Shown here: positions 1-64,000 of the stretch, piece after piece | Numbering within the stretch: position 1 is the stretch's first letter | How the letters are laid out: every line of letters begins with the position of its first letter | Source: Planctomycetota bacterium | GTDB taxonomy: Bacteria > Planctomycetota > MHYJ01 > WSZJ01 | Assembly: GCA_038060895.1 (NCBI GenBank) | Contig: JBBTCT010000007.1 | Span: 132,023 to 196,022 of the forward strand | DNA: 64,000 nucleotides | Reading direction: 5' to 3' | The notes under the pieces: generated by a model | What the model was told of the DNA's origin: nothing | Databases searched by the model: none | The model's input: the letters and a program-made list of their open reading frames with translations, nothing else | Translations under genes and position numbers: made by a program

Positions 1-1
1 G

Positions 2-223
2 GGGGAGGTTTCCGGGATCGAAGGACTGCTGGTCCTGGCGTCGGAAGCATCGACCGGTCTGGTAAAGCGCCTGGCAATGAAGTTTCTGAAGCAGCTCCTG
101 CCTCAAGCGAATGCGCCGGCTGACGGGAAGAAAGGGCTGCCTGAACTGAAGGGCTGGTGGGAGACGTATCGGGGGGCGACGGAGTTCGACGACAGTTCGA
201 GATCGTGGAGGAAGAAATCATGA
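2..223 (+). CDS. 3' end of a hypothetical protein, truncated by the window edge
   Basis: Frame 2 is open from the window start (GEVSGIEGLLVLASE...WWETYRGATEFDDSSRSWRKKS*). Its TGA overlaps the next ATG (ATGA at 220-223). Confidence 0.6.
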   Translation, partial: GEVSGIEGLLVLASEASTGLVKRLAMKFLKQLLPQANAPADGKKGLPELKGWWETYRGATEFDDSSRSWRKKS

Positions 224-729
224 AACGACGGCTGCTCTGGGCTTTTGCGGCGCTGGCGGGTTGCGGCCCGGTGCGCTACGAAAACGACCCTGTCCCGGTG
301 GCGGAGACAGCGTGGGTGACCCTTCCAGAAATCCAGGCCACGCATCCCGAAATCGACAAGGCTGTCCTCGCGGCGCGAATCCGGACGGCCGCAAGCGAGG
401 CGGTCGCCCTGGAGGGGTTGACGCTGGCGCCGGATGAAGCCTCAGCGGACCTGGTGCTGGAAGCCGTGGTCGAGCAGTTCTGGCTCGGCGACGACGCCGT
501 GCGGATTCTCGGTTGGAAGGCGGTTCGATCGGGGGTCGCCAGTCCCGAGCATCGAATGCTGGTGAAGATCCGTGCGCGAGGGCAACCGGAGAACAGCGCA
601 ACGCTCGCCGACGCGATTGAGACCGGTGGATTCGCAAGGGACAACGTCGAAGCACGACGCACGGATGCGCTGGTGGATCGGATTGCCAGGTCGATCCGCG
701 AGATCGCCCGGGACTACCGCAAACGTTGA
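220..729 (+). CDS. Putative lipoprotein, paralog 1 (DUF4410-like)
   Basis: MKRRLLWAFAALAGC lipobox; GGAGGAAG upstream; aligns along its length with the next gene. Confidence 0.75.
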   Translation: MKRRLLWAFAALAGCGPVRYENDPVPVAETAWVTLPEIQATHPEIDKAVLAARIRTAASEAVALEGLTLAPDEASADLVLEAVVEQFWLGDDAVRILGWKAVRSGVASPEHRMLVKIRARGQPENSATLADAIETGGFARDNVEARRTDALVDRIARSIREIARDYRKR

Positions 730-787
730 GGCGCCTGATACCCTCACGAGACGCGCCGTCGGCAAGCCGCGACAAGAAGGAGGGAAC

Positions 788-1293
788 GTGAAGCAGTTTC
801 TGTCCGCGTTGTCGGCGCTGGCCCTCGCGGGATGCGGCGGGCTGCGCTTCGAGCACGATCCGGTTCCGGCGGCAGGATCCGTCTGGGTTTCAGAGCCGGT
901 CGTCCGATCGACGCACAAGGAGATCGACCGGCGCGCCCTGGCCGAGACCATTCGCCTCGCGGCGGCGCAGGCGGTCGATGCGGCGGGGTTCGGTCACGGA
1001 GGGGACGAAATGTCGGCCGACGTCGTGATCAAAGTCACGATCGAAGACTTCTGGATCGGGGACGAAGCCGTGCGGGAACTCGGCTGGAAAGTCGATCTCC
1101 ACGGCGAGGACAACCCGTCCTTCAAGGCGAAGGCGACGATCCGGGTAAAGGGGCAGCCTCTTAACTCGACGGAGTTTTCCGACGTGGTGTCCGCAGGCGG
1201 CCGCGCGAACGAGTCGGTCATCGACCAGCGGCGGCGCGCCCTGATTGACGCCATCGCAAAGTTTCACGTCGAGATCGCCGAGGAGTACCGCAA

Positions 1294-1297
<4 letters not shown>
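788..1297 (+). CDS. Putative lipoprotein, paralog 2
   Basis: GTG start after AAGGAGGG; MKQFLSALSALALAGC lipobox; shares E-x-DPVP, FW-x-GD-x-AVR-x-LGWK and GQP-x-NS with paralog 1; GTGA overlap with the ABC ATPase. Confidence 0.75.
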
Positions 1298-1988
<691 letters not shown>

Positions 1989-1992
<4 letters not shown>

Positions 1993-3248
1993 TCCTCGGC
2001 GGCCTCTTCCTCATCGTGCGGCGCAACCTCGCGCAGCACGCGCTCTCCACGGCCGTGACGGCGCTCGCCTCCGCGCTCGGCTGCGGCCTGGTCATCGCCG
2101 TCTTCTCGGTCCGGCAGCAGGCGCACGACGCCTTCGTCGGCGGCCCCATCGGCTTCGACGCGGTCCTCGGCGCGCGCGGGTCGCAGCTTCAGCTCGTCCT
2201 GAACACCGTCTTTCACCTCGACACCTCCCCGGGAAACATCCCGTGGTCGATGTACGAAACCGTGCGACAGGACCCGCAGGTCGCGCTCGCGATCCCCTAC
2301 GCCGTCGGCGACAACTACAGGGGCTGGCGCATCGTCGGGACCACGCCGGAACTCTTCACGGAATTCGAGTGCCGCAAGGGCCGGCGCCTCACCACGGAAC
2401 CCGGGGGACGCGTGTTCGACCCGAAACTCCGTGAAGCGGTGATCGGAAGCGCAGTGGCGGACGGCGCGCGGATGTCGGTGGGGACGATGTTCCATCCGGA
2501 GCACGGTGTGACCGAGGGGGACCACGACCACGTTGAGGAGTACGTCGTCGTGGGGGTGCTGGAGCCGACGAATTCGCCGTCGGACCGGGTGATCTGGATC
2601 CCGATCGAGGGGATTTTCCGGATGGGCGGGCATGTGCTTCACGGAAAGGGCGAAGCGTTCCATGCGAAGCCGGGAGAAGCGATCCCGGACGAGGTGAAAG
2701 AAGTCAGCGCGGTGATGCTGAAATTCCGGATGCCGATGGCGGGGATGCGGCTGGACCAGCAGTACAACCGGCAGGGATCGTCGGCGACGTTGGCATGGCC
2801 GATCGCGAAGTCGCTGTCGGAATTCTTCGACAAGATGGGCTGGCTCGACAAGGTGCTGGCGCTGGTCGCGTACCTCGTGATGTTCGTGGCGGCGGGGTCG
2901 ATCCTCGCGGCGCTCTACAACACGATGAACGAGCGGAAGCGGGACTTCGCGATCCTGAGGTCGCTCGGCGCGAAGCGGCGGGTGGTGTTCACGGCGATCG
3001 TGCTGGAGTCCGCTTCGATTGGTGCGATCGGCGCGGTGCTGGGTCTGATGGTGAGTCTCGGCATTCTCGCCGCCGCGGCCCTGGTCGTGCGCTCGCAGAC
3101 CGGCGTGGTGCTCGACATCTGGAAGTTCCACCCGGCCGCGGCGCTGGCGCCGGCCGGGATGCTGGCGCTGGCGGCGGCCGCGGGGGTGATTCCCGCCCTG
3201 AAGGCCTACCGGACGCCCGTCGCGGAAAACCTGGCGCCGCAGTCGTAG
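1989..3248 (+). CDS. ABC transporter permease (MacB/FtsX family) with a His-rich periplasmic loop
   Basis: N-terminal TM, GARGSQLQLVLN and PGNI motifs, HPEHGVTEGDHDHVEE loop, ERKRDFAILRSLGA, C-terminal TMs. Confidence 0.9.
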
Positions 3249-3252
3249 TAAG

Positions 3253-3990
3253 ATGGTGCGCGTGAATCCGAAGAGCCGCCGTTCGGACGGGAAAATCGCC
3301 CTCGTGATGGTCCTCATCGTCGTCGCGACGTTCGCGGTCGCCGCATGGCGGATCAAGGGCGCACTTCAGTCCCGCCGCCCCCCGCCGGCCGCTGTGCCCG
3401 TGCGCGGCGCGGCGATCGATGCACCTGTCGGGCCTGCAGTGGCGCCTAAAGCCGGCGGCGAAGAAGAATTCCCCGCCGGCGGGACGCCTCCAGGCGATGG
3501 CGCAGGACCGCGCGGCCACATCCCCGCCAATCACAACAGCGCCAGGGAACCCGCCGTCGAAAGGACGTCCGAGGCGGAAGCCGAGTACCCGACCGTTCTC
3601 TACAGCACACTCGCTTCGTTCACCTACGTGATACCGCAGAAGCGGAAAGAGGGAGACACCACGAAACGCCCGGAGCAGGTTCCCGAAACAATCCGCGCGC
3701 TGAACGGCAGGCAGGTCTGCGTCGTGGGCTACATGCTCCCGACCGTCTGGGACGAGGACCGCATCACCGAGTTCCTGCTCATGCGCAACATTCCCCAGTG
3801 CTGCTTCGGGCTGGCGCCCGCCGTGAACGAATGGATCGTCGTCACCATGGACGAGGAAGCGGGCGCCCCGGAGCACAAGCTGACACCGACGGCCGTCGAG
3901 GGCGTTCTGGAGGTTGGCGAGCTGGAGGTCGATGGCTGGGTGCAGAGCGTTTACCGCATGAAGGCCCACTCGGTCCTGCAGACTGAGTAG
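3253..3990 (+). CDS. DUF3299-like membrane-anchored protein
   Basis: LNGRQVCVVGYMLP...EFLL...CCFG..P..NEWI...VEGVLEV...VYRM pattern; typical partner of this ABC type. Confidence 0.75.
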   Translation: MVRVNPKSRRSDGKIALVMVLIVVATFAVAAWRIKGALQSRRPPPAAVPVRGAAIDAPVGPAVAPKAGGEEEFPAGGTPPGDGAGPRGHIPANHNSAREPAVERTSEAEAEYPTVLYSTLASFTYVIPQKRKEGDTTKRPEQVPETIRALNGRQVCVVGYMLPTVWDEDRITEFLLMRNIPQCCFGLAPAVNEWIVVTMDEEAGAPEHKLTPTAVEGVLEVGELEVDGWVQSVYRMKAHSVLQTE

Positions 3991-4057
3991 AGCGCGAAGC
4001 AGGACGGGGCGGATCAGGCTCCGTCCGCCCGATCCGCCCCGTCCTGCTTCGCGCTCT
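3989..4057. repeat. Perfect 27-bp inverted repeat (hairpin) with 15-nt loop
   Basis: agagcgcgaagcaggacggggcggatc (3989-4015) and its exact reverse complement (4031-4057). Confidence 0.9.
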
Positions 4058-4112
4058 CCTCAACGACGACCAAATTGTGCGTCCACCGCGCTCCCCGGGG
4101 ATAATCGAGGCA

Positions 4113-4898
4113 ATGCCCGCAGCCGATCCCGCTTCAGAGCCCCCCGCCTCCCAGCGCCGCACTCTCCCTTTCTGGTCGATCAACAAGATCTACTGGCTGC
4201 TCTACATCCTGCCGCTCGCGGCGTGGTTCGCGATGGATGGGTCGGAGATGTTCTTCTTCGACAAGGATCCGAAGCACCCCGAGCGGGTGTGGTTCAAGCT
4301 CGGCGTATATCTCCTGCTCGTCAACATGATCAGCCTCCTGGTCTGGCGGGAGGACAAGCGGCGGGCGGAAAGGGGCGACTGGCGCGTCTCGGAGAAGACG
4401 CTGGTTTACCTGTGCACGCTCGGAGGCCTCCCGGGCGCGCTCCTCTCCATGCGCATGTACCGGCACAAATCGCGGAAGTGGTCGCTCCAGCTCAGGCTGT
4501 TCTTCTGGTCCGCCCTCCTGGTCGTGTTCGCATTCCTCGTCCTTCCCCACTCGTGGTCCTATGCCAACGACGCGCGCTGGGGCATCTGCCTTTTCTCGCT
4601 GTTCTGGTGGAACCTCTCGATCGCCGGGGGCATCGTCCGCGTCCACCGCGATAACGGCCGCGTCCTCTGGCGGTATCTCGGACTGCTCTTCGGAATCGCC
4701 GTCGTGTGCGTGGGGCTGGCCGCGGGTGGCGTGTACTTCTGGGAGGGACGCAAGCACGATCCATGGAACATGGCGAGCGCGGCGATCATCACGGGAGGGC
4801 TCGTGCTGTCGATCTTCAACGAAGTGTGGCTGTCGCTTCGCGGCCTGCGCGGGAAACTCCCCGGATGGGACCCGATCGCGCCGGCGGGCGTAAAATAA
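4113..4898 (+). CDS. DUF1294-domain membrane protein
   Basis: EDKRRAERGDWRVSEKTL...LGGLPGALLSMRMYRHKSRK motif; several TM segments. Confidence 0.8.
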   Translation: MPAADPASEPPASQRRTLPFWSINKIYWLLYILPLAAWFAMDGSEMFFFDKDPKHPERVWFKLGVYLLLVNMISLLVWREDKRRAERGDWRVSEKTLVYLCTLGGLPGALLSMRMYRHKSRKWSLQLRLFFWSALLVVFAFLVLPHSWSYANDARWGICLFSLFWWNLSIAGGIVRVHRDNGRVLWRYLGLLFGIAVVCVGLAAGGVYFWEGRKHDPWNMASAAIITGGLVLSIFNEVWLSLRGLRGKLPGWDPIAPAGVK

Positions 4899-4902
4899 AA
4901 AC

Positions 4903-5274
4903 ATGGTGAAGAAAAAGGCGAAGCCGGCCGGGGGCGCTGCGGTCGCGAATGCGGTCGCAGCCGAGATGCGGAAGCGCGACCGGCGGGCGTGGACGATCGT
5001 CGAGTACGCCGGCGCGGACTGGGCGCACGGCTTCTGCAAGGGAGACCGGTGCGGGGCCTGGAAAACGTCGGCTGGAAAACTCGCGAAGGTGAAACCGCCG
5101 GATCTGCTCGAGGTCCCCTATGCGCAGTTCTGTGTTGAGGGGACGCGGGTCCTCGTCGAGTCGGCCCTCAGGCACGGGTCCGGGCAAGGAGAGACCTTCG
5201 AGGTGTGCAAAACCAGGAGTGTGGTGTCTCTCTCTGCCACGAGCGACGGGGTCAAGTGGCGAGTCGGGAGGTGA
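4903..5274 (+). CDS. Hypothetical protein
   Basis: 123-aa ORF starting 5 nt after the previous stop; GC-rich third positions. Confidence 0.55.
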   Translation: MVKKKAKPAGGAAVANAVAAEMRKRDRRAWTIVEYAGADWAHGFCKGDRCGAWKTSAGKLAKVKPPDLLEVPYAQFCVEGTRVLVESALRHGSGQGETFEVCKTRSVVSLSATSDGVKWRVGR

Positions 5275-5318
5275 TGGCAGGGGTGCGGCCAGGTCGTTTT
5301 TGTTCGTGCGCGGCGCGA

Positions 5319-7028
5319 CTACTTTCCCTCCGCCTCCCGCAATTTCAACTGCGGCACCCCGCGATCCGGCTCCAGCACCCACACTTCCCTCCCCGGAAAC
5401 GCCTGCACCAGCCGCTCGTCCTTCGCATCGTCCCGCATCCGCGCCCAGATGATCCGCTGCGACGGGATATCCGAGGAGTTGTACACCCACTCAAAGTTGA
5501 TGTTGTGAAGCGGCGCGTACTTCAGGAACACGAGGTGGTTCCCGGGGCGCTGTTCCAGCTCCTTGATGATCTTCACGCGCTCATCGGCCCACGCGGGGCG
5601 GGATCGCGACGGAAGAATGAGTCCGCCGAAAGTGAGGAACACCGGACTGGAAAGCAGGCCCGCAGCGGCCATCCAGAGCGCGGCGCGGCGATTCTTCAGA
5701 CAGCAGGCCAGCCGCCGGGCGCAGGCCGTCGTGAACAGGAAGAACGCGGCGGCCGCGGGGGCGACGTAGTGCGGCTGCGTCCAGCAGGTGCAGAGCGTTG
5801 CCAGCAGGCCGAATACGACGACGAGTGAGAGTCGCCCCATCCGACGCGAGCGCAGCAGCATGAAGAAGCCGGGAACGAGCGCCATGTAGGCGCCCGGAAA
5901 GTAGTTCCAGAGCAGGAAGCACTTGAACGCCGCGACCGCGAGAAAACCCTTCGGGCTCCGCTGCTTCTCGAAAATCCCTCGGCTCCAGCCGCCGTGGTAC
6001 GACGTGATCTGCGGATGCTCGTTCCAGCGCGCGGGCGGCGCTTGCTGAAACAGGAAGACGGGCGCGGCGGCGTACTGCTGCTCGTAGAGAATGTACGGCA
6101 TCGTCGTGGCGCTTCCCGTCACCGCCGCGTTGATGCGCGCCACGGCGGCGGCGGTCACGAGCAGGACGGCGGCGACCGGCGTCACGACGCGGAGCAGGAA
6201 GCGCTTCCGGCCGGCGGGATCGTTCAGGAACTTTGCGATGAGTCCTGCGGCGACCGGGAGCGAGGCGACGACGCCCTCCCAGGGGCGGGTGATGGCGAGA
6301 ATGGCGAGGCCCGCGGCGAGGGCGAGGGAGGCGGGGATGGCGGCGCGGCGGTCGAGGCGGCGCCAGGCGCCCAGGACGAGCGCGCCGCCGAGGAAGGCGA
6401 GGCCGCCGCCCCAGAAGGACTGGGTCCATGTGAAGGGCTTGAAGATATGGAACGCGGGGTGGAGGGCGGCCATGAGGCCGGCGACGAGGCCCCAGCGGGG
6501 GCCGAGCCAGGCGCGGGCGGCCCACGCGACGGCGGCGCAGGCGGCGGCGAAAGCGAGCCAGACGCCGGTGATGGGGGCATCGAAGAGGACCTGGCCGGCG
6601 GCGAGGGAGAGGGCCTGGCCCGGCGGGTATTTCGCGGAGTAGGTCGGCTGGAGGAGAATGTGAAACGTCTCGAAATGGCGCCATTCGGGAGGGACGGGGT
6701 TCGCGGCGCGGCCGTGCGCAAACGTATCGGCCTGCATCAGGTACGCGAACTCGTCGTGGATGTACGGGGTGGGCAGGTGGCGTGCGGTGAGCGCACCGGA
6801 CATCAGCAGCGCGACGAGCGCGGCGACGAGCGGCGCGCCCCACTTCGGACGCGCGACCGCGTGCGCCAGGGAGCGCAGCCAGCAGGTCTTCGGCCGGAGC
6901 GATCCGCCGAGCAGCATCATCGCGGGCACCAGGGCCACGAGCGCGAGCGCCCACGACAGGACCGCGCGCGAAGCGGGTCCTTCCGCCCCCCGGAAAACTT
7001 CCTGTGATTCCCAGAGTCCGCCGGTCAT
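5319..7028 (-). CDS. Polytopic membrane protein, GT-C glycosyltransferase-like
   Basis: DEFAYLMQADTFAHGR and YSAKYPPGQAL in the first loop, many TMs, soluble C-terminal domain. Confidence 0.7.
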   Translation of the reverse strand: MTGGLWESQEVFRGAEGPASRAVLSWALALVALVPAMMLLGGSLRPKTCWLRSLAHAVARPKWGAPLVAALVALLMSGALTARHLPTPYIHDEFAYLMQADTFAHGRAANPVPPEWRHFETFHILLQPTYSAKYPPGQALSLAAGQVLFDAPITGVWLAFAAACAAVAWAARAWLGPRWGLVAGLMAALHPAFHIFKPFTWTQSFWGGGLAFLGGALVLGAWRRLDRRAAIPASLALAAGLAILAITRPWEGVVASLPVAAGLIAKFLNDPAGRKRFLLRVVTPVAAVLLVTAAAVARINAAVTGSATTMPYILYEQQYAAAPVFLFQQAPPARWNEHPQITSYHGGWSRGIFEKQRSPKGFLAVAAFKCFLLWNYFPGAYMALVPGFFMLLRSRRMGRLSLVVVFGLLATLCTCWTQPHYVAPAAAAFFLFTTACARRLACCLKNRRAALWMAAAGLLSSPVFLTFGGLILPSRSRPAWADERVKIIKELEQRPGNHLVFLKYAPLHNINFEWVYNSSDIPSQRIIWARMRDDAKDERLVQAFPGREVWVLEPDRGVPQLKLREAEGK

Positions 7029-8929
7029 GGGCCCACGCGCTCGTACCAGCCGGTATGCAGGAGCCGGAGCTGCCCGGCGAGGACGGCCTGCGCCACGGCG
7101 TCCTGCACTTCGATCGGCGCGGACCAGACGAGGAGCCGGCGGCAGTCGCGTTCACGCATCGTGTCGATGAGCGCGGACGCGTTGCGGGGCGCGGCGAATT
7201 CGATGCGACGACGGAAGTCCGCCCGGGCGAGCGTGGCGACGGGCCATCCTGCGGTCAGGCACATCACGGGACTGTTCTCGTCGTACCGCCCCTGCCACCG
7301 GACCGCTTCCTCCGGCCCGCCGGGCGCCCCGACCAGCCGCACGAGGACGATGCGACGCGCGTCGCGCTGCTCCCAGGAACCATTCAGGTAGGCCTTCAGG
7401 AAGACTTCGTCGACCTTCGCTCCCCCGTCCGGCGAACGGCCCCAGAACGCGGCCGGGACCGAAGTGCGGACCAGGTCCGCCCCGCTGGCGTAGGCGACGA
7501 TCACGAAAGCAATCCAGGGGCGAGGGAGGCGTGAAGCGACGGCTCCGAGCGCGGCGGCAGGAAGGGCTGCGGCCCACAGGACGAAGCGCGAGTTGAAGGC
7601 GTCGTGCTCGACGAGGAGGAGCGTAAGCAGGATTCCCGCGGCGAAGGCAACGGCCGCGGCCCGCCACGGCTTCTCACGGATGACGAGCCATCCGAGCGCG
7701 AGCGGCCCCAGGAGCGCGATCGCAAATCCCCATCCGGTGCGGTCCGCCGTCGGCGTGATCAGCGGGTCGAACTTCACGTAGCGCGACCCGAAGATCTCCA
7801 TCGTGCTCGCCGCCATGTTCCGGAACGACGGCCCGCTGCTCATGGAGACGGGCATGCTTCCGACGTGCTGCGAGCCGCCAGTCGCGCTGGGAACGATCGG
7901 GAAAAAAGGGTTTCCGAACGCGCGCACGTTGGCGGCGAACCAGCAGAACCCGCCGATGGCGGCGATGAACAGAAGCGCGATCGCGGTGACACGGCAGTGC
8001 GGCGGCGCAACCGGAACTTCGGCAACCGGCGCGGGAGCTTCCGCGCGTTTCGCCCGCTTCCACGCCAGGAAGGCGAGGAATCCCAGCGCCGGAATCGTGA
8101 ACAGGACCGTCGGCTTGATCCCTGCACCCACGAGCAGCGCCAGCGAAGCGGCAAAGACAGCGCGGTCGAGCCTCTTCGGCCACGCCAGCTCGGCCGCGGC
8201 CGCCAGCACGAAGGCGCCTGCCGCGGCGTCGTTCAGGGCGGAGCATGACTGCACGAGGACGATCGGCGCGCACGCCCAGATCAGCCCGGCCAGAAGCGCC
8301 CCGGCGCGCGTCGCACCGAGCGAACGCGACAAGGCGGCCGTGGCCGCGGCGCCCAGGAAGGCCGCTTCCAGCCCAGCGCCTTCCACCATGACGTCGTGGT
8401 GCGGGATGACGACCCACCAGGACTGGAGAACCTGCATGCTCGCCGGGAAATAGATGCGGAGGTCGAGCATGTCCGGCCGCGCGACGCTGCCTGTCTGGAC
8501 CCAGGACACCAGCCGCGGCAGGTGATAGGCGTGCTCGTCCACGGTGTAGGGCACGAAGAGCCAGGCGTTGGCGAGATGCCGGACGACGAGCAGCAGGGCG
8601 AAGGCGCCGAGAAGCAGGGCGACGGCTGCGGATTCGGAGCGCAGGTCCCGGACGACGGCGGCGGTTGCCTGCGCGGCCTCCCGAAGCGCCCGCGCGCCGC
8701 CCAGCGCGAACCCGAGGGCGCCCGCCGAAAGACCCGCGATCATCATCGGCACCGGCGTCAGTGCGCCGAAGATGCCCAGTCCGAGAGCAAGGAGGATGGC
8801 GACGGCCGCGTGAATGACGCCCGTGGCAGCGACCGCCGCGGCCCGCGAATCAGCGGGTAGGCGGCGCTGAAGCGCGATCGCGAGAATCCACAGCCCGGCG
8901 TGTGCGGCGATGAGGAGCGCGAAGCTCAC
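7025..8929 (-). CDS. Polytopic membrane protein, GT-C glycosyltransferase-like
   Basis: DEHAYHLPR...YFP, SALND, GAGIKPT and GNPFFP motifs; many TMs; ATGA overlap with the downstream gene. Confidence 0.7.
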   Translation of the reverse strand: MSFALLIAAHAGLWILAIALQRRLPADSRAAAVAATGVIHAAVAILLALGLGIFGALTPVPMMIAGLSAGALGFALGGARALREAAQATAAVVRDLRSESAAVALLLGAFALLLVVRHLANAWLFVPYTVDEHAYHLPRLVSWVQTGSVARPDMLDLRIYFPASMQVLQSWWVVIPHHDVMVEGAGLEAAFLGAAATAALSRSLGATRAGALLAGLIWACAPIVLVQSCSALNDAAAGAFVLAAAAELAWPKRLDRAVFAASLALLVGAGIKPTVLFTIPALGFLAFLAWKRAKRAEAPAPVAEVPVAPPHCRVTAIALLFIAAIGGFCWFAANVRAFGNPFFPIVPSATGGSQHVGSMPVSMSSGPSFRNMAASTMEIFGSRYVKFDPLITPTADRTGWGFAIALLGPLALGWLVIREKPWRAAAVAFAAGILLTLLLVEHDAFNSRFVLWAAALPAAALGAVASRLPRPWIAFVIVAYASGADLVRTSVPAAFWGRSPDGGAKVDEVFLKAYLNGSWEQRDARRIVLVRLVGAPGGPEEAVRWQGRYDENSPVMCLTAGWPVATLARADFRRRIEFAAPRNASALIDTMRERDCRRLLVWSAPIEVQDAVAQAVLAGQLRLLHTGWYERVGP

Positions 8930-8971
8930 GCGGGAATTCTGCCACGAGCGCGCGCGGAACGCCCTTCGTTC

Positions 8972-9311
8972 TTACTCGGGCTCGTCGTCGCGAAGCGCCA
9001 GCGGCGGACCGAGGATCTCGCCCAGCACGAAAAGCCGCTGGACATCCCGGCCGGTTCTTTCGGCCTCCTGCACGGTCGTCAACGTGGGAAGCATTTCCTC
9101 GACCGTCGGCGCCGCCGGGCGCGGGCGGGCGGGTCCCTCGACCGGAACGTCGCTCCCGCGACGCTTTTTTTTCTTCTTTTTCTTCTTCTTCGGCTCCGAG
9201 GGGATCGTCATGGCCATGGGAATCCCCGCCGCCAGCGCCTGTTCCTGCTGCGCACGGCGCTGCCGCTCCTGCGCCTCGGAAACCAGCTTGAGGATGAGAT
9301 CGAGCAGCATG
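8972..9311 (-). CDS. YqfB-like small protein with a poly-Lys tract (start uncertain, may be 9334)
   Basis: C-terminal LFVLGEILGPPLALR motif; KKKKKKKKRR; lies at the end of the floA operon. Confidence 0.5.
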
Positions 9312-9312
9312 G

Positions 9313-9759
9313 TCAGGGCCTCATTCCGGAGCACGGGCCGAAGATCTCGCGCCAGGCCAGCGCTTCCTGCAGCTCGGCATGGCTTGCAGGCGCAAATCCT
9401 GCGGCCGCGCGGACGGCTGCGGAAGATAGCGCTCCGCGCGGTTTCTCCAGTTCAGCCGCCTGTTGCGAACCCGAAACGCCGCGGTGTTCCGCGTCCCACG
9501 CGCCGGGGCGGGCGGGACCCTCCTGGGGGGACTCCTCGGGAGGAGCGGCGGGCGCGGAGGCCCTGGCCCCCGGCGAGGCCGCACGGGCACGGGCCGTCTG
9601 GATCGCTTCGTCCACGAGGCGGAGCTGCTCCTGGGTCGCTTCTATCTCGCTCGCCTGCCGCTTCTTCTTCGTCATGGAATACAGCACGCTGCCGCCGATG
9701 ACGACGGCCCAGAAGAGCAGCGAGAAGAAGCCTTCGAGTTCGTTGCCGGTGCTGGCCAT
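9313..9759 (-). CDS. YqfB-like single-TM protein
   Basis: N-terminal TM then KKKR; C-terminal LQEALAWREIFGP motif; directly downstream of floA. Confidence 0.6.
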   Translation of the reverse strand: MASTGNELEGFFSLLFWAVVIGGSVLYSMTKKKRQASEIEATQEQLRLVDEAIQTARARAASPGARASAPAAPPEESPQEGPARPGAWDAEHRGVSGSQQAAELEKPRGALSSAAVRAAAGFAPASHAELQEALAWREIFGPCSGMRP

Positions 9760-9813
9760 GGTTTTGAATCCTGACCGGCGCGGACCCCGGATGGCCGGGG
9801 CCCGCGCCGGTGA

Positions 9814-10830
9814 CTATGTCTTTCCCTGCTGTCCGCCGATGCCCTTGCGCATGTCGGTATCGGCCTGAACGTTTTTCATCTTGTAGTAGTCCATCACTCC
9901 AAGATGGCCGGCCCTGAACGCCGCCGCGATCGCATTCGGGATTTCCGCTTCGGCCTCGATCACCTTGGCCCGGTTCTCAACGGCCTTCGCCTGCATTTCC
10001 TGCTCCGTCGCAACGGCCATAGCGCGGCGCTTTTCAGCCTCCGCCTGGGCAACCTTCTTGTCGGACTCGGCCTGGTCGGTCCTCAACTTTGCCCCGATGT
10101 TGTCCCCGACGTCGATGTCCGCGATATCGATCGAGAGGATCTCGAAAGCGGTCCCCGCGTCGAGGCCCTTCTGCAGCACCGTCTTCGAAATGTGGTCCGG
10201 ATTTTCCATGACCGCCTGGTGAGTTTCCGACGAGCCGATCGAGGTCACGATGCCCTCGCCGACGCGCGCGATAATGGTCTCTTCCGTTGCGCCTCCGATG
10301 ATGCGGTCGAGATTCGTGCGCACCGTCACCCGCGCCTTCACCTTGAGCTCGATTCCGTTCTTGGCGACCGCACTCACGGTCTCCCGGCCCTTCCGGGGAT
10401 CGGGGCAGTCGATGACCTTCGGGAGCACCGACGTGTGCACCGCCTCCAGCACATCCCGTCCCGCCAGGTCAATCGCCGTCGCACGGTCGAACGTCAGCGG
10501 TATCGCCGCCTTGTTTGCGGCGATCAGCGCCCGCACGACGCGCTCAACGTGCCCGCCCGCGAGATAGTGCGCTTCCAGCTTGTCCGTCGTAATCGGCAGC
10601 CCCGCCTTGGACGCCGTGATCCGGTTGATCACGATCACCCGCGGGTCCACTTTCCGAAGCCGCATCCCGATCAGGTCCCACAGCCCGACGTGGGCTCCGG
10701 ACATCATCGCCTGGATGTAGAGCAGGCCGAAGTTGGCCACGATGATGAAAAAGACGAGCAGCACCAGCGCCCCGGCCATGCCGAGGACGAGGTGAAGCGG
10801 CTCCATTTCGGCCAGGAGCAGGGTGTTCAT
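9814..10830 (-). CDS. floA: Flotillin-like protein FloA (YqfA/UPF0365)
   Basis: [70 protein letters not shown]...QADTDMR. Confidence 0.95.
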
Positions 10831-11276
10831 ACGATTCTCCTTTCAACGGGCGCCACGACGACGCGATTCCCCTCCACCGACACGACGCGGATCTGCACGC
10901 CGCGGTCGACGGGTTCGCCGTTCGTCAGGACGTCCATGCGTTGTCCATTCAGCAGTGCAACTCCGGTGGGGCGAAGAGGCGTCGCGGCCGTCCCTTCCAT
11001 GCCGGGGTGGAGCCCCGGGGTCGGGATCGAGCCGTCTCCGTCCAGTCGCGCCCGGAGGGTCAGGTTTCGAGCCGCCCGCACGAGGGCCGCGGGGACCAGC
11101 ACGACGGCAATGACAAAAAGGCTGAGGCCGGTGGGCCATCCCTCGGCCCGCCAGGCCCAGATGATCGATCCTGTGAGCCCGCCGATCCCGAGCAGGCCCA
11201 TCAGGGCGCTCGGGAAAACGAGCTCGCTCAGGATCAACAGCATCGAGAGCCCGTACACGGCCAGGATGTTGGTCAT
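10827..11276 (-). CDS. nfeD: Short NfeD family protein
   Basis: TM bundle plus C-terminal OB domain [11 protein letters not shown]...[11 protein letters not shown]. Confidence 0.85.
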
Positions 11277-11288
11277 CGCTCTGCTCCT

Positions 11289-12686
11289 CTACACCCGTCT
11301 CACGACAACGCTCGGACCTTCCGCCTTCACGACCGTGATCTTCGTCCCGGCCTCGACGAACTCGCCTTCCGCGACGACGTCGAGCGTCATCCCGTCTACT
11401 TCCACCTTGCCGGAGGGGCGAAGCGGCGTCATCGCAATGCCTTCCCGCCCGATGAGAACCACCGCCGCCGGTGCTTCCGCAGGCGGAACTTCCGACTTCA
11501 GGATGAGCTGTTTGAACATCGGCGTGTTGGGAAGGAAGCGGACGATGGCGGCGAAACCGATGACGGCCCCGCCGGTGGATGCGGTGAGCGTGAGGAAGTT
11601 GCCGGCCAGCGAGTTCCACTGGTACGGGTTCGAGGGGAAGACGAAATTCTGGAGCGCGAGGATGAGCCCGGCTCCCATCAGGAGCAGGCCGGAAGCGCCC
11701 ACGACGGCGAAGCCCGGCGTCAGGAACTCGACGATGAGGAGGATGGCGCCGATCGCGAAGAGAAGGATCTCGGTCGCCTGGGCGGTGCCGACGAGGTAGT
11801 GCCCGAAGAAAACCGTGCCGAAGCAGGCGGTCGCCAGAAGCGCGGGGATGCCGACCCCGACCGTCTTGCATTCGATCCAGATGAAGATGAAGCCGAGCGC
11901 GATCAGGATCCCGGTGACAATCCCCATCGTGACGATGGCGACGAAGGACTCGCCCCAGGCTTCCGAGATTCGCGAGATGGAGCCCGGCACGACTCCGAGG
12001 GAGACGCAGGCCTTCTCAACGGAGTCGGCCGTCGAGTGCGAAATCCCCAGCTCACGCGCTTCCCGAGCCGTGAGGTTCAGCAGCTTCCCTTTCAGCTTGA
12101 GCTGCCGAAGGACCTTGACCTTCGCGCCCCGCTGCTCCATCTCCGCGAACTCCAGTCCGTTGACGAGCTTCGGCGCGCCGTTGACCTCGACTTCGCGCAC
12201 TTCAAGATCCGGATCGACCATTCCCATCGCGATGAGAGCCGGCAACCCGTGCTTCTCCGCCTTCGCGCGGAATTGTGCGGCGACCCAGGACACGATTTTC
12301 TCGCTCGACATCACGCCGTCGCTTCCGACCGGCTGCGCACTTCCGATGGTCGCCGACGGTTCCATGACGATCCGGCCGCACGCAATGGAGATGAGCGCTC
12401 CCGCGGACTGAGCGCCGCCGAAGTTGCCTCCCTTGACGTACGCCGCCGTCGCGATTTCGGACCGCTCGATGCGTTCGGCGATATCCAGTGCGGAATCAAG
12501 GCGTCCCCCGGGCGTGTTGATTTCAAACACGACCAGCGACGATCCGTCCGCTTTCGCGGCTTCGAGCGAGCGTTTCACGAGATACACCGTTGAAGGACCG
12601 ATTTCGCCTTCAATGGCGACGACGGTCACGCGGGGCTCGGCGGCCGCAGCGGCCGCGAGTGCAAGGGTCAGCAGGAATGTGCGCAT
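11289..12686 (-). CDS. nfeD: Long NfeD membrane-bound serine protease (ClpP-like domain, TMs, OB domain; YqeZ-like)
   Basis: Signal peptide MRTFLLTLALAAAAAA; INTPGG, AQSAGALIS, IGSAQP, AMTPLRPSG. Confidence 0.9.
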   Translation of the reverse strand: MRTFLLTLALAAAAAAEPRVTVVAIEGEIGPSTVYLVKRSLEAAKADGSSLVVFEINTPGGRLDSALDIAERIERSEIATAAYVKGGNFGGAQSAGALISIACGRIVMEPSATIGSAQPVGSDGVMSSEKIVSWVAAQFRAKAEKHGLPALIAMGMVDPDLEVREVEVNGAPKLVNGLEFAEMEQRGAKVKVLRQLKLKGKLLNLTAREARELGISHSTADSVEKACVSLGVVPGSISRISEAWGESFVAIVTMGIVTGILIALGFIFIWIECKTVGVGIPALLATACFGTVFFGHYLVGTAQATEILLFAIGAILLIVEFLTPGFAVVGASGLLLMGAGLILALQNFVFPSNPYQWNSLAGNFLTLTASTGGAVIGFAAIVRFLPNTPMFKQLILKSEVPPAEAPAAVVLIGREGIAMTPLRPSGKVEVDGMTLDVVAEGEFVEAGTKITVVKAEGPSVVVRRV

Positions 12687-12898
12687 AGGGAATCTCCGAC
12701 GGGTAGAACCTGAGAGCGCAAACAGGGGGCCGAGGATCTCTTCCGAAGCGATCGTAGCCGGGAAAAGAGCAAAGCCAAAGGCCAAAACGGGTTACGGATG
12801 CTGCCCGCGCGACGGGAGGCGAGCGAAGGAGCGTGCACGGGAGAACGGTGCGGGTACGGGGGTGTACGGGAGAAGAAAGGCGGACGGACCGTTCTTCG

Positions 12899-14212
12899 TC
12901 ACTCCCCCGCCAGTCGGTCCAGCACCACCTTCAACGTCTCCACTTCACTTCCTCGCCCCTCAAACCGCACCCTGCCATCCGGATCCACAAGGAACACCCG
13001 CGGCAGATCCTGCACCTTGAAGCCCCTGGACAGGTCTCCGTCCTCCAGCGCGACACCGAAGGAAAGTCCGAGATTCGATGCAATGCGGCGGACCGACGCT
13101 TCGGATTGAAGCGCATCCACGCGCGTCACTGCTGCACCGCCCGCGCGCGTCCGACCTCTCAGCAATTCCGAGATCGCCGCGAGTTCGGCCTCGCAGCGCG
13201 GCGCCCAGGTCGCCCAGAAGTACACGAGCTGCCACTTCCCCGCCTCCGGCGCCTCTCCGATCCACGCCGGTGCCTTGAGAGCGGGCGCCGACTGCCCGAG
13301 CATCGGCCAGTCGCGCCTGGCCTCGAGGGCGCGGGTCCGCGCCAGGGTCCCCCAGCGGTTCCCCGCATCGGCGCCCGCCTTCTCCCACAGTTCGACCGCC
13401 CGGTCTCGCTCGCCGTCCCGCCACGCTTCCTGGGCCGCAATCATCGGCGCGGCGTCCGCCGCGGCGTCCGCGGCCTCCTCCACCGTCAGCGACGCCCCCG
13501 GGGTCCCCAGCATCGTGAACTTCAGGTCGCGCCGCTCAGTCCCGTCCTTCGTCGCCACCGTCCAGGCCGCCGTCCCCTCGATTCCCTTCGCGCGGCCCAG
13601 ATGCATCGTCAGCGTCGCGCGCCCGGGCTCAAACGCGATGCGCGCGCCACCTTGCTCGGCCGTCGAAAACGTGAAGGTCCCGGACACGCTGCTGCCGCTT
13701 CGCGTAAACGCGCCCTTCCACGAAAGCGCCCCCAACGTTCCTGTGCGCTCCCACGCCGTTTCCTCTCCCTCCGGCAGAACTTCGATCTCGTCGAGCGCGC
13801 GCAATACCGATTCCTCAATCGACGGGTCCCGGGGCGAAGGCGCGCCGCCGCCGCGATCGTCCAGCCACAGAAACGTGACGTCGAGTTCCCTCCCGGGGAG
13901 CATCGAGATCAGCCTTTCCCCCTCCTGCCTCATCCGATCCTGTCCGTTGACCGTGTAGGCGGTCGGACGCGCGGGAGCGTGGTCGGTTTCCACGGAGAGA
14001 AGCGTCCGCCCGTTTTCGCGCGCGCAGCCGGTCACCCGTTGCGTCCCCGCGCGGGTCCACAAGAAGCGCTCCACCGTCGAGCCGCGACGCACGGTGGTCT
14101 CGCTGCGGAACTGCGCTGAAAACAGCACGCCTTCGCCGGCGCCCGTCGAATACCGCAGGGGATCCGCGGAAGCGGCGATGCCGGCCAGGGCGAGGACGAA
14201 AAGCGGTCTCAC
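12899..14212 (-). CDS. Secreted protein with C-terminal TlpA/redoxin domain, degenerate active site
   Basis: GTG start with signal peptide; GQSAPAL...VYFWATWAPRC...FKVQDLPRVFLVDPDGRVRF thioredoxin-fold pattern. Confidence 0.7.
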   Translation of the reverse strand: MRPLFVLALAGIAASADPLRYSTGAGEGVLFSAQFRSETTVRRGSTVERFLWTRAGTQRVTGCARENGRTLLSVETDHAPARPTAYTVNGQDRMRQEGERLISMLPGRELDVTFLWLDDRGGGAPSPRDPSIEESVLRALDEIEVLPEGEETAWERTGTLGALSWKGAFTRSGSSVSGTFTFSTAEQGGARIAFEPGRATLTMHLGRAKGIEGTAAWTVATKDGTERRDLKFTMLGTPGASLTVEEAADAAADAAPMIAAQEAWRDGERDRAVELWEKAGADAGNRWGTLARTRALEARRDWPMLGQSAPALKAPAWIGEAPEAGKWQLVYFWATWAPRCEAELAAISELLRGRTRAGGAAVTRVDALQSEASVRRIASNLGLSFGVALEDGDLSRGFKVQDLPRVFLVDPDGRVRFEGRGSEVETLKVVLDRLAGE

Positions 14213-14284
14213 GCCCGGGATGATAGCAACGTCCGCCCCGAACGACGACCGCGCCGGGAGGGCCGGTGTCGTACACTGGCCGCC

Positions 14285-15871
14285 ATGCGACGCTTCTCTG
14301 GCGCCCTCGCGTTCCTGCTGCTCGTCACTCCGGTCTTCGCGGATACCGCAGGGGAGCTCGCCCGCCGGACTCGCGACTTCGCTTCCCGCGGATGGGGAAC
14401 CCGGGGCCACCTTCGGGTTTCTGACGCCGCAGAGGCGGAGGAGTTTCTGGCGTCGCTCGAGGCACGCTTCGAGGGCAAGGAACTCGCGCCGGCGGATCTT
14501 CTCGACCTCCGTCTCATGCGTCACCGCCTCCAGGGGCTTCACGAAGAATGGCGCGTACTCGACCTCAAGCACCGGGACGTGCGCTCGTGGCTGCCGGAGG
14601 CCGGCGAAATCCCCTCCTCGATGGAGGACCCCGAAAGGCGCCGGGTGGCCGTGCCTGAGTTTCTCATGAAGCTCGAGGACTCCTGCGCCAACGCGCGCAA
14701 GGCTCTCGAGAACATCGACCGCGAGGACGCACGCGTCAACGAGGACCGGCTGGACCAGCTCCTCAAGGCCATGGACGCACAAAAAACAAAATTTGGTGCG
14801 CAGGCGATCAAAGTCAAGACACCGAAAATGGAAGAACTCCGCCGCTTCCTTTCGGACCGGAAGAAAAACGGCCCCGAGCGCTCCGCTTCACGCGCCCGGG
14901 ACCTCCGCTGGCTCGAGTACACGGGGTACTTCCGCTGGGAAGTCGGAATTGACGATGGGCCCGAGGAAATCCTGCAGCTCGGGAAGCGGCTGTACCGGAG
15001 GACGGAGGAAGAACTCGCGGCGGTCGCGAAACAAATCAACCCCTCGCGCACCTGGCGTGAGATTGCGGACGACCTGCGCCTCGACCACCCGGAGGCGGAT
15101 CAGCTGCTCGAAGTCTGCCGCACCGAAATGGAGCGGGCGATCGCCTTCGTGAGGAAAAAGGGGTTCGTGACGCTGCCTGAGTGGGCGACGCACGTCCGCG
15201 CCGACTGGGGCGGCCCGGACGACCGCACACCGTACGGACACTACAACCCGTGCGACCCCTCGGACCCCGAGCTGAACGGGGTGTACGTCGTTACCCCGGT
15301 CACGCGCCTCAGGGGAGAAGAACGGGAGCAGGTCCTCCGCGGGAACAACCGCGCCTGGATCCGCGTCGTGTCGCTTCACGAGGCCATTCCCGGCCACCAC
15401 CTGCAATTCGCGATCGCCGCCCGTCGCACGCGGGAGATCCCGAAGATGTTCTACAACCCCGCCTACGTAGAGGGCTGGGGGCTGTACTGCGAGGAACTGA
15501 TGTTCCGGCACGGCTACTACAACGACCGCACCCGCCTCTCCCAGCTCAAGATGCGGCTCTGGCGCTGCGCGCGGATCATGATCGACGTCGGGTGCAATTT
15601 CGGCGGCATGACGAAGGAGGAAGGCATCCGCCTGCTCGTCGACGGGGTCGGCATCGAGCGCCCGAGCGCCACAATGGAAGTCGACCGCTACCTCGCTTCC
15701 CCCGGGTACTACTCCGGCTACATCGTGGGACGCGACCGCTTCGAGCGCCTGCTGGCCTCCGAACGGTCCCGCCTCGGCGCGAAATTCGACGAGCGCCGGT
15801 TTCACGACCGGCTGCTGTCGTTCGGGCCGATCCCTTTCAGCGCGCTGGAAGAAGCGATGTCGCAGCGGTAG
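14285..15871 (+). CDS. DUF885 family protein (metallopeptidase-like)
   Basis: Signal peptide; HEAIPGHHLQ, YVEGWGLYCE, R.ARIMIDVG, FHDRLLSFG. Confidence 0.9.
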   Translation: MRRFSGALAFLLLVTPVFADTAGELARRTRDFASRGWGTRGHLRVSDAAEAEEFLASLEARFEGKELAPADLLDLRLMRHRLQGLHEEWRVLDLKHRDVRSWLPEAGEIPSSMEDPERRRVAVPEFLMKLEDSCANARKALENIDREDARVNEDRLDQLLKAMDAQKTKFGAQAIKVKTPKMEELRRFLSDRKKNGPERSASRARDLRWLEYTGYFRWEVGIDDGPEEILQLGKRLYRRTEEELAAVAKQINPSRTWREIADDLRLDHPEADQLLEVCRTEMERAIAFVRKKGFVTLPEWATHVRADWGGPDDRTPYGHYNPCDPSDPELNGVYVVTPVTRLRGEEREQVLRGNNRAWIRVVSLHEAIPGHHLQFAIAARRTREIPKMFYNPAYVEGWGLYCEELMFRHGYYNDRTRLSQLKMRLWRCARIMIDVGCNFGGMTKEEGIRLLVDGVGIERPSATMEVDRYLASPGYYSGYIVGRDRFERLLASERSRLGAKFDERRFHDRLLSFGPIPFSALEEAMSQR

Positions 15872-15935
15872 TGCCGCGAGCAGCCCCGGATTCCGATTCC
15901 TTCTCATCGCACGAAACCGCATTTATCATTCCCCC

Positions 15936-16286
15936 ATGCCCAAAATTGAAACGCTGGAGCACCTGGTAGATTCGGCGTATTACCCGCGCGACGACAGGCA
16001 ACTCGCGGCGGCGCGGACGGCGATTGAGAAAGGGCTGTCGAAAAAGCTCCGCTCGAAGAAGATCCCGCCGCGCGTGAAGACGGATGCGCGCTGGCTGGCG
16101 AGCGTTCTCCTGGAAAAACGGTGGCGGAAGAAGAAGGGCGTGGACGCGATCGTCGCTGCCGGCCTGCTCTACCTGCTGAACGGGAAGGACTCGATCCCCG
16201 ACAAGCTTCCCTACACCGGCTACTTCGACGACTCGCTCGTGCTCGAAGTGGTGATTCGCTCGATCCAGGTCGGCGTGGCGAAGTAA
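15936..16286 (+). CDS. DUF1232 (YkvA-like) protein
   Basis: AAGLLYLLNGKDSIPDKLPYTGYFDD motif. Confidence 0.75.
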   Translation: MPKIETLEHLVDSAYYPRDDRQLAAARTAIEKGLSKKLRSKKIPPRVKTDARWLASVLLEKRWRKKKGVDAIVAAGLLYLLNGKDSIPDKLPYTGYFDDSLVLEVVIRSIQVGVAK

Positions 16287-16293
16287 CGCCGGA

Positions 16294-17322
16294 ATGAAGG
16301 CCATCGCCTTCCAAAGGCACGGCGGCCCTGAAGTCCTCGAGGCGATGGACCTCCCCGACCCGTCGCCGGGGCAAGGCGAAGTGCGCGTCGCGATTCGCGC
16401 CGCGGCGCTCAACCATCTCGACATCTGGGTGCGCAACGGGCTCGGCGCCGTGATCCCGATGCCCCACGTCGGCGGCTCGGACGGCGCTGGCGTCGTGGAC
16501 GCGGTCGGCCCCGGCGTGGAGTCAGTCGCCCCCGGCGATCCCGTGATGATCTCCCCCGGGCTCTCCTGCGGCGCCTGCCCCGAGTGCCTCTCAAGTCGCG
16601 AGTCGCGATGCCCGGCCTTCCGAATCGTCGGGTTCCAGACCCAGGGCACCTACGCGACTCACTGCGTCGTCCCGGCCCGTAACTGCCTCCCGATCCCCCC
16701 GGGCCTCCCCTTCCCCGAGGCCGCAGCCATTCCGCTCACCTTCCTCACCGCATACCACATGCTCTTCACGCGTGGCCAGCTCCGCCCCGGCGAAACCGTC
16801 CACGTCCCCGGCTGCGCCAGCGGCGTCGGCACGGCCGCCATCCAGCTCGCCGCCGCCGCGGGCGCCCGCGTCATCGCCGCGGGAGGCGGCTCGGAAAAGG
16901 TCGCGCTCGCGAAAAGGCTCGGGGCCTGGGAAGCGCTGGACAGCTCTTCAAATAAAAACATCGGCGACGAAGTCCGCCGCCTCACTGCCGGCCGCGGCGC
17001 CGACCTCGTCGTCGATCACCTCGGCGGCGACTACACCCCCTCCGCCGCCGCCCTCTGCGCCCGCGGCGGACGCGTCGTCGTCTGCGGCGCCACCGCGGGC
17101 CCCCAGTTCACCCTGCCGCTTCGCGCCCTCTACGTCCCCGAAATCTCCATTCTTGGCGCCTACATGGGCTCGCGCTGGGAACTCGTCGAGGCCCTTCGGC
17201 TCGTCGCGCACGGCAGGGCCCGCCCCGTCATCGACCGCACTTTCCCCCTCGCACGGGCAGCCGACGCCCAGCGCCGCATGGAGACCCGCCAGAACCTCGG
17301 CAAGATCGTCCTCGTCCCATGA
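16294..17322 (+). CDS. Zinc-binding alcohol dehydrogenase / quinone oxidoreductase (MDR family)
   Basis: GGPEVL, ALNHLD, GSDGAG, CGACPEC-x7-C structural Zn site, GCASGVG. Confidence 0.92.
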   Translation: MKAIAFQRHGGPEVLEAMDLPDPSPGQGEVRVAIRAAALNHLDIWVRNGLGAVIPMPHVGGSDGAGVVDAVGPGVESVAPGDPVMISPGLSCGACPECLSSRESRCPAFRIVGFQTQGTYATHCVVPARNCLPIPPGLPFPEAAAIPLTFLTAYHMLFTRGQLRPGETVHVPGCASGVGTAAIQLAAAAGARVIAAGGGSEKVALAKRLGAWEALDSSSNKNIGDEVRRLTAGRGADLVVDHLGGDYTPSAAALCARGGRVVVCGATAGPQFTLPLRALYVPEISILGAYMGSRWELVEALRLVAHGRARPVIDRTFPLARAADAQRRMETRQNLGKIVLVP

Positions 17323-17744
17323 TGCCGATCCCCCCGGTCCCCCCACGCCCCGACGGCCCCCGCAAAGCCTCACTTCACATGCGCAAGGGCGAGCAGATCT
17401 TCCGCGTCGCCACCACAGACTGGGCCGAGAATAACGGAGGGTTCCTCTGCTGGCGCGTCGTCGCCAAGAAGCGCCTCGACGGCCGGGTCGAAGCGATGCA
17501 CTTCATCGCGCGCAGGGACGCCGCCGACCTCCTCTCCGCCCACGTGGTCCTGCCGGAGGCCAAGTTCGGCGATTTCCTCGCGAAGATCGAAGAAGCGATC
17601 CAGCAGTTCGCGCCGGGACTGAAGATGCGCTCGGGTGACCTGTCGGAATTCGACCAGGTCGAGTTCGGGACCTACTTCATCCACGACCCGGAGGCGGAGG
17701 CGAGGCTGCGGCAAAAAGGGTTGCTGCCGCCGACGAAGGAATGA
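17319..17744 (+). CDS. Hypothetical protein
   Basis: 141 aa, ATGA-coupled to the dehydrogenase, native codon bias. Confidence 0.65.
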   Translation: MMPIPPVPPRPDGPRKASLHMRKGEQIFRVATTDWAENNGGFLCWRVVAKKRLDGRVEAMHFIARRDAADLLSAHVVLPEAKFGDFLAKIEEAIQQFAPGLKMRSGDLSEFDQVEFGTYFIHDPEAEARLRQKGLLPPTKE

Positions 17745-17810
17745 CGTTCCCGCCAATGCCCCGACCGCAGGGCGCGCCGTTCACGCAGGACGTCGCTTCG
17801 CATCCCGAAT

Positions 17811-17841
17811 AAAAAGGGGCCGCTCGAAGTGAGCGGCCCCT
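17811..17841 (-). terminator. Intrinsic terminator between convergent genes
   Basis: aaaaaggggccgctc-gaagt-gagcggcccct hairpin; U-tract on the minus strand. Confidence 0.7.
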
Positions 17842-17867
17842 GGACAGGCAGGAGGACGGAGGTAGGC

Positions 17868-19559
17868 CTACGACGCGCGGAAGAAGCGGCTGCAACCGGC
17901 AAGGACGATGAGCAACCCGGCCGCTGCGAGGGCAAGCGCGAGGGTTTCGGAGAATCCCGAAGTTGCGACTCGGGCGAGGGCGCTGGAACCGATGGAGGCA
18001 GAAGCGACTGCGCCCACGGCGTGATAAGTCCGGGACGCCGCCTGACCGGCTGCGGCGCTTTCCAGCGTCGAGGACCGCCAGCGCTGAAGGGCGACGACGG
18101 GCGCCGCTGATTCCGAGCCCCAGGCGGCGGTGGCAATCCAGCAACGGCGACCGTGGTGAGTTGAGCCGCCCCTGACGCCGAACTCGAAGTCATCTCCAAT
18201 CCGGAACGACTGCGGCAGGCTGAAAGGCCCGGTGAGTCCGCCAAGATCTGTGAATTGAATCCGCCAGTAATACACGGTATTCCGAAGCAGGGAAACGTTG
18301 ATGGTCAGGTCAAGGCAGCGGGCGTCGGTAACGACGGACGGGCTGATCCCGACGGGACCCGAGTCAAAATCGAGCGACAGGAAGAGCGGGTCGATGGAAA
18401 CCTGGAATCGAAGCCCGACCGCGTTGTCGGGGGCCACATTGGCGTCGCGGTAAACGGCGCTGAAATTCGGCTGCTGATCGATCACCGGATTAACGAACCC
18501 CGGGTCGCCGGTTTGGGCAGAGTCGAAAGACTCGTTCACGAAGAGCGAGTCGGGCGCGAGCGGAGCCAGGTTGACCTCGACGTTGAACGGAATTGTGGCG
18601 GTGAATCCCGCGGAATTCCCGGTCCCGTCTAGAGATCGGACCCTCCAGGTGTAGCTGCCTGCGGGCAGCGGCTGGAGCAGGGTTGAGACGCCAACAGGGA
18701 TGGTCAGCGGAAGGCCGGGCGGCAGGATGGGGACGATGTTGACCTCGTAAGAGACCGTGCCCGGGCCGCACGGACCGGTGTCCGTGGAGTCCGTCCAGTC
18801 GAAAAGCACGGGGGAAACCACCGTGGAGGCAGCTGCGGGAATAATCTGCGAAGGGGTCGTTGGAGCCGCCGCGTCCGCGACCGGGCAGATGATGTTGATG
18901 TTGTCAACGAACCAGCCTGAGCAGGACGTTTCGAATCCGGCAGCCGCGTCGAGCTCAACACGGAAGCGGAGGCGGAAGGTCAGTGCGCCGAGGGTGCTGA
19001 TGTTGAAAGTATGAACGTGATCGTTGTTCCAGTTACCGGGCATTCCTGCCACGAACGGAAACCCACCACAACTTTCTTCCGCATCAACGCCATCGGAATA
19101 CGTCAACTGCACCGACTTGAGCACGACGCCGCCAGCATCAAGCCACTCCACAAACCTGCGGTGCGCGTTGGGTTTGGCGCACGAATCCATCTCGTAAAAG
19201 TCCTGAATCGTCATCGTCACGCCCGCAAGCGAAGTCAGCGTGATCAACGGGCCCGTGGCGGAATTGCCCGTACTGGTGGCGGTGCCATAGTCCATGTCGA
19301 CGCCGTTATTGAAGTTCAGCGCATTGGCGCCTGCAAATACAGTCGGCTGAGGCACCGGGCTGCCAAGTCCGCCGCAGGAAAAGAGGCCAAAGCTCGTGGC
19401 CGGAGCGCCGTCCACCGCCCACGCACATCCTCCCACCGCCGGGTCGAAGGTCCATCCAACCGCACCGGTTTCAAACCCCTCGAAGTAAATCGTGGACTGG
19501 GCCGCGCAAGGAGCCGAGATTGCCAACGTCAGCAAGAATGCGATCTTCCAACTTGTCAT
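17868..19559 (-). CDS. Secreted beta-rich (Fn3/Ig-like) protein with a CFI-box-CTERM-like C-terminus
   Basis: GAGGGG RBS; signal peptide; YFEGFETG, GWFVDNINI, YTWRVRSLD and YYWRIQF repeats; RRCWIATAAWGS...V.ALQRWR followed by a C-terminal TM. Confidence 0.75.
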   Translation of the reverse strand: MTSWKIAFLLTLAISAPCAAQSTIYFEGFETGAVGWTFDPAVGGCAWAVDGAPATSFGLFSCGGLGSPVPQPTVFAGANALNFNNGVDMDYGTATSTGNSATGPLITLTSLAGVTMTIQDFYEMDSCAKPNAHRRFVEWLDAGGVVLKSVQLTYSDGVDAEESCGGFPFVAGMPGNWNNDHVHTFNISTLGALTFRLRFRVELDAAAGFETSCSGWFVDNINIICPVADAAAPTTPSQIIPAAASTVVSPVLFDWTDSTDTGPCGPGTVSYEVNIVPILPPGLPLTIPVGVSTLLQPLPAGSYTWRVRSLDGTGNSAGFTATIPFNVEVNLAPLAPDSLFVNESFDSAQTGDPGFVNPVIDQQPNFSAVYRDANVAPDNAVGLRFQVSIDPLFLSLDFDSGPVGISPSVVTDARCLDLTINVSLLRNTVYYWRIQFTDLGGLTGPFSLPQSFRIGDDFEFGVRGGSTHHGRRCWIATAAWGSESAAPVVALQRWRSSTLESAAAGQAASRTYHAVGAVASASIGSSALARVATSGFSETLALALAAAGLLIVLAGCSRFFRAS

Positions 19560-19787
19560 GCTGGTTCCCCTCATCGCGATTGAAGTCGACTGAATCATGC
19601 CCCGAGTCATGGCCTCCCCCGCCCCGGCCGACTCGAACCGCAGGATTCTAGAGTTGTCAGGCTCAGGTTCAAGCGAAATCTTACGCCCGTGACAACGTCC
19701 GATACGTTCGTGCACTTTTGAATCTTCCGCGAATCCGCGCAGGCGGGATATCTACCGTTCCTTGCCATTTCTGCTAAAACTTCCGCC

Positions 19788-20696
19788 GTGGCCACCCCCT
19801 GTCCCCCGCCCGAGTCTTTCAAGGAGCCGCTCCCATTCCCCATCCACTGGGTCTCCGACCCGGAGTCCGGAGAGCGCCTCCGCGAACGAGTCCTCGCACG
19901 GCAGGAGCCCTGGGGGCTCGACATCGAGACGACCCTGACCGGGCAGCACCATTGCGAGGTCGCCCTGATCCAGATCTCGGACGGGAAAGAAGCCTGGCTC
20001 ATCGACTCTCTGGCGTTTGAGTTCAAGCCCATCATCGAGGCGCTCTACGCGTCTCCGCTTCATGTCCTCGTCGTCCACGGCGGGATCGGCGACCTGGCGG
20101 TCCTGAAGCGCGTCATCGGGATCGTCGCCGAAAACGTCTTCGACACGCTGGTGGCAGCGCAGGTCCTGGCGTTCCCGAGTCCGAACCTTCGCGAACTCGC
20201 CAGGGAGTGCCTGATGGTGCACATGACTAAGGGCAGCCAGCAGTCGAACTGGCGCGCAAGGCCGCTCTCACCCGGCCAGTTCAAATACGGCGCCCTGGAT
20301 GCGTGGGTGCTGCCGGGAATCGCCCGCGTCCTCGCCGCGCGCGTCGCTGCGGCCGGAAGGACCGACGCGGTGCGCGACGGGATCAAGGCCATGCTGGAAG
20401 CGGTGAAAGCTTACGAGCCGCCAAACGGGCATCCCTTCGAAGTGGGATTCGCGCGGCGGAATCGCGACAAAAAAACCCGGGCGCGCCTGCGCGTGCTCCT
20501 GGACTGGCGGACGGAAATGGCCAACAAGGGGCACATCGCCCTTCTCATGAGCGTCGGCAACCGGATGCTCGGGACAATCGCCGAAAAGAATCCCGCCACC
20601 GAACACGAGCTTCGAGCGGCCGGGTGGCCGCCATCGCTTCTCCGCCGGTACGGCGATAAAGTCCTCAAACTCCTCTCCGCTTCCGACGCCGTTTGA
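19788..20696 (+). CDS. rnd: Ribonuclease D (DEDDy 3'-5' exonuclease plus HRDC)
   Basis: GLDIET, ALIQISD, FDTLVAAQVL, KGSQQSNWRARPLS, YGALD; HRDC-like tail. Confidence 0.85.
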   Translation: MATPCPPPESFKEPLPFPIHWVSDPESGERLRERVLARQEPWGLDIETTLTGQHHCEVALIQISDGKEAWLIDSLAFEFKPIIEALYASPLHVLVVHGGIGDLAVLKRVIGIVAENVFDTLVAAQVLAFPSPNLRELARECLMVHMTKGSQQSNWRARPLSPGQFKYGALDAWVLPGIARVLAARVAAAGRTDAVRDGIKAMLEAVKAYEPPNGHPFEVGFARRNRDKKTRARLRVLLDWRTEMANKGHIALLMSVGNRMLGTIAEKNPATEHELRAAGWPPSLLRRYGDKVLKLLSASDAV

Positions 20697-20721
20697 CACG
20701 CTTCCGTTCGACCTGTAGGAT
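20693..20721 (+). promoter_or_regulatory. Sigma70-type promoter of tRNA-Val
   Basis: TTGACA-N17-TAGGAT, 15 nt upstream of the tRNA. Confidence 0.8.
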
Positions 20722-20735
20722 TCCGCGCCGTTCCG

Positions 20736-20809
20736 GGGCGGCTAGTTCAGCTGGCTAGAACGCCTGCTCGACACGCAGGAGGTCAGAGGTTCGAATCCTC
20801 TGCCGCCCA
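20736..20809 (+). tRNA. tRNA-Val(GAC), CCA not encoded
   Basis: GGGCGGC/GCCGCCC acceptor stem, CCTGC-TCGACAC-GCAGG anticodon arm, GGTTCGAATCC T-arm. Confidence 0.97.
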
Positions 20810-20812
20810 TCC

Positions 20813-20939
20813 GGAGATGAAATCAGGGTGGAAAGACGGGTTCAGGTACGGCGGCAGGGCGCGGAAGTGGTTCTAACTGAGCGGTTTCCTGCGCCCCGCC
20901 GCCGCCCCGCACCCGTCCTTCCACCCTGATTTCATCTCC
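20813..20939. repeat. 127-nt imperfect palindrome directly 3' of tRNA-Val
   Basis: ggagatgaaatcagggtggaa pairs perfectly (21 bp) with ttccaccctgatttcatctcc; further pairing inside. Confidence 0.85.
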
Positions 20940-21097
20940 CCATGCTAAAAAGTGCCCGGCGTGCGTGTTCCGCGGCAAAGTCCCCATAGGTTCGCCTCAA
21001 TGGCAATCTGCACATATTCCTTGCAATGTAATCGCAATTGCATTTAATCGCCGCCCCATTGATCGCCTATTAGGCGCCCAATCACTCTCAAGGAGGC

Positions 21098-21541
21098 ATG
21101 ATGGCGGCGAACGTGCTCGATTTCGACAAGGTCAAGGAGTTCCTCGGCAAGCATCTGACAAACATCTCCGAAGCCTCAAAGGTGAAGTTTCGCGAGATCC
21201 AGAAGGCCGTGAAAAGTGAATTCGGCCAGGGGCTCTTCATGCCGAAGCTATCAGAATTGATCAAGTCAGTCCGTCCGGATCTCTCGAAGCCGGCGCGCAA
21301 GAAGGCAAAGCGGGGGCGGAAAGCCGGGAAGCGCGGGCCGGGACGGCCGCCGGGCGTGCGGCGCGCTTCGGGGTCGGGCACGTTCCTCGTGAAGCTGGGG
21401 CGCAAGCTGTCGCTGGCGAAGTCGAAGGACCGGGTGCAGGCGATCATCGACAAGATGGTGGCGGGCGGTCAGAGCCTCGGAAGGCTGAAAGTGTTCGCGC
21501 TGTCCCGGGTCGGTGTTTCGACGCGAGTCACGATCGAGTAA
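21098..21541 (+). CDS. Small basic protein with an AT-hook-like segment (candidate nucleoid-associated protein)
   Basis: AAGGAGG RBS; KPARKKAKRGRKAGKRGPGRPPG; own terminator. Confidence 0.75.
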   Translation: MMAANVLDFDKVKEFLGKHLTNISEASKVKFREIQKAVKSEFGQGLFMPKLSELIKSVRPDLSKPARKKAKRGRKAGKRGPGRPPGVRRASGSGTFLVKLGRKLSLAKSKDRVQAIIDKMVAGGQSLGRLKVFALSRVGVSTRVTIE

Positions 21542-21555
21542 GCGGAGCAAATCGA

Positions 21556-21590
21556 AGCGGGGTCCCGGTCATTCGGGGCCCCGTTTTTGT
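21556..21590 (+). terminator. Intrinsic terminator
   Basis: aagcggggtcccg-gtcatt-cggggccccgtttttgtt. Confidence 0.75.
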
Positions 21591-21620
21591 TGGCAGGCAC
21601 GTGCGGGGCGACTCGCAACC

Positions 21621-21649
21621 TTGACGCTTCGATTTCCCCCCGCTATCCT
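21621..21649 (+). promoter_or_regulatory. Sigma70-type promoter of tRNA-Ala
   Basis: TTGACG-N17-TATCCT upstream of the tRNA. Confidence 0.7.
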
Positions 21650-21674
21650 CCCGCCTCCTTCGGCGCTCCCGGAC

Positions 21675-21747
<73 letters not shown>

Positions 21748-21854
21748 TTCAGGTGCGCCGAAGGGGGATGGATCGTTCGGCGGGCCCCGGTCGATTCGTA
21801 CCCTCGGCCCCTGGCCCGGCACGGTTTTCTTGCGATTCTGACGGATGAAAGGAA

Positions 21855-21884
21855 TTGACTCCGGGCTGTCGCGCGGGGTACAAA
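21855..21884 (+). promoter_or_regulatory. Possible sigma70 promoter for the coiled-coil/actin pair
   Basis: TTGACT-N18-TACAAA about 30 nt before the ATG at 21916. Confidence 0.4.
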
Positions 21885-21915
21885 AGTTCTTCCTATCCCC
21901 GGGAGATCCCAAGGT

Positions 21916-22734
21916 ATGTGGATCGTCAAGAACGTCCTGCGCGGCTCGATCATGATCGAAGACCTCAAGGTCAAGATCCCCGCCAAGGACTATTTCGACC
22001 TCGACAAAATCGGCCGGGAACGGGCCGAGCAGTCCCGCCAGCTCAAGCTGGCGATGGAGGAAGGGTACCTCCAGAACGTGAAGAAATCCGAGCCCGGCTC
22101 CAACGAAGCGGTGCTGGTGAAGGAAGAGACGCGGAGCGAGATCAAGACTCGGATCGAGGAACTCCGCCAGGTCATCCTGAAGTCGCCCGACAAGGACACG
22201 GTGATCAAGGCGCTCAACGAGCTCCGGACCGTGCTCGCGGGCTCGAAGGACGTCGAGCAGATCCGCTCCGATTTCGACGACCTGAAAAAGATGATCCAGA
22301 CGATGGACGGCGACAACGGCTGGCTCAAGAAGGAATTCGACAAGCTCCGCGCGACCTTCTTCGACAAGGAGAAGGACGAAAAGACCCTGATGAAGCGGGA
22401 AGTTCTGGAGCTGCGCAAGGCGGTGCTCGACGAGCGCCAGCGGTCCCAGGTCGTCCTCACCCAGTTCAACGAGTTCCGTGACACGCTTCTCAAGGAGTTC
22501 AAAGGCCTTCTCAGCGGCATGATCGCCGCAGGCCCGAGAATGTCGATGGGCGAAGGCGGAGACAGCGGGGCAGCGGAACGGGTGCGCCTCACCGAAGTTG
22601 AAATCAAGGCGCGCCTCAAGCTGCTCGAGTCCAAGGAAAACGAACTCACGGCAAACTTCGAGAAGATCGGCAAGGAAACCCAGGGCACGGGCGACGCTGG
22701 CGGAATGGCCGACCTGCTCGGCGGAATCGACTAA
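21916..22734 (+). CDS. Coiled-coil protein with a small N-terminal beta domain
   Basis: Long E/K/L/R-rich heptad pattern from about residue 65 to 255; strongly biased codon usage. Confidence 0.85.
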   Translation: MWIVKNVLRGSIMIEDLKVKIPAKDYFDLDKIGRERAEQSRQLKLAMEEGYLQNVKKSEPGSNEAVLVKEETRSEIKTRIEELRQVILKSPDKDTVIKALNELRTVLAGSKDVEQIRSDFDDLKKMIQTMDGDNGWLKKEFDKLRATFFDKEKDEKTLMKREVLELRKAVLDERQRSQVVLTQFNEFRDTLLKEFKGLLSGMIAAGPRMSMGEGGDSGAAERVRLTEVEIKARLKLLESKENELTANFEKIGKETQGTGDAGGMADLLGGID

Positions 22735-22812
22735 CTCACAAGGGGCCTCGCGGGGCGGCACGGCCGCTTCGCCGGGCACATTGATCACCATCTGGTAGAA
22801 AGGGGCACGGGA

Positions 22813-23910
22813 ATGTGCGCTAAGGGAGTTGACATCGGGACGTGCTTCCTCGTGGGAGCGGAGCTCAAGGACGGCAAGGAAGTCTTCACGATGGAACGTG
22901 ACGCGTTCTTCTCGATGCCCAACGAGGACTTCGCGGAAGACATGCTCACGAAGGCGGGCGCCTTCTACATCATCAAGGGCGAGCAGATCTACGTCGTCGG
23001 CGAAGACGCTCTCAAGTTCTCGATGGTGACAGGAAACCAGAAGGACTATCGCCGCCCGATGGCCAAGGGCGTGTTGAACCCCGGCGAAGAAGAGGCCATC
23101 AGCATGATGGAAGTTCTTCTCGAAGCCGTGGTGGGCAAGCCGAGTTACCCGGGCGAAGTCATCTGCGCGACGATGCCCGCGAACCCGGTCGATGCGGACT
23201 TTGACGTGACCTTCCACCGCATGGTTCTCGAGCGGTTCCTCAAGAAGCTCGGGTACGACGTCAAGTGCATCAACGAAGCGATGTGCATCATCTACAGCGA
23301 AAACCCGACCGTGACGATCAACAACGAGGTGCTGCCCTTCACGGGCATCGCGATCTCGTGGGGCGCGGGCATGGTGAACCTCGCGGCGTCCTGGCGCGCG
23401 AAGAAGCTTCTCGAGTTCAGCTGCGGCCGTTCGGGCGACTGGATCGACCGGCAGGTTGCGAAGGTGAGGAGCGTGCCGGTGTCGAAGGTGCAGAGCCACA
23501 AGGAGAAGTACCTGAACTTCGACCGCATCGACCCGACGGACCAGATCATGGTCGCGCTCGAGATTTACTACGAGGACCTGATCCGCTACGTCATCACCAG
23601 CATCGGCCAGCAGTTGAAGGCGGCCAATGCGACGATCGACGAGCCGGTCGAGATCGTGATCGCGGGCGGCACGAGCAAGCCCCCGGGGTTCGTGGACCGG
23701 TTCAAGTCCGTTCTTCGCGAACTCGGCCTGCCGATTCCGGTGAAGGGCGTGCGTCATGCGAAGGACCCGCTGAAGGCGGTTGCGGCGGGCGCTCTGATTG
23801 CGGCGATTTCGGAAGAGAAGAAGCGCAAGGCGAATGCAGCGGCGGGCGGCGACGCTCCTGCGGCGGCGCCGGCGGCTGGCAAGAAGGGCGGAGTGCCGCT
23901 GATCAGCTAG
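22813..23910 (+). CDS. Actin-superfamily ATPase, volactin-like
   Basis: Phosphate-1 GVDIGT; YVVGEDA; RRPMAKGVL; connect-1 INEA; phosphate-2 ISWGAGMVN; GDWID; adenosine IAGGTS; connect-2 DPLKAVAAGA. Confidence 0.85.
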   Translation: MCAKGVDIGTCFLVGAELKDGKEVFTMERDAFFSMPNEDFAEDMLTKAGAFYIIKGEQIYVVGEDALKFSMVTGNQKDYRRPMAKGVLNPGEEEAISMMEVLLEAVVGKPSYPGEVICATMPANPVDADFDVTFHRMVLERFLKKLGYDVKCINEAMCIIYSENPTVTINNEVLPFTGIAISWGAGMVNLAASWRAKKLLEFSCGRSGDWIDRQVAKVRSVPVSKVQSHKEKYLNFDRIDPTDQIMVALEIYYEDLIRYVITSIGQQLKAANATIDEPVEIVIAGGTSKPPGFVDRFKSVLRELGLPIPVKGVRHAKDPLKAVAAGALIAAISEEKKRKANAAAGGDAPAAAPAAGKKGGVPLIS

Positions 23911-23928
23911 TTTGGATACGAGTTATCG

Positions 23929-23964
23929 GAGCCGGGGGCGAGAAATCGTCCCCGGCTTTTTTTG
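23929..23964 (+). terminator. Intrinsic terminator after the actin-like gene
   Basis: agccgggggcga-gaaa-tcgtccccggct followed by a T-run. Confidence 0.85.
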
Positions 23965-23971
23965 TAATCGT

Positions 23972-24160
23972 GCGGAGGCTGGCGAAGGCTGGCATAGGCT
24001 GCGGACGCTGGCGGAGGCTAACGACCATTGGAGCGAAGCCACCCCAGCGATAATGGCGGGCGGGCCGAGCACGGGCCCACAACGGCTCAGCGCAGCGCGT
24101 TGTTGCAACTAAGCCTCCGCCAGCCTCTGCCAGCGTTCGCCAGCCTTCGCCAGCCTCCGT
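23972..24160. repeat. Palindrome with arms of about five degenerate 10-mers (GGCGRAGGCT / AGCCTYCGCC)
   Basis: gcggaggct ggcgaaggct ggcataggct ... versus aagcctccgc cagcctctgc cagcgttcgc cagccttcgc cagcctccgt. Confidence 0.8.
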
Positions 24161-24173
24161 ACAATGCGGGCAG

Positions 24174-25178
24174 ATGCGCCGCCGAATCATCGCCTCTCTT
24201 TCCGTGATCCTGGCTCTCGCCCTCCTCGCCTTCCTCGCTTCCCGCCTCGACTGGCCCGCAACCCGGGCGGTGCTCACGCGCAGCGGCCCCGCCGGCCTCG
24301 CCGCGTTCGCCGCATGGTCCTTCCTCACCCTCCTTCTCCAGGCCACCGGATGGCACTGCCTGCTCCGCTCCCGGGGATGGCCGATTCCCTTCCACGCCAC
24401 GCTCACTTCGTTCCTCATGGGCAACTCCCTCGCCTACCTCGCCCCCTCGATGTACCTCGGCGGCGAACCTCTCCGCATCTGGCACATCAGCCGCCGCTTC
24501 GGCCTCCCGTCGCGCGAAGTCGCCGCGACCGTCATCTCGAACAAGTTCGCGGAGTTCGCCGGGTTCATGGTGGCGGTCCTCGTCTGCACCGCGACCATGG
24601 TGTGGCGCTTCGACCTGTCGTCATCCTTGAAGTGGGGAGCGACGACGGTGGCGGCTGGCCTGCTGGTGGCGTTCGTCGTCGTGCTTGCCGCGTTCGTCGG
24701 CCGCTGGCCGCTGGCATCCGGGATGCTGCGAATCCTCGGAAAGCGCGGGGAACGCGTGCGCCGGTGGGCGGAAGACACGGAAGGCCAGGTCCAGGAGACC
24801 TTCCGTCACCACGGCGGCGCGTTCGGAGCGGCAATCCTCCTGACCGGCGGACCTCTCGCGATGGTCGTGCTCAAGCCGCTCATCTTCTTTCACTTCACGG
24901 GCCACCAGACGAGCTTTCCTGACCTCGCACTCATCTTCGTCATGACCCAGATCGTCCTCGCCTTCCACGTCACGCCCGGTGGCCTGGGTGTCTTCGAAGG
25001 GGGCGTGATCTGGACGTTTTCGCTGATCGGCATCAGCGCGCCGGAAGCCGCGGCCTACGCGGCGACGCAGCGGCTGACGGACGCGGTCATTGTCGGGCTC
25101 GGAGTCGCGCTCGCGGCCAGGGAAGGCGCGACCGGCTTTTTCAGGGGCAGGCAACCCGCCGAAGAAAAGCCGGCCTAG
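24174..25178 (+). CDS. Lysylphosphatidylglycerol synthase TM-region / flippase-like protein (UPF0104)
   Basis: APSMYLGGEPLR, TPGGLGVFEGG, multiple TMs. Confidence 0.85.
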   Translation: MRRRIIASLSVILALALLAFLASRLDWPATRAVLTRSGPAGLAAFAAWSFLTLLLQATGWHCLLRSRGWPIPFHATLTSFLMGNSLAYLAPSMYLGGEPLRIWHISRRFGLPSREVAATVISNKFAEFAGFMVAVLVCTATMVWRFDLSSSLKWGATTVAAGLLVAFVVVLAAFVGRWPLASGMLRILGKRGERVRRWAEDTEGQVQETFRHHGGAFGAAILLTGGPLAMVVLKPLIFFHFTGHQTSFPDLALIFVMTQIVLAFHVTPGGLGVFEGGVIWTFSLIGISAPEAAAYAATQRLTDAVIVGLGVALAAREGATGFFRGRQPAEEKPA

Positions 25179-26167
25179 ATTCCCTTCCCGATGTAGGCCT
25201 TCCGCGTGGCGATCAAGGCTGCGACTCCGAGAACGAAGACCGGGATGATCACGATCCCGATCCACGCTCCCCAGAGGGGCGGCGCCGTTTCGAGCGAACC
25301 CTGGAAGAAGGCCGGAACCGGTTCCATGAGCCGGAGAGAGGCGGCGCGGACGAATTTCGACATCACCCAGAGGTTAACGGGAGTTCGGCCGACAAAAACT
25401 TCGAAGATGACGCCGTAGACCATCGCGAGGATGTAGGGACGGTTGAAGACGACGCCGATGGAGAAAAAGAAGGTCGCGTACTGCAGGACACCGAGAGCCG
25501 TTGCGAGAAGCGCAGTGCCGAGGTCGCGCGGAAGCGCCGTGTGGCGCCGGCTCGGCATTTCCTTTTTGACCTCGTTGAATTTCTGAATCTGCCCTGCTCC
25601 GGGCGGCGCGGACTCGACGCCGCCCGGCGGGCGGTTTTCACCCGGTTTGCGCGCGGCATCGCCGGTCCTCGCCGGGGGAGTCGGCTCATACGTCGTGACC
25701 GTGTAAGGTTTCACCTGGGCCAGCGCCATCGGCCACGCCACGAGCACCGGCACCTCCGCGAGAATCATCAGAGGAATCAGCATCCCCAGCCACTTCCCTG
25801 CCACGATCAGCGGGCGTGGCGTCGGGCGTGCGAAGAGGTACAGGACGGTCCCGTCCTCGACGTCCGACGAAAATGCGGGGATGGCGCCGAGGAGGGCGAT
25901 GAACAGGATCGCGCCCTGCAGGTAGATCTGGTCGAAGAGCTGGAGGAAGGGGTGGACCATCGCGCCCTTCTCGAGGAAGACGAAAATCGAAAGAAGGCCG
26001 GGGAAGGCCGCGCCCGAGAGCAGGATGACCCACTTGCGCGGCCCTGTCAGGAACTGGCGCGCGGAGATCCGCGCGGCCCAGAGGAGGCCACCGAGAGGGT
26101 TCAGTGCCGACGCGGGGGGCGCTGGCGGCGCGGCGGGCACGGCGATGGGGGCCGGGTAGCTGCTCAT
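25175..26167 (-). CDS. ABC-2 type permease
   Basis: DVEDGTVLYLFARPTPRPLIVAGKW motif; TMs; start overlaps the ATPase stop (TAATG). Confidence 0.8.
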   Translation of the reverse strand: MSSYPAPIAVPAAPPAPPASALNPLGGLLWAARISARQFLTGPRKWVILLSGAAFPGLLSIFVFLEKGAMVHPFLQLFDQIYLQGAILFIALLGAIPAFSSDVEDGTVLYLFARPTPRPLIVAGKWLGMLIPLMILAEVPVLVAWPMALAQVKPYTVTTYEPTPPARTGDAARKPGENRPPGGVESAPPGAGQIQKFNEVKKEMPSRRHTALPRDLGTALLATALGVLQYATFFFSIGVVFNRPYILAMVYGVIFEVFVGRTPVNLWVMSKFVRAASLRLMEPVPAFFQGSLETAPPLWGAWIGIVIIPVFVLGVAALIATRKAYIGKGI

Positions 26168-27090
26168 TAATGTTCCGTGAGGTAGCGAAAAACGGCGTCG
26201 AGGTTGTCGTCGGGGCTGCGGAGCTCCTCGACGGGGATGCCGGACTCGAGAACGAGTTGAGGAAGGCGGCCGTAGAACTCTTCGGGCTTCGGCGTGCGGA
26301 CCGTGACCGCGCCGTCGCCGATGGACATTTCCGAGACGTCCTTGTCGCGCGCCAGGAGCGCCGCGAGATCGCGGGCGCGCGGCGTGCGCATCTCGATCGA
26401 ATGCGGGTGGCGGTCGATCATGCCGCGGATCTCGTGGACGTTGCCCGCCGCCATCACGCGGCCCTTGTGCATCATCACGATGTTGGGCGTCATCGCCTCT
26501 ACCTCGTGCAGGACGTGGCTCGAGATGATCACGGATCGCCCCTCGCGTCCCACTTCCTTGACCAGGTCGATGATGTCCCGCCGGATCAGCGGGTCCGCGC
26601 CATTCAGCGGCTCGTCGAGCACCAGCAGTTCCGGGTCGTGCGCCAGCGCCTGCGCGAGCTTCAGTCGCTGCCGCATTCCTTTCGAATAACCATAAATCTT
26701 CCGGTCCGCGAACTCGGCGCCCTTCACCCGGTCCAGCGCGGCACCTGCGCGGCGCCGGCGTTCCGAAGCGCCCAGGCCGTGGATTCCCAGAAGCGCTTCC
26801 ACGAACTCGCGCCCGGTCATGAATTCGAAGAAGTTGTCGTGGTCGGGGCAGTAGCCGACGCGGCGGAAGAGCGAAGGGTCGCCGAAGGCGTGGGCGCCGA
26901 AGACGAGGGCGGCGCCGCGCGAGGGGGGCATGGAGCCGGTCACGAGGCGAAGCATGGTGGTTTTGCCGGCGCCATTGGGCCCGAGGAGGCCGACGACCCC
27001 CGGATTCACGGCGAGGGTGACGTCGCGAAGAGCGACGACCTGGCCGTACCAGCGGGTCACGCCGCGGAAATCGAGGAGAAGGCCGCTCAT
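26167..27090 (-). CDS. ABC-2 type ATP-binding protein
   Basis: GPNGAGKTT, YSKGMRQR, LVLDEP, SSHVL. Confidence 0.95.
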   Translation of the reverse strand: MSGLLLDFRGVTRWYGQVVALRDVTLAVNPGVVGLLGPNGAGKTTMLRLVTGSMPPSRGAALVFGAHAFGDPSLFRRVGYCPDHDNFFEFMTGREFVEALLGIHGLGASERRRRAGAALDRVKGAEFADRKIYGYSKGMRQRLKLAQALAHDPELLVLDEPLNGADPLIRRDIIDLVKEVGREGRSVIISSHVLHEVEAMTPNIVMMHKGRVMAAGNVHEIRGMIDRHPHSIEMRTPRARDLAALLARDKDVSEMSIGDGAVTVRTPKPEEFYGRLPQLVLESGIPVEELRSPDDNLDAVFRYLTEH

Positions 27091-27968
27091 GAGCGCCGCT
27101 CCGCGTTGGCGATGCGCCAGATGACGATCGAGAGGCCGATAATGAAGACTCCGGCAAGGATGCCCGCGGAATACCAGGCGCTGTACGGCGTCTCAAGCGA
27201 CTGCTTCATCGCTTCGTCCATCCCATCCAGTTTCATCTGGGTCGGCGCCGCGGGCAGGATTTCCTTCGCAACGCGGAAGACGTTGCTCGAGATCGAGAGG
27301 AGGTAGCCCCACTTGAGCTTCGCGGCGGCGGAGAGAATCGAGGAGACCGACTCGAGGACGAGGTAGAGGACCACCCACCCGGTGCCGGCGAGAAAGGTCC
27401 GCTTCGTGCAGGAGCTGAACGCCATCACCACGGCGATTCCCGGCAGGGCTGCGATCGGGGCGCAGGCCATGAGGCCGAGGAAGAGTTTGCACGAGTAGGC
27501 CGTGGTCGCGAGGTCGCCGAGGCTGTACAGCCCGAGTCCGGCGGCGAGCATCGGGGCGAGAAGGAGAGGAAGGAAGAGGAACACGGCTGCGGTCATCGCC
27601 TTGCCGAGCACGTAATCGGTGCGATGAATCGACTTCGAGAAATACATCAGCAGCGCGTTGTGCTTGACGTCGTTGGCGATCAGGCCGCTTCCGACGACGG
27701 GCATGATGAGGAGAAAGGTCCATGTCATGGAGCTGCTGAGGGCGGCGCTGACCACGAAGGCGGGGTCAGAGAGGGCGGGCATCATCATGCCGATGAAGGC
27801 GTTGGGAAGGGAGAAGAGCATGGCGATGCCGCCGCAGATGAGCAGGGCGACGGGGCTGCGGCGCCAGGTGTTGATGACGCCGGTCCAGGTGATGGCGAGG
27901 AAGCGGAAAGGCCGGGGCTGGAGGGTCCCGGTCCACGGCTGGTAGGTCTGGTCGAAGAGGCCGCTCAT
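27087..27968 (-). CDS. ABC-2 type permease
   Basis: LIANDVKHNALLMYFSKSIHRTDYVLGK motif; TMs. Confidence 0.85.
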   Translation of the reverse strand: MSGLFDQTYQPWTGTLQPRPFRFLAITWTGVINTWRRSPVALLICGGIAMLFSLPNAFIGMMMPALSDPAFVVSAALSSSMTWTFLLIMPVVGSGLIANDVKHNALLMYFSKSIHRTDYVLGKAMTAAVFLFLPLLLAPMLAAGLGLYSLGDLATTAYSCKLFLGLMACAPIAALPGIAVVMAFSSCTKRTFLAGTGWVVLYLVLESVSSILSAAAKLKWGYLLSISSNVFRVAKEILPAAPTQMKLDGMDEAMKQSLETPYSAWYSAGILAGVFIIGLSIVIWRIANAERRS

Positions 27969-28957
27969 TTATCGGCGGCCTCGATGAGACCGGCGAAGAC
28001 GTCCTCCAGGTTTTTCTCGGCGGGCGCCATGTGGCGGACCTGGGTGCCGGTGGAAGCGGCGGCGCGGAGGACGGGCTGGGTTTCCTTGAGATCGGAGAGG
28101 GGGATGAGGAGGCGGTCCGTCTCCATGGTGTCGCGTGGGGCCATTCCCAGGGAGCGGAGAGCTTCGCGGAAACGGATTCCATCGCCGCGGAAGCGGATCT
28201 CGAGGGCCTTCTCGGCGTTACCGACGATGTCGCGGATCGGGCCGGAGGCGACGAGGCGGCCGCGGTGGAGGACGATGAGCTCGTCGCAGACGGTCTCGAC
28301 GTCGTGGAGGATGTGGCTGGAGAGAACGACGTTGATGCCCTTCTTCCGGGAGATCTCGCGGATGAGGGCGAGCATCTCGTCGCGGCCTCGCGGATCGAGG
28401 CCGTTGGTGGGTTCGTCGAGAAAAAGCAGCCTGGGGTGGTGGACGAGGGCTTGCGCAAGCTTGACGCGCTGCAGCATGCCCGTCGAATAGGTGTCGATGT
28501 CGCGATAACGCGCTTCGCCGAGGTCGAGCGCGTGAAGGACGTCGTGCGAACGGGCGAGCGCGTCTCCTGCGGACATCCCGACGAGCCGGCCGGCGAACGC
28601 GACGTACTGGACGGCGTTCATGCGCGGAATCATGCAGTCGCTTTCGGGCATGAAGCCGGTGATCTGGCGGATGCGCAGGGCCTGGCTGCGGGAGTCGAGA
28701 CCGAGGGCGGAAGCGCGGCCGGAGGTAGGGTCGATGAGTCCGAGGAGGATTTTGATCAGGGTGGACTTGCCGGAGCCGTTAGGGCCGAGGAGGCCGATGG
28801 CGCGCGCCCTGGGCGGCTGCACGAGATCCTCTCCGCCGACCAGGCCGGCGACGTGGGGAGATTCCGCTGCCGCGACGGAGAGAGAAACGCTCTGCAGCGC
28901 CTGGACGCGGCCGTAGGTTTTGACGAGGGAATCGACGGCGAGGAGGGATTCGGGCAT
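27965..28957 (-). CDS. ABC-2 type ATP-binding protein
   Basis: GPNGSGKST, YSTGMLQR, LFLDEPTNGLD, SSHIL. Confidence 0.95.
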   Translation of the reverse strand: MPESLLAVDSLVKTYGRVQALQSVSLSVAAAESPHVAGLVGGEDLVQPPRARAIGLLGPNGSGKSTLIKILLGLIDPTSGRASALGLDSRSQALRIRQITGFMPESDCMIPRMNAVQYVAFAGRLVGMSAGDALARSHDVLHALDLGEARYRDIDTYSTGMLQRVKLAQALVHHPRLLFLDEPTNGLDPRGRDEMLALIREISRKKGINVVLSSHILHDVETVCDELIVLHRGRLVASGPIRDIVGNAEKALEIRFRGDGIRFREALRSLGMAPRDTMETDRLLIPLSDLKETQPVLRAAASTGTQVRHMAPAEKNLEDVFAGLIEAADK

Positions 28958-29027
28958 GGAGTGGTGGCGTACCGTATCCGAGGTTGGGGATGGAGCAAAG
29001 AGGTAGAGGGGTGGGCGAAGCTTTAGG

Positions 29028-29150
29028 GGAAAAACGGCCACGGCAAATCCGAATTCCAACCCCAACCCCAAATCCCAAAGAGCCCCGTTTCAAAGACGTT
29101 ATGGGGTTGGAGTTGGGGTTGGGATTTGGAGTTGCCCTGGACGTTTTTCC
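29028..29150. repeat. Palindrome with hexamer-repeat arms (CCCAAC / GTTGGG)
   Basis: ggaaaaacg...aattccaaccccaaccccaaatccc versus ggggttggagttggggttgggatttggagttgcc...cgtttttcc. Confidence 0.8.
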
Positions 29151-29152
29151 GC

Positions 29153-30889
29153 CTACATTTCCTCGGGCGCCTCGATCCCGAGCAGCGCCAACCCGCTCCG
29201 AAGCACCTGCCTCGCGCTCGCGATGAGCAGGATCCTCGCGGCGGTCAGCGCCGCGTCGTCCGAGATGATCCGCTGCTGTTTCCAGAAGCGGTTGACCTCG
29301 CCCGACAAATCAATGAGGAAACGGCTCACGATCGACGGCTCATACCGGGTTGCCGCATCCAGAACGATCTGCGGGTAACGCCCGATCTGGCGCGCAACTC
29401 CCTTGTCGTCGTCAGTCGCGAGCAGCCTGAAATCCACGTCTCCGCTGACGGGCTTTCCGTACTTCCGCAGCGCGCTCGACAGCCGCGCAAACGTGTACTG
29501 CAGGTATGGCCCCGTCTCCCCCTTGAACGCCATCGTCTCGGGGTCGAAATCCAGCATCTGCTTCAGGTTGAAATCGATGTCCTTCGAGCGCGTCCGCGAC
29601 AGGTCGTTGTAGATCACGGCGCCGATGCCGACCGCGAGCGCGATCCGCGCCTTCTTCGCGTCGTCCCACTCCCGGGTGGCGATGATCTCGTTCACGCGGT
29701 CGATCGCCGACTGCAGCACGTCCTGCAGGAGCACGATCGTCCCCTTGCGCGTCGCCATCTTCTCCCGCTGCCCCTCGGCGTTAACGATGCGCATCAGCCC
29801 GAAGTCGACGTGTACGGGTTCCGCGTCCAGGCCCAGAAGCGACGCGACTTTGAACAGCTGTTTAAAGTGAAGCTTCTGGTCAGCGGCGACGACGTAGATG
29901 ATTTTCTTCGCGCCGTAGTGCCGGCGCCGGTACAGGATCGCCGCGAGGTCGCGCGTCCCGTAAAGCGAAGCGTCGTCCGCCTTCCTCAGCAGGAAGGGCT
30001 CCTTGATTCCGTGCGCGGTCAGGTCCACGACGTAGGCGCCCTCGCTCTGCGACGTCAGGTTCTTCGCCTCGAGCTCCTTGATCGCGGCGTCCATCTTGTC
30101 CACGTAGTCCGATTCGCCGCTCCAGGAGTCGAAGTCGACGCCGAGAAGCGCGTACACGCGCTTGAACTCCGTGAGCGAAATGTCGCGGAAGTGCTGCCAG
30201 AGCGACTTCGCCTCGGCGTCGCCCGTCTCGAGCTTCCGGAACCAGTCGCGCGCCTCCTGCTGGTACGCGGGGTCCAGTTTCGATGCCTCCGTGTACTTCA
30301 CCAGCAGGTCCTTCAGGAACTCGACGCCCTTCAGTTTCAGCTCGGCCTCGTCGCCCCACTTTTTCCACGCCGAGATCAGCTTCCCGAAATTCGTCCCCCA
30401 GTCGCCGAGGTGATTGACGCCGATGACCTTGTACCCGCACGCCTGCCACAGCCGGCGGATCCCGTTCCCGATGACCGTGCTCCGCAGATGCGCGATCCCG
30501 AGCGGCTTCGCAATATTCGGGCTCGAGAAGTCGATCACCACCGATTCGCCCTTCCCCGTCTCGTTCCGCCCGTACGCCTCCCCCGCCGCATGCGCCGCGA
30601 CGAGCACAGACTTCGCCAGCGCCCCCGGGTCCGCGAAAAAATTCACGTAAGGCCCCTTCGTCTCGACCTTGAGGATCGAAGCGGGCCTGGCGACCTTCGC
30701 CGCGACCTGCGTCGCCACGGCGGGCGGCGCCGCATTGCCGAAGCGGTCCCGGATCGTGAAGCACGGGAACGCGAAATCGCCCATGGCGGAGTCGGGCGGC
30801 GATTCCAGGAGCTTTTCGGCCTCCGCGGCGGAGAGGCCGGGGACGGCAGCGGCGATGGAAGCGGCGACTTCGGAGCGGATTTCGTTCAT
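29153..30889 (-). CDS. argS: Arginine--tRNA ligase
   Basis: MGDFAFPCF, GPYVNF, DFSSPNIAKP..HLRST.IG, NHLGDWGT.FG, KMATRKG, GETGPYLQY. Confidence 0.97.
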   Translation of the reverse strand: MNEIRSEVAASIAAAVPGLSAAEAEKLLESPPDSAMGDFAFPCFTIRDRFGNAAPPAVATQVAAKVARPASILKVETKGPYVNFFADPGALAKSVLVAAHAAGEAYGRNETGKGESVVIDFSSPNIAKPLGIAHLRSTVIGNGIRRLWQACGYKVIGVNHLGDWGTNFGKLISAWKKWGDEAELKLKGVEFLKDLLVKYTEASKLDPAYQQEARDWFRKLETGDAEAKSLWQHFRDISLTEFKRVYALLGVDFDSWSGESDYVDKMDAAIKELEAKNLTSQSEGAYVVDLTAHGIKEPFLLRKADDASLYGTRDLAAILYRRRHYGAKKIIYVVAADQKLHFKQLFKVASLLGLDAEPVHVDFGLMRIVNAEGQREKMATRKGTIVLLQDVLQSAIDRVNEIIATREWDDAKKARIALAVGIGAVIYNDLSRTRSKDIDFNLKQMLDFDPETMAFKGETGPYLQYTFARLSSALRKYGKPVSGDVDFRLLATDDDKGVARQIGRYPQIVLDAATRYEPSIVSRFLIDLSGEVNRFWKQQRIISDDAALTAARILLIASARQVLRSGLALLGIEAPEEM

Positions 30890-30942
30890 GGGGGCGCAAA
30901 GGTAATGAAAGAGCAGAGCTTTCGCCAGCGTCTGCCAGTCCA

Positions 30943-30970
30943 CCCTGAGCGAGCGAAGCGAGTCGAAGGG
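30943..30970. repeat. 28-bp REP-like repeat, copy 1
   Basis: ccctgagcgagcgaagcgagtcgaaggg; 27/28 identical to 57902-57929. Confidence 0.85.
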
Positions 30971-30977
30971 CCTCGCC

Positions 30978-31715
30978 TCAGTCCCGCACGCGCTCCGTCT
31001 TGCGCATTCTTACCGTCGCCAGCCGCTTCCCCCATCGGCGCAGCGCCTGCGGGATGAACGTGCGCGTGGGGCGTTCCTCCTCCGGGCCGGCTGCGTTCTT
31101 GTGATTCGTGCAGTGGAGCGTGCGCCAGAGGCCGAGGCGGTCGACGAGCTCGACCTTTTCGGGGCTGAGGTTCGTCATCTTCAGGAAGTTGTCCATCTTG
31201 AGGTCGCTGCGCCAGCCGACGCGCCAGAAGAGCGGGGCGAGAGCGAGCTCGACGTCGTTGATGAAGACGTTTGGAGCCATGAAGTGATTTACGAAGACGA
31301 GGCGGCCGCCGCGGCGGCAGACGCGCTTCATTTCCTGGACGACCGCCCGCGGGTCCGGGACGGTGGTGATGAAATACGCGGCGAGGACGGCGTCGAAGGA
31401 GTCGTCGGGAAAGTCGAGTTTGGTCGCGTCCATCTTCATGAGACGGACGTGGTTCCATTCGGCCTTCTGCTTGCGGATCTTGGCCTCGTCGAGCATGCCC
31501 TGCGAGAGGTCGATGCCGGTGAAATGAACGCTGTCCGGGAAGAGCGGAATGCACGCCCCGGTGCCGACGCCGACTTCCAGGATGCGCTCGCCGGGGCGGG
31601 AGGCGATGGCTGCGACGGCGCGGCGTCGGCCTTCGGCGAAGAAGCGCTCGAAGACGAAGTCGTACACGCCGGCGTAGAAATTGTAAACGGACTCGATGTA
31701 GGCGGTGCCTACCAT
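30978..31715 (-). CDS. Class I SAM methyltransferase, phospholipid N-methyltransferase (PmtA)-like
   Basis: YDFVF...GRRRAV, ILEVGVGTG, GIDLSQGML, MDATKLDFPDDSFD, VPDP, VNHF. Confidence 0.8.
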   Translation of the reverse strand: MVGTAYIESVYNFYAGVYDFVFERFFAEGRRRAVAAIASRPGERILEVGVGTGACIPLFPDSVHFTGIDLSQGMLDEAKIRKQKAEWNHVRLMKMDATKLDFPDDSFDAVLAAYFITTVPDPRAVVQEMKRVCRRGGRLVFVNHFMAPNVFINDVELALAPLFWRVGWRSDLKMDNFLKMTNLSPEKVELVDRLGLWRTLHCTNHKNAAGPEEERPTRTFIPQALRRWGKRLATVRMRKTERVRD

Positions 31716-31790
31716 GAAACCCCCGGTTGAGCCGTGAGGGGCCATTTTGCCGTTTTTGCAGCGCCTACCGCAACGAACAATTTCGGCAAA

Positions 31791-32780
31791 TCAGCGCCTT
31801 GGCCGGGGCGGCCGGGTGGTCTGGGACCGGTAGGTCGCGATGACCCGGTCGAGGATCTCGTCGATCCCGACAGTGGGCTTGTACCCGATGAACTTCTCGG
31901 CTTTTTCGATCGACGGCACGCGGCGCATCATGTCTTCGAATCCTTCCTCGTACGCCTTCTCGTAGGTGATGTGCTCGATCTTCGCATTGCCGCCGGTCTT
32001 TGCGACGACCTTCGCCGCGAGATCATTGATGGAGATCTCTTCGGTGGCGCCCAGGTTGAACACTTGCCCCTCCGCTTTCTCGCACGCTAGCAAGTCCGCC
32101 ATGCCGCGGACGACGTCGCCGACCCAGCCGAAACAGCGCGTCTGCTTGCCGTCGCCGTAGACCGAAATCGGGCCGCCGGCGAGGCCCTGTTCGATGAAGC
32201 GCGGGATGACCATGCCGTAGCGGCCGGTCTGGCGGGGGCCGACGGTGTTGAAGAGGCGTGCGATGACGACGGGGAGTTTCTTTTCCTTCGCGTAGGCCAG
32301 GGCGAGGAACTCGTCGACGGCCTTGGAAGCGGCGTAGGACCAGCGCGACTTGGTGGTAGCGCCGAAGACGAGGTCGTCGTCCTCCTTGAACGGCACTTTG
32401 GTGGACTTGCCGTAGACCTCGCTGGTGGAGGCGACGAAGATCGGCTTGAGTTTCTTCGCGGCGGCCTTGAGGACTAGTTCGGTGCCGCCGATGTTGGTTT
32501 CGATCGTGCGCGTCGGGCTCTCGATGATAAGGCGGACTCCCACGGCGGCGGCCAGGTGGAAGATCGCGTCGGCGTTGTCGACCATTTCGGCGAGCAGCGG
32601 GACGTTGAAAATCGTCTCGATTGCGTAGCTGAACTTCGGGTTGGACTTGAACGCCTCTATGTTGGCCATGGCGCCGGTCGAAAGGTCATCGATCACGGCG
32701 ACGCGGTCGCCGCGCGAAAGGAGGTGCTCGGCGAGGTGGCTGCCGATGAAACCTGCGCCGCCTGTGATGAGAACCTTCAT
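31791..32780 (-). CDS. NAD-dependent nucleotide-sugar epimerase/dehydratase
   Basis: ITGGAGFIGSH, HLAAAVGV, STSEVYGK, YAASK, RLFNTVGPRQ. Confidence 0.93.
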   Translation of the reverse strand: MKVLITGGAGFIGSHLAEHLLSRGDRVAVIDDLSTGAMANIEAFKSNPKFSYAIETIFNVPLLAEMVDNADAIFHLAAAVGVRLIIESPTRTIETNIGGTELVLKAAAKKLKPIFVASTSEVYGKSTKVPFKEDDDLVFGATTKSRWSYAASKAVDEFLALAYAKEKKLPVVIARLFNTVGPRQTGRYGMVIPRFIEQGLAGGPISVYGDGKQTRCFGWVGDVVRGMADLLACEKAEGQVFNLGATEEISINDLAAKVVAKTGGNAKIEHITYEKAYEEGFEDMMRRVPSIEKAEKFIGYKPTVGIDEILDRVIATYRSQTTRPPRPRR

Positions 32781-32802
32781 TTGAGAGCTCCAGTGCAAGG
32801 AC

Positions 32803-32860
32803 AAATCCCACCTCCAAATCCCAAGGAGCCGTTTTGGAGTTGGGGTTGGAGTTGGGATTT
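32803..32860. repeat. Palindrome with hexamer-repeat arms, related to 29028-29150
   Basis: aaatcccacctccaaatcccaaggagccgttttggagttggggttggagttgggattt. Confidence 0.75.
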
Positions 32861-32873
32861 ATTGAGCATTTGC

Positions 32874-36143
<3,270 letters not shown>

Positions 36144-36158
36144 TCGGTCTCCTGTCGA

Positions 36159-36202
36159 AGGCTCACCCGCCTTCGCCCTTCGGGCTTCGGCGGGTTGAGC
36201 CC
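36159..36202. repeat. REP-like hairpin upstream of carB
   Basis: ggctcacccgcc-ttcgcccttcgggcttc-ggcgggttgagcc. Confidence 0.55.
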
Positions 36203-36230
36203 GGTTTCGCGCTTCGCGCTCTCCGGGCTC

Positions 36231-36256
36231 AAAAAAAGCCCCGCCATTGCGGGGCT
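36231..36256 (-). terminator. Intrinsic terminator on the minus strand, upstream of carB
   Basis: Minus strand reads AGCCCCGC-AATG-GCGGGGCT followed by a T-run. Confidence 0.75.
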
Positions 36257-36378
36257 GGGGGGTCTTCCCTATGTGTCGTGGGGGTGGGTCACTCGTTCGC
36301 GCCTAAACCTTTCAGAATCTACGGAAGCGGCGCCGTTTCGGCAAGCAATGCTGCCGTCGGTCCGGCGTCAACCACGCA

Positions 36379-37359
36379 TCATTTTCCGCGTTCGACCTTG
36401 AGCCCCTGGATCACCTTGTCGTCCGGAAACGCCGCCTTTGCGATTCGCAGAAGCGCCGGCCGGGCACCATCGCAGTCTTCCTTCCTGGGCTCCGGCTTGG
36501 CGTCGCCATCCGGGATCCGGGTGATCATCACTTCGTCGCACGAGAAGCAGACGAGGATCTCAATGGTTCCGCTCTTCTTGCTTTGGATCCGGAAAGCGAG
36601 GCCCGGTTCAAAGGTGCAGCCTTTGACTGAGCGGAAGCTGTAGGTGCCTTCATCCAGGAGAGATCCCTTAAGGTCCATGTCGAGATCGGCAATGTCCTCG
36701 TCGGAACGGCCGAGAACGTCCTGGTCTTCGATCCTGGGGCCGGTGATGTGGTGTTCTTCCTTCGGCTTGATGCGAAAAATCTCAACCAGGTCGAAGTCCT
36801 GGATGATCCCGACGATCCCATCGCCCAGGAACTCCTTCACTTTCTTCGACGGCCCCAGTTTCGCGGCCTCCATGCGCCCCAGATCGCCGTCGTCGGGAAA
36901 CGCCTCCCGGCAAAGGACGAACCACGGCCCCGACTTCTCTTCGAAGTCCCCGAGCGCCCGGATCGGCTCCGCAGCCTTCGGCGGGAATGAAGTCACTTGA
37001 ACCTGGTCGCAGTGGAAGCAGATGAGCACATCGACATGCTCCTTTCCTTTCCAGACCCGGAACGCGTCGTGAGGCACGAACGCGCACTCCAGGTCGTTCG
37101 GCTCCGTTTCCTCGTGCTTCAGCTGCGACAGAATCCGCTTCGCGAACGCCGCATCTTTTTCGGGGCCCGTCTTGACGACGGGATACCCGTCCACCACGTT
37201 CGCGCCGACCGTCTCGTCCCGCTCCGAATGCGTCCGGAACGTCTCGACCCGGTCGGCTCCCTCGAGAATCCCAAGGGCATGCTTGCCAACCTCTCCCATG
37301 AACGCATCGTCGGCGCACGCCGCAAGGCCCATCGAGGCGACCAGGATCAGGGTCTTCAC
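36379..37359 (-). CDS. Putative lipoprotein with two copies of a CxFxP...CF[HS]CD domain
   Basis: GTG start after GGAGG; LAAC lipobox; internal duplication. Confidence 0.75.
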   Translation of the reverse strand: MKTLILVASMGLAACADDAFMGEVGKHALGILEGADRVETFRTHSERDETVGANVVDGYPVVKTGPEKDAAFAKRILSQLKHEETEPNDLECAFVPHDAFRVWKGKEHVDVLICFHCDQVQVTSFPPKAAEPIRALGDFEEKSGPWFVLCREAFPDDGDLGRMEAAKLGPSKKVKEFLGDGIVGIIQDFDLVEIFRIKPKEEHHITGPRIEDQDVLGRSDEDIADLDMDLKGSLLDEGTYSFRSVKGCTFEPGLAFRIQSKKSGTIEILVCFSCDEVMITRIPDGDAKPEPRKEDCDGARPALLRIAKAAFPDDKVIQGLKVERGK

Positions 37360-37916
37360 TTGTCCTCCCTCTTGTCCTTCAACCCCTGGATCTCCTTGTC
37401 GTCCGGAAACGCTTCCTTGCACAGCTTCACCAGCGCCGCACGCGCGGCATCAAAGTCCTCGTGCGAGACCTTGCGCTCCTTCTCCCCGGGCGGAATCGTC
37501 GAGATTTCCAGCTCGTCGCAGTGGAAGCAGAGCACGACGTCTACCCAGTCCTTCTCACGCCAGAGGCGGAAGCCGACTCCCGGCTCGAACTTGCATTTCT
37601 TCGCCTTCTCCCAGTCGTACGTCTTCTCGTCGAACACGATGGCCGCGAGCTTCAGCCCGAATTCCCGGGTCTGCTCTTTCCCGGTCGAAATGATCGGGTA
37701 CCCGCCGCACTCCTTCCCCATCGGCTCCGTCGGCTTCTCCGGGAACACGCGGAACACTTCGACCTTCATCACTCCCGCGATGATCCCCACCGGCCGCTCG
37801 CCGCCCAGCCAGGCCTTCACTTTGTCCGAAGGGCCCTTCTTTTCTTCTTCCGCCCAGGTCGCCGCGGCAGCGCCGAACAGGAGCGCGGCCGCAACCGCCA
37901 GCTTCATCGTCTTCAC
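37356..37916 (-). CDS. Secreted protein with one copy of the same CxFxP...CFHCD domain
   Basis: Signal peptide; KKCKFEPGVGFR...VVLCFHCDE...AFPDDKEIQGLK. Confidence 0.75.
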   Translation of the reverse strand: MKTMKLAVAAALLFGAAAATWAEEEKKGPSDKVKAWLGGERPVGIIAGVMKVEVFRVFPEKPTEPMGKECGGYPIISTGKEQTREFGLKLAAIVFDEKTYDWEKAKKCKFEPGVGFRLWREKDWVDVVLCFHCDELEISTIPPGEKERKVSHEDFDAARAALVKLCKEAFPDDKEIQGLKDKREDK

Positions 37917-37966
37917 GGTTTCCGTCCCTCGATTCGGTTTCGGAGGAGCATTCTATGCCACGGCGC

Positions 37967-40018
37967 CTATGAGTCGTACCCCGACTCCCCATCCATCCAC
38001 CGATCCGGGTCGTCTTCGCCTTTCGGTTTCACATGCCGGTCCCCCCACGAGGGTCTCTTGATGTCCACCGGCGTCACGAGGTGCGCGGGCAGTTCCTGCA
38101 GGAAGCGGCTCGCGTGCTGCCGGACGCCGGGGATCTGGCCTTCGCGCGCATAGAGCGGCAGACAGAGCTCGAGGTGCCGCCGCGCTCGCGTCACCGCGAC
38201 ATAGAACAGCCGCCGCTCTTCTTCTTCGCTTCCCTCCCCCAGCGCGCGCGAATCCGGGAAGCGCCCGTCCACGAGCCACGGAAGGAAGACTGCCTGCCAT
38301 TCGAGGCCTTTGGCCTGGTGAATGGTCGAGAGCACCACGCGCCGCTCGGGAGGAGCCTGGGCGCCTTCGCCCTCGGCGACGTTGGAGAGAAGCGCGAGTT
38401 CCGACAGGAACTGCGTCGTCGTCGGGAATCGCCCGGCGTACGAGGCGAGGGTCTCGAGGTCCATGATGCGGGACTGGGCGTTTTCGTAAGTGTCGAAGAG
38501 GTGCCCGCGGTAGCCGCCGGAGATCACGGCCTCCAGCTGCGCCGCCGGTTTGTCCCTGAACGCCATGACGGACTGCATCGTCCGCGCGAGGTCCTCGAGC
38601 CCGGCGGCGGCGGCCTTCGGCATCGGGAGTTTTTTTTTCGCGAGGTCGCCGAGGGGGTCTTTCGAATTGGCGACCGCTGCCCACACTTTCGCCGCCGTCA
38701 CTTTCCCGACCTTCGGCAGCAGCCGAAGCGCGCGCTTCCACGCCAGCTCGTCCCGCGGGTTCGCGGCCATGCGCAGGTAGGACGTGGCGTCCTTGATGTG
38801 GGCCTGTTCGAAGAAGCGCATGCCGGAGCGGACTTCGAAGGGGATGCCGCGTTGCGAGAGTTCCATCTGGAGTTCCATGGAGTGGTAGTGCGAGCGGTAG
38901 AGGATCGCGATCTGGTCGAGGTCGATGCCCTCTTCTTCGAGGTCCCCGATTCGCTGCACGATGTACGCGGCCTGCTCCTCGGCGCGCTCGAGGGCGACGA
39001 GCCGCGGGCGGGGGCCGGGAGGCTGCTGCGACACGAGGTGCTTCTCGAACTGGTCGCGGTTGTGCGCGATCGACGCATTCGCGAGCTCGAGGATCTCGGG
39101 ACTCGAGCGGTAGTTGATCTCCAGCTTGTACGTCCTCGCGTCCGGGTACCGCTCCGGGAACTTCATGATGTTCGCGAAATTCGCGCCGCGGAACGAGTAG
39201 ATCGACTGGGCGTCGTCGCCGACGACCATGAGGTTGCGGTGCGCGAAGGCCAGGTGGTCGACGATCTTCGCCTGCAGGATGTTCGTGTCCTGGTACTCGT
39301 CCACGAGGACGTAGGCGAAGCGCCGCCGGAATTCGTCGCGGACCTCCTCGTTTTCGTCCATCGCCTGCAGCCAGAGCGTCAGGAGGTCGTCGAAGTCGGC
39401 GACGCCGAGGTCTTTTTTTCGCGCGGCGTACGATCCCTGGATCGCCACCAGGTGCTGCATCAGGTCGAAGTGCATCGGGTAACGCCGCTGGACCACCGCT
39501 TCCAGCGTCTCCCGCGTGTTCGCCGCCATCGAGATCATGTCGAGAACGAGGCCAGCCTTGGGGAAGCGCTTCGCCTCGAGATCGACGCTCGGCTCCATGA
39601 CTTCGCCCAGCAGGTCCTCCGCGTCGTCGCGGTCCAGGATCGTGAAGTCGCGCGGCATCCCGACCGCCGCCGCGTGCCGGCGAAGGGCGAGGTGCCCGGC
39701 GTGGTGAAATGTCCCGCCGACGGCGCTGCACGCGCCTCCCAGCAGGAGTTCGACCCGCGCCAGCATTTCCTTCGCCGCCTTGTTCGTGAACGTGAGGAGC
39801 AGGATCGCCCCCGGCGGCACGCCGCTCTCGACCAGCCGCGCCACCCGGAACGTCAGCGTCCTCGTCTTGCCGCTTCCCGCCCCCGCGATGACCAGCAGCG
39901 GGCCGCTTCCCGCCATGACGACCTCAAGCTGCTGCGGATTCAGCTCGCGCGCGTAATCGATGCGCGGCGCTCCGCCCGCGGGACGCAGCTCGTACTCCTC
40001 CCGCGGGCCGTCCGTCAT
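37967..40018 (-). CDS. UvrD/PcrA/Rep family ATP-dependent DNA helicase
   Basis: IAGAGSGKTRT, LTFTNKAA, VDEYQDTN, VGDDAQSIYSFRGA, NYRS, STIHQAKGLEW, EERRLFYVAVTRA. Confidence 0.95.
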   Translation of the reverse strand: MTDGPREEYELRPAGGAPRIDYARELNPQQLEVVMAGSGPLLVIAGAGSGKTRTLTFRVARLVESGVPPGAILLLTFTNKAAKEMLARVELLLGGACSAVGGTFHHAGHLALRRHAAAVGMPRDFTILDRDDAEDLLGEVMEPSVDLEAKRFPKAGLVLDMISMAANTRETLEAVVQRRYPMHFDLMQHLVAIQGSYAARKKDLGVADFDDLLTLWLQAMDENEEVRDEFRRRFAYVLVDEYQDTNILQAKIVDHLAFAHRNLMVVGDDAQSIYSFRGANFANIMKFPERYPDARTYKLEINYRSSPEILELANASIAHNRDQFEKHLVSQQPPGPRPRLVALERAEEQAAYIVQRIGDLEEEGIDLDQIAILYRSHYHSMELQMELSQRGIPFEVRSGMRFFEQAHIKDATSYLRMAANPRDELAWKRALRLLPKVGKVTAAKVWAAVANSKDPLGDLAKKKLPMPKAAAAGLEDLARTMQSVMAFRDKPAAQLEAVISGGYRGHLFDTYENAQSRIMDLETLASYAGRFPTTTQFLSELALLSNVAEGEGAQAPPERRVVLSTIHQAKGLEWQAVFLPWLVDGRFPDSRALGEGSEEEERRLFYVAVTRARRHLELCLPLYAREGQIPGVRQHASRFLQELPAHLVTPVDIKRPSWGDRHVKPKGEDDPDRWMDGESGYDS

Positions 40019-40024
40019 GCGGTC

Positions 40025-40231
40025 CTATTTCTTCTCGGCGGCCTTCTTGGCTGCCGCGATCTTCGTGCCGGAAGCGAGCCTCCAGCGGCGCTGAAGGCGC
40101 TTCAACCTCTTGCGCTCGGCGCGTAGGTTGGTGTCCTTGTCGCGGTCCTTCGACTTCGCCTTGAGCTCGACAACGGTCTTCTTCTGGGCGACGACGTCCT
40201 TCTTGACTTCCTCTGCATTGACCTTGGCCAT
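40025..40231 (-). CDS. Small basic helical protein
   Basis: GGAGAG RBS; K/R-rich 68 aa; native codon bias. Confidence 0.65.
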   Translation of the reverse strand: MAKVNAEEVKKDVVAQKKTVVELKAKSKDRDKDTNLRAERKRLKRLQRRWRLASGTKIAAAKKAAEKK

Positions 40232-40446
40232 GGACTCTCCTGGGGGTAAGGGGGGAAGAAGTTACCAAGTGAGCGCGCGGGAAGCAAGGGTCCACAGGCG
40301 TGCGGCGACGGCCGCCGGCGGATTGGCCATGCGCATTTCAGGTCCCGTGCAGCAGGCTTCGGAAGGCCCGTCGCTGCACGCTTGGGGACCCTTGCCTCCC
40401 GCGCGCTCAGCCGCTACATTCCGGCCCCCGAACCCGGAGATTCCGC

Positions 40447-40926
40447 GTGCCGCAGCCCCTTCTCGTCGACATTTCCCGGATTGATTTCTCGAAGGTCGAG
40501 ATCGGGATCGAGCAGATTCGAATGGTGAATGCTCACCGCCACGAATTTGAAATGCTCGACGGCATCTACCACCTGAACGCGAAGGACCGCTCGGCGGTCG
40601 GGTTCAAGAAGACGTCCATGAACGACTTCTGGGTGCGAGGTCACATTCCCGGGCGGCCCCTGATGCCCGGGGTCCTGATTGCAGAGAGCGCCGGGCAGCT
40701 TTGCTCGTACGTCTACAGGACGGTCATCAATACGACCCCGGGCGTCTTTCTCGGGTTCGCGGGTCTGAACAACGTCAAGTTCCGCGGGACGGTGCCCCCA
40801 GGCGAGACGCTCATCCTGATCGCGAAAGCCAGGGAAGAGCGCCACAGGCGGATTGTGTGCGACACGCAGGCCCTGGCTGGCGACAAGGTTGTGTTCGAAG
40901 GGGAAGTCGTGGGGATGCCTTTTTAG
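40447..40926 (+). CDS. fabZ: 3-hydroxyacyl-ACP dehydratase (FabZ/FabA hot-dog family)
   Basis: HRHEFEMLD, FWVRGHIPGRPLMPGVLIAESAGQ, VKFRGTV.PG. Confidence 0.85.
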   Translation: MPQPLLVDISRIDFSKVEIGIEQIRMVNAHRHEFEMLDGIYHLNAKDRSAVGFKKTSMNDFWVRGHIPGRPLMPGVLIAESAGQLCSYVYRTVINTTPGVFLGFAGLNNVKFRGTVPPGETLILIAKAREERHRRIVCDTQALAGDKVVFEGEVVGMPF

Positions 40927-40929
40927 CCG

Positions 40930-41036
40930 CGGGCGAGCGGGCGGGCGGGCAAGCGGGCGAACGACAAAACGACAATCCGGAACGGCACTGTAGTTTTTTC
41001 TCGCCCGCCTGACCGCTCGCCCGCCTGCCCGCCCCC
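40930..41036. repeat. Palindrome with GGGC-repeat arms
   Basis: gggcgagcgggcgggcgggcaagcgggcga ... tcgcccgcctgaccgctcgcccgcctgcccgccc. Confidence 0.75.
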
Positions 41037-41082
41037 GGTTAGGATGCCTGCTTCTCAAGCCAAGTACCCCCGAGGTTCACGC

Positions 41083-41907
41083 ATGAAGTTCACCAAGATG
41101 CACGGCATCGCCAACGACTACGTCGTCCTCAACGGGGTGAAAGACCACGTCCGCAATCCCGGCAAGTCGGCGAAGGAACTCTGTGACCGGCGCTTCGGAA
41201 TCGGCGCGGACGGATTGCTGCTCGTGCTTCCGGGAAACGGAGCGGACTTCCGGATGAGGATGTTCAATCCGGACGGAAGCGAAGCGGAGATGTGCGGGAA
41301 CGGGATCCGGTGTTTCGGTAAGTACGTGTTCGACCATGGGTTGACCGGAAAGAAGCGGATCACGGTGTCGACGCTCGGGGGGACCAAAACGCTCGATTTC
41401 GCCGTGAGCGGCGGGGCGGTGAAGTCCGTGAAGGTGGACATGGGCGAGCCGAAACTCGAGCGGCCGGAGATCCCGATGGTCGGGAAAGGCCGCGCGGTCA
41501 ACCAGCTGATCAAGGTCGCCGGCCGGACGTTTCGCTTCACGAGCGTCTCGATGGGCAACCCGCACTGCGTGATCTTCGTGCCGCGCGTGAAGGACTTCCC
41601 CGTCGCCGAAATCGGCCCGCAGATCGAGTGGTGCAAGTGGTGGCCGAAGAAGGTGAACGTGGAATTCGTCGAGGTCGTGTCCCGCAAGGAAGTCCGCCAG
41701 CGGACGTGGGAGCGAGGCGCCGGGGAGACGTGGGGATGCGGGACGGGAGCGGCGGCGGTGTGCGTGGCGGGGGTGCTGACGGGACGGACGGAGCGGAAAA
41801 TCCTGAATCACCTGCTCGGGGGAGATTTGACGCTGGAGTGGGGGAAGAACGGGCATGTGTTCAAGACGGGGCCGGCCGTGGAAGTTTTTGAAGGGGTGGT
41901 GCCCTAA
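41083..41907 (+). CDS. dapF: Diaminopimelate epimerase
   Basis: FTKMHGIANDY, NPDGSEAEMCGNGIRC, SMGNPHCV, NVEF, ERGAGETWGCGTG. Confidence 0.97.
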   Translation: MKFTKMHGIANDYVVLNGVKDHVRNPGKSAKELCDRRFGIGADGLLLVLPGNGADFRMRMFNPDGSEAEMCGNGIRCFGKYVFDHGLTGKKRITVSTLGGTKTLDFAVSGGAVKSVKVDMGEPKLERPEIPMVGKGRAVNQLIKVAGRTFRFTSVSMGNPHCVIFVPRVKDFPVAEIGPQIEWCKWWPKKVNVEFVEVVSRKEVRQRTWERGAGETWGCGTGAAAVCVAGVLTGRTERKILNHLLGGDLTLEWGKNGHVFKTGPAVEVFEGVVP

Positions 41908-42066
41908 GGGGAAAAAGGGCAACAACGAAACGAAAAGCGAAAAACGAAAAGGTAAAAACGAAAATTGACCGGCCCGCAGAAGAAGAGCCTCGCTTCGGCG
42001 GGCCGTTTTCTTTTCGTTTTTCGTTTTTACTTTTTCGTTTTTCGTTTCGTTGCTGCCCTTTCCCCC
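41908..42066. repeat. Palindrome with A-rich heptamer arms (CGAAAAA / TTTTTCG) between convergent genes
   Basis: aacgaaacgaaaagcgaaaaacgaaaaggtaaaaacgaaaa ... ttttcgtttttcgtttttactttttcgtttttcgtttcgtt, with a GC hairpin core. Confidence 0.85.
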
Positions 42067-44238
42067 CTACTTCTTCGGCCCCAGCTTCGCAACCAGCCAC
42101 CCCCCCTTCTGCTTGTTCGTCATCTCCTTCAGTATGGCCACCGCCTTCTTGCTTCCCACCCTTCCGTTCGAAAGGTCGTACATCACCGCCCTCGCCTTGT
42201 GCGCTCGGTAAATCGACGCGAAGGAATCCAGCACCACCTCCGTCGGCCCGGCAAGCCGGCGCGCGAGCTGCTTGAGCCTTCCCTCGGGCGCTTCGGGCTT
42301 CTCGTCGTTCAGCCTCCGCTCCTGCTCCTCCTCCGCCGGGGCCTTCACTTTTGACAGCGTCTCGTTGATCACGCGCCGCGTGCCGAAGTCCAGGCTCGGG
42401 TTCTCCTCGAGGAACTGCTCGCAACGGCGTCGGACCAGGTCCTTCTCGTAGTCCTCGAAGACCCCGCACTCCTTGAGGTACTGCGTCCCCTTGTCCTGCT
42501 GCCCGGTGTCCCGCGAGCACACCCGGTCCACCGCACGCTCGATGTCGCCGGCGCGCACCCAGCGCTCCGCAAAGTCGAGCCCCGTTCCCTTGATGTTCTG
42601 CACGCCCAGGATGTGCACGCGCGTGTTCGGGGGACACAGCGAGGCAACGTGCCGGATCAGGTCCGCACCCTTGATGTAGTAGTTCTGCACGGTGTGGATC
42701 GAGGACAGGAACCACCCCCGGTACCACACCCGGTGCGCTTCGAGCCAGGCATGAAGACCGCCCGACTGGATCGCGGCCTGAAGCGCCGCCTTGTGCATCG
42801 AGAGGGACACGAACCCGTTTGACGCCTCCGTGATGAAGCGCACTTCCTCGTCGGACGGGGTGATTCCCGGGGCGGCCTGCGAGAGCGCGGCCCGGGTGAG
42901 CGCATCGGCGTCGAGCGGGCAGGCCTCGAGCGCCGGGAGCATCTGTTCTTCGGGCACGGAGAGGACGTCTCCGCAGCGCCACGCGAGTTCCTCCGTGGTG
43001 CGCGAGAGGAAACGGAGGTTGGCGAGATCTCGGGCGAGGACGTTCTCGAGGTAGGTCGCGTGCTCGGCCCGGTCGGCCGGGAGCTCGAGCCGGGCGAGGC
43101 GGGCGCTGAGCGCTTCCTCGATGTAGCCGTTCAGGCCGTTGAGGTTGGAGCCGATGAGGACGAATTTATGGCCGGCGAGGTCGTCGACGACGATGGAAGC
43201 GAAGACTTTCGAGCGGGGGACGCGATCGGCGCGGTTGTTGACGACCATGACGGTCCAGTCGCGGCGGTCGCCGTTGGGGTTGTCGAGCTTGAGGCGGCGC
43301 CAGTTGTTCATGGTGCCGGCGCGTTCGTTGGCGGAGCAGCCGTTGGAGAAGCGCAGGCGGCGGCCGCCGGCGATGTGGACTTCTGGGTAGGTCTTGAGGA
43401 CGCCGAGGTCGGGGACGACGTGGTCGGCGATTTCCTTGATGAGGAAGCCGTCGTCGATGCCCATTTCGTGGCCGAGCTGGAACGCGAGCATGAGGTTCTT
43501 GGGGTGGACGTTGTAGGGGAAGCGCTCGAGGACGTCGGGGGTGAGGAGGTCGGCGAGCTCGGTCGCGGGTTCGATGAGGCGCGAGCCGCGCTTCCGCGCG
43601 AACTCGCGGAGGACCGGCTGGAAATTTCCCTCGGTGTGGATGACGGTGGCGCCGATGCCGATGAAGTTGGAAATGGCTTCGGAGACTTCGAACCCGGACG
43701 GTCCCTGGATGTCTTCGTGGTCGGGGTAGGTGTTGGTGATCGTTGAGATGTCGTCGGTCATCCACGACTGCTGCAGGATGCGCACGTAGTCGGCCTGAAG
43801 CGCCATGCATTCCCAGAGCATGACGTCGGCTTCCATGTTGGCGGCGACCTGGAGGACGGCGGTCTGCTCCCAGATCGTGGCCTTGTCGTGAGGGCGGAAG
43901 AGGTAGAACTCGCGCGACTCCTCGTAGTCGTGGGCGGTCACGAACATGGCTTCGCATCCGGTCGATTTGGAAAGCAACCGGTAGCCGAGTGCGTTGAACA
44001 GTGCGGCCTTCTTGCGTTCGGTCCCGGACTTTCCTCGCGTCCCCCAGCCGCCGACGACGAGGGGGATTTTCATCCGGGCGCGCCGCGCGCGGAACTGCCG
44101 CCAGGAAAAGAAGAAAGCGATCCACGCCACGACGAGGAGGACGAGGAAGGCGAGCTGCAGGAGGTTGTTGCCGGCGGGGCTGAACCAGAGTTCGCTCCAG
44201 TCGCGCCAGGATTCGAGGAAGCGGTCGAGGAGGTTCAT
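42067..44238 (-). CDS. pgsB: Poly-gamma-glutamate synthase PgsB/CapB-like Mur-ligase-family protein with a helical insertion
   Basis: N-terminal TM; GWGTRGKSGT, SKSTG, ATIWEQ, WECMALQADY, ITNTYPDHEDIQGP, FSNGCSANE, NNRADRVPRS and GVQNIKG in PgsB order. Confidence 0.8.
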   Translation of the reverse strand: MNLLDRFLESWRDWSELWFSPAGNNLLQLAFLVLLVVAWIAFFFSWRQFRARRARMKIPLVVGGWGTRGKSGTERKKAALFNALGYRLLSKSTGCEAMFVTAHDYEESREFYLFRPHDKATIWEQTAVLQVAANMEADVMLWECMALQADYVRILQQSWMTDDISTITNTYPDHEDIQGPSGFEVSEAISNFIGIGATVIHTEGNFQPVLREFARKRGSRLIEPATELADLLTPDVLERFPYNVHPKNLMLAFQLGHEMGIDDGFLIKEIADHVVPDLGVLKTYPEVHIAGGRRLRFSNGCSANERAGTMNNWRRLKLDNPNGDRRDWTVMVVNNRADRVPRSKVFASIVVDDLAGHKFVLIGSNLNGLNGYIEEALSARLARLELPADRAEHATYLENVLARDLANLRFLSRTTEELAWRCGDVLSVPEEQMLPALEACPLDADALTRAALSQAAPGITPSDEEVRFITEASNGFVSLSMHKAALQAAIQSGGLHAWLEAHRVWYRGWFLSSIHTVQNYYIKGADLIRHVASLCPPNTRVHILGVQNIKGTGLDFAERWVRAGDIERAVDRVCSRDTGQQDKGTQYLKECGVFEDYEKDLVRRRCEQFLEENPSLDFGTRRVINETLSKVKAPAEEEQERRLNDEKPEAPEGRLKQLARRLAGPTEVVLDSFASIYRAHKARAVMYDLSNGRVGSKKAVAILKEMTNKQKGGWLVAKLGPKK

Positions 44239-46907
44239 GTGAGGAACTCGCCTCCCTCCGAACCCGGCGGCGGGGGTGGCGGTATGACAAAGTCGTCGCC
44301 TTTCCCCTCTCCCTTTCCCTTTCCCTCTTCGTCTTCTTCCCCCGCCGGCGGCAGAATCGGCAGCTCCCCCGTCAATTCATCCAGCGGATCCCGCACCGGC
44401 GGCGTCGCCGCAGGCACGTCGTCCCACGAGTCGAGCGCCGAAGCGACTTCGTCCACCGCACTTTTGCGCTCCAGCGGAGGAAGCACCAGCGGCTCTTCGG
44501 CAAGTTCCGCCGGGATTTCCGCAGTGGGGGCCGGAAGAGCCATCAGGTCATCCAGAGGATCGCGCGCGGGTGCTTCAGGAGGCGGCGCCGACAGTTCATC
44601 CAGCGGATCGCTGGGCGGAGCCTCCTGCGCCAGTCCCTCCGCCGTGAATTCCTGCGCCACGGGTCCCTCGGACTCGGCGCGATACGCCGGCGGCGCTTCG
44701 TCCCCCTCCGGCGGCGGCGGCGAAAACCCTTCGATCCCCGCCCCTTCCCCGCCCGCCGCGAACGGGTCGGGCTCCGGCGGGACCACCGGGAAATCAGGGA
44801 CCGGCCCTTCCGCCACTGGCGCGGCCTCCGAGATAGGGGCCGCGTATGTGAAATACGGCGCGGCCAGCGACAGCTCCAGCGGAGGGTTCGGGCGGAATTC
44901 GACCTTGAAGCCCATCGCGCGCAGCTTCTCGATGTACGCATTCGGCGGCGCTTCCGGATTTCCATAGCGGGCCTGTTCCCGGAGAGCCGCGAGCGCAGCG
45001 TAGCTCTTCGCCATCCGCCATCGCAGCTTCCATCGCGACTTGCGTCCCGCCGGCGGCTCAATGGTGACGATTCCCTCGCTCGAATAGACCTGGCAGGGGC
45101 CGAACTCCAGGGAATCGAGGAAGTCGTCGGGCAGGGGGAGGAAGCGCCGCCACCCGCCCTCGGCGCCCATCTGGATCGGCTCGCCTGGAACTTTCGTCGG
45201 CGATTCTTCCGCAAGTCCCCACGCGTGGGCGCGGATCGTCCCCTCGTAGCGCCGCCCGCGGACGTGCGAAATCGCCTGCCGTTTGTCGGGCGCGGGATTC
45301 AGCGTCTCGTGAATCCAGCGCCACAGCCGCCAGCGCTTCTGGTGCCCCACCGTCACGCGCCAGCCCTTCCCGCGCCGAAGGGCATACAACCCGTAGTGTT
45401 TTCGCGAAAGCCAGGCGAGGAAGCGCCCGAGGACTTCGTCGGTAACCGCGGGATCGTCGCCGGCGAGGTCGACCTGGTCTTCGCGGTTGCTTTCGTTCAG
45501 CAGGGGGACGACCTGGTCGCGGAACGCGGCGAATCCTGGAAGAGCGGCGACGCGGACGCGCTCGAGGAGGTCCTCGAGCTGGCCGCGAACGGGGAGCGAC
45601 CACCCCTTGGCGACGGCCTTCTCGAGCAGTTCGAGCGCGAACTGTTCGGCGACTTTCGAGTCGAGCTGGCCGAACCCGACGAGCTGCTCGAGGACGATGC
45701 CGGCGTGCTTCATGGCGACGGCCAGCGGCAGACCCTCCGTTTCCCGCTCGAAGAACAGGCGCCATTCCTGAAGCGCAATGTCGGCGCCGCGAGGAAGCAT
45801 GGCCCACCGGGCGAGCACGAGGTTGACGGCGGCGCGGACCTCGGGGACCGGATCCCATTCCTCGCGCATCAGGACATGTTCGCGGAGGACGGGCCACGCG
45901 TTTTCCGGGTCGCGGTTGCCGAGCGCAAGGATGGCACCCTGCCGGACGTGCGGGCTCGGGTCCGGTCCCATCATGGCGGACTGGATGAGCTCCATCGAGC
46001 CGGCTTCGTCGAGAACTTCGTGGGCCTTTTCGACGAGGAAGCGGCGGACGAAGATGTCGTCCTTGATCTTCGGGTCGGGCGAGCGGAGGCGCTGGCGTGC
46101 GAGTCGAATGGCGTCCTGCGGGCTCGCGAGCAGCCAGGCGTAAAGCGCGCCGCACTGCACCCAGACGTCCGCCCACGGATTCTGCGCCCGGACCGCGAGC
46201 GCATGCAGGATCGCGGGGTCGATCACGACTCCCTTCTTCGGATTCTTGTGAGCCTTCAGGATCGCCACGACCGCGTCGATCCACTCGCGCTCGAGATGAA
46301 TAGGAAGCCGCTGCGCGATCTCGCGCTGGAAAATGTCCGTGAATCCCGTCCGCTCCATGACGTCGGCCGCCGTCCGGCCCCGGTCCGGGCCGCACCGCGC
46401 CAGCGCGCGCGCCGACAGGAAGACGAGCGTCTGCTGGAAGCGCCTCGCCCCGCGCTGCGCCCTCCGCGCGATCTCCAGGATCGCTTCCCAGTCCATGAAA
46501 CGCTTGAACGCCGCCTGGTCGCCCCGGATCTGCGCGGGGGTGCGCCGAAGAAAGCGACAGGTGTCGAGATAGATCGCTTCCCGATCGATGTGGGACGACG
46601 CGAAGCGGAGCGCGGCTTCCTGGATGCCGAGATGAGACTCGATCTCCTGCACCCGGTTTTCTGCGAGGTCGATGCATTTGACGGATCCCGCCACCAGCGC
46701 GAGATACGGGTCGCGCTTCTGGAACGCTTCGAGCCTCGGAACGATATTGCGCACGGCTTTTGTCGCGCGGGCCAGGTGTTTCGTCATGAGCTTGCGCATG
46801 ATCGGCGGCACGGGGCGCAGGACTTCCTCGAGGACGGCGTCGAGCGCCGGGCCGCTGATGGTCCGGGTATCGGGCCCTTTCGGGACGACCTTGGTTACGG
46901 TCGCCAT
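44235..46907 (-). CDS. Large HEAT/ARM-repeat-like protein with an acidic Pro/Glu-rich tail
   Basis: DPSPHVRQGAILAL, DPVPEVRAAVNLVL, DDIFVRR; overlaps both neighbours; about 890 aa from MATVTK. Confidence 0.65.
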   Translation of the reverse strand: MATVTKVVPKGPDTRTISGPALDAVLEEVLRPVPPIMRKLMTKHLARATKAVRNIVPRLEAFQKRDPYLALVAGSVKCIDLAENRVQEIESHLGIQEAALRFASSHIDREAIYLDTCRFLRRTPAQIRGDQAAFKRFMDWEAILEIARRAQRGARRFQQTLVFLSARALARCGPDRGRTAADVMERTGFTDIFQREIAQRLPIHLEREWIDAVVAILKAHKNPKKGVVIDPAILHALAVRAQNPWADVWVQCGALYAWLLASPQDAIRLARQRLRSPDPKIKDDIFVRRFLVEKAHEVLDEAGSMELIQSAMMGPDPSPHVRQGAILALGNRDPENAWPVLREHVLMREEWDPVPEVRAAVNLVLARWAMLPRGADIALQEWRLFFERETEGLPLAVAMKHAGIVLEQLVGFGQLDSKVAEQFALELLEKAVAKGWSLPVRGQLEDLLERVRVAALPGFAAFRDQVVPLLNESNREDQVDLAGDDPAVTDEVLGRFLAWLSRKHYGLYALRRGKGWRVTVGHQKRWRLWRWIHETLNPAPDKRQAISHVRGRRYEGTIRAHAWGLAEESPTKVPGEPIQMGAEGGWRRFLPLPDDFLDSLEFGPCQVYSSEGIVTIEPPAGRKSRWKLRWRMAKSYAALAALREQARYGNPEAPPNAYIEKLRAMGFKVEFRPNPPLELSLAAPYFTYAAPISEAAPVAEGPVPDFPVVPPEPDPFAAGGEGAGIEGFSPPPPEGDEAPPAYRAESEGPVAQEFTAEGLAQEAPPSDPLDELSAPPPEAPARDPLDDLMALPAPTAEIPAELAEEPLVLPPLERKSAVDEVASALDSWDDVPAATPPVRDPLDELTGELPILPPAGEEDEEGKGKGEGKGDDFVIPPPPPPGSEGGEFLT

Positions 46908-49900
46908 GGGGACCGCGCCTGCTGGTAGTCGCCGAAGCGGACCGACTCGGGATCGACGTGGTCGAGGCGGTCTCCGGAGCGGCCGCCGAAGCGGAAGATC
47001 AGGGTGAAGTGGGCCTCGCGCCCGTGGGTATCGGGAGACCAGCGGAATCCGGCTTGCGCGGACATCCATGTGCCGGGGCCGAGCCAGCGTTCGTAAGCGG
47101 TGGTGATTCCGATGCCCCTCTCGGAAGCGCGACGCGAGCGGAAGGCGTCGTCGATGCGGATGACGCGATCGAGCTCGAGCTCGACGAAAAAGTTCTCGTA
47201 ATGCGCGCCGGCCGTCACGCCGTAGGTGTAGCGGTCGGGCTCCCACGGCTTGAGAGTCGGCTCGGACCTTGTCGCAGCCTGCATGTCCACGTACACATTT
47301 TGCCACGGGATGGCGCGCAGACGGCCCTCGAACTGGAGCCAGCGATCGTGGTCCGTGCGGTAGCTCGTGTAGACCAGCGGGTGCTCGGGACGGCGGACGA
47401 TGCCGCTGTCCTTGAGCGAGGACCACCAGTAGTTGAAGTGGCCCGCGGCGAAGAAGATCCACTGTTCGTGAAGCTGAAGCCGCCATCGCAGGCGGATGTC
47501 GGATTCCCAGGAGTAGCCGTAGTAGCCGCCGAGATTTTGCCCCGCATAGTCGAGGTCGATCCGGTAATCGAGGTCGGGGACGTCGAGAAAGTAATGGTGA
47601 AAGCGGATCTGCGCGCCGTGAACAGGTGAGAACCCGCTCTCCTTGAGAGCGTACGCCGTCAGCCGCGTGTAGATCGGCGTCTCGAACGCCTTCCAGTGAA
47701 CGCGTACCCCGCTGCGGATCTCGTTGCGCTCGGAGTCCTCGTTGTACGCCAGGCTTCCCGCATTCCGCAGGAATCCCTCCACGTAGGTCTCCACCATCCC
47801 CGGATACTCCACCAGCCGCCACGACTCCCGCCTCCCGGGCGCCGGGGCAGGAAGCACGTCCGGCGCGGGGGGCGCTTCCGCCTCCCCGGCGATTTCTCCC
47901 TGAGGCGGCTGAAGCGGGACCATCCGGGCGAGCGCCGCACCGTCCACCGACCGGACCGAGAGCCGCACGAATGCTTCGCGCTCGAGTTCAAAGTCCGCGA
48001 ACGCCGCGCCGGCCCGGGGGACGCCCTGCAGAAGCGTCCGCTGGATCGTGGCGGGTTCGGCCGTCCATTGCCCCGGGTCGTCGGTCGCGGCGAGGTCCGT
48101 CGCATCCCAGGTTTCCATGCGCGCCAGCGTCGGCCCGCGCACTTCGAACGACCTCTTCCCCGCCGGCGCCCGATACAGCAGCCCGTTGCGTTCGGGCCGC
48201 ACCGGCTTCAGGCCGTCCGGCGTCTCGACGAGCAGCCGGGCGCGCGCGCGCACGCGGGCGAGCGGCCGGTCCGCGGCGACGCGGATCGAGACGAGCGATT
48301 CCTTCGTGGAGCCGGCCGGAAGCGTCAGCCTCTTCCCGGATTCGAGCGGCCCGGCGGAAACGACGGCGCCGTCCCGCTCGAGCTGGTAGGCGATGGCAGC
48401 GCCGGCGACGTCGCAGGCGGCGACGAGCTCGACGTGAAGCGACGCTTCGGCATCGGACCGGTGATGCCACTCGACGAAGTCCTCGTTGTCGAAGAGGACG
48501 GTGGCGGTTTCCCCGGGGAAGGGGAAAAAGAGGGCGTTGGAGACGGCGATGGCGGGGTCGTCGGGGAGGTCCTGGGAGATGCGGACTCGGCGGAATTCCG
48601 GGAGGTCGGCGGACAGGTCCACGCCGGTCCAGCGGGTGAGGATGCGCGCGAGGTCGTGGTTCGACTGCCAGTGAGGATTGCCGAGGCCGTCGGCGTGGGA
48701 CTTGAGGTAGAGGTCGAGCGCGCGTACGACCCACTCGGGTTCGGAACCGGGAACGCGGGTCAGGACGGCAAAGAGCAGGTCGTCGCCGAGGGCGGTGAGG
48801 GCCTCGGTGTATTCGGCGCGGCCGAAGCGCGGCGACGCGCCCGCCTTGCGGGCGGCGTCGAGCCGGCGCTTGAGATCGGCGACGAGGGGCGACTTCGGAT
48901 CCGGCGCGAACGCCGGAAAGTCGAGCGGCGGAGGGAATGGAACGCCGGCGGGGCGGGCGCCGGCGCGAGCATCCCAGGCCATCCAGACGGGGCCGGCCAG
49001 GCGGCGGACGGAGAGAAATCCGGCGCCGCTGACCAGCCGGATCTTCACGCGCGACTGCCCGGCCGGCGCGATCACGCGCCACGCGTCCACCTTGCCGGGC
49101 GCGGCCCACGGAAGGCGTTCGCACGTGACATTCGCCGCGGGCAGGCTCGCCAGCACGTCGTGCGTCGGAATCCCGGGAAGCCCCTCGACCACGATCCGCG
49201 CCGGCGGCGCGTCGCGGCGCGCGATCCCGCCCTCCACCGCGTGCGCCGAACGCCAGTTGAACTCGTACACCTCGGGGCCGGGAAGCGCGAGCGACAGTTC
49301 GGCCCCCTCGGTCATCCACGTCGCCTCCCACGCGCCGTACCGGCCGGAAATGCGCACGACAGGCGGCGTCGCCAGCACTTCGTCACTGCGCAGGTCCCGC
49401 GCGCGCTCGAGCGGCGCCAGCACGCCGCGCGGCGGCGGCCAGTCCGCCGTGCCGGCATACGGAATCACGAGCCGTGCTTCCAGCGCCCAATCGGCGAAGC
49501 GCGCCCCGCGGCCGAACAGGTAGCGGGAGGCGGAAAGAATGGCTTCGCTCTCGCAGCGCTCTGCAATCCTGGCGAGCGCGGGGCCGACTTCGGTGGCGGG
49601 ATCGAGCCTGCGAAGCCGCAGGAGATCGGTCATGACGGCCATGAGCGGGTCCGCGGGCTCGCCCGCCGGCGCCGGCTCGTCGATCGCCACCGCGACGAGC
49701 CGCTCGAGATCGGTCGAGGCGTCCTCCGGCTCGAGCCGCGCCTGCCGGAACCACGCGCGCGCGGCCGCGAGGTCGTCCGTACCCAGCGACGCGACCGAAG
49801 CGAGAAGGAAGAGTTCCCGCGACCGGCCGCCGGCGCGGATGATGGTCTCGACGCGCGCGCGCAGCTCCAGATCGTCGCCCGCGCGGAACGCGACGACCGC

Positions 49901-52795
49901 GAGCGCGAGCGAAACGCGGTCGCGGTCGAGCGAGTTTTCCGGGAAGAGCGCTTCGGCTTCCTCGAGGTCGAGCACCGACTGCGACCGGCCGAGCCGGAAC
50001 ATGAGGCGGGCGCGGGCTTCCAGCGCGGCGGCCCGCGCTCCCGCGTCCGGCGCTTCCGCAATCGCGATCGTGGCCACCGCGGTCTCCTGGGCTTCCTTGA
50101 CGTCCCCCGTGACCCCTTCAGGAGGATCCCACAATCCCGAAGGCGGCGCGCGCCGGTCCGAGCCTTCGGCGCGCCGGATCAGCAGCTCCGCGGGCGTCGA
50201 GCCGATGGCGAGTTCCGAGACCGTCGCATACGCCTCCCATGCGCGGTGCGCCTCGATCCGCACGAGCGCTGGCCCCGACGAAACGAGCACGATTCCGGTC
50301 ACCGCCGGCCCCGGCGAGTACGACTCAACCGGCGGCCCCGCCGCCGAATCCCGATCGCCCGTCTCGCCTTCCGCCTTCGAAATCCAGAGCAGCCGCCGCC
50401 CGGGAAGCTCCTCGGGCCCGACGTACACCGTAAACGGCGCATCCACGTCCGCGGTCGCGCGGTCGCCGCGCGAAGCGACGCCGAAGCGGTACCGGATGAT
50501 CCCGGCGCGCTGAAAGTTTTCGCCGCGAAAGGTCACGGCCGGCGTGCTTCCGGGGGGGGCCATGAGCGGAAACAGGTCACTCACGACGCCCCATCGCTCG
50601 GTCACGTCACCAGTCCGTTTGACCGCATCGGGCACGTCCTCGAAGCGCGCGTCCATCCGGCGTTCCCGCGAGGCCGCGCCGAACACGACGTTGTTGCCGC
50701 GCCACAGAAACACGCGCCAGGGATGTTCCACGGGCCGCGCAGCCAGCGCTTCGCCGGGGATCGCGTCGGCGAGCGCGAGCAGACCGAGGTTGTGGGCGTC
50801 GCGGAAACGGATTCTGCCGAAGCCTCGCGCGGGATCGGCGGCCCGTCCGACCTCCAGAGTGACGGGCGACAGCCAGTCTGCGGCGGGCAGGATCTGGAGA
50901 AACCCTTCGCCGGTCGCGACCGCCTGGAAGTCCTCGGCGCGCGCCACGTACCAGGGCCCGGATCCCGACGCCGACCGCGCGTTGAGCCAGGCCGACAAGG
51001 CGTCGCCTCGAAGCGCTCTCTCTCCGTACTGTGCGACGAGCGGCAGGATCCACCGCCGCCCGCCGACGGTCGCGCCGATCGTGCCGAGCTCGGCCCATGT
51101 GCCGAAGACCTCCCGGATCGACCGCGCTTCGACGTCGCGCAGAAACCTCCGCAGCACGCGCGGCTCCGCGGACGTCGGCCACGCGCGCATCCGCTCCAGC
51201 GGCCGCCGCCCGATGCACCACGCCGCGAGCGCATCGACGAAATCCTCCGGCTCTGCCGGCGGGTCGTCGAAGATCCACTGCGCCACGATCGCCGCCATGC
51301 CGTCTCGCCGCGTGTCGAGCGCGTACCTGAGAAGCGTGAGCCGCGCTTCGGCAACGAGGTCGCCGTGCAGCTCCGTCAGCAGGCGCACGAGACGCGGCGC
51401 CGCATCGTCGGCCGCGGAAGCGTCGCCGGTGAGGAGCGCAATGTGCAACTGCCGCCACAGAAACCACCCGTGCCATTCTTCGACCTCTTCGCACCCGCGC
51501 AACGCGGAGAGCGCTTCACTCCACTCCCCCCGCAGTTCGTGCGCGACGGCGGCCGCAGCCGCGGCGCGAGCACCGGTCCCCGCATCTGATTGGGGAAGCG
51601 ATTTGAACGGCGACCGGTGCTCCGCCTGGTCGATCGACTTCAGCTCCTGGATCATCGTGTACACCGGCCGAAGCGACCGCATGCGCACTTTCCACGTCCC
51701 GGGCGGCACGTTCACGCGCAGCTCGCGCGGCGACGAGACGAGCCAGCGCTCCGGCGGCTTCCCGCTCGCCAGAAAGTCCTCCCCGTCCCAGATGCGCGAC
51801 GTCTGCTCGACGTCCGCCCCAGGCCAGCCGCGCAGCCGCCACGTCGCTTCCCCGACCGACACCGTGACATCCAGGCTCCCGAGATCCTCCGCCGCCTTGA
51901 CGGCGACCGTGGACCGCGCGATCACGCGCAGCACGCACGGACCGTCCACCTCGCCATCTCGCAATTCCCCGCGCAGCCAGGGGCGGCCGAGCGAATCCTT
52001 GAAGCGAGGCTGCTCTCCCTCGTCCCACTCCGAAGTCAGCGCATGCCCAGAGATCGGCGCTCGCGACTGAAGATCAGAAGCGCACCAGCCGACGCTTCGC
52101 AGTTGCCGTTCCCGTGAGGAATCCTCCGCCGGCTCCCAGGGCAGCAGCATCCGCTGCGCGCGCAGAAAGCGTCCGACGTCGCGGCCGGGAAGCGTCGCGG
52201 GGTCCACCGGCGCGGGCCACGTGTCCCCCGCCTCGTCGGCCTGCCGGACCGCCCGCTCGAGACGTTCCCACGACTCGTCCTGCGTCACGCGCTCGTACCC
52301 GTCCAGCGAGAACCGGTAGATCGCGACGCTTTTCGCGACGCACCGCACCCCGATCCAGTCCGCATCCTGCCCCGGCGCCAGCTCGGCGCGCGCTTCGCCC
52401 GCGCGTTCGCGCCACGGCAGCCGTTCCGCGAGCAGCGAAGCGCGCGGAGGCGGCATGCCGACATGATCCGGCCGCGGCCCCACGTCGAGCGACCCGCGCG
52501 TGACGGCATACATCTCAAGCGCCGATCCCGGTGGCTGCTGGTTTTCCGCAGGCACGACCCGGAAACTCTCGAACAGCCGCGCTTCCGCAAACCACCACTC
52601 CCCCGGCGTCAGCTCGACGATCCCGTCGTCGGCGTCTCTTCCGCGAAGTGGTTCCGTCCGTGCGTCCGGCGCCGGGCGCCACACCCACCCATCCACCAGC
52701 CGCTGCCAGCGCTCCGAATGCCCATCCGGCGCCGGAGGCGGATCGGCGGCGGCCAACGCGGCAAGCGCCGCAAGCGCCGTGACGGTCTTCCACAT
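46895..52795 (-). CDS. Giant secreted protein (1966 aa) with TPR-like helices and a probable C-terminal outer-membrane beta-barrel
   Basis: Signal peptide MWKTVTALAALAALAAA-D; last ~300 aa are amphipathic aromatic-rich strands (IRSGVRVHWK, YRIDLDYAG, YSWESDIRLRWR, YTYGVTAGAHY, AHFTLIFRFG). Confidence 0.7.
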   Translation of the reverse strand: MWKTVTALAALAALAAADPPPAPDGHSERWQRLVDGWVWRPAPDARTEPLRGRDADDGIVELTPGEWWFAEARLFESFRVVPAENQQPPGSALEMYAVTRGSLDVGPRPDHVGMPPPRASLLAERLPWRERAGEARAELAPGQDADWIGVRCVAKSVAIYRFSLDGYERVTQDESWERLERAVRQADEAGDTWPAPVDPATLPGRDVGRFLRAQRMLLPWEPAEDSSRERQLRSVGWCASDLQSRAPISGHALTSEWDEGEQPRFKDSLGRPWLRGELRDGEVDGPCVLRVIARSTVAVKAAEDLGSLDVTVSVGEATWRLRGWPGADVEQTSRIWDGEDFLASGKPPERWLVSSPRELRVNVPPGTWKVRMRSLRPVYTMIQELKSIDQAEHRSPFKSLPQSDAGTGARAAAAAAVAHELRGEWSEALSALRGCEEVEEWHGWFLWRQLHIALLTGDASAADDAAPRLVRLLTELHGDLVAEARLTLLRYALDTRRDGMAAIVAQWIFDDPPAEPEDFVDALAAWCIGRRPLERMRAWPTSAEPRVLRRFLRDVEARSIREVFGTWAELGTIGATVGGRRWILPLVAQYGERALRGDALSAWLNARSASGSGPWYVARAEDFQAVATGEGFLQILPAADWLSPVTLEVGRAADPARGFGRIRFRDAHNLGLLALADAIPGEALAARPVEHPWRVFLWRGNNVVFGAASRERRMDARFEDVPDAVKRTGDVTERWGVVSDLFPLMAPPGSTPAVTFRGENFQRAGIIRYRFGVASRGDRATADVDAPFTVYVGPEELPGRRLLWISKAEGETGDRDSAAGPPVESYSPGPAVTGIVLVSSGPALVRIEAHRAWEAYATVSELAIGSTPAELLIRRAEGSDRRAPPSGLWDPPEGVTGDVKEAQETAVATIAIAEAPDAGARAAALEARARLMFRLGRSQSVLDLEEAEALFPENSLDRDRVSLALAVVAFRAGDDLELRARVETIIRAGGRSRELFLLASVASLGTDDLAAARAWFRQARLEPEDASTDLERLVAVAIDEPAPAGEPADPLMAVMTDLLRLRRLDPATEVGPALARIAERCESEAILSASRYLFGRGARFADWALEARLVIPYAGTADWPPPRGVLAPLERARDLRSDEVLATPPVVRISGRYGAWEATWMTEGAELSLALPGPEVYEFNWRSAHAVEGGIARRDAPPARIVVEGLPGIPTHDVLASLPAANVTCERLPWAAPGKVDAWRVIAPAGQSRVKIRLVSGAGFLSVRRLAGPVWMAWDARAGARPAGVPFPPPLDFPAFAPDPKSPLVADLKRRLDAARKAGASPRFGRAEYTEALTALGDDLLFAVLTRVPGSEPEWVVRALDLYLKSHADGLGNPHWQSNHDLARILTRWTGVDLSADLPEFRRVRISQDLPDDPAIAVSNALFFPFPGETATVLFDNEDFVEWHHRSDAEASLHVELVAACDVAGAAIAYQLERDGAVVSAGPLESGKRLTLPAGSTKESLVSIRVAADRPLARVRARARLLVETPDGLKPVRPERNGLLYRAPAGKRSFEVRGPTLARMETWDATDLAATDDPGQWTAEPATIQRTLLQGVPRAGAAFADFELEREAFVRLSVRSVDGAALARMVPLQPPQGEIAGEAEAPPAPDVLPAPAPGRRESWRLVEYPGMVETYVEGFLRNAGSLAYNEDSERNEIRSGVRVHWKAFETPIYTRLTAYALKESGFSPVHGAQIRFHHYFLDVPDLDYRIDLDYAGQNLGGYYGYSWESDIRLRWRLQLHEQWIFFAAGHFNYWWSSLKDSGIVRRPEHPLVYTSYRTDHDRWLQFEGRLRAIPWQNVYVDMQAATRSEPTLKPWEPDRYTYGVTAGAHYENFFVELELDRVIRIDDAFRSRRASERGIGITTAYERWLGPGTWMSAQAGFRWSPDTHGREAHFTLIFRFGGRSGDRLDHVDPESVRFGDYQQARSPWRP

Positions 52796-52998
52796 TCCGC
52801 GTGAGACAGGACCGCGCTTTCGCGGAGCCCCCGCGCGGTTTTCTACTCCGGTTGCGATGACGAGATTCTAGCAGCAGGTTCATCAAGCGGGAGGCGCGTA
52901 TCCGCGAGCAACGACTCTCTTGAGGCGGGGCACGTCCTGGGCCCTGACCAAGCACTCTCCCCCCGCTTTTTCCAGACCGCGGCTGGGTGAAGAATTTG

Positions 52999-53442
52999 TC
53001 ATTTGGGTAGACGTTCGTATTGTCCCCTTCGTGACTGCGGTAGATCGCTATAGTGAAGGTCTCTTCCGAAACCCTTTCCTCCTAGCTGCCCATCCGATCC
53101 AGTAGAGAACAAGTCGAATGTTTCCGAACGCTCGTCAAGCCGATAGGAATAGGCCCGGTTCCAGCCATCGACTGGAATATTCAAAATGTAGCCCCCTTCC
53201 AGCCAGTTGGATGCGTCAGCAGGCGCTGTGTTGAGTTCATTGAGTTCGCGCGGAAACCGACCGCAATCAGCTTTGAATTCTAGTATTGCGTCGCCAAGTA
53301 CTGCCAGGCGAAGAAGCGTGGATTCGGCTCGAACTGCCTCCCTAGTGCTTCGATTCCAAGAGACCAGAAGGAAACCCGAGAGAGAGAGCAAGAGAGCCGT
53401 ACCCGCCGCCAGCAGCAGCATTGAAATGCGTTGAAGCTTCAC
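52999..53442 (-). CDS. GspG-like (T2SS pseudopilin domain) protein without a clear prepilin site; start uncertain
   Basis: TM, then FKADCGRFP..LNEL, W..GYI..IPVDGWNRAYSY, FDLFSTGSDGQLGG; no GFTLIE; visibly lower GC. Confidence 0.7.
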   Translation of the reverse strand: MKLQRISMLLLAAGTALLLSLSGFLLVSWNRSTREAVRAESTLLRLAVLGDAILEFKADCGRFPRELNELNTAPADASNWLEGGYILNIPVDGWNRAYSYRLDERSETFDLFSTGSDGQLGGKGFGRDLHYSDLPQSRRGQYERLPK

Positions 53443-53720
53443 GCGGATCCTTTCAATTGCCTTGCGCTTGGAAAATCTGCACTCGCGCTTCAACGCCCGC
53501 TCATTCCTGGCGCTTCAAAGGGTCTCGAATGAAGCAGGACCCAACTTGACCGAAATCACGTGTTCGCCTTGGACAAGTTCAACTCTGACGGAAAAGATTA
53601 GAAGGCTTCGCCGCGCGCCGACGGCGCTTTGTTCACGACCATCGTCGTTTTGTCTTCGTCAAGGCCTCGAAGTTCATTTTACCCGCGGAACGTCGTGCTT
53701 GCCCAACTCTTCACCAGTGA

Positions 53721-54599
53721 TCAAGCTCTGCAACCGCAGCAGATGTCAAAGGTTATGGTGTATTTCGACCATGCCGGAGGTCGCCCCGGAGACCCGATTC
53801 CAGGAGCGGTGACTTTTGGAGCAAGGCCTCCCACCGTTTCGGCGGGCACCGCGGGAGCAATCTCGCGAGCGTCTACCAAACTGACTCGAGTCGGCACGCA
53901 ATTCCCTCGCTGGCACGGCGGCAAAGCTGAGCAAATCCCCTTCGCTCTTTCCTTGGCCCAAGCCTCCAGCAGGGCCATGACGACTGGAATGACCTTTGAC
54001 TGCTCGGCCGCGTCCAGCGGTGTCGTTCCGAATTCGATTCCTATTTCAATGACGGGTTCAGGCAAGGTCGCCGGGAGCGGCCAAGGCCAGCCGGTGGGTT
54101 TGTTGATGTGCGCAATTTTGCGCGTCAATTTAGCAGTCTCGCAATGCGACATCGATGGGAAAAACGCGTTCGTTGTCCTTCTCATTCGAGCGCAGACATT
54201 GCAGTTCGTTCCCAAGGGCCACGAAACAATGACGCCCGGAATGCCAGGGAACCCAGGAGGATTTGTCGTGGGTGACAGGTCGGATGGATCGATCCAGTCC
54301 AAGGGCAGAGCCGGACCGATTGGAGGCGCTTCTGGTGGCGGCGGCCATGGACCGGACGGAGGATTCCACAGCCTTCCTCCTGACGGCGGCGGGTCTCTCC
54401 AATCCGGCGGAACCGGCCCGAACGGATCTTCCGGAAATGGCTTGATGGCATCGTCGGGAAGCAAGACCTCGGCCGCAATTTCCGTCCGCGCGATCGCTGA
54501 TTGTGAGCCCAGTTGATCAAGTGTGACTGGGCGCGCGAGCATTGCCCTAGCGATGAGCGACTGCTCTACATCCTGGAAAAGACTACTTTGCGAAGACAT
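53721..54599 (-). CDS. Hypothetical Pro-rich, Cys-rich protein
   Basis: AGGAG RBS; Pro/Trp-rich linker; CNVC, C-x5-C-x4-C and terminal CCGC. Confidence 0.6.
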   Translation of the reverse strand: MSSQSSLFQDVEQSLIARAMLARPVTLDQLGSQSAIARTEIAAEVLLPDDAIKPFPEDPFGPVPPDWRDPPPSGGRLWNPPSGPWPPPPEAPPIGPALPLDWIDPSDLSPTTNPPGFPGIPGVIVSWPLGTNCNVCARMRRTTNAFFPSMSHCETAKLTRKIAHINKPTGWPWPLPATLPEPVIEIGIEFGTTPLDAAEQSKVIPVVMALLEAWAKERAKGICSALPPCQRGNCVPTRVSLVDAREIAPAVPAETVGGLAPKVTAPGIGSPGRPPAWSKYTITFDICCGCRA

Positions 54600-54640
54600 T
54601 TTAAGCTCCTGTGTTTCGATTCAGGGACTGCCACGAAAGG

Positions 54641-55324
54641 CTATTTGCAAGAACGCATCCTCACGCACCAGTCGAGCACCGTGTTCCACAAGCTGGCGAA
54701 CCTGGCCGCCTGAACTTCAGGCGACCGAAGGCCCTCTTCGATCGGGACGTTTCCGTCAACCTGCGGTCCTCCTACTCCTGTGGCTGCGACAAAGTCGGAA
54801 GTGGCCTTGTAGTGGTCGAGCCTGTTCGCCACGCGCCATTCTCGGTTCAGGTAGAGGAAGGCCTCGCTCGGCAGGAACCTCCGATGCGTCGGATCCTGAA
54901 ACGCCCAGTTCGACCTCAGCGCCGGGACAATGACGGTCACGAGCCCGCCCGGCTTGAGGATGCGCCAGCACTCGTCGAAGAACGCGAAGAAGAGGTCGCG
55001 GTCGCCGGTGGAGGCGGGGACGTCGCGGTAGTCCCCCTCGGGCGAGACGTAGACCATCGGGATGTGCTCGACGAAGTGCGAGCAGTGCAGTTCGTCAATG
55101 GAGCTGTCGGCCCAAGGCCAGGGGAACTTCATCAAGTTCACCCTGTGCTTCGCGTCCGCAAACATGTCCACGCCCTCGAAGCCCTCGCGGCAGGATTGAC
55201 CGCAGGCGAGATCGAGTTTGAGTTCGCGGGCGGGAGAGAGGACGACTTCCGGCGAGGAGGAGTCCGGTCCTTGGGCGGCCGATGGGTGCGTTTCATGGAG
55301 TGAGACGAGGGCATTTTCGCTCAT
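54641..55324 (-). CDS. SAM-dependent methyltransferase-like protein (Methyltransf_11-like type common in phages)
   Basis: AAGGAG RBS; LKLDLACG, PWPWADSSIDELHCSHFVEHIP, ECWRILKPGG, AFQDPTH. Confidence 0.8.
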   Translation of the reverse strand: MSENALVSLHETHPSAAQGPDSSSPEVVLSPARELKLDLACGQSCREGFEGVDMFADAKHRVNLMKFPWPWADSSIDELHCSHFVEHIPMVYVSPEGDYRDVPASTGDRDLFFAFFDECWRILKPGGLVTVIVPALRSNWAFQDPTHRRFLPSEAFLYLNREWRVANRLDHYKATSDFVAATGVGGPQVDGNVPIEEGLRSPEVQAARFASLWNTVLDWCVRMRSCK

Positions 55325-55338
55325 GGCAAGGCGCTCCT

Positions 55339-55755
55339 TTATCCGCAGAAGAAACGGGCAACGAGGGAGAAGATGGCCGGGTTGCCGCCCGACTCGACGG
55401 CCACGAAACGGACCTGGGCGAAGCTGTTCCCCGTGATGGCGGCGGAAGCGCTGTACCCGACCGCGGTGATCTGCAGCGCCGACCCTGCGTTTGACCAGTT
55501 GAGGCCGTTGTTGCTGACCTGGGCCTGGACGGCGGTCTGGAGCGAAGCGCCGAAGATCACGATGGCGACGAAGTCGAAGGCGTTCGCACCGTGGGTCGGA
55601 ATGGGAGGCGAAACCACGGTCCCGCTTGCCGCCAGGGCGAGCGGGTCCCAGACGGGTTCCGTGAACTGCGCGCCGCTGCCGCAGGGGGTCGCGGCGGAGG
55701 CGGATTCCGCCGCTGGGGCGGGCGAGCCTTCGCAAGAGCAACCGTTTCCGCTCAT
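55339..55755 (-). CDS. Small beta-rich virion-like protein, paralog D (Cys-rich N-terminus)
   Basis: SPPI..GANAF, QVSNNGLNWS, VGYS, FAQVRF; ATGA-coupled. Confidence 0.75.
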   Translation of the reverse strand: MSGNGCSCEGSPAPAAESASAATPCGSGAQFTEPVWDPLALAASGTVVSPPIPTHGANAFDFVAIVIFGASLQTAVQAQVSNNGLNWSNAGSALQITAVGYSASAAITGNSFAQVRFVAVESGGNPAIFSLVARFFCG

Positions 55756-56102
55756 GACTTGCCTTCCTTTCTCTCGCTTGAGGAATTGCCGGCGGGGTCC
55801 GCGGCTTCGATCAGGAGCAGTTCGGCGATGACGAGGCGCGCCTTCTCCAGCCAGAGGCGGGCGCGCAGCAAGGGATACCGCGTCGCGACTTCGCCGGACG
55901 AGCAGTATCCGGGACAGGTGCCTTGCCACGACGCGATCTCGGACCAGTCCGAGCCATCGCCGGAGCCTTGGAGAGCCACATGGAGCGTCCCGCGGGCGAG
56001 GTTCAGGATGATCATCTCCACGCGTACGGGGCCATCGCCCTTGCGGCGGATCGGCCTGGAGAAGCAGTCTCCGTCCTTGAACGCGAATCTGTGCCGCTGC
56101 AT
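55752..56102 (-). CDS. Small beta-rich virion-like protein, paralog C
   Basis: FSRPI..GDGPVRVE..LNL, LQGSGDGSDWS, PGYC, YPLLR; TGATG-coupled. Confidence 0.7.
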   Translation of the reverse strand: MQRHRFAFKDGDCFSRPIRRKGDGPVRVEMIILNLARGTLHVALQGSGDGSDWSEIASWQGTCPGYCSSGEVATRYPLLRARLWLEKARLVIAELLLIEAADPAGNSSSERKEGKS

Positions 56103-56233
56103 CAGTACACGATTCCTGTTCCCGGGTCGATGTGCCCGACCTTCACGCGGAAATCGACGGCGAGGCGCTTTCCCGGCTCGCGGGCCTCCTCGCAAAAGTA
56201 GCGGTCGATACCTGCGGGGTGACGCATCGTCAT
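56102..56233 (-). CDS. 43-aa hypothetical protein
   Basis: Coupled on both sides (ATGA at 56230-56233, TGATG at 56100-56104). Confidence 0.5.
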   Translation of the reverse strand: MTMRHPAGIDRYFCEEAREPGKRLAVDFRVKVGHIDPGTGIVY

Positions 56234-56532
56234 ACGCTCAGCCTCAGAAATTCGCGCTCTTCGGCGACGGTGCTCTTGCCTGCGCGGATCTTTGCGCGCA
56301 GCTCTTCGGTGCGCGAAATCTCGAGCGCCGCTGCGGGCTCCGGCGCCGAGAGCTTGCGGCCGTCCTTCGACATCCGGCACCCGAAGCCGCCGTCTTTCCT
56401 GGCGACGACGGCGAAGCAGTCCGGGTGGCGCTTCTCCACGGCCGCGAGGCAGTCTTCGGGGGACAACGCGTCCGAGTAGGCGGCTACGCACAGGCCGTCG
56501 GAAAGCCGGCAGATGAGCTTGGTTGTGATCAT
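56230..56532 (-). CDS. 100-aa protein following the fibre-like gene (possible fibre-assembly chaperone)
   Basis: MITTKLICRLSDG...; ATGA-coupled; beta N-terminus and helical C-terminus; position typical of Tfa-like genes (inference). Confidence 0.55.
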   Translation of the reverse strand: MITTKLICRLSDGLCVAAYSDALSPEDCLAAVEKRHPDCFAVVARKDGGFGCRMSKDGRKLSAPEPAAALEISRTEELRAKIRAGKSTVAEEREFLRLSV

Positions 56533-57194
56533 GCGATCTTGCCCGGGGTTCCCCCGGATCCTTTCCGGATCGTGAGGGCGGATCCGCTGGAGGACGACTG
56601 GGCGAACTGGAGCTGCATGTTTCCCGCGTTGCTCGAGTTGAGGACCCAGAGCAGGACGTGCACCAGGCCGGGGTCGTCTCCCCCGAAGTTCGTGTCCCAG
56701 TCGAGCGCGCCGCCGCTGGACGTCGTGCGCCGGACGTTCGAGGACAGGCCGACCGAGCGGGACTCTGCGATCGCCAGGAGGTTCATCGTCGCGCCGCTGG
56801 GGACCGTGACCGCGATCTTGATTCCCGTACTCTTGAGCGCCGCCCCGATGTCGAGGTCGAACATCCAGAGCCACTCCTCGTTGGCCGCGATCGACTTCAC
56901 CATGTCCGTCACGTTGGTCAGCGTCGTGCTCGAAGTGATGCTCTGGTCCGCCGTCATCCGCACGGGGACCGGCGCGGACCCTGCCGTCCCGCCGACGATG
57001 CTGCTCCCGCTCCGCTTCAGGAATTCGCCATCCGCGACCGCCCCCATCGCCAGCGTCGTCGGACCGCCCGTCTCCCGAAGACGCTTCACGATCGCTTCGA
57101 GGATGTCCGTCGAGAGAAAGGCGTCCGAGCCGCCGGAGACGTGGGTGCTCTCGTGGGGGAGGACGCCCTGAGATTGGTCTCGAAGCGTCGGCAT
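56529..57194 (-). CDS. Phage tail-fibre / minor-tail-like protein (221 aa)
   Basis: HESTHVSGGSD, GAVADGEFLKRSGSSIVG, TADQSITSSTTLTNV, AGNMQLQFAQ...LTIRKGS; GGAGGAAGG RBS; TAATG-coupled. Confidence 0.65.
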   Translation of the reverse strand: MPTLRDQSQGVLPHESTHVSGGSDAFLSTDILEAIVKRLRETGGPTTLAMGAVADGEFLKRSGSSIVGGTAGSAPVPVRMTADQSITSSTTLTNVTDMVKSIAANEEWLWMFDLDIGAALKSTGIKIAVTVPSGATMNLLAIAESRSVGLSSNVRRTTSSGGALDWDTNFGGDDPGLVHVLLWVLNSSNAGNMQLQFAQSSSSGSALTIRKGSGGTPGKIA

Positions 57195-57763
57195 TAGCCT
57201 TCCTCCAGGACGTCGAGGCCGCCGATGGTCCACGTCGGCGCGGTGGTCGCGGCCCAGGTGTAGATGAGAATCGAGCCGGTCTGTCCGATGGCGACGCCAT
57301 CGTGAAGGTCGGGATTCAGGACGAGGCCGGAGTAGACGGGCTGCTTCCACTGATAGAGGTAACGGACGGTCGAAGGCGAGCTCGCGACCAGGTTGTACCG
57401 GAAACTGAATCCTGCGGCGTAGTCGCTGTCGGCCATGGTCGCCTGCGGCGTGATCTCCGTGCCGCCCGAGGAGTAGCGGTTCGCGGGGTCGATCGCGAGG
57501 AGGATGTTGATGACGCCGCCCGCGGGCGTCCCGTCCTGGCAGAGCGTGAAGTTCGAGAGGATCACGCGGCGGCCGTTGGAGTTCGCCTGATTGATGAGGA
57601 AGGTGGGAGTCGTCGCGACGAATGACGTCTGACCCGTGATCGTCGTCCCCGGCGTCTGGTGCGAGATCGCGAAGCGCCGGCCGCCGAGGCACGAGGAATA
57701 CGCATTCGCGCGGTCCTGGTAGCGGACGGGGTCGAACAGGTAAGTCAGCGGAATGTCGGCCAT
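57194..57763 (-). CDS. Beta-rich T/S/G-rich virion-like protein (189 aa)
   Basis: GAGG RBS; all-beta composition; no signal peptide. Confidence 0.65.
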   Translation of the reverse strand: MADIPLTYLFDPVRYQDRANAYSSCLGGRRFAISHQTPGTTITGQTSFVATTPTFLINQANSNGRRVILSNFTLCQDGTPAGGVINILLAIDPANRYSSGGTEITPQATMADSDYAAGFSFRYNLVASSPSTVRYLYQWKQPVYSGLVLNPDLHDGVAIGQTGSILIYTWAATTAPTWTIGGLDVLEEG

Positions 57764-57901
57764 GGATGCCTCGATGAATTTTGAGAATCGACGGCGCTCT
57801 CCGGGACGCCGCAAACAAAACATCGGCGATCGGGAGAGGGCCGCCCCTGCGGACCCTTCTCGTCTTGCCCGTCGTGGCCTCTCCCCGCATGCCTGGCTCC
57901 G

Positions 57902-57929
57902 CCCTGAGCAAGCGAAGCGAGTCGAAGGG
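57902..57929. repeat. 28-bp REP-like repeat, copy 2
   Basis: ccctgagcaagcgaagcgagtcgaaggg. Confidence 0.85.
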
Positions 57930-57940
57930 ATTTGCGCGGT

Positions 57941-58273
57941 TTACTGGTGTGAAATATTACAACCAGCGTAGATGATTATCGTCCCGGAGCCTGCGCTCAC
58001 GCTGTAGCGGTACCGGATCAGCGCGAAGCCGACGCCGGTCGATTTCGTCGGGGCGCTGTAGCCGAGAACGAGGCCGGAATTTGCAGTGACGACGGACCAG
58101 TTGGCGCCGTCATTACTTCCTTGCACTTCAATTGTATAACTTGTCGCGCCGCCCAGGTTGAAGCAGACAGCATCGACCTGGACTGCATTTCCGCCACCCA
58201 TGTTCAGGGCTTGGGAAAAATTGTCCGTTCCGTTCGTGACCGCCAAACGCGCGGCCATCACCGTGTAGCCCAT
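57941..58273 (-). CDS. Small beta-rich virion-like protein, paralog B
   Basis: GGAGA RBS; FSQAL..GGNAVQVD...NL, VQGSNDGANWS, LGYS, FALIRY. Confidence 0.8.
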   Translation of the reverse strand: MGYTVMAARLAVTNGTDNFSQALNMGGGNAVQVDAVCFNLGGATSYTIEVQGSNDGANWSVVTANSGLVLGYSAPTKSTGVGFALIRYRYSVSAGSGTIIIYAGCNISHQ

Positions 58274-58292
58274 GATTTTCTCCGAATGAGTG

Positions 58293-64000: not shown

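Follow-up and report, generated by a model that had tools for sequence, protein, structure and literature searches.

A PgsB-type ligase, a HEAT-like partner and a giant barrel protein as part of a candidate polyglutamate export system in diderm bacteria

The synthesis of poly-gamma-glutamate (PGA) is described in terms of Bacillus-type operons, and the available portions of three such accounts name no outer-membrane step (PMC5542703, PMC3815933, PMC13721041). PGA genes are also known in diderms, including Fusobacterium nucleatum, Planctomycetes (detected with CapsuleFinder) and a plasmid of Chroococcidiopsis, as stated in the accessible parts of PMC5542703 and PMC4497714. How such a polymer would pass both membranes of a diderm cell is the question raised by a locus in a 64,000-nucleotide stretch of contig JBBTCT010000007.1 of a Planctomycetota bacterium (hereafter, the window), in which genes for a PgsB-type ligase, a HEAT-like protein and a giant outer-membrane protein overlap. 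We infer that this trio probably belongs to a system in which a polyglutamate synthase is coupled to export machinery of its own that spans the envelope; both the identity of the polymer and its export are putative.

The PgsB-type ligase and its HEAT-like partner

The three genes lie on the minus strand and encode the giant protein (46895–52795, 1966 aa), the HEAT-like protein (44235–46907, 890 aa, starting with the ATG at position 46907) and the ligase (42067–44238, 723 aa). The initial annotation had described them as overlapping, which the open reading frame (ORF) coordinates bear out: the stop of the giant gene and the start of the HEAT gene overlap by 13 nt, the HEAT stop and the ligase start share the sequence ATGA, and the GC3 of the trio (0.82–0.90) is that of housekeeping genes in the window. 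A 1297-aa ORF on the plus strand (47696–51589) was rejected as a gene and is an antisense shadow within the giant gene. No Rfam match was found over 40–64 kb of the window, and a terminator-like site 3′ of the ligase gene was at chance level.

The only model matched by the window ligase was TIGR04012, the PgsB/CapB equivalog (192.3 bits, E = 1e-56), and its curated cut-off of 222.7 bits was reached neither by this protein nor by four relatives (185.6–201.2 bits). All 60 long ligases examined matched TIGR04012 with no other model significant; the FolC model was found for one of them at E = 0.016, and Mur and CphA models were absent from the best 25 of the 28 families listed for the set. Conversely, an HMM of the long ligases gave E values of 1e-37 to 1e-47 with five bacterial PgsBs, and of at least 0.096 with FolC and Mur proteins. 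A quick tree, which did not include CphA and carried long-branch warnings, placed the long ligases as sister to the five bacterial PgsBs (support 88), in a clade of their own on a long branch (support 99), with a haloarchaeal PgsB outside. A PDB sequence search with the ligase gave no significant match. Mur and FolC identities were rejected because the HMM and model matches favor PgsB, and on sequence comparison the nearest family of the ligase is PgsB, ahead of MurC-F, FolC and CphA; the original assignment as PgsB-like thus stands. The position below the equivalog cut-off and the long branch were counted against the polyglutamate reading.

Alignment to five reference PgsBs, annotated or supported by their neighbors, revealed the motifs of the ligase in PgsB order: an N-terminal transmembrane segment, a GxRGKS P-loop, K(T/S)TG, ECMA, DH, N-R-DR and a terminal G-x-N-I-x-G. 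Hydropathy indicated a single transmembrane helix at residues ~19–46, followed by basic residues. The PgsB core spans residues ~32–375 and is followed by an insert of ~130–150 aa at residues ~375–505, in agreement with the ~150-aa helical insert noticed earlier, and by a C-terminal extension of ~160 aa that had been overlooked. The long ligases carry about 300 residues more than canonical PgsBs. The ligase shares its type, N-terminal transmembrane segment and motif order with that of the Bacillus PgsBCAE/CapBCADE systems, and differs from it in the insert, the extension and a fusion to HEAT. It is likewise unlike the ordinary-length PgsBs of short diderm capBC/pgsBC loci, which measure 361 aa in Rhodopirellula and 416 aa in another case. 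A long PgsB of Methylovulum miyakonense appears in a 2015 supplement, solely as an “unpaired” BLAST match.

The HEAT-like protein comprises a HEAT-like solenoid (HEAT_2, E = 4.7e-5, under the Pfam cut-off), a conserved domain at residues ~490–670 and a Pro/Glu-rich tail; neither a signal peptide nor a transmembrane segment was detected by hydropathy. In 64 of 75 GTDB loci that were chosen by the ligase alone, HEAT and PgsB are fused and the ligase forms the C-terminal half of a ~1400-aa protein. When an HMM was built from 53 distant fusions, using their N-terminal halves, it matched the window protein at E = 5e-99, which identifies it, by sequence, as the split-off N-terminal half of a HEAT-PgsB fusion. 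The conserved domain (44898–45440, minus strand) occurs at all 75 loci and shows 22 invariant columns in 42 sequences, including the motifs WR..E, DKRQ..H..GR and E..TKVPGE, with numerous basic residues; it matched no known family, and a PDB sequence search with it returned nothing significant.

The giant protein and its predicted barrel

The giant protein consists of a signal-peptide-like N-terminus, a long multi-domain region and a C-terminal barrel followed by a conserved tail of ~30 aa. The proposal of a barrel-like C-terminus was upheld by an AlphaFold2 model (pLDDT 87.6) of residues ~1666–1936 (46988–47800, minus strand), in which 14 strands form a confidently predicted outer-membrane beta-barrel. 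Structure searches with this model matched outer-membrane barrels, led by the 14-stranded porins CymA (Z = 19.9) and OmpG (18.6) and followed by the three TPR-barrel polymer exporters PelB (16.0), PgaA (15.1) and BcsC (14.8); the Atlas comparison named NfrA_C, SlipAM and BCSC_C at 0.91–0.92. That the two best matches are uptake porins was counted against the export reading. An HMM of 38 distant giants, from which the window protein and those of loci L001–L007 were left out, matched about residues 1702–1963 of the window giant at E = 1e-16. In the barrel, which is the best-conserved part of the protein across phyla, the giants of the window lineage share ~15% identity with the main family.

The TPR half of the earlier “TPR plus barrel” description fared less well than the barrel. 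Helical stretches of the giant (e.g., residues ~880–1140) resemble TPRs weakly (Atlas TPR-type, 0.88–0.89, lead level only); a Pfam scan of the window giant gave no TPR match, and two of 26 homologues had TPR matches, both under the cut-off. Much of the giant seems to be non-helical. Two of the same 26 homologues carry OmpA-type peptidoglycan-binding inserts and one carries LysM; the OmpA-type inserts suggest, from sequence, that the giant has a periplasmic N-terminal region. A classical autotransporter combines a 12-stranded barrel with a surface-exposed passenger, and this reading of the giant was rejected on account of the 14 modeled strands and the periplasmic inserts of the homologues.

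The same inserts, present in three of 26 giants, bear on an alternative in which polyglutamate is made and retained, either in the periplasm or bound to an envelope acceptor such as peptidoglycan or the giant itself, with the barrel serving solely to anchor the scaffold. This arrangement would also accommodate one locus (L068) where the operon is otherwise intact without a giant gene, a 14-stranded barrel that is narrower than the 16-stranded barrel of PelB, and the neutral lumen of the window barrel (17 vs. 17 charged positions). We consider it unlikely, given the rank of the polymer exporters directly after the porins, the conservation of the barrel and the predominance of K/R over D/E at predicted lumen positions in 48 of 55 barrels, although the net charge of the whole C-terminal region is negative despite these basic positions. 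PelB exports a cationic polymer through an anionic lumen, according to the available text of PMC12141448. We therefore retain export through the barrel as the preferred reading of the giant protein.

A five-gene operon in relatives and its divided form in the window

The initial annotation had named co-occurrence of the three genes elsewhere as a check, and this was confirmed: they are found together in several phyla of diderms, most often with HEAT and PgsB as one fused protein. The trio makes up the 3′ half of an operon whose five genes include a long pgsC. In relatives, the further products of the complete operon are a tandem-CapC protein of ~1080 aa, a periplasmic protein anchored in the membrane and a zinc hydrolase that is secreted. 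A barrel gene was present at 52 of the 59 loci with at least 3.5 kb of upstream sequence and was not found nearby at the other seven; at the 48 loci with at least 9 kb upstream, the anchored-protein gene was found at 42 and the hydrolase gene at 38 (by gene clusters). At least three of the protein families of the operon have no Pfam or NCBIfam model. Cultured carriers include Methylovulum miyakonense HT12, Belnapia moabensis DSM 16746, Halovibrio sp. HP20-59 and Marinobacterium weihaiense A346.

The long CapC matched PF14102 twice (E = 1e-41) and, in relatives, combines two CapC domains with two copies of a hydrolase fold that lack metal ligands. It was visible at four of the 75 loci (in the cluster at L068 and L059, and as a C-terminal part at L011 and L033), chiefly since the 10-kb flank stops too soon; CapC flags at L026, L037, L044, L052 and L070 were discarded as cross-matches to the hydrolase. 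The family comprises 1534 clusters, and Azoarcus sp. CIB is listed for HEAT-PgsB as well as for a long CapC. The plasmid collection contained no long CapC, and all of its PgsB matches were short forms. PgsA/CapA, PgsE and CapD were not seen among the conserved neighbors scanned, and the results favor neither the capsule of the initial annotation nor a released polymer. Scans of the core genes revealed no c-di-GMP receptor domain; six of the 75 loci have a linked CHASE2 histidine kinase.

The hydrolase, found in relatives only, is a protein of about 295 aa with an N-terminal extension and, in most members, a signal-like N-terminus. Its model (pLDDT 91) has a zinc-exopeptidase-type fold like those of PghP/YndL (PF05908) and N-formylglutamate amidohydrolase (Z = 11.8–13.6), with aligned His/acid/His/Glu positions: three PGA hydrolases are among the best five structural matches (YndL, 13.1; PM1, 11.9; PghP, 11.8), tied with the N-formylglutamate amidohydrolase-type entries 2odf (13.6) and 2q7s (12.5). 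On the basis of this model and of entry titles, the closest solved relatives of the fold all act on acyl-glutamate amide bonds. Residues H131, D135, H193, E271 and R277 are invariant in 37 sequences and align, weakly (probability 1.8, E = 0.027), with the invariant H40, E45, H103, E165 and R171 of PghP, the first four of which we take to be the zinc ligands and catalytic Glu. Sequence similarity was slight: PF05908 gave E ≤ 1 for two of the 37 members (0.0044 at best; under the Pfam cut-off), an HMM of the hydrolase did not pick out PghP among 201 phiNIT1 frames, a single-sequence comparison was not significant, and searches of PDB sequences and of phages gave no significant and no real match, respectively. 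Compared with PghP/YndL, the operon enzyme differs in its signal peptide, its N-terminal extension and its location inside a synthase operon.

This equal closeness to formylglutamate amidohydrolases and PGA hydrolases would fit a different product of the same export architecture, namely, a polyamide of another kind, polyglutamate in modified or branched form, or a polymer decorated with peptides, as would the separate clade, sub-cut-off scores and additional residues of the long ligases and the fused domain with its 22 invariant residues and no known relative. Such a product seems improbable, to much the same degree as retention of the polymer or marginally more so, since PgsB, CapC and the hydrolase fold each independently indicate glutamate; polyglutamate remains the favored product.

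In the window lineage, separate genes encode HEAT and PgsB, and the operon falls into two blocks. The second block is represented by an ORF for the C-terminal 773 aa of the anchored protein (61679–64000, minus strand), which continues past the window end and matched, at E = 5e-12, an HMM built for the family that is conserved upstream. This protein is ~1400 aa in relatives; the full-length homologue P0250 (1397 aa, 61% identity to the window protein) and P0251 both have an N-terminal hydrophobic anchor and matched the same HMM (E = 8e-26 and 3.5e-17). The two halves are separated by 8.8 kb of unrelated genes (52871–61678), which reflect an insertion or rearrangement; a prophage or integrative element at 52.9–61.7 kb was rejected, as no integrase, convincing att repeat or adjacent tRNA was found and PHROG matches were weak. 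At L004 the stop of the anchored-protein gene overlaps the giant start (GTGA), and at L007 the two genes adjoin. The hexamer TAGAAT (52865–52870, minus strand) lies about 70 nt upstream of the giant ATG and resembles a −10 element; by eye, TAGAAT/TAAAAT followed by CATCGCA is conserved in the upstream sequences of L001–L003, making a separate promoter for the trio possible in this lineage.

As first noted, capC, capA and capD were not found in the window, either in Pfam scans of its 76 ORFs or with a long-CapC HMM against six frames. Neither capC nor hydrolase genes were found in the window or at L001–L007, and the hydrolase slot is empty at L004 and L007. Together with the 8.8-kb interruption, the unrelated genes that precede the giant at L001 and L002 and the divergence of the local barrels, these absences could mean that the family is correctly interpreted and the window copy is a remnant, either decaying or repurposed. 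That prospect appears the most remote of the three alternatives: the three ORFs are intact and full-length both here and in relatives down to 58–72% identity, the invariant motifs of the ligase and HEAT-linked domain are mostly retained, the candidate promoter motif is conserved and the upstream anchored-protein gene is still there.

A proposed machine for polyamide secretion

We propose that the five-gene system enables diderms to synthesize poly-gamma-glutamate, or a glutamyl polyamide closely resembling it, and to export it across both membranes. The membrane-anchored long PgsB and its HEAT partner or fusion, presumably cytoplasmic, would add glutamate at the expense of ATP; the tandem-CapC protein would provide passage through the inner membrane, its two periplasmic pseudo-hydrolase domains perhaps binding the emerging chain; the anchored protein and the N-terminal part of the giant would lead the chain through the periplasm; and the predicted barrel would be the exit for this putative cargo. 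The secreted zinc hydrolase may trim or clear the polymer, a role ascribed to AlgL, BcsZ and PgaB in their systems.

The presence of CapC domains is shared with Bacillus PgsBCAE/CapBCADE, and the linked hydrolase gene recalls pgdS of B. subtilis, as described in the available part of PMC4497714. The operon is distinguished from the Bacillus systems by a doubled CapC with two pseudo-hydrolase domains (~1080 aa), a hydrolase of the PghP/FGase zinc fold and, as additions, a periplasmic protein and a barrel of the outer membrane; the CapsuleFinder PGA model, which requires both CapB and CapC, has no outer-membrane component. With PgaABCD, PelA-G, Bcs and alginate systems, it shares an inner-membrane synthase, a candidate periplasmic processing hydrolase and a large protein of the outer membrane that joins a putative periplasmic scaffold to a C-terminal barrel, to judge from the accessible sections of PMC9384988 and PMC12141448. 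Unlike in these systems, the polymerase is an amide ligase rather than a glycosyltransferase, and the scaffold is mostly without recognizable TPRs. By analogy, the operon thus resembles synthase-dependent exopolysaccharide secretion in its working and is not a member of that group. The analogous secretion system for a poly-amino acid postulated at the outset is supported by the PgsB match, the barrel model and the co-occurrence of the genes, with polymer and export as its conjectural elements.

On balance, we favor a reading in which hundreds of diderm species from marine, soil and sediment habitats possess machinery dedicated to moving a non-ribosomal poly-amino acid across the envelope, a counterpart, for a polyamide, of the machines that secrete cellulose, PNAG and Pel. 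Its parts would be a HEAT-PgsB synthase that bears a new conserved domain, a tandem-CapC channel whose pseudo-hydrolase domains bind polymer, a zinc hydrolase of gamma-glutamyl bonds in the periplasm, and a combined scaffold and barrel of ~200 kDa. Literature searches returned no description of a long-PgsB/barrel operon, and the operon, which is widespread in diderms, is apparently undescribed. It offers named candidates for every step across the diderm envelope, and carriers exist among cultured environmental strains, so that the question is directly testable. If the proposal is correct, the principle of synthase-dependent secretion would extend from sugars to polyamides, PGA would be predicted in many biofilms, mats and symbionts, and polyglutamate would be a matrix polymer that is common among Gram-negative bacteria and has been overlooked.

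The overlapping gene trio and its ligase

The three overlapping genes described in the initial annotation are present on the minus strand of the window as ORFs encoding the giant protein (46895–52795, 1966 aa), the HEAT protein (44235–46907; 890 aa if translation starts at the ATG at 46907) and the ligase (42067–44238, 723 aa), with overlaps of 13 and 4 nt and a GC3 of 0.82–0.90; their closest homologues (68–86% identity) are found in Planctomycetota MAGs. A low-GC stretch (41908–42060), in which a GC-rich inverted repeat is flanked on either side by tandem AAAACGA-type units and a terminator scan scored at chance level, separates the ligase gene from a convergent dapF.

The window ligase matched only the TIGR04012 PgsB model, at 192.3 bits (below the cut-off of 222.7). 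In an alignment of 60 long ligases, every sequence matched TIGR04012 and one also matched the FolC model (E 0.016); of the 28 families matched, the 25 shown include neither a Mur nor a cyanophycin model. An HMM built from 70 long ligases matched five bacterial PgsBs (E 1e-37 to 1e-47) and a haloarchaeal PgsB (3e-11), versus 0.096 or worse for FolC and Mur. In a quick tree that drew long-branch warnings and contained no CphA, 22 long ligases (that of the window and 21 selected among the 69 locus sequences at hand) were compared with 12 references; the long ligases formed one clade (support 99), with bacterial PgsB as its sister group (support 88). By model matches, PgsB is the nearest family, ahead of MurC–F, FolC and CphA. 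The PgsB motifs and the insert that were initially claimed are both present: the motifs are aligned in canonical order, and the insert is located at ~375–505 ahead of the last conserved motif; to this must be added a C-terminal extension of ~160 aa that canonical PgsB lacks. The score under the cut-off, the separate clade and the insert and extension indicate that the long ligase is a distinct PgsB subfamily, outside the formal TIGR04012 equivalog. Its substrate would be glutamate; the synthesis of a different polyamide is considered improbable.

The HEAT-PgsB fusion and the predicted barrel of the giant

A GTDB scan identified at least 806 stretches encoding a relative, and the best 80, selected by ligase only, yielded 75 loci (L numbers) spanning Planctomycetota, alpha-, beta- and gamma-proteobacteria, Myxococcota, Verrucomicrobiota, Spirochaetota, Nitrospirae and Desulfobacterota; a monoderm phylum is named in none of the titles of these closest matches (best 80 of at least 806). 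The HEAT domain is joined to the ligase in 64 of the 75 loci and separate in 11, including a frameshift-like case (L057), and the same split junction occurs in L009, L011/L033 and the planctomycete group. An HMM of 53 distant fusions matches the window HEAT protein (E 5e-99) and so identifies it as the N-terminal half of what is elsewhere a HEAT-PgsB fusion of ~1400 aa. Its conservation is highest not in the repeats but in a domain at ~490–670 (22 invariant columns), for which a PDB search gave no match. Neither a TM nor a signal peptide was detected in the HEAT protein; the fusions carry a single strong TM between this domain and the ligase, and ahead of this TM lie a short hydrophobic segment and an amphipathic stretch, so that a cytoplasmic HEAT half would need a hairpin-type anchor. 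In L045, a 2151-aa HEAT-PgsB ORF (3288–9743, +) with an N-terminus ~700 aa longer is convergent with the giant, hydrolase and anchored-protein genes (9774–19703, −).

The barrel-like C-terminus proposed for the giant is borne out by an AlphaFold2 model of its last 330 residues (55 sequences, pLDDT 87.6), in which 14 long strands are predicted. The top Foldseek matches were OmpG; by VIA, CymA was first in a wide ranking (Z 19.9, rmsd 3.4, 258 aligned), and matches were obtained to OmpG (18.6, 3.1, 234), PelB (16.0, 4.8, 241), PgaA (15.1, 4.2, 229) and BcsC (14.8, 4.4, 270). A giant HMM built without the window or its closest relatives (L001–L007) matched the barrel region (E 1e-16). By strand alternation, a rough method, K/R outnumber D/E at lumen positions in 48 of 55 barrels (median +5) and are equal in that of the window (17 each); the C-terminal region as a whole is net negative. 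The TPR part of the proposal is weakly supported, with no match in the window giant, sub-cut-off matches in 2 of 26 homologues and an Atlas TPR-type score of 0.88–0.89. OmpA-type peptidoglycan-binding domains in two homologues and LysM in one suggest that the N-terminal region is periplasmic. Two methanotrophs (L015, 5656–7866; L030, 5677–7881) have a split giant, whose barrel half starts, by eye, with a lipoprotein-like signal. The polymer would be handed over across the periplasm and leave through the barrel; that it is instead kept in the envelope is judged unlikely.

A wider operon in relatives

The operon is larger than first reported: in all-against-all clustering, a gene order recurs that runs from long CapC through the anchored protein, the hydrolase and the giant to HEAT-PgsB. 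The barrel gene was found in 52 of the 59 loci whose upstream flank reaches at least 3.5 kb (57/75 overall) and the anchored protein in 42 of the 48 whose flank reaches at least 9 kb, using HMMs built from the same loci, which serve to locate genes and are no independent test of homology; the hydrolase was found by clustering in 38 of these 48. With the fused and separate HEAT domains, these counts show that the trio co-occurs elsewhere, and the operon is real and conserved.

Long CapC, which has two PF14102 domains and at least eight TMs, is encoded in full in L059 and L068 and only in part in L011 and L033; the flank of other loci mostly stops within the anchored gene. The family comprises 1534 clusters, those listed being ~1080 aa. 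Its soluble part contains two hydrolase-domain copies (the second in 60/60 and the first in 54/60 sequences tested), and the His ligand is absent from all listed motif matches, so that these fused domains appear to have lost the metal ligand. CapC would provide inner-membrane passage. The operon hydrolase itself (~295 aa, N-termini mostly signal-like) was modeled with a pLDDT of 91, and the predicted fold matches 2odf (Z 13.6), YndL (13.1), N-formylglutamate amidohydrolase (12.5), phage PM1 PGA hydrolase (11.9) and PghP (11.8). Its invariant residues line up with those of PghP, which we take to have catalytic roles, over 158 columns of an alignment that alone is not significant. The enzyme may trim or clear the polymer.

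A histidine kinase of the CHASE2/HATPase type, in many cases accompanied by a small response regulator, adjoins the operon in 6/75 loci (L039, L046, L049, L051, L059, L068) and is a possible regulator. HEAT-PgsB occurs without a nearby giant in L032, L034, L039, L046, L058 and L068, several of them Thiotrichaceae-like MAGs; in L068 the genes for CapC, the anchored protein, the hydrolase and HEAT-PgsB are all present, and no barrel gene lies within 10 kb. A Chroococcidiopsis plasmid (L077, 4935–10117) shows a different diderm arrangement, in which a short pgsB is accompanied by a pgsC of 333 aa with two domains, a hypothetical protein and an HlyD adaptor, a hint of another route of export.

The window copy and its place among PGA systems

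Consistent with the reported absence of capC, capD and a PgsA-type gene, Pfam searches of 76 window ORFs detected no capC, capA or capD, and the long-CapC HMM detected no capC in any of the six frames. The family HMM located the anchored-protein gene (~1400 aa in relatives) at 61679–64000 (−), parted from the giant by an 8.8-kb block (52871–61678); the two genes adjoin in L004 and L007, and other genes precede the giant in L001 and L002. Neither CapC nor the hydrolase was detected in the window or in L001–L007; from the recurring gene order, capC would lie beyond the window end. The reading of the window's lineage as carrying a remnant is given very little weight. The block encodes a gspG-like gene (52999–53421), a methyltransferase-like gene (54641–55324), four small similar-looking proteins (55339–55755, 55752–56102, 57941–58273, 58293–58751; three share repeat D1 and two have weak PHROG matches), a sigma-54 activator (59329–61014) and, by eye, a possible nucleotidyltransferase remnant (61146–61655); no integrase was seen in it. 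Elsewhere in this planctomycete-like genome, the window encodes a Volactin-family actin homologue (22813–23910, +; PF25216, E 3e-74) and neighboring secreted-looking proteins (36379–37422 and 37356–37916, −), which consist of repeated copies of a single ~150-aa domain bearing a CxFxPxxxFR...VxVLxCFxCD motif and have no Pfam match.

Candela 2009 reportedly concerns Fusobacterium, and Fujimoto and Kimura 2012 is said to concern PghP. No description of the operon was found in the literature searched, chiefly non-subscription papers; supplements, including those of preprints, may list it. Diderm capBC genes were already known (PMC5542703, PMC4497714, in part), a 2015 BLAST table lists a long Methylovulum PgsB (PMC4497714 supplement, in part), and the portions consulted of PMC5542703, PMC4497714, PMC3815933 and PMC13721041 name no outer-membrane component of PGA systems. 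The consulted part of PMC13524836 was not relevant to the operon. Compared with synthase-dependent secretion (PMC12141448 and PMC9384988, in part), the operon would work likewise, yet is not a member; it would represent a variant form of PGA system, probably a PGA synthase with its own trans-envelope export machine.
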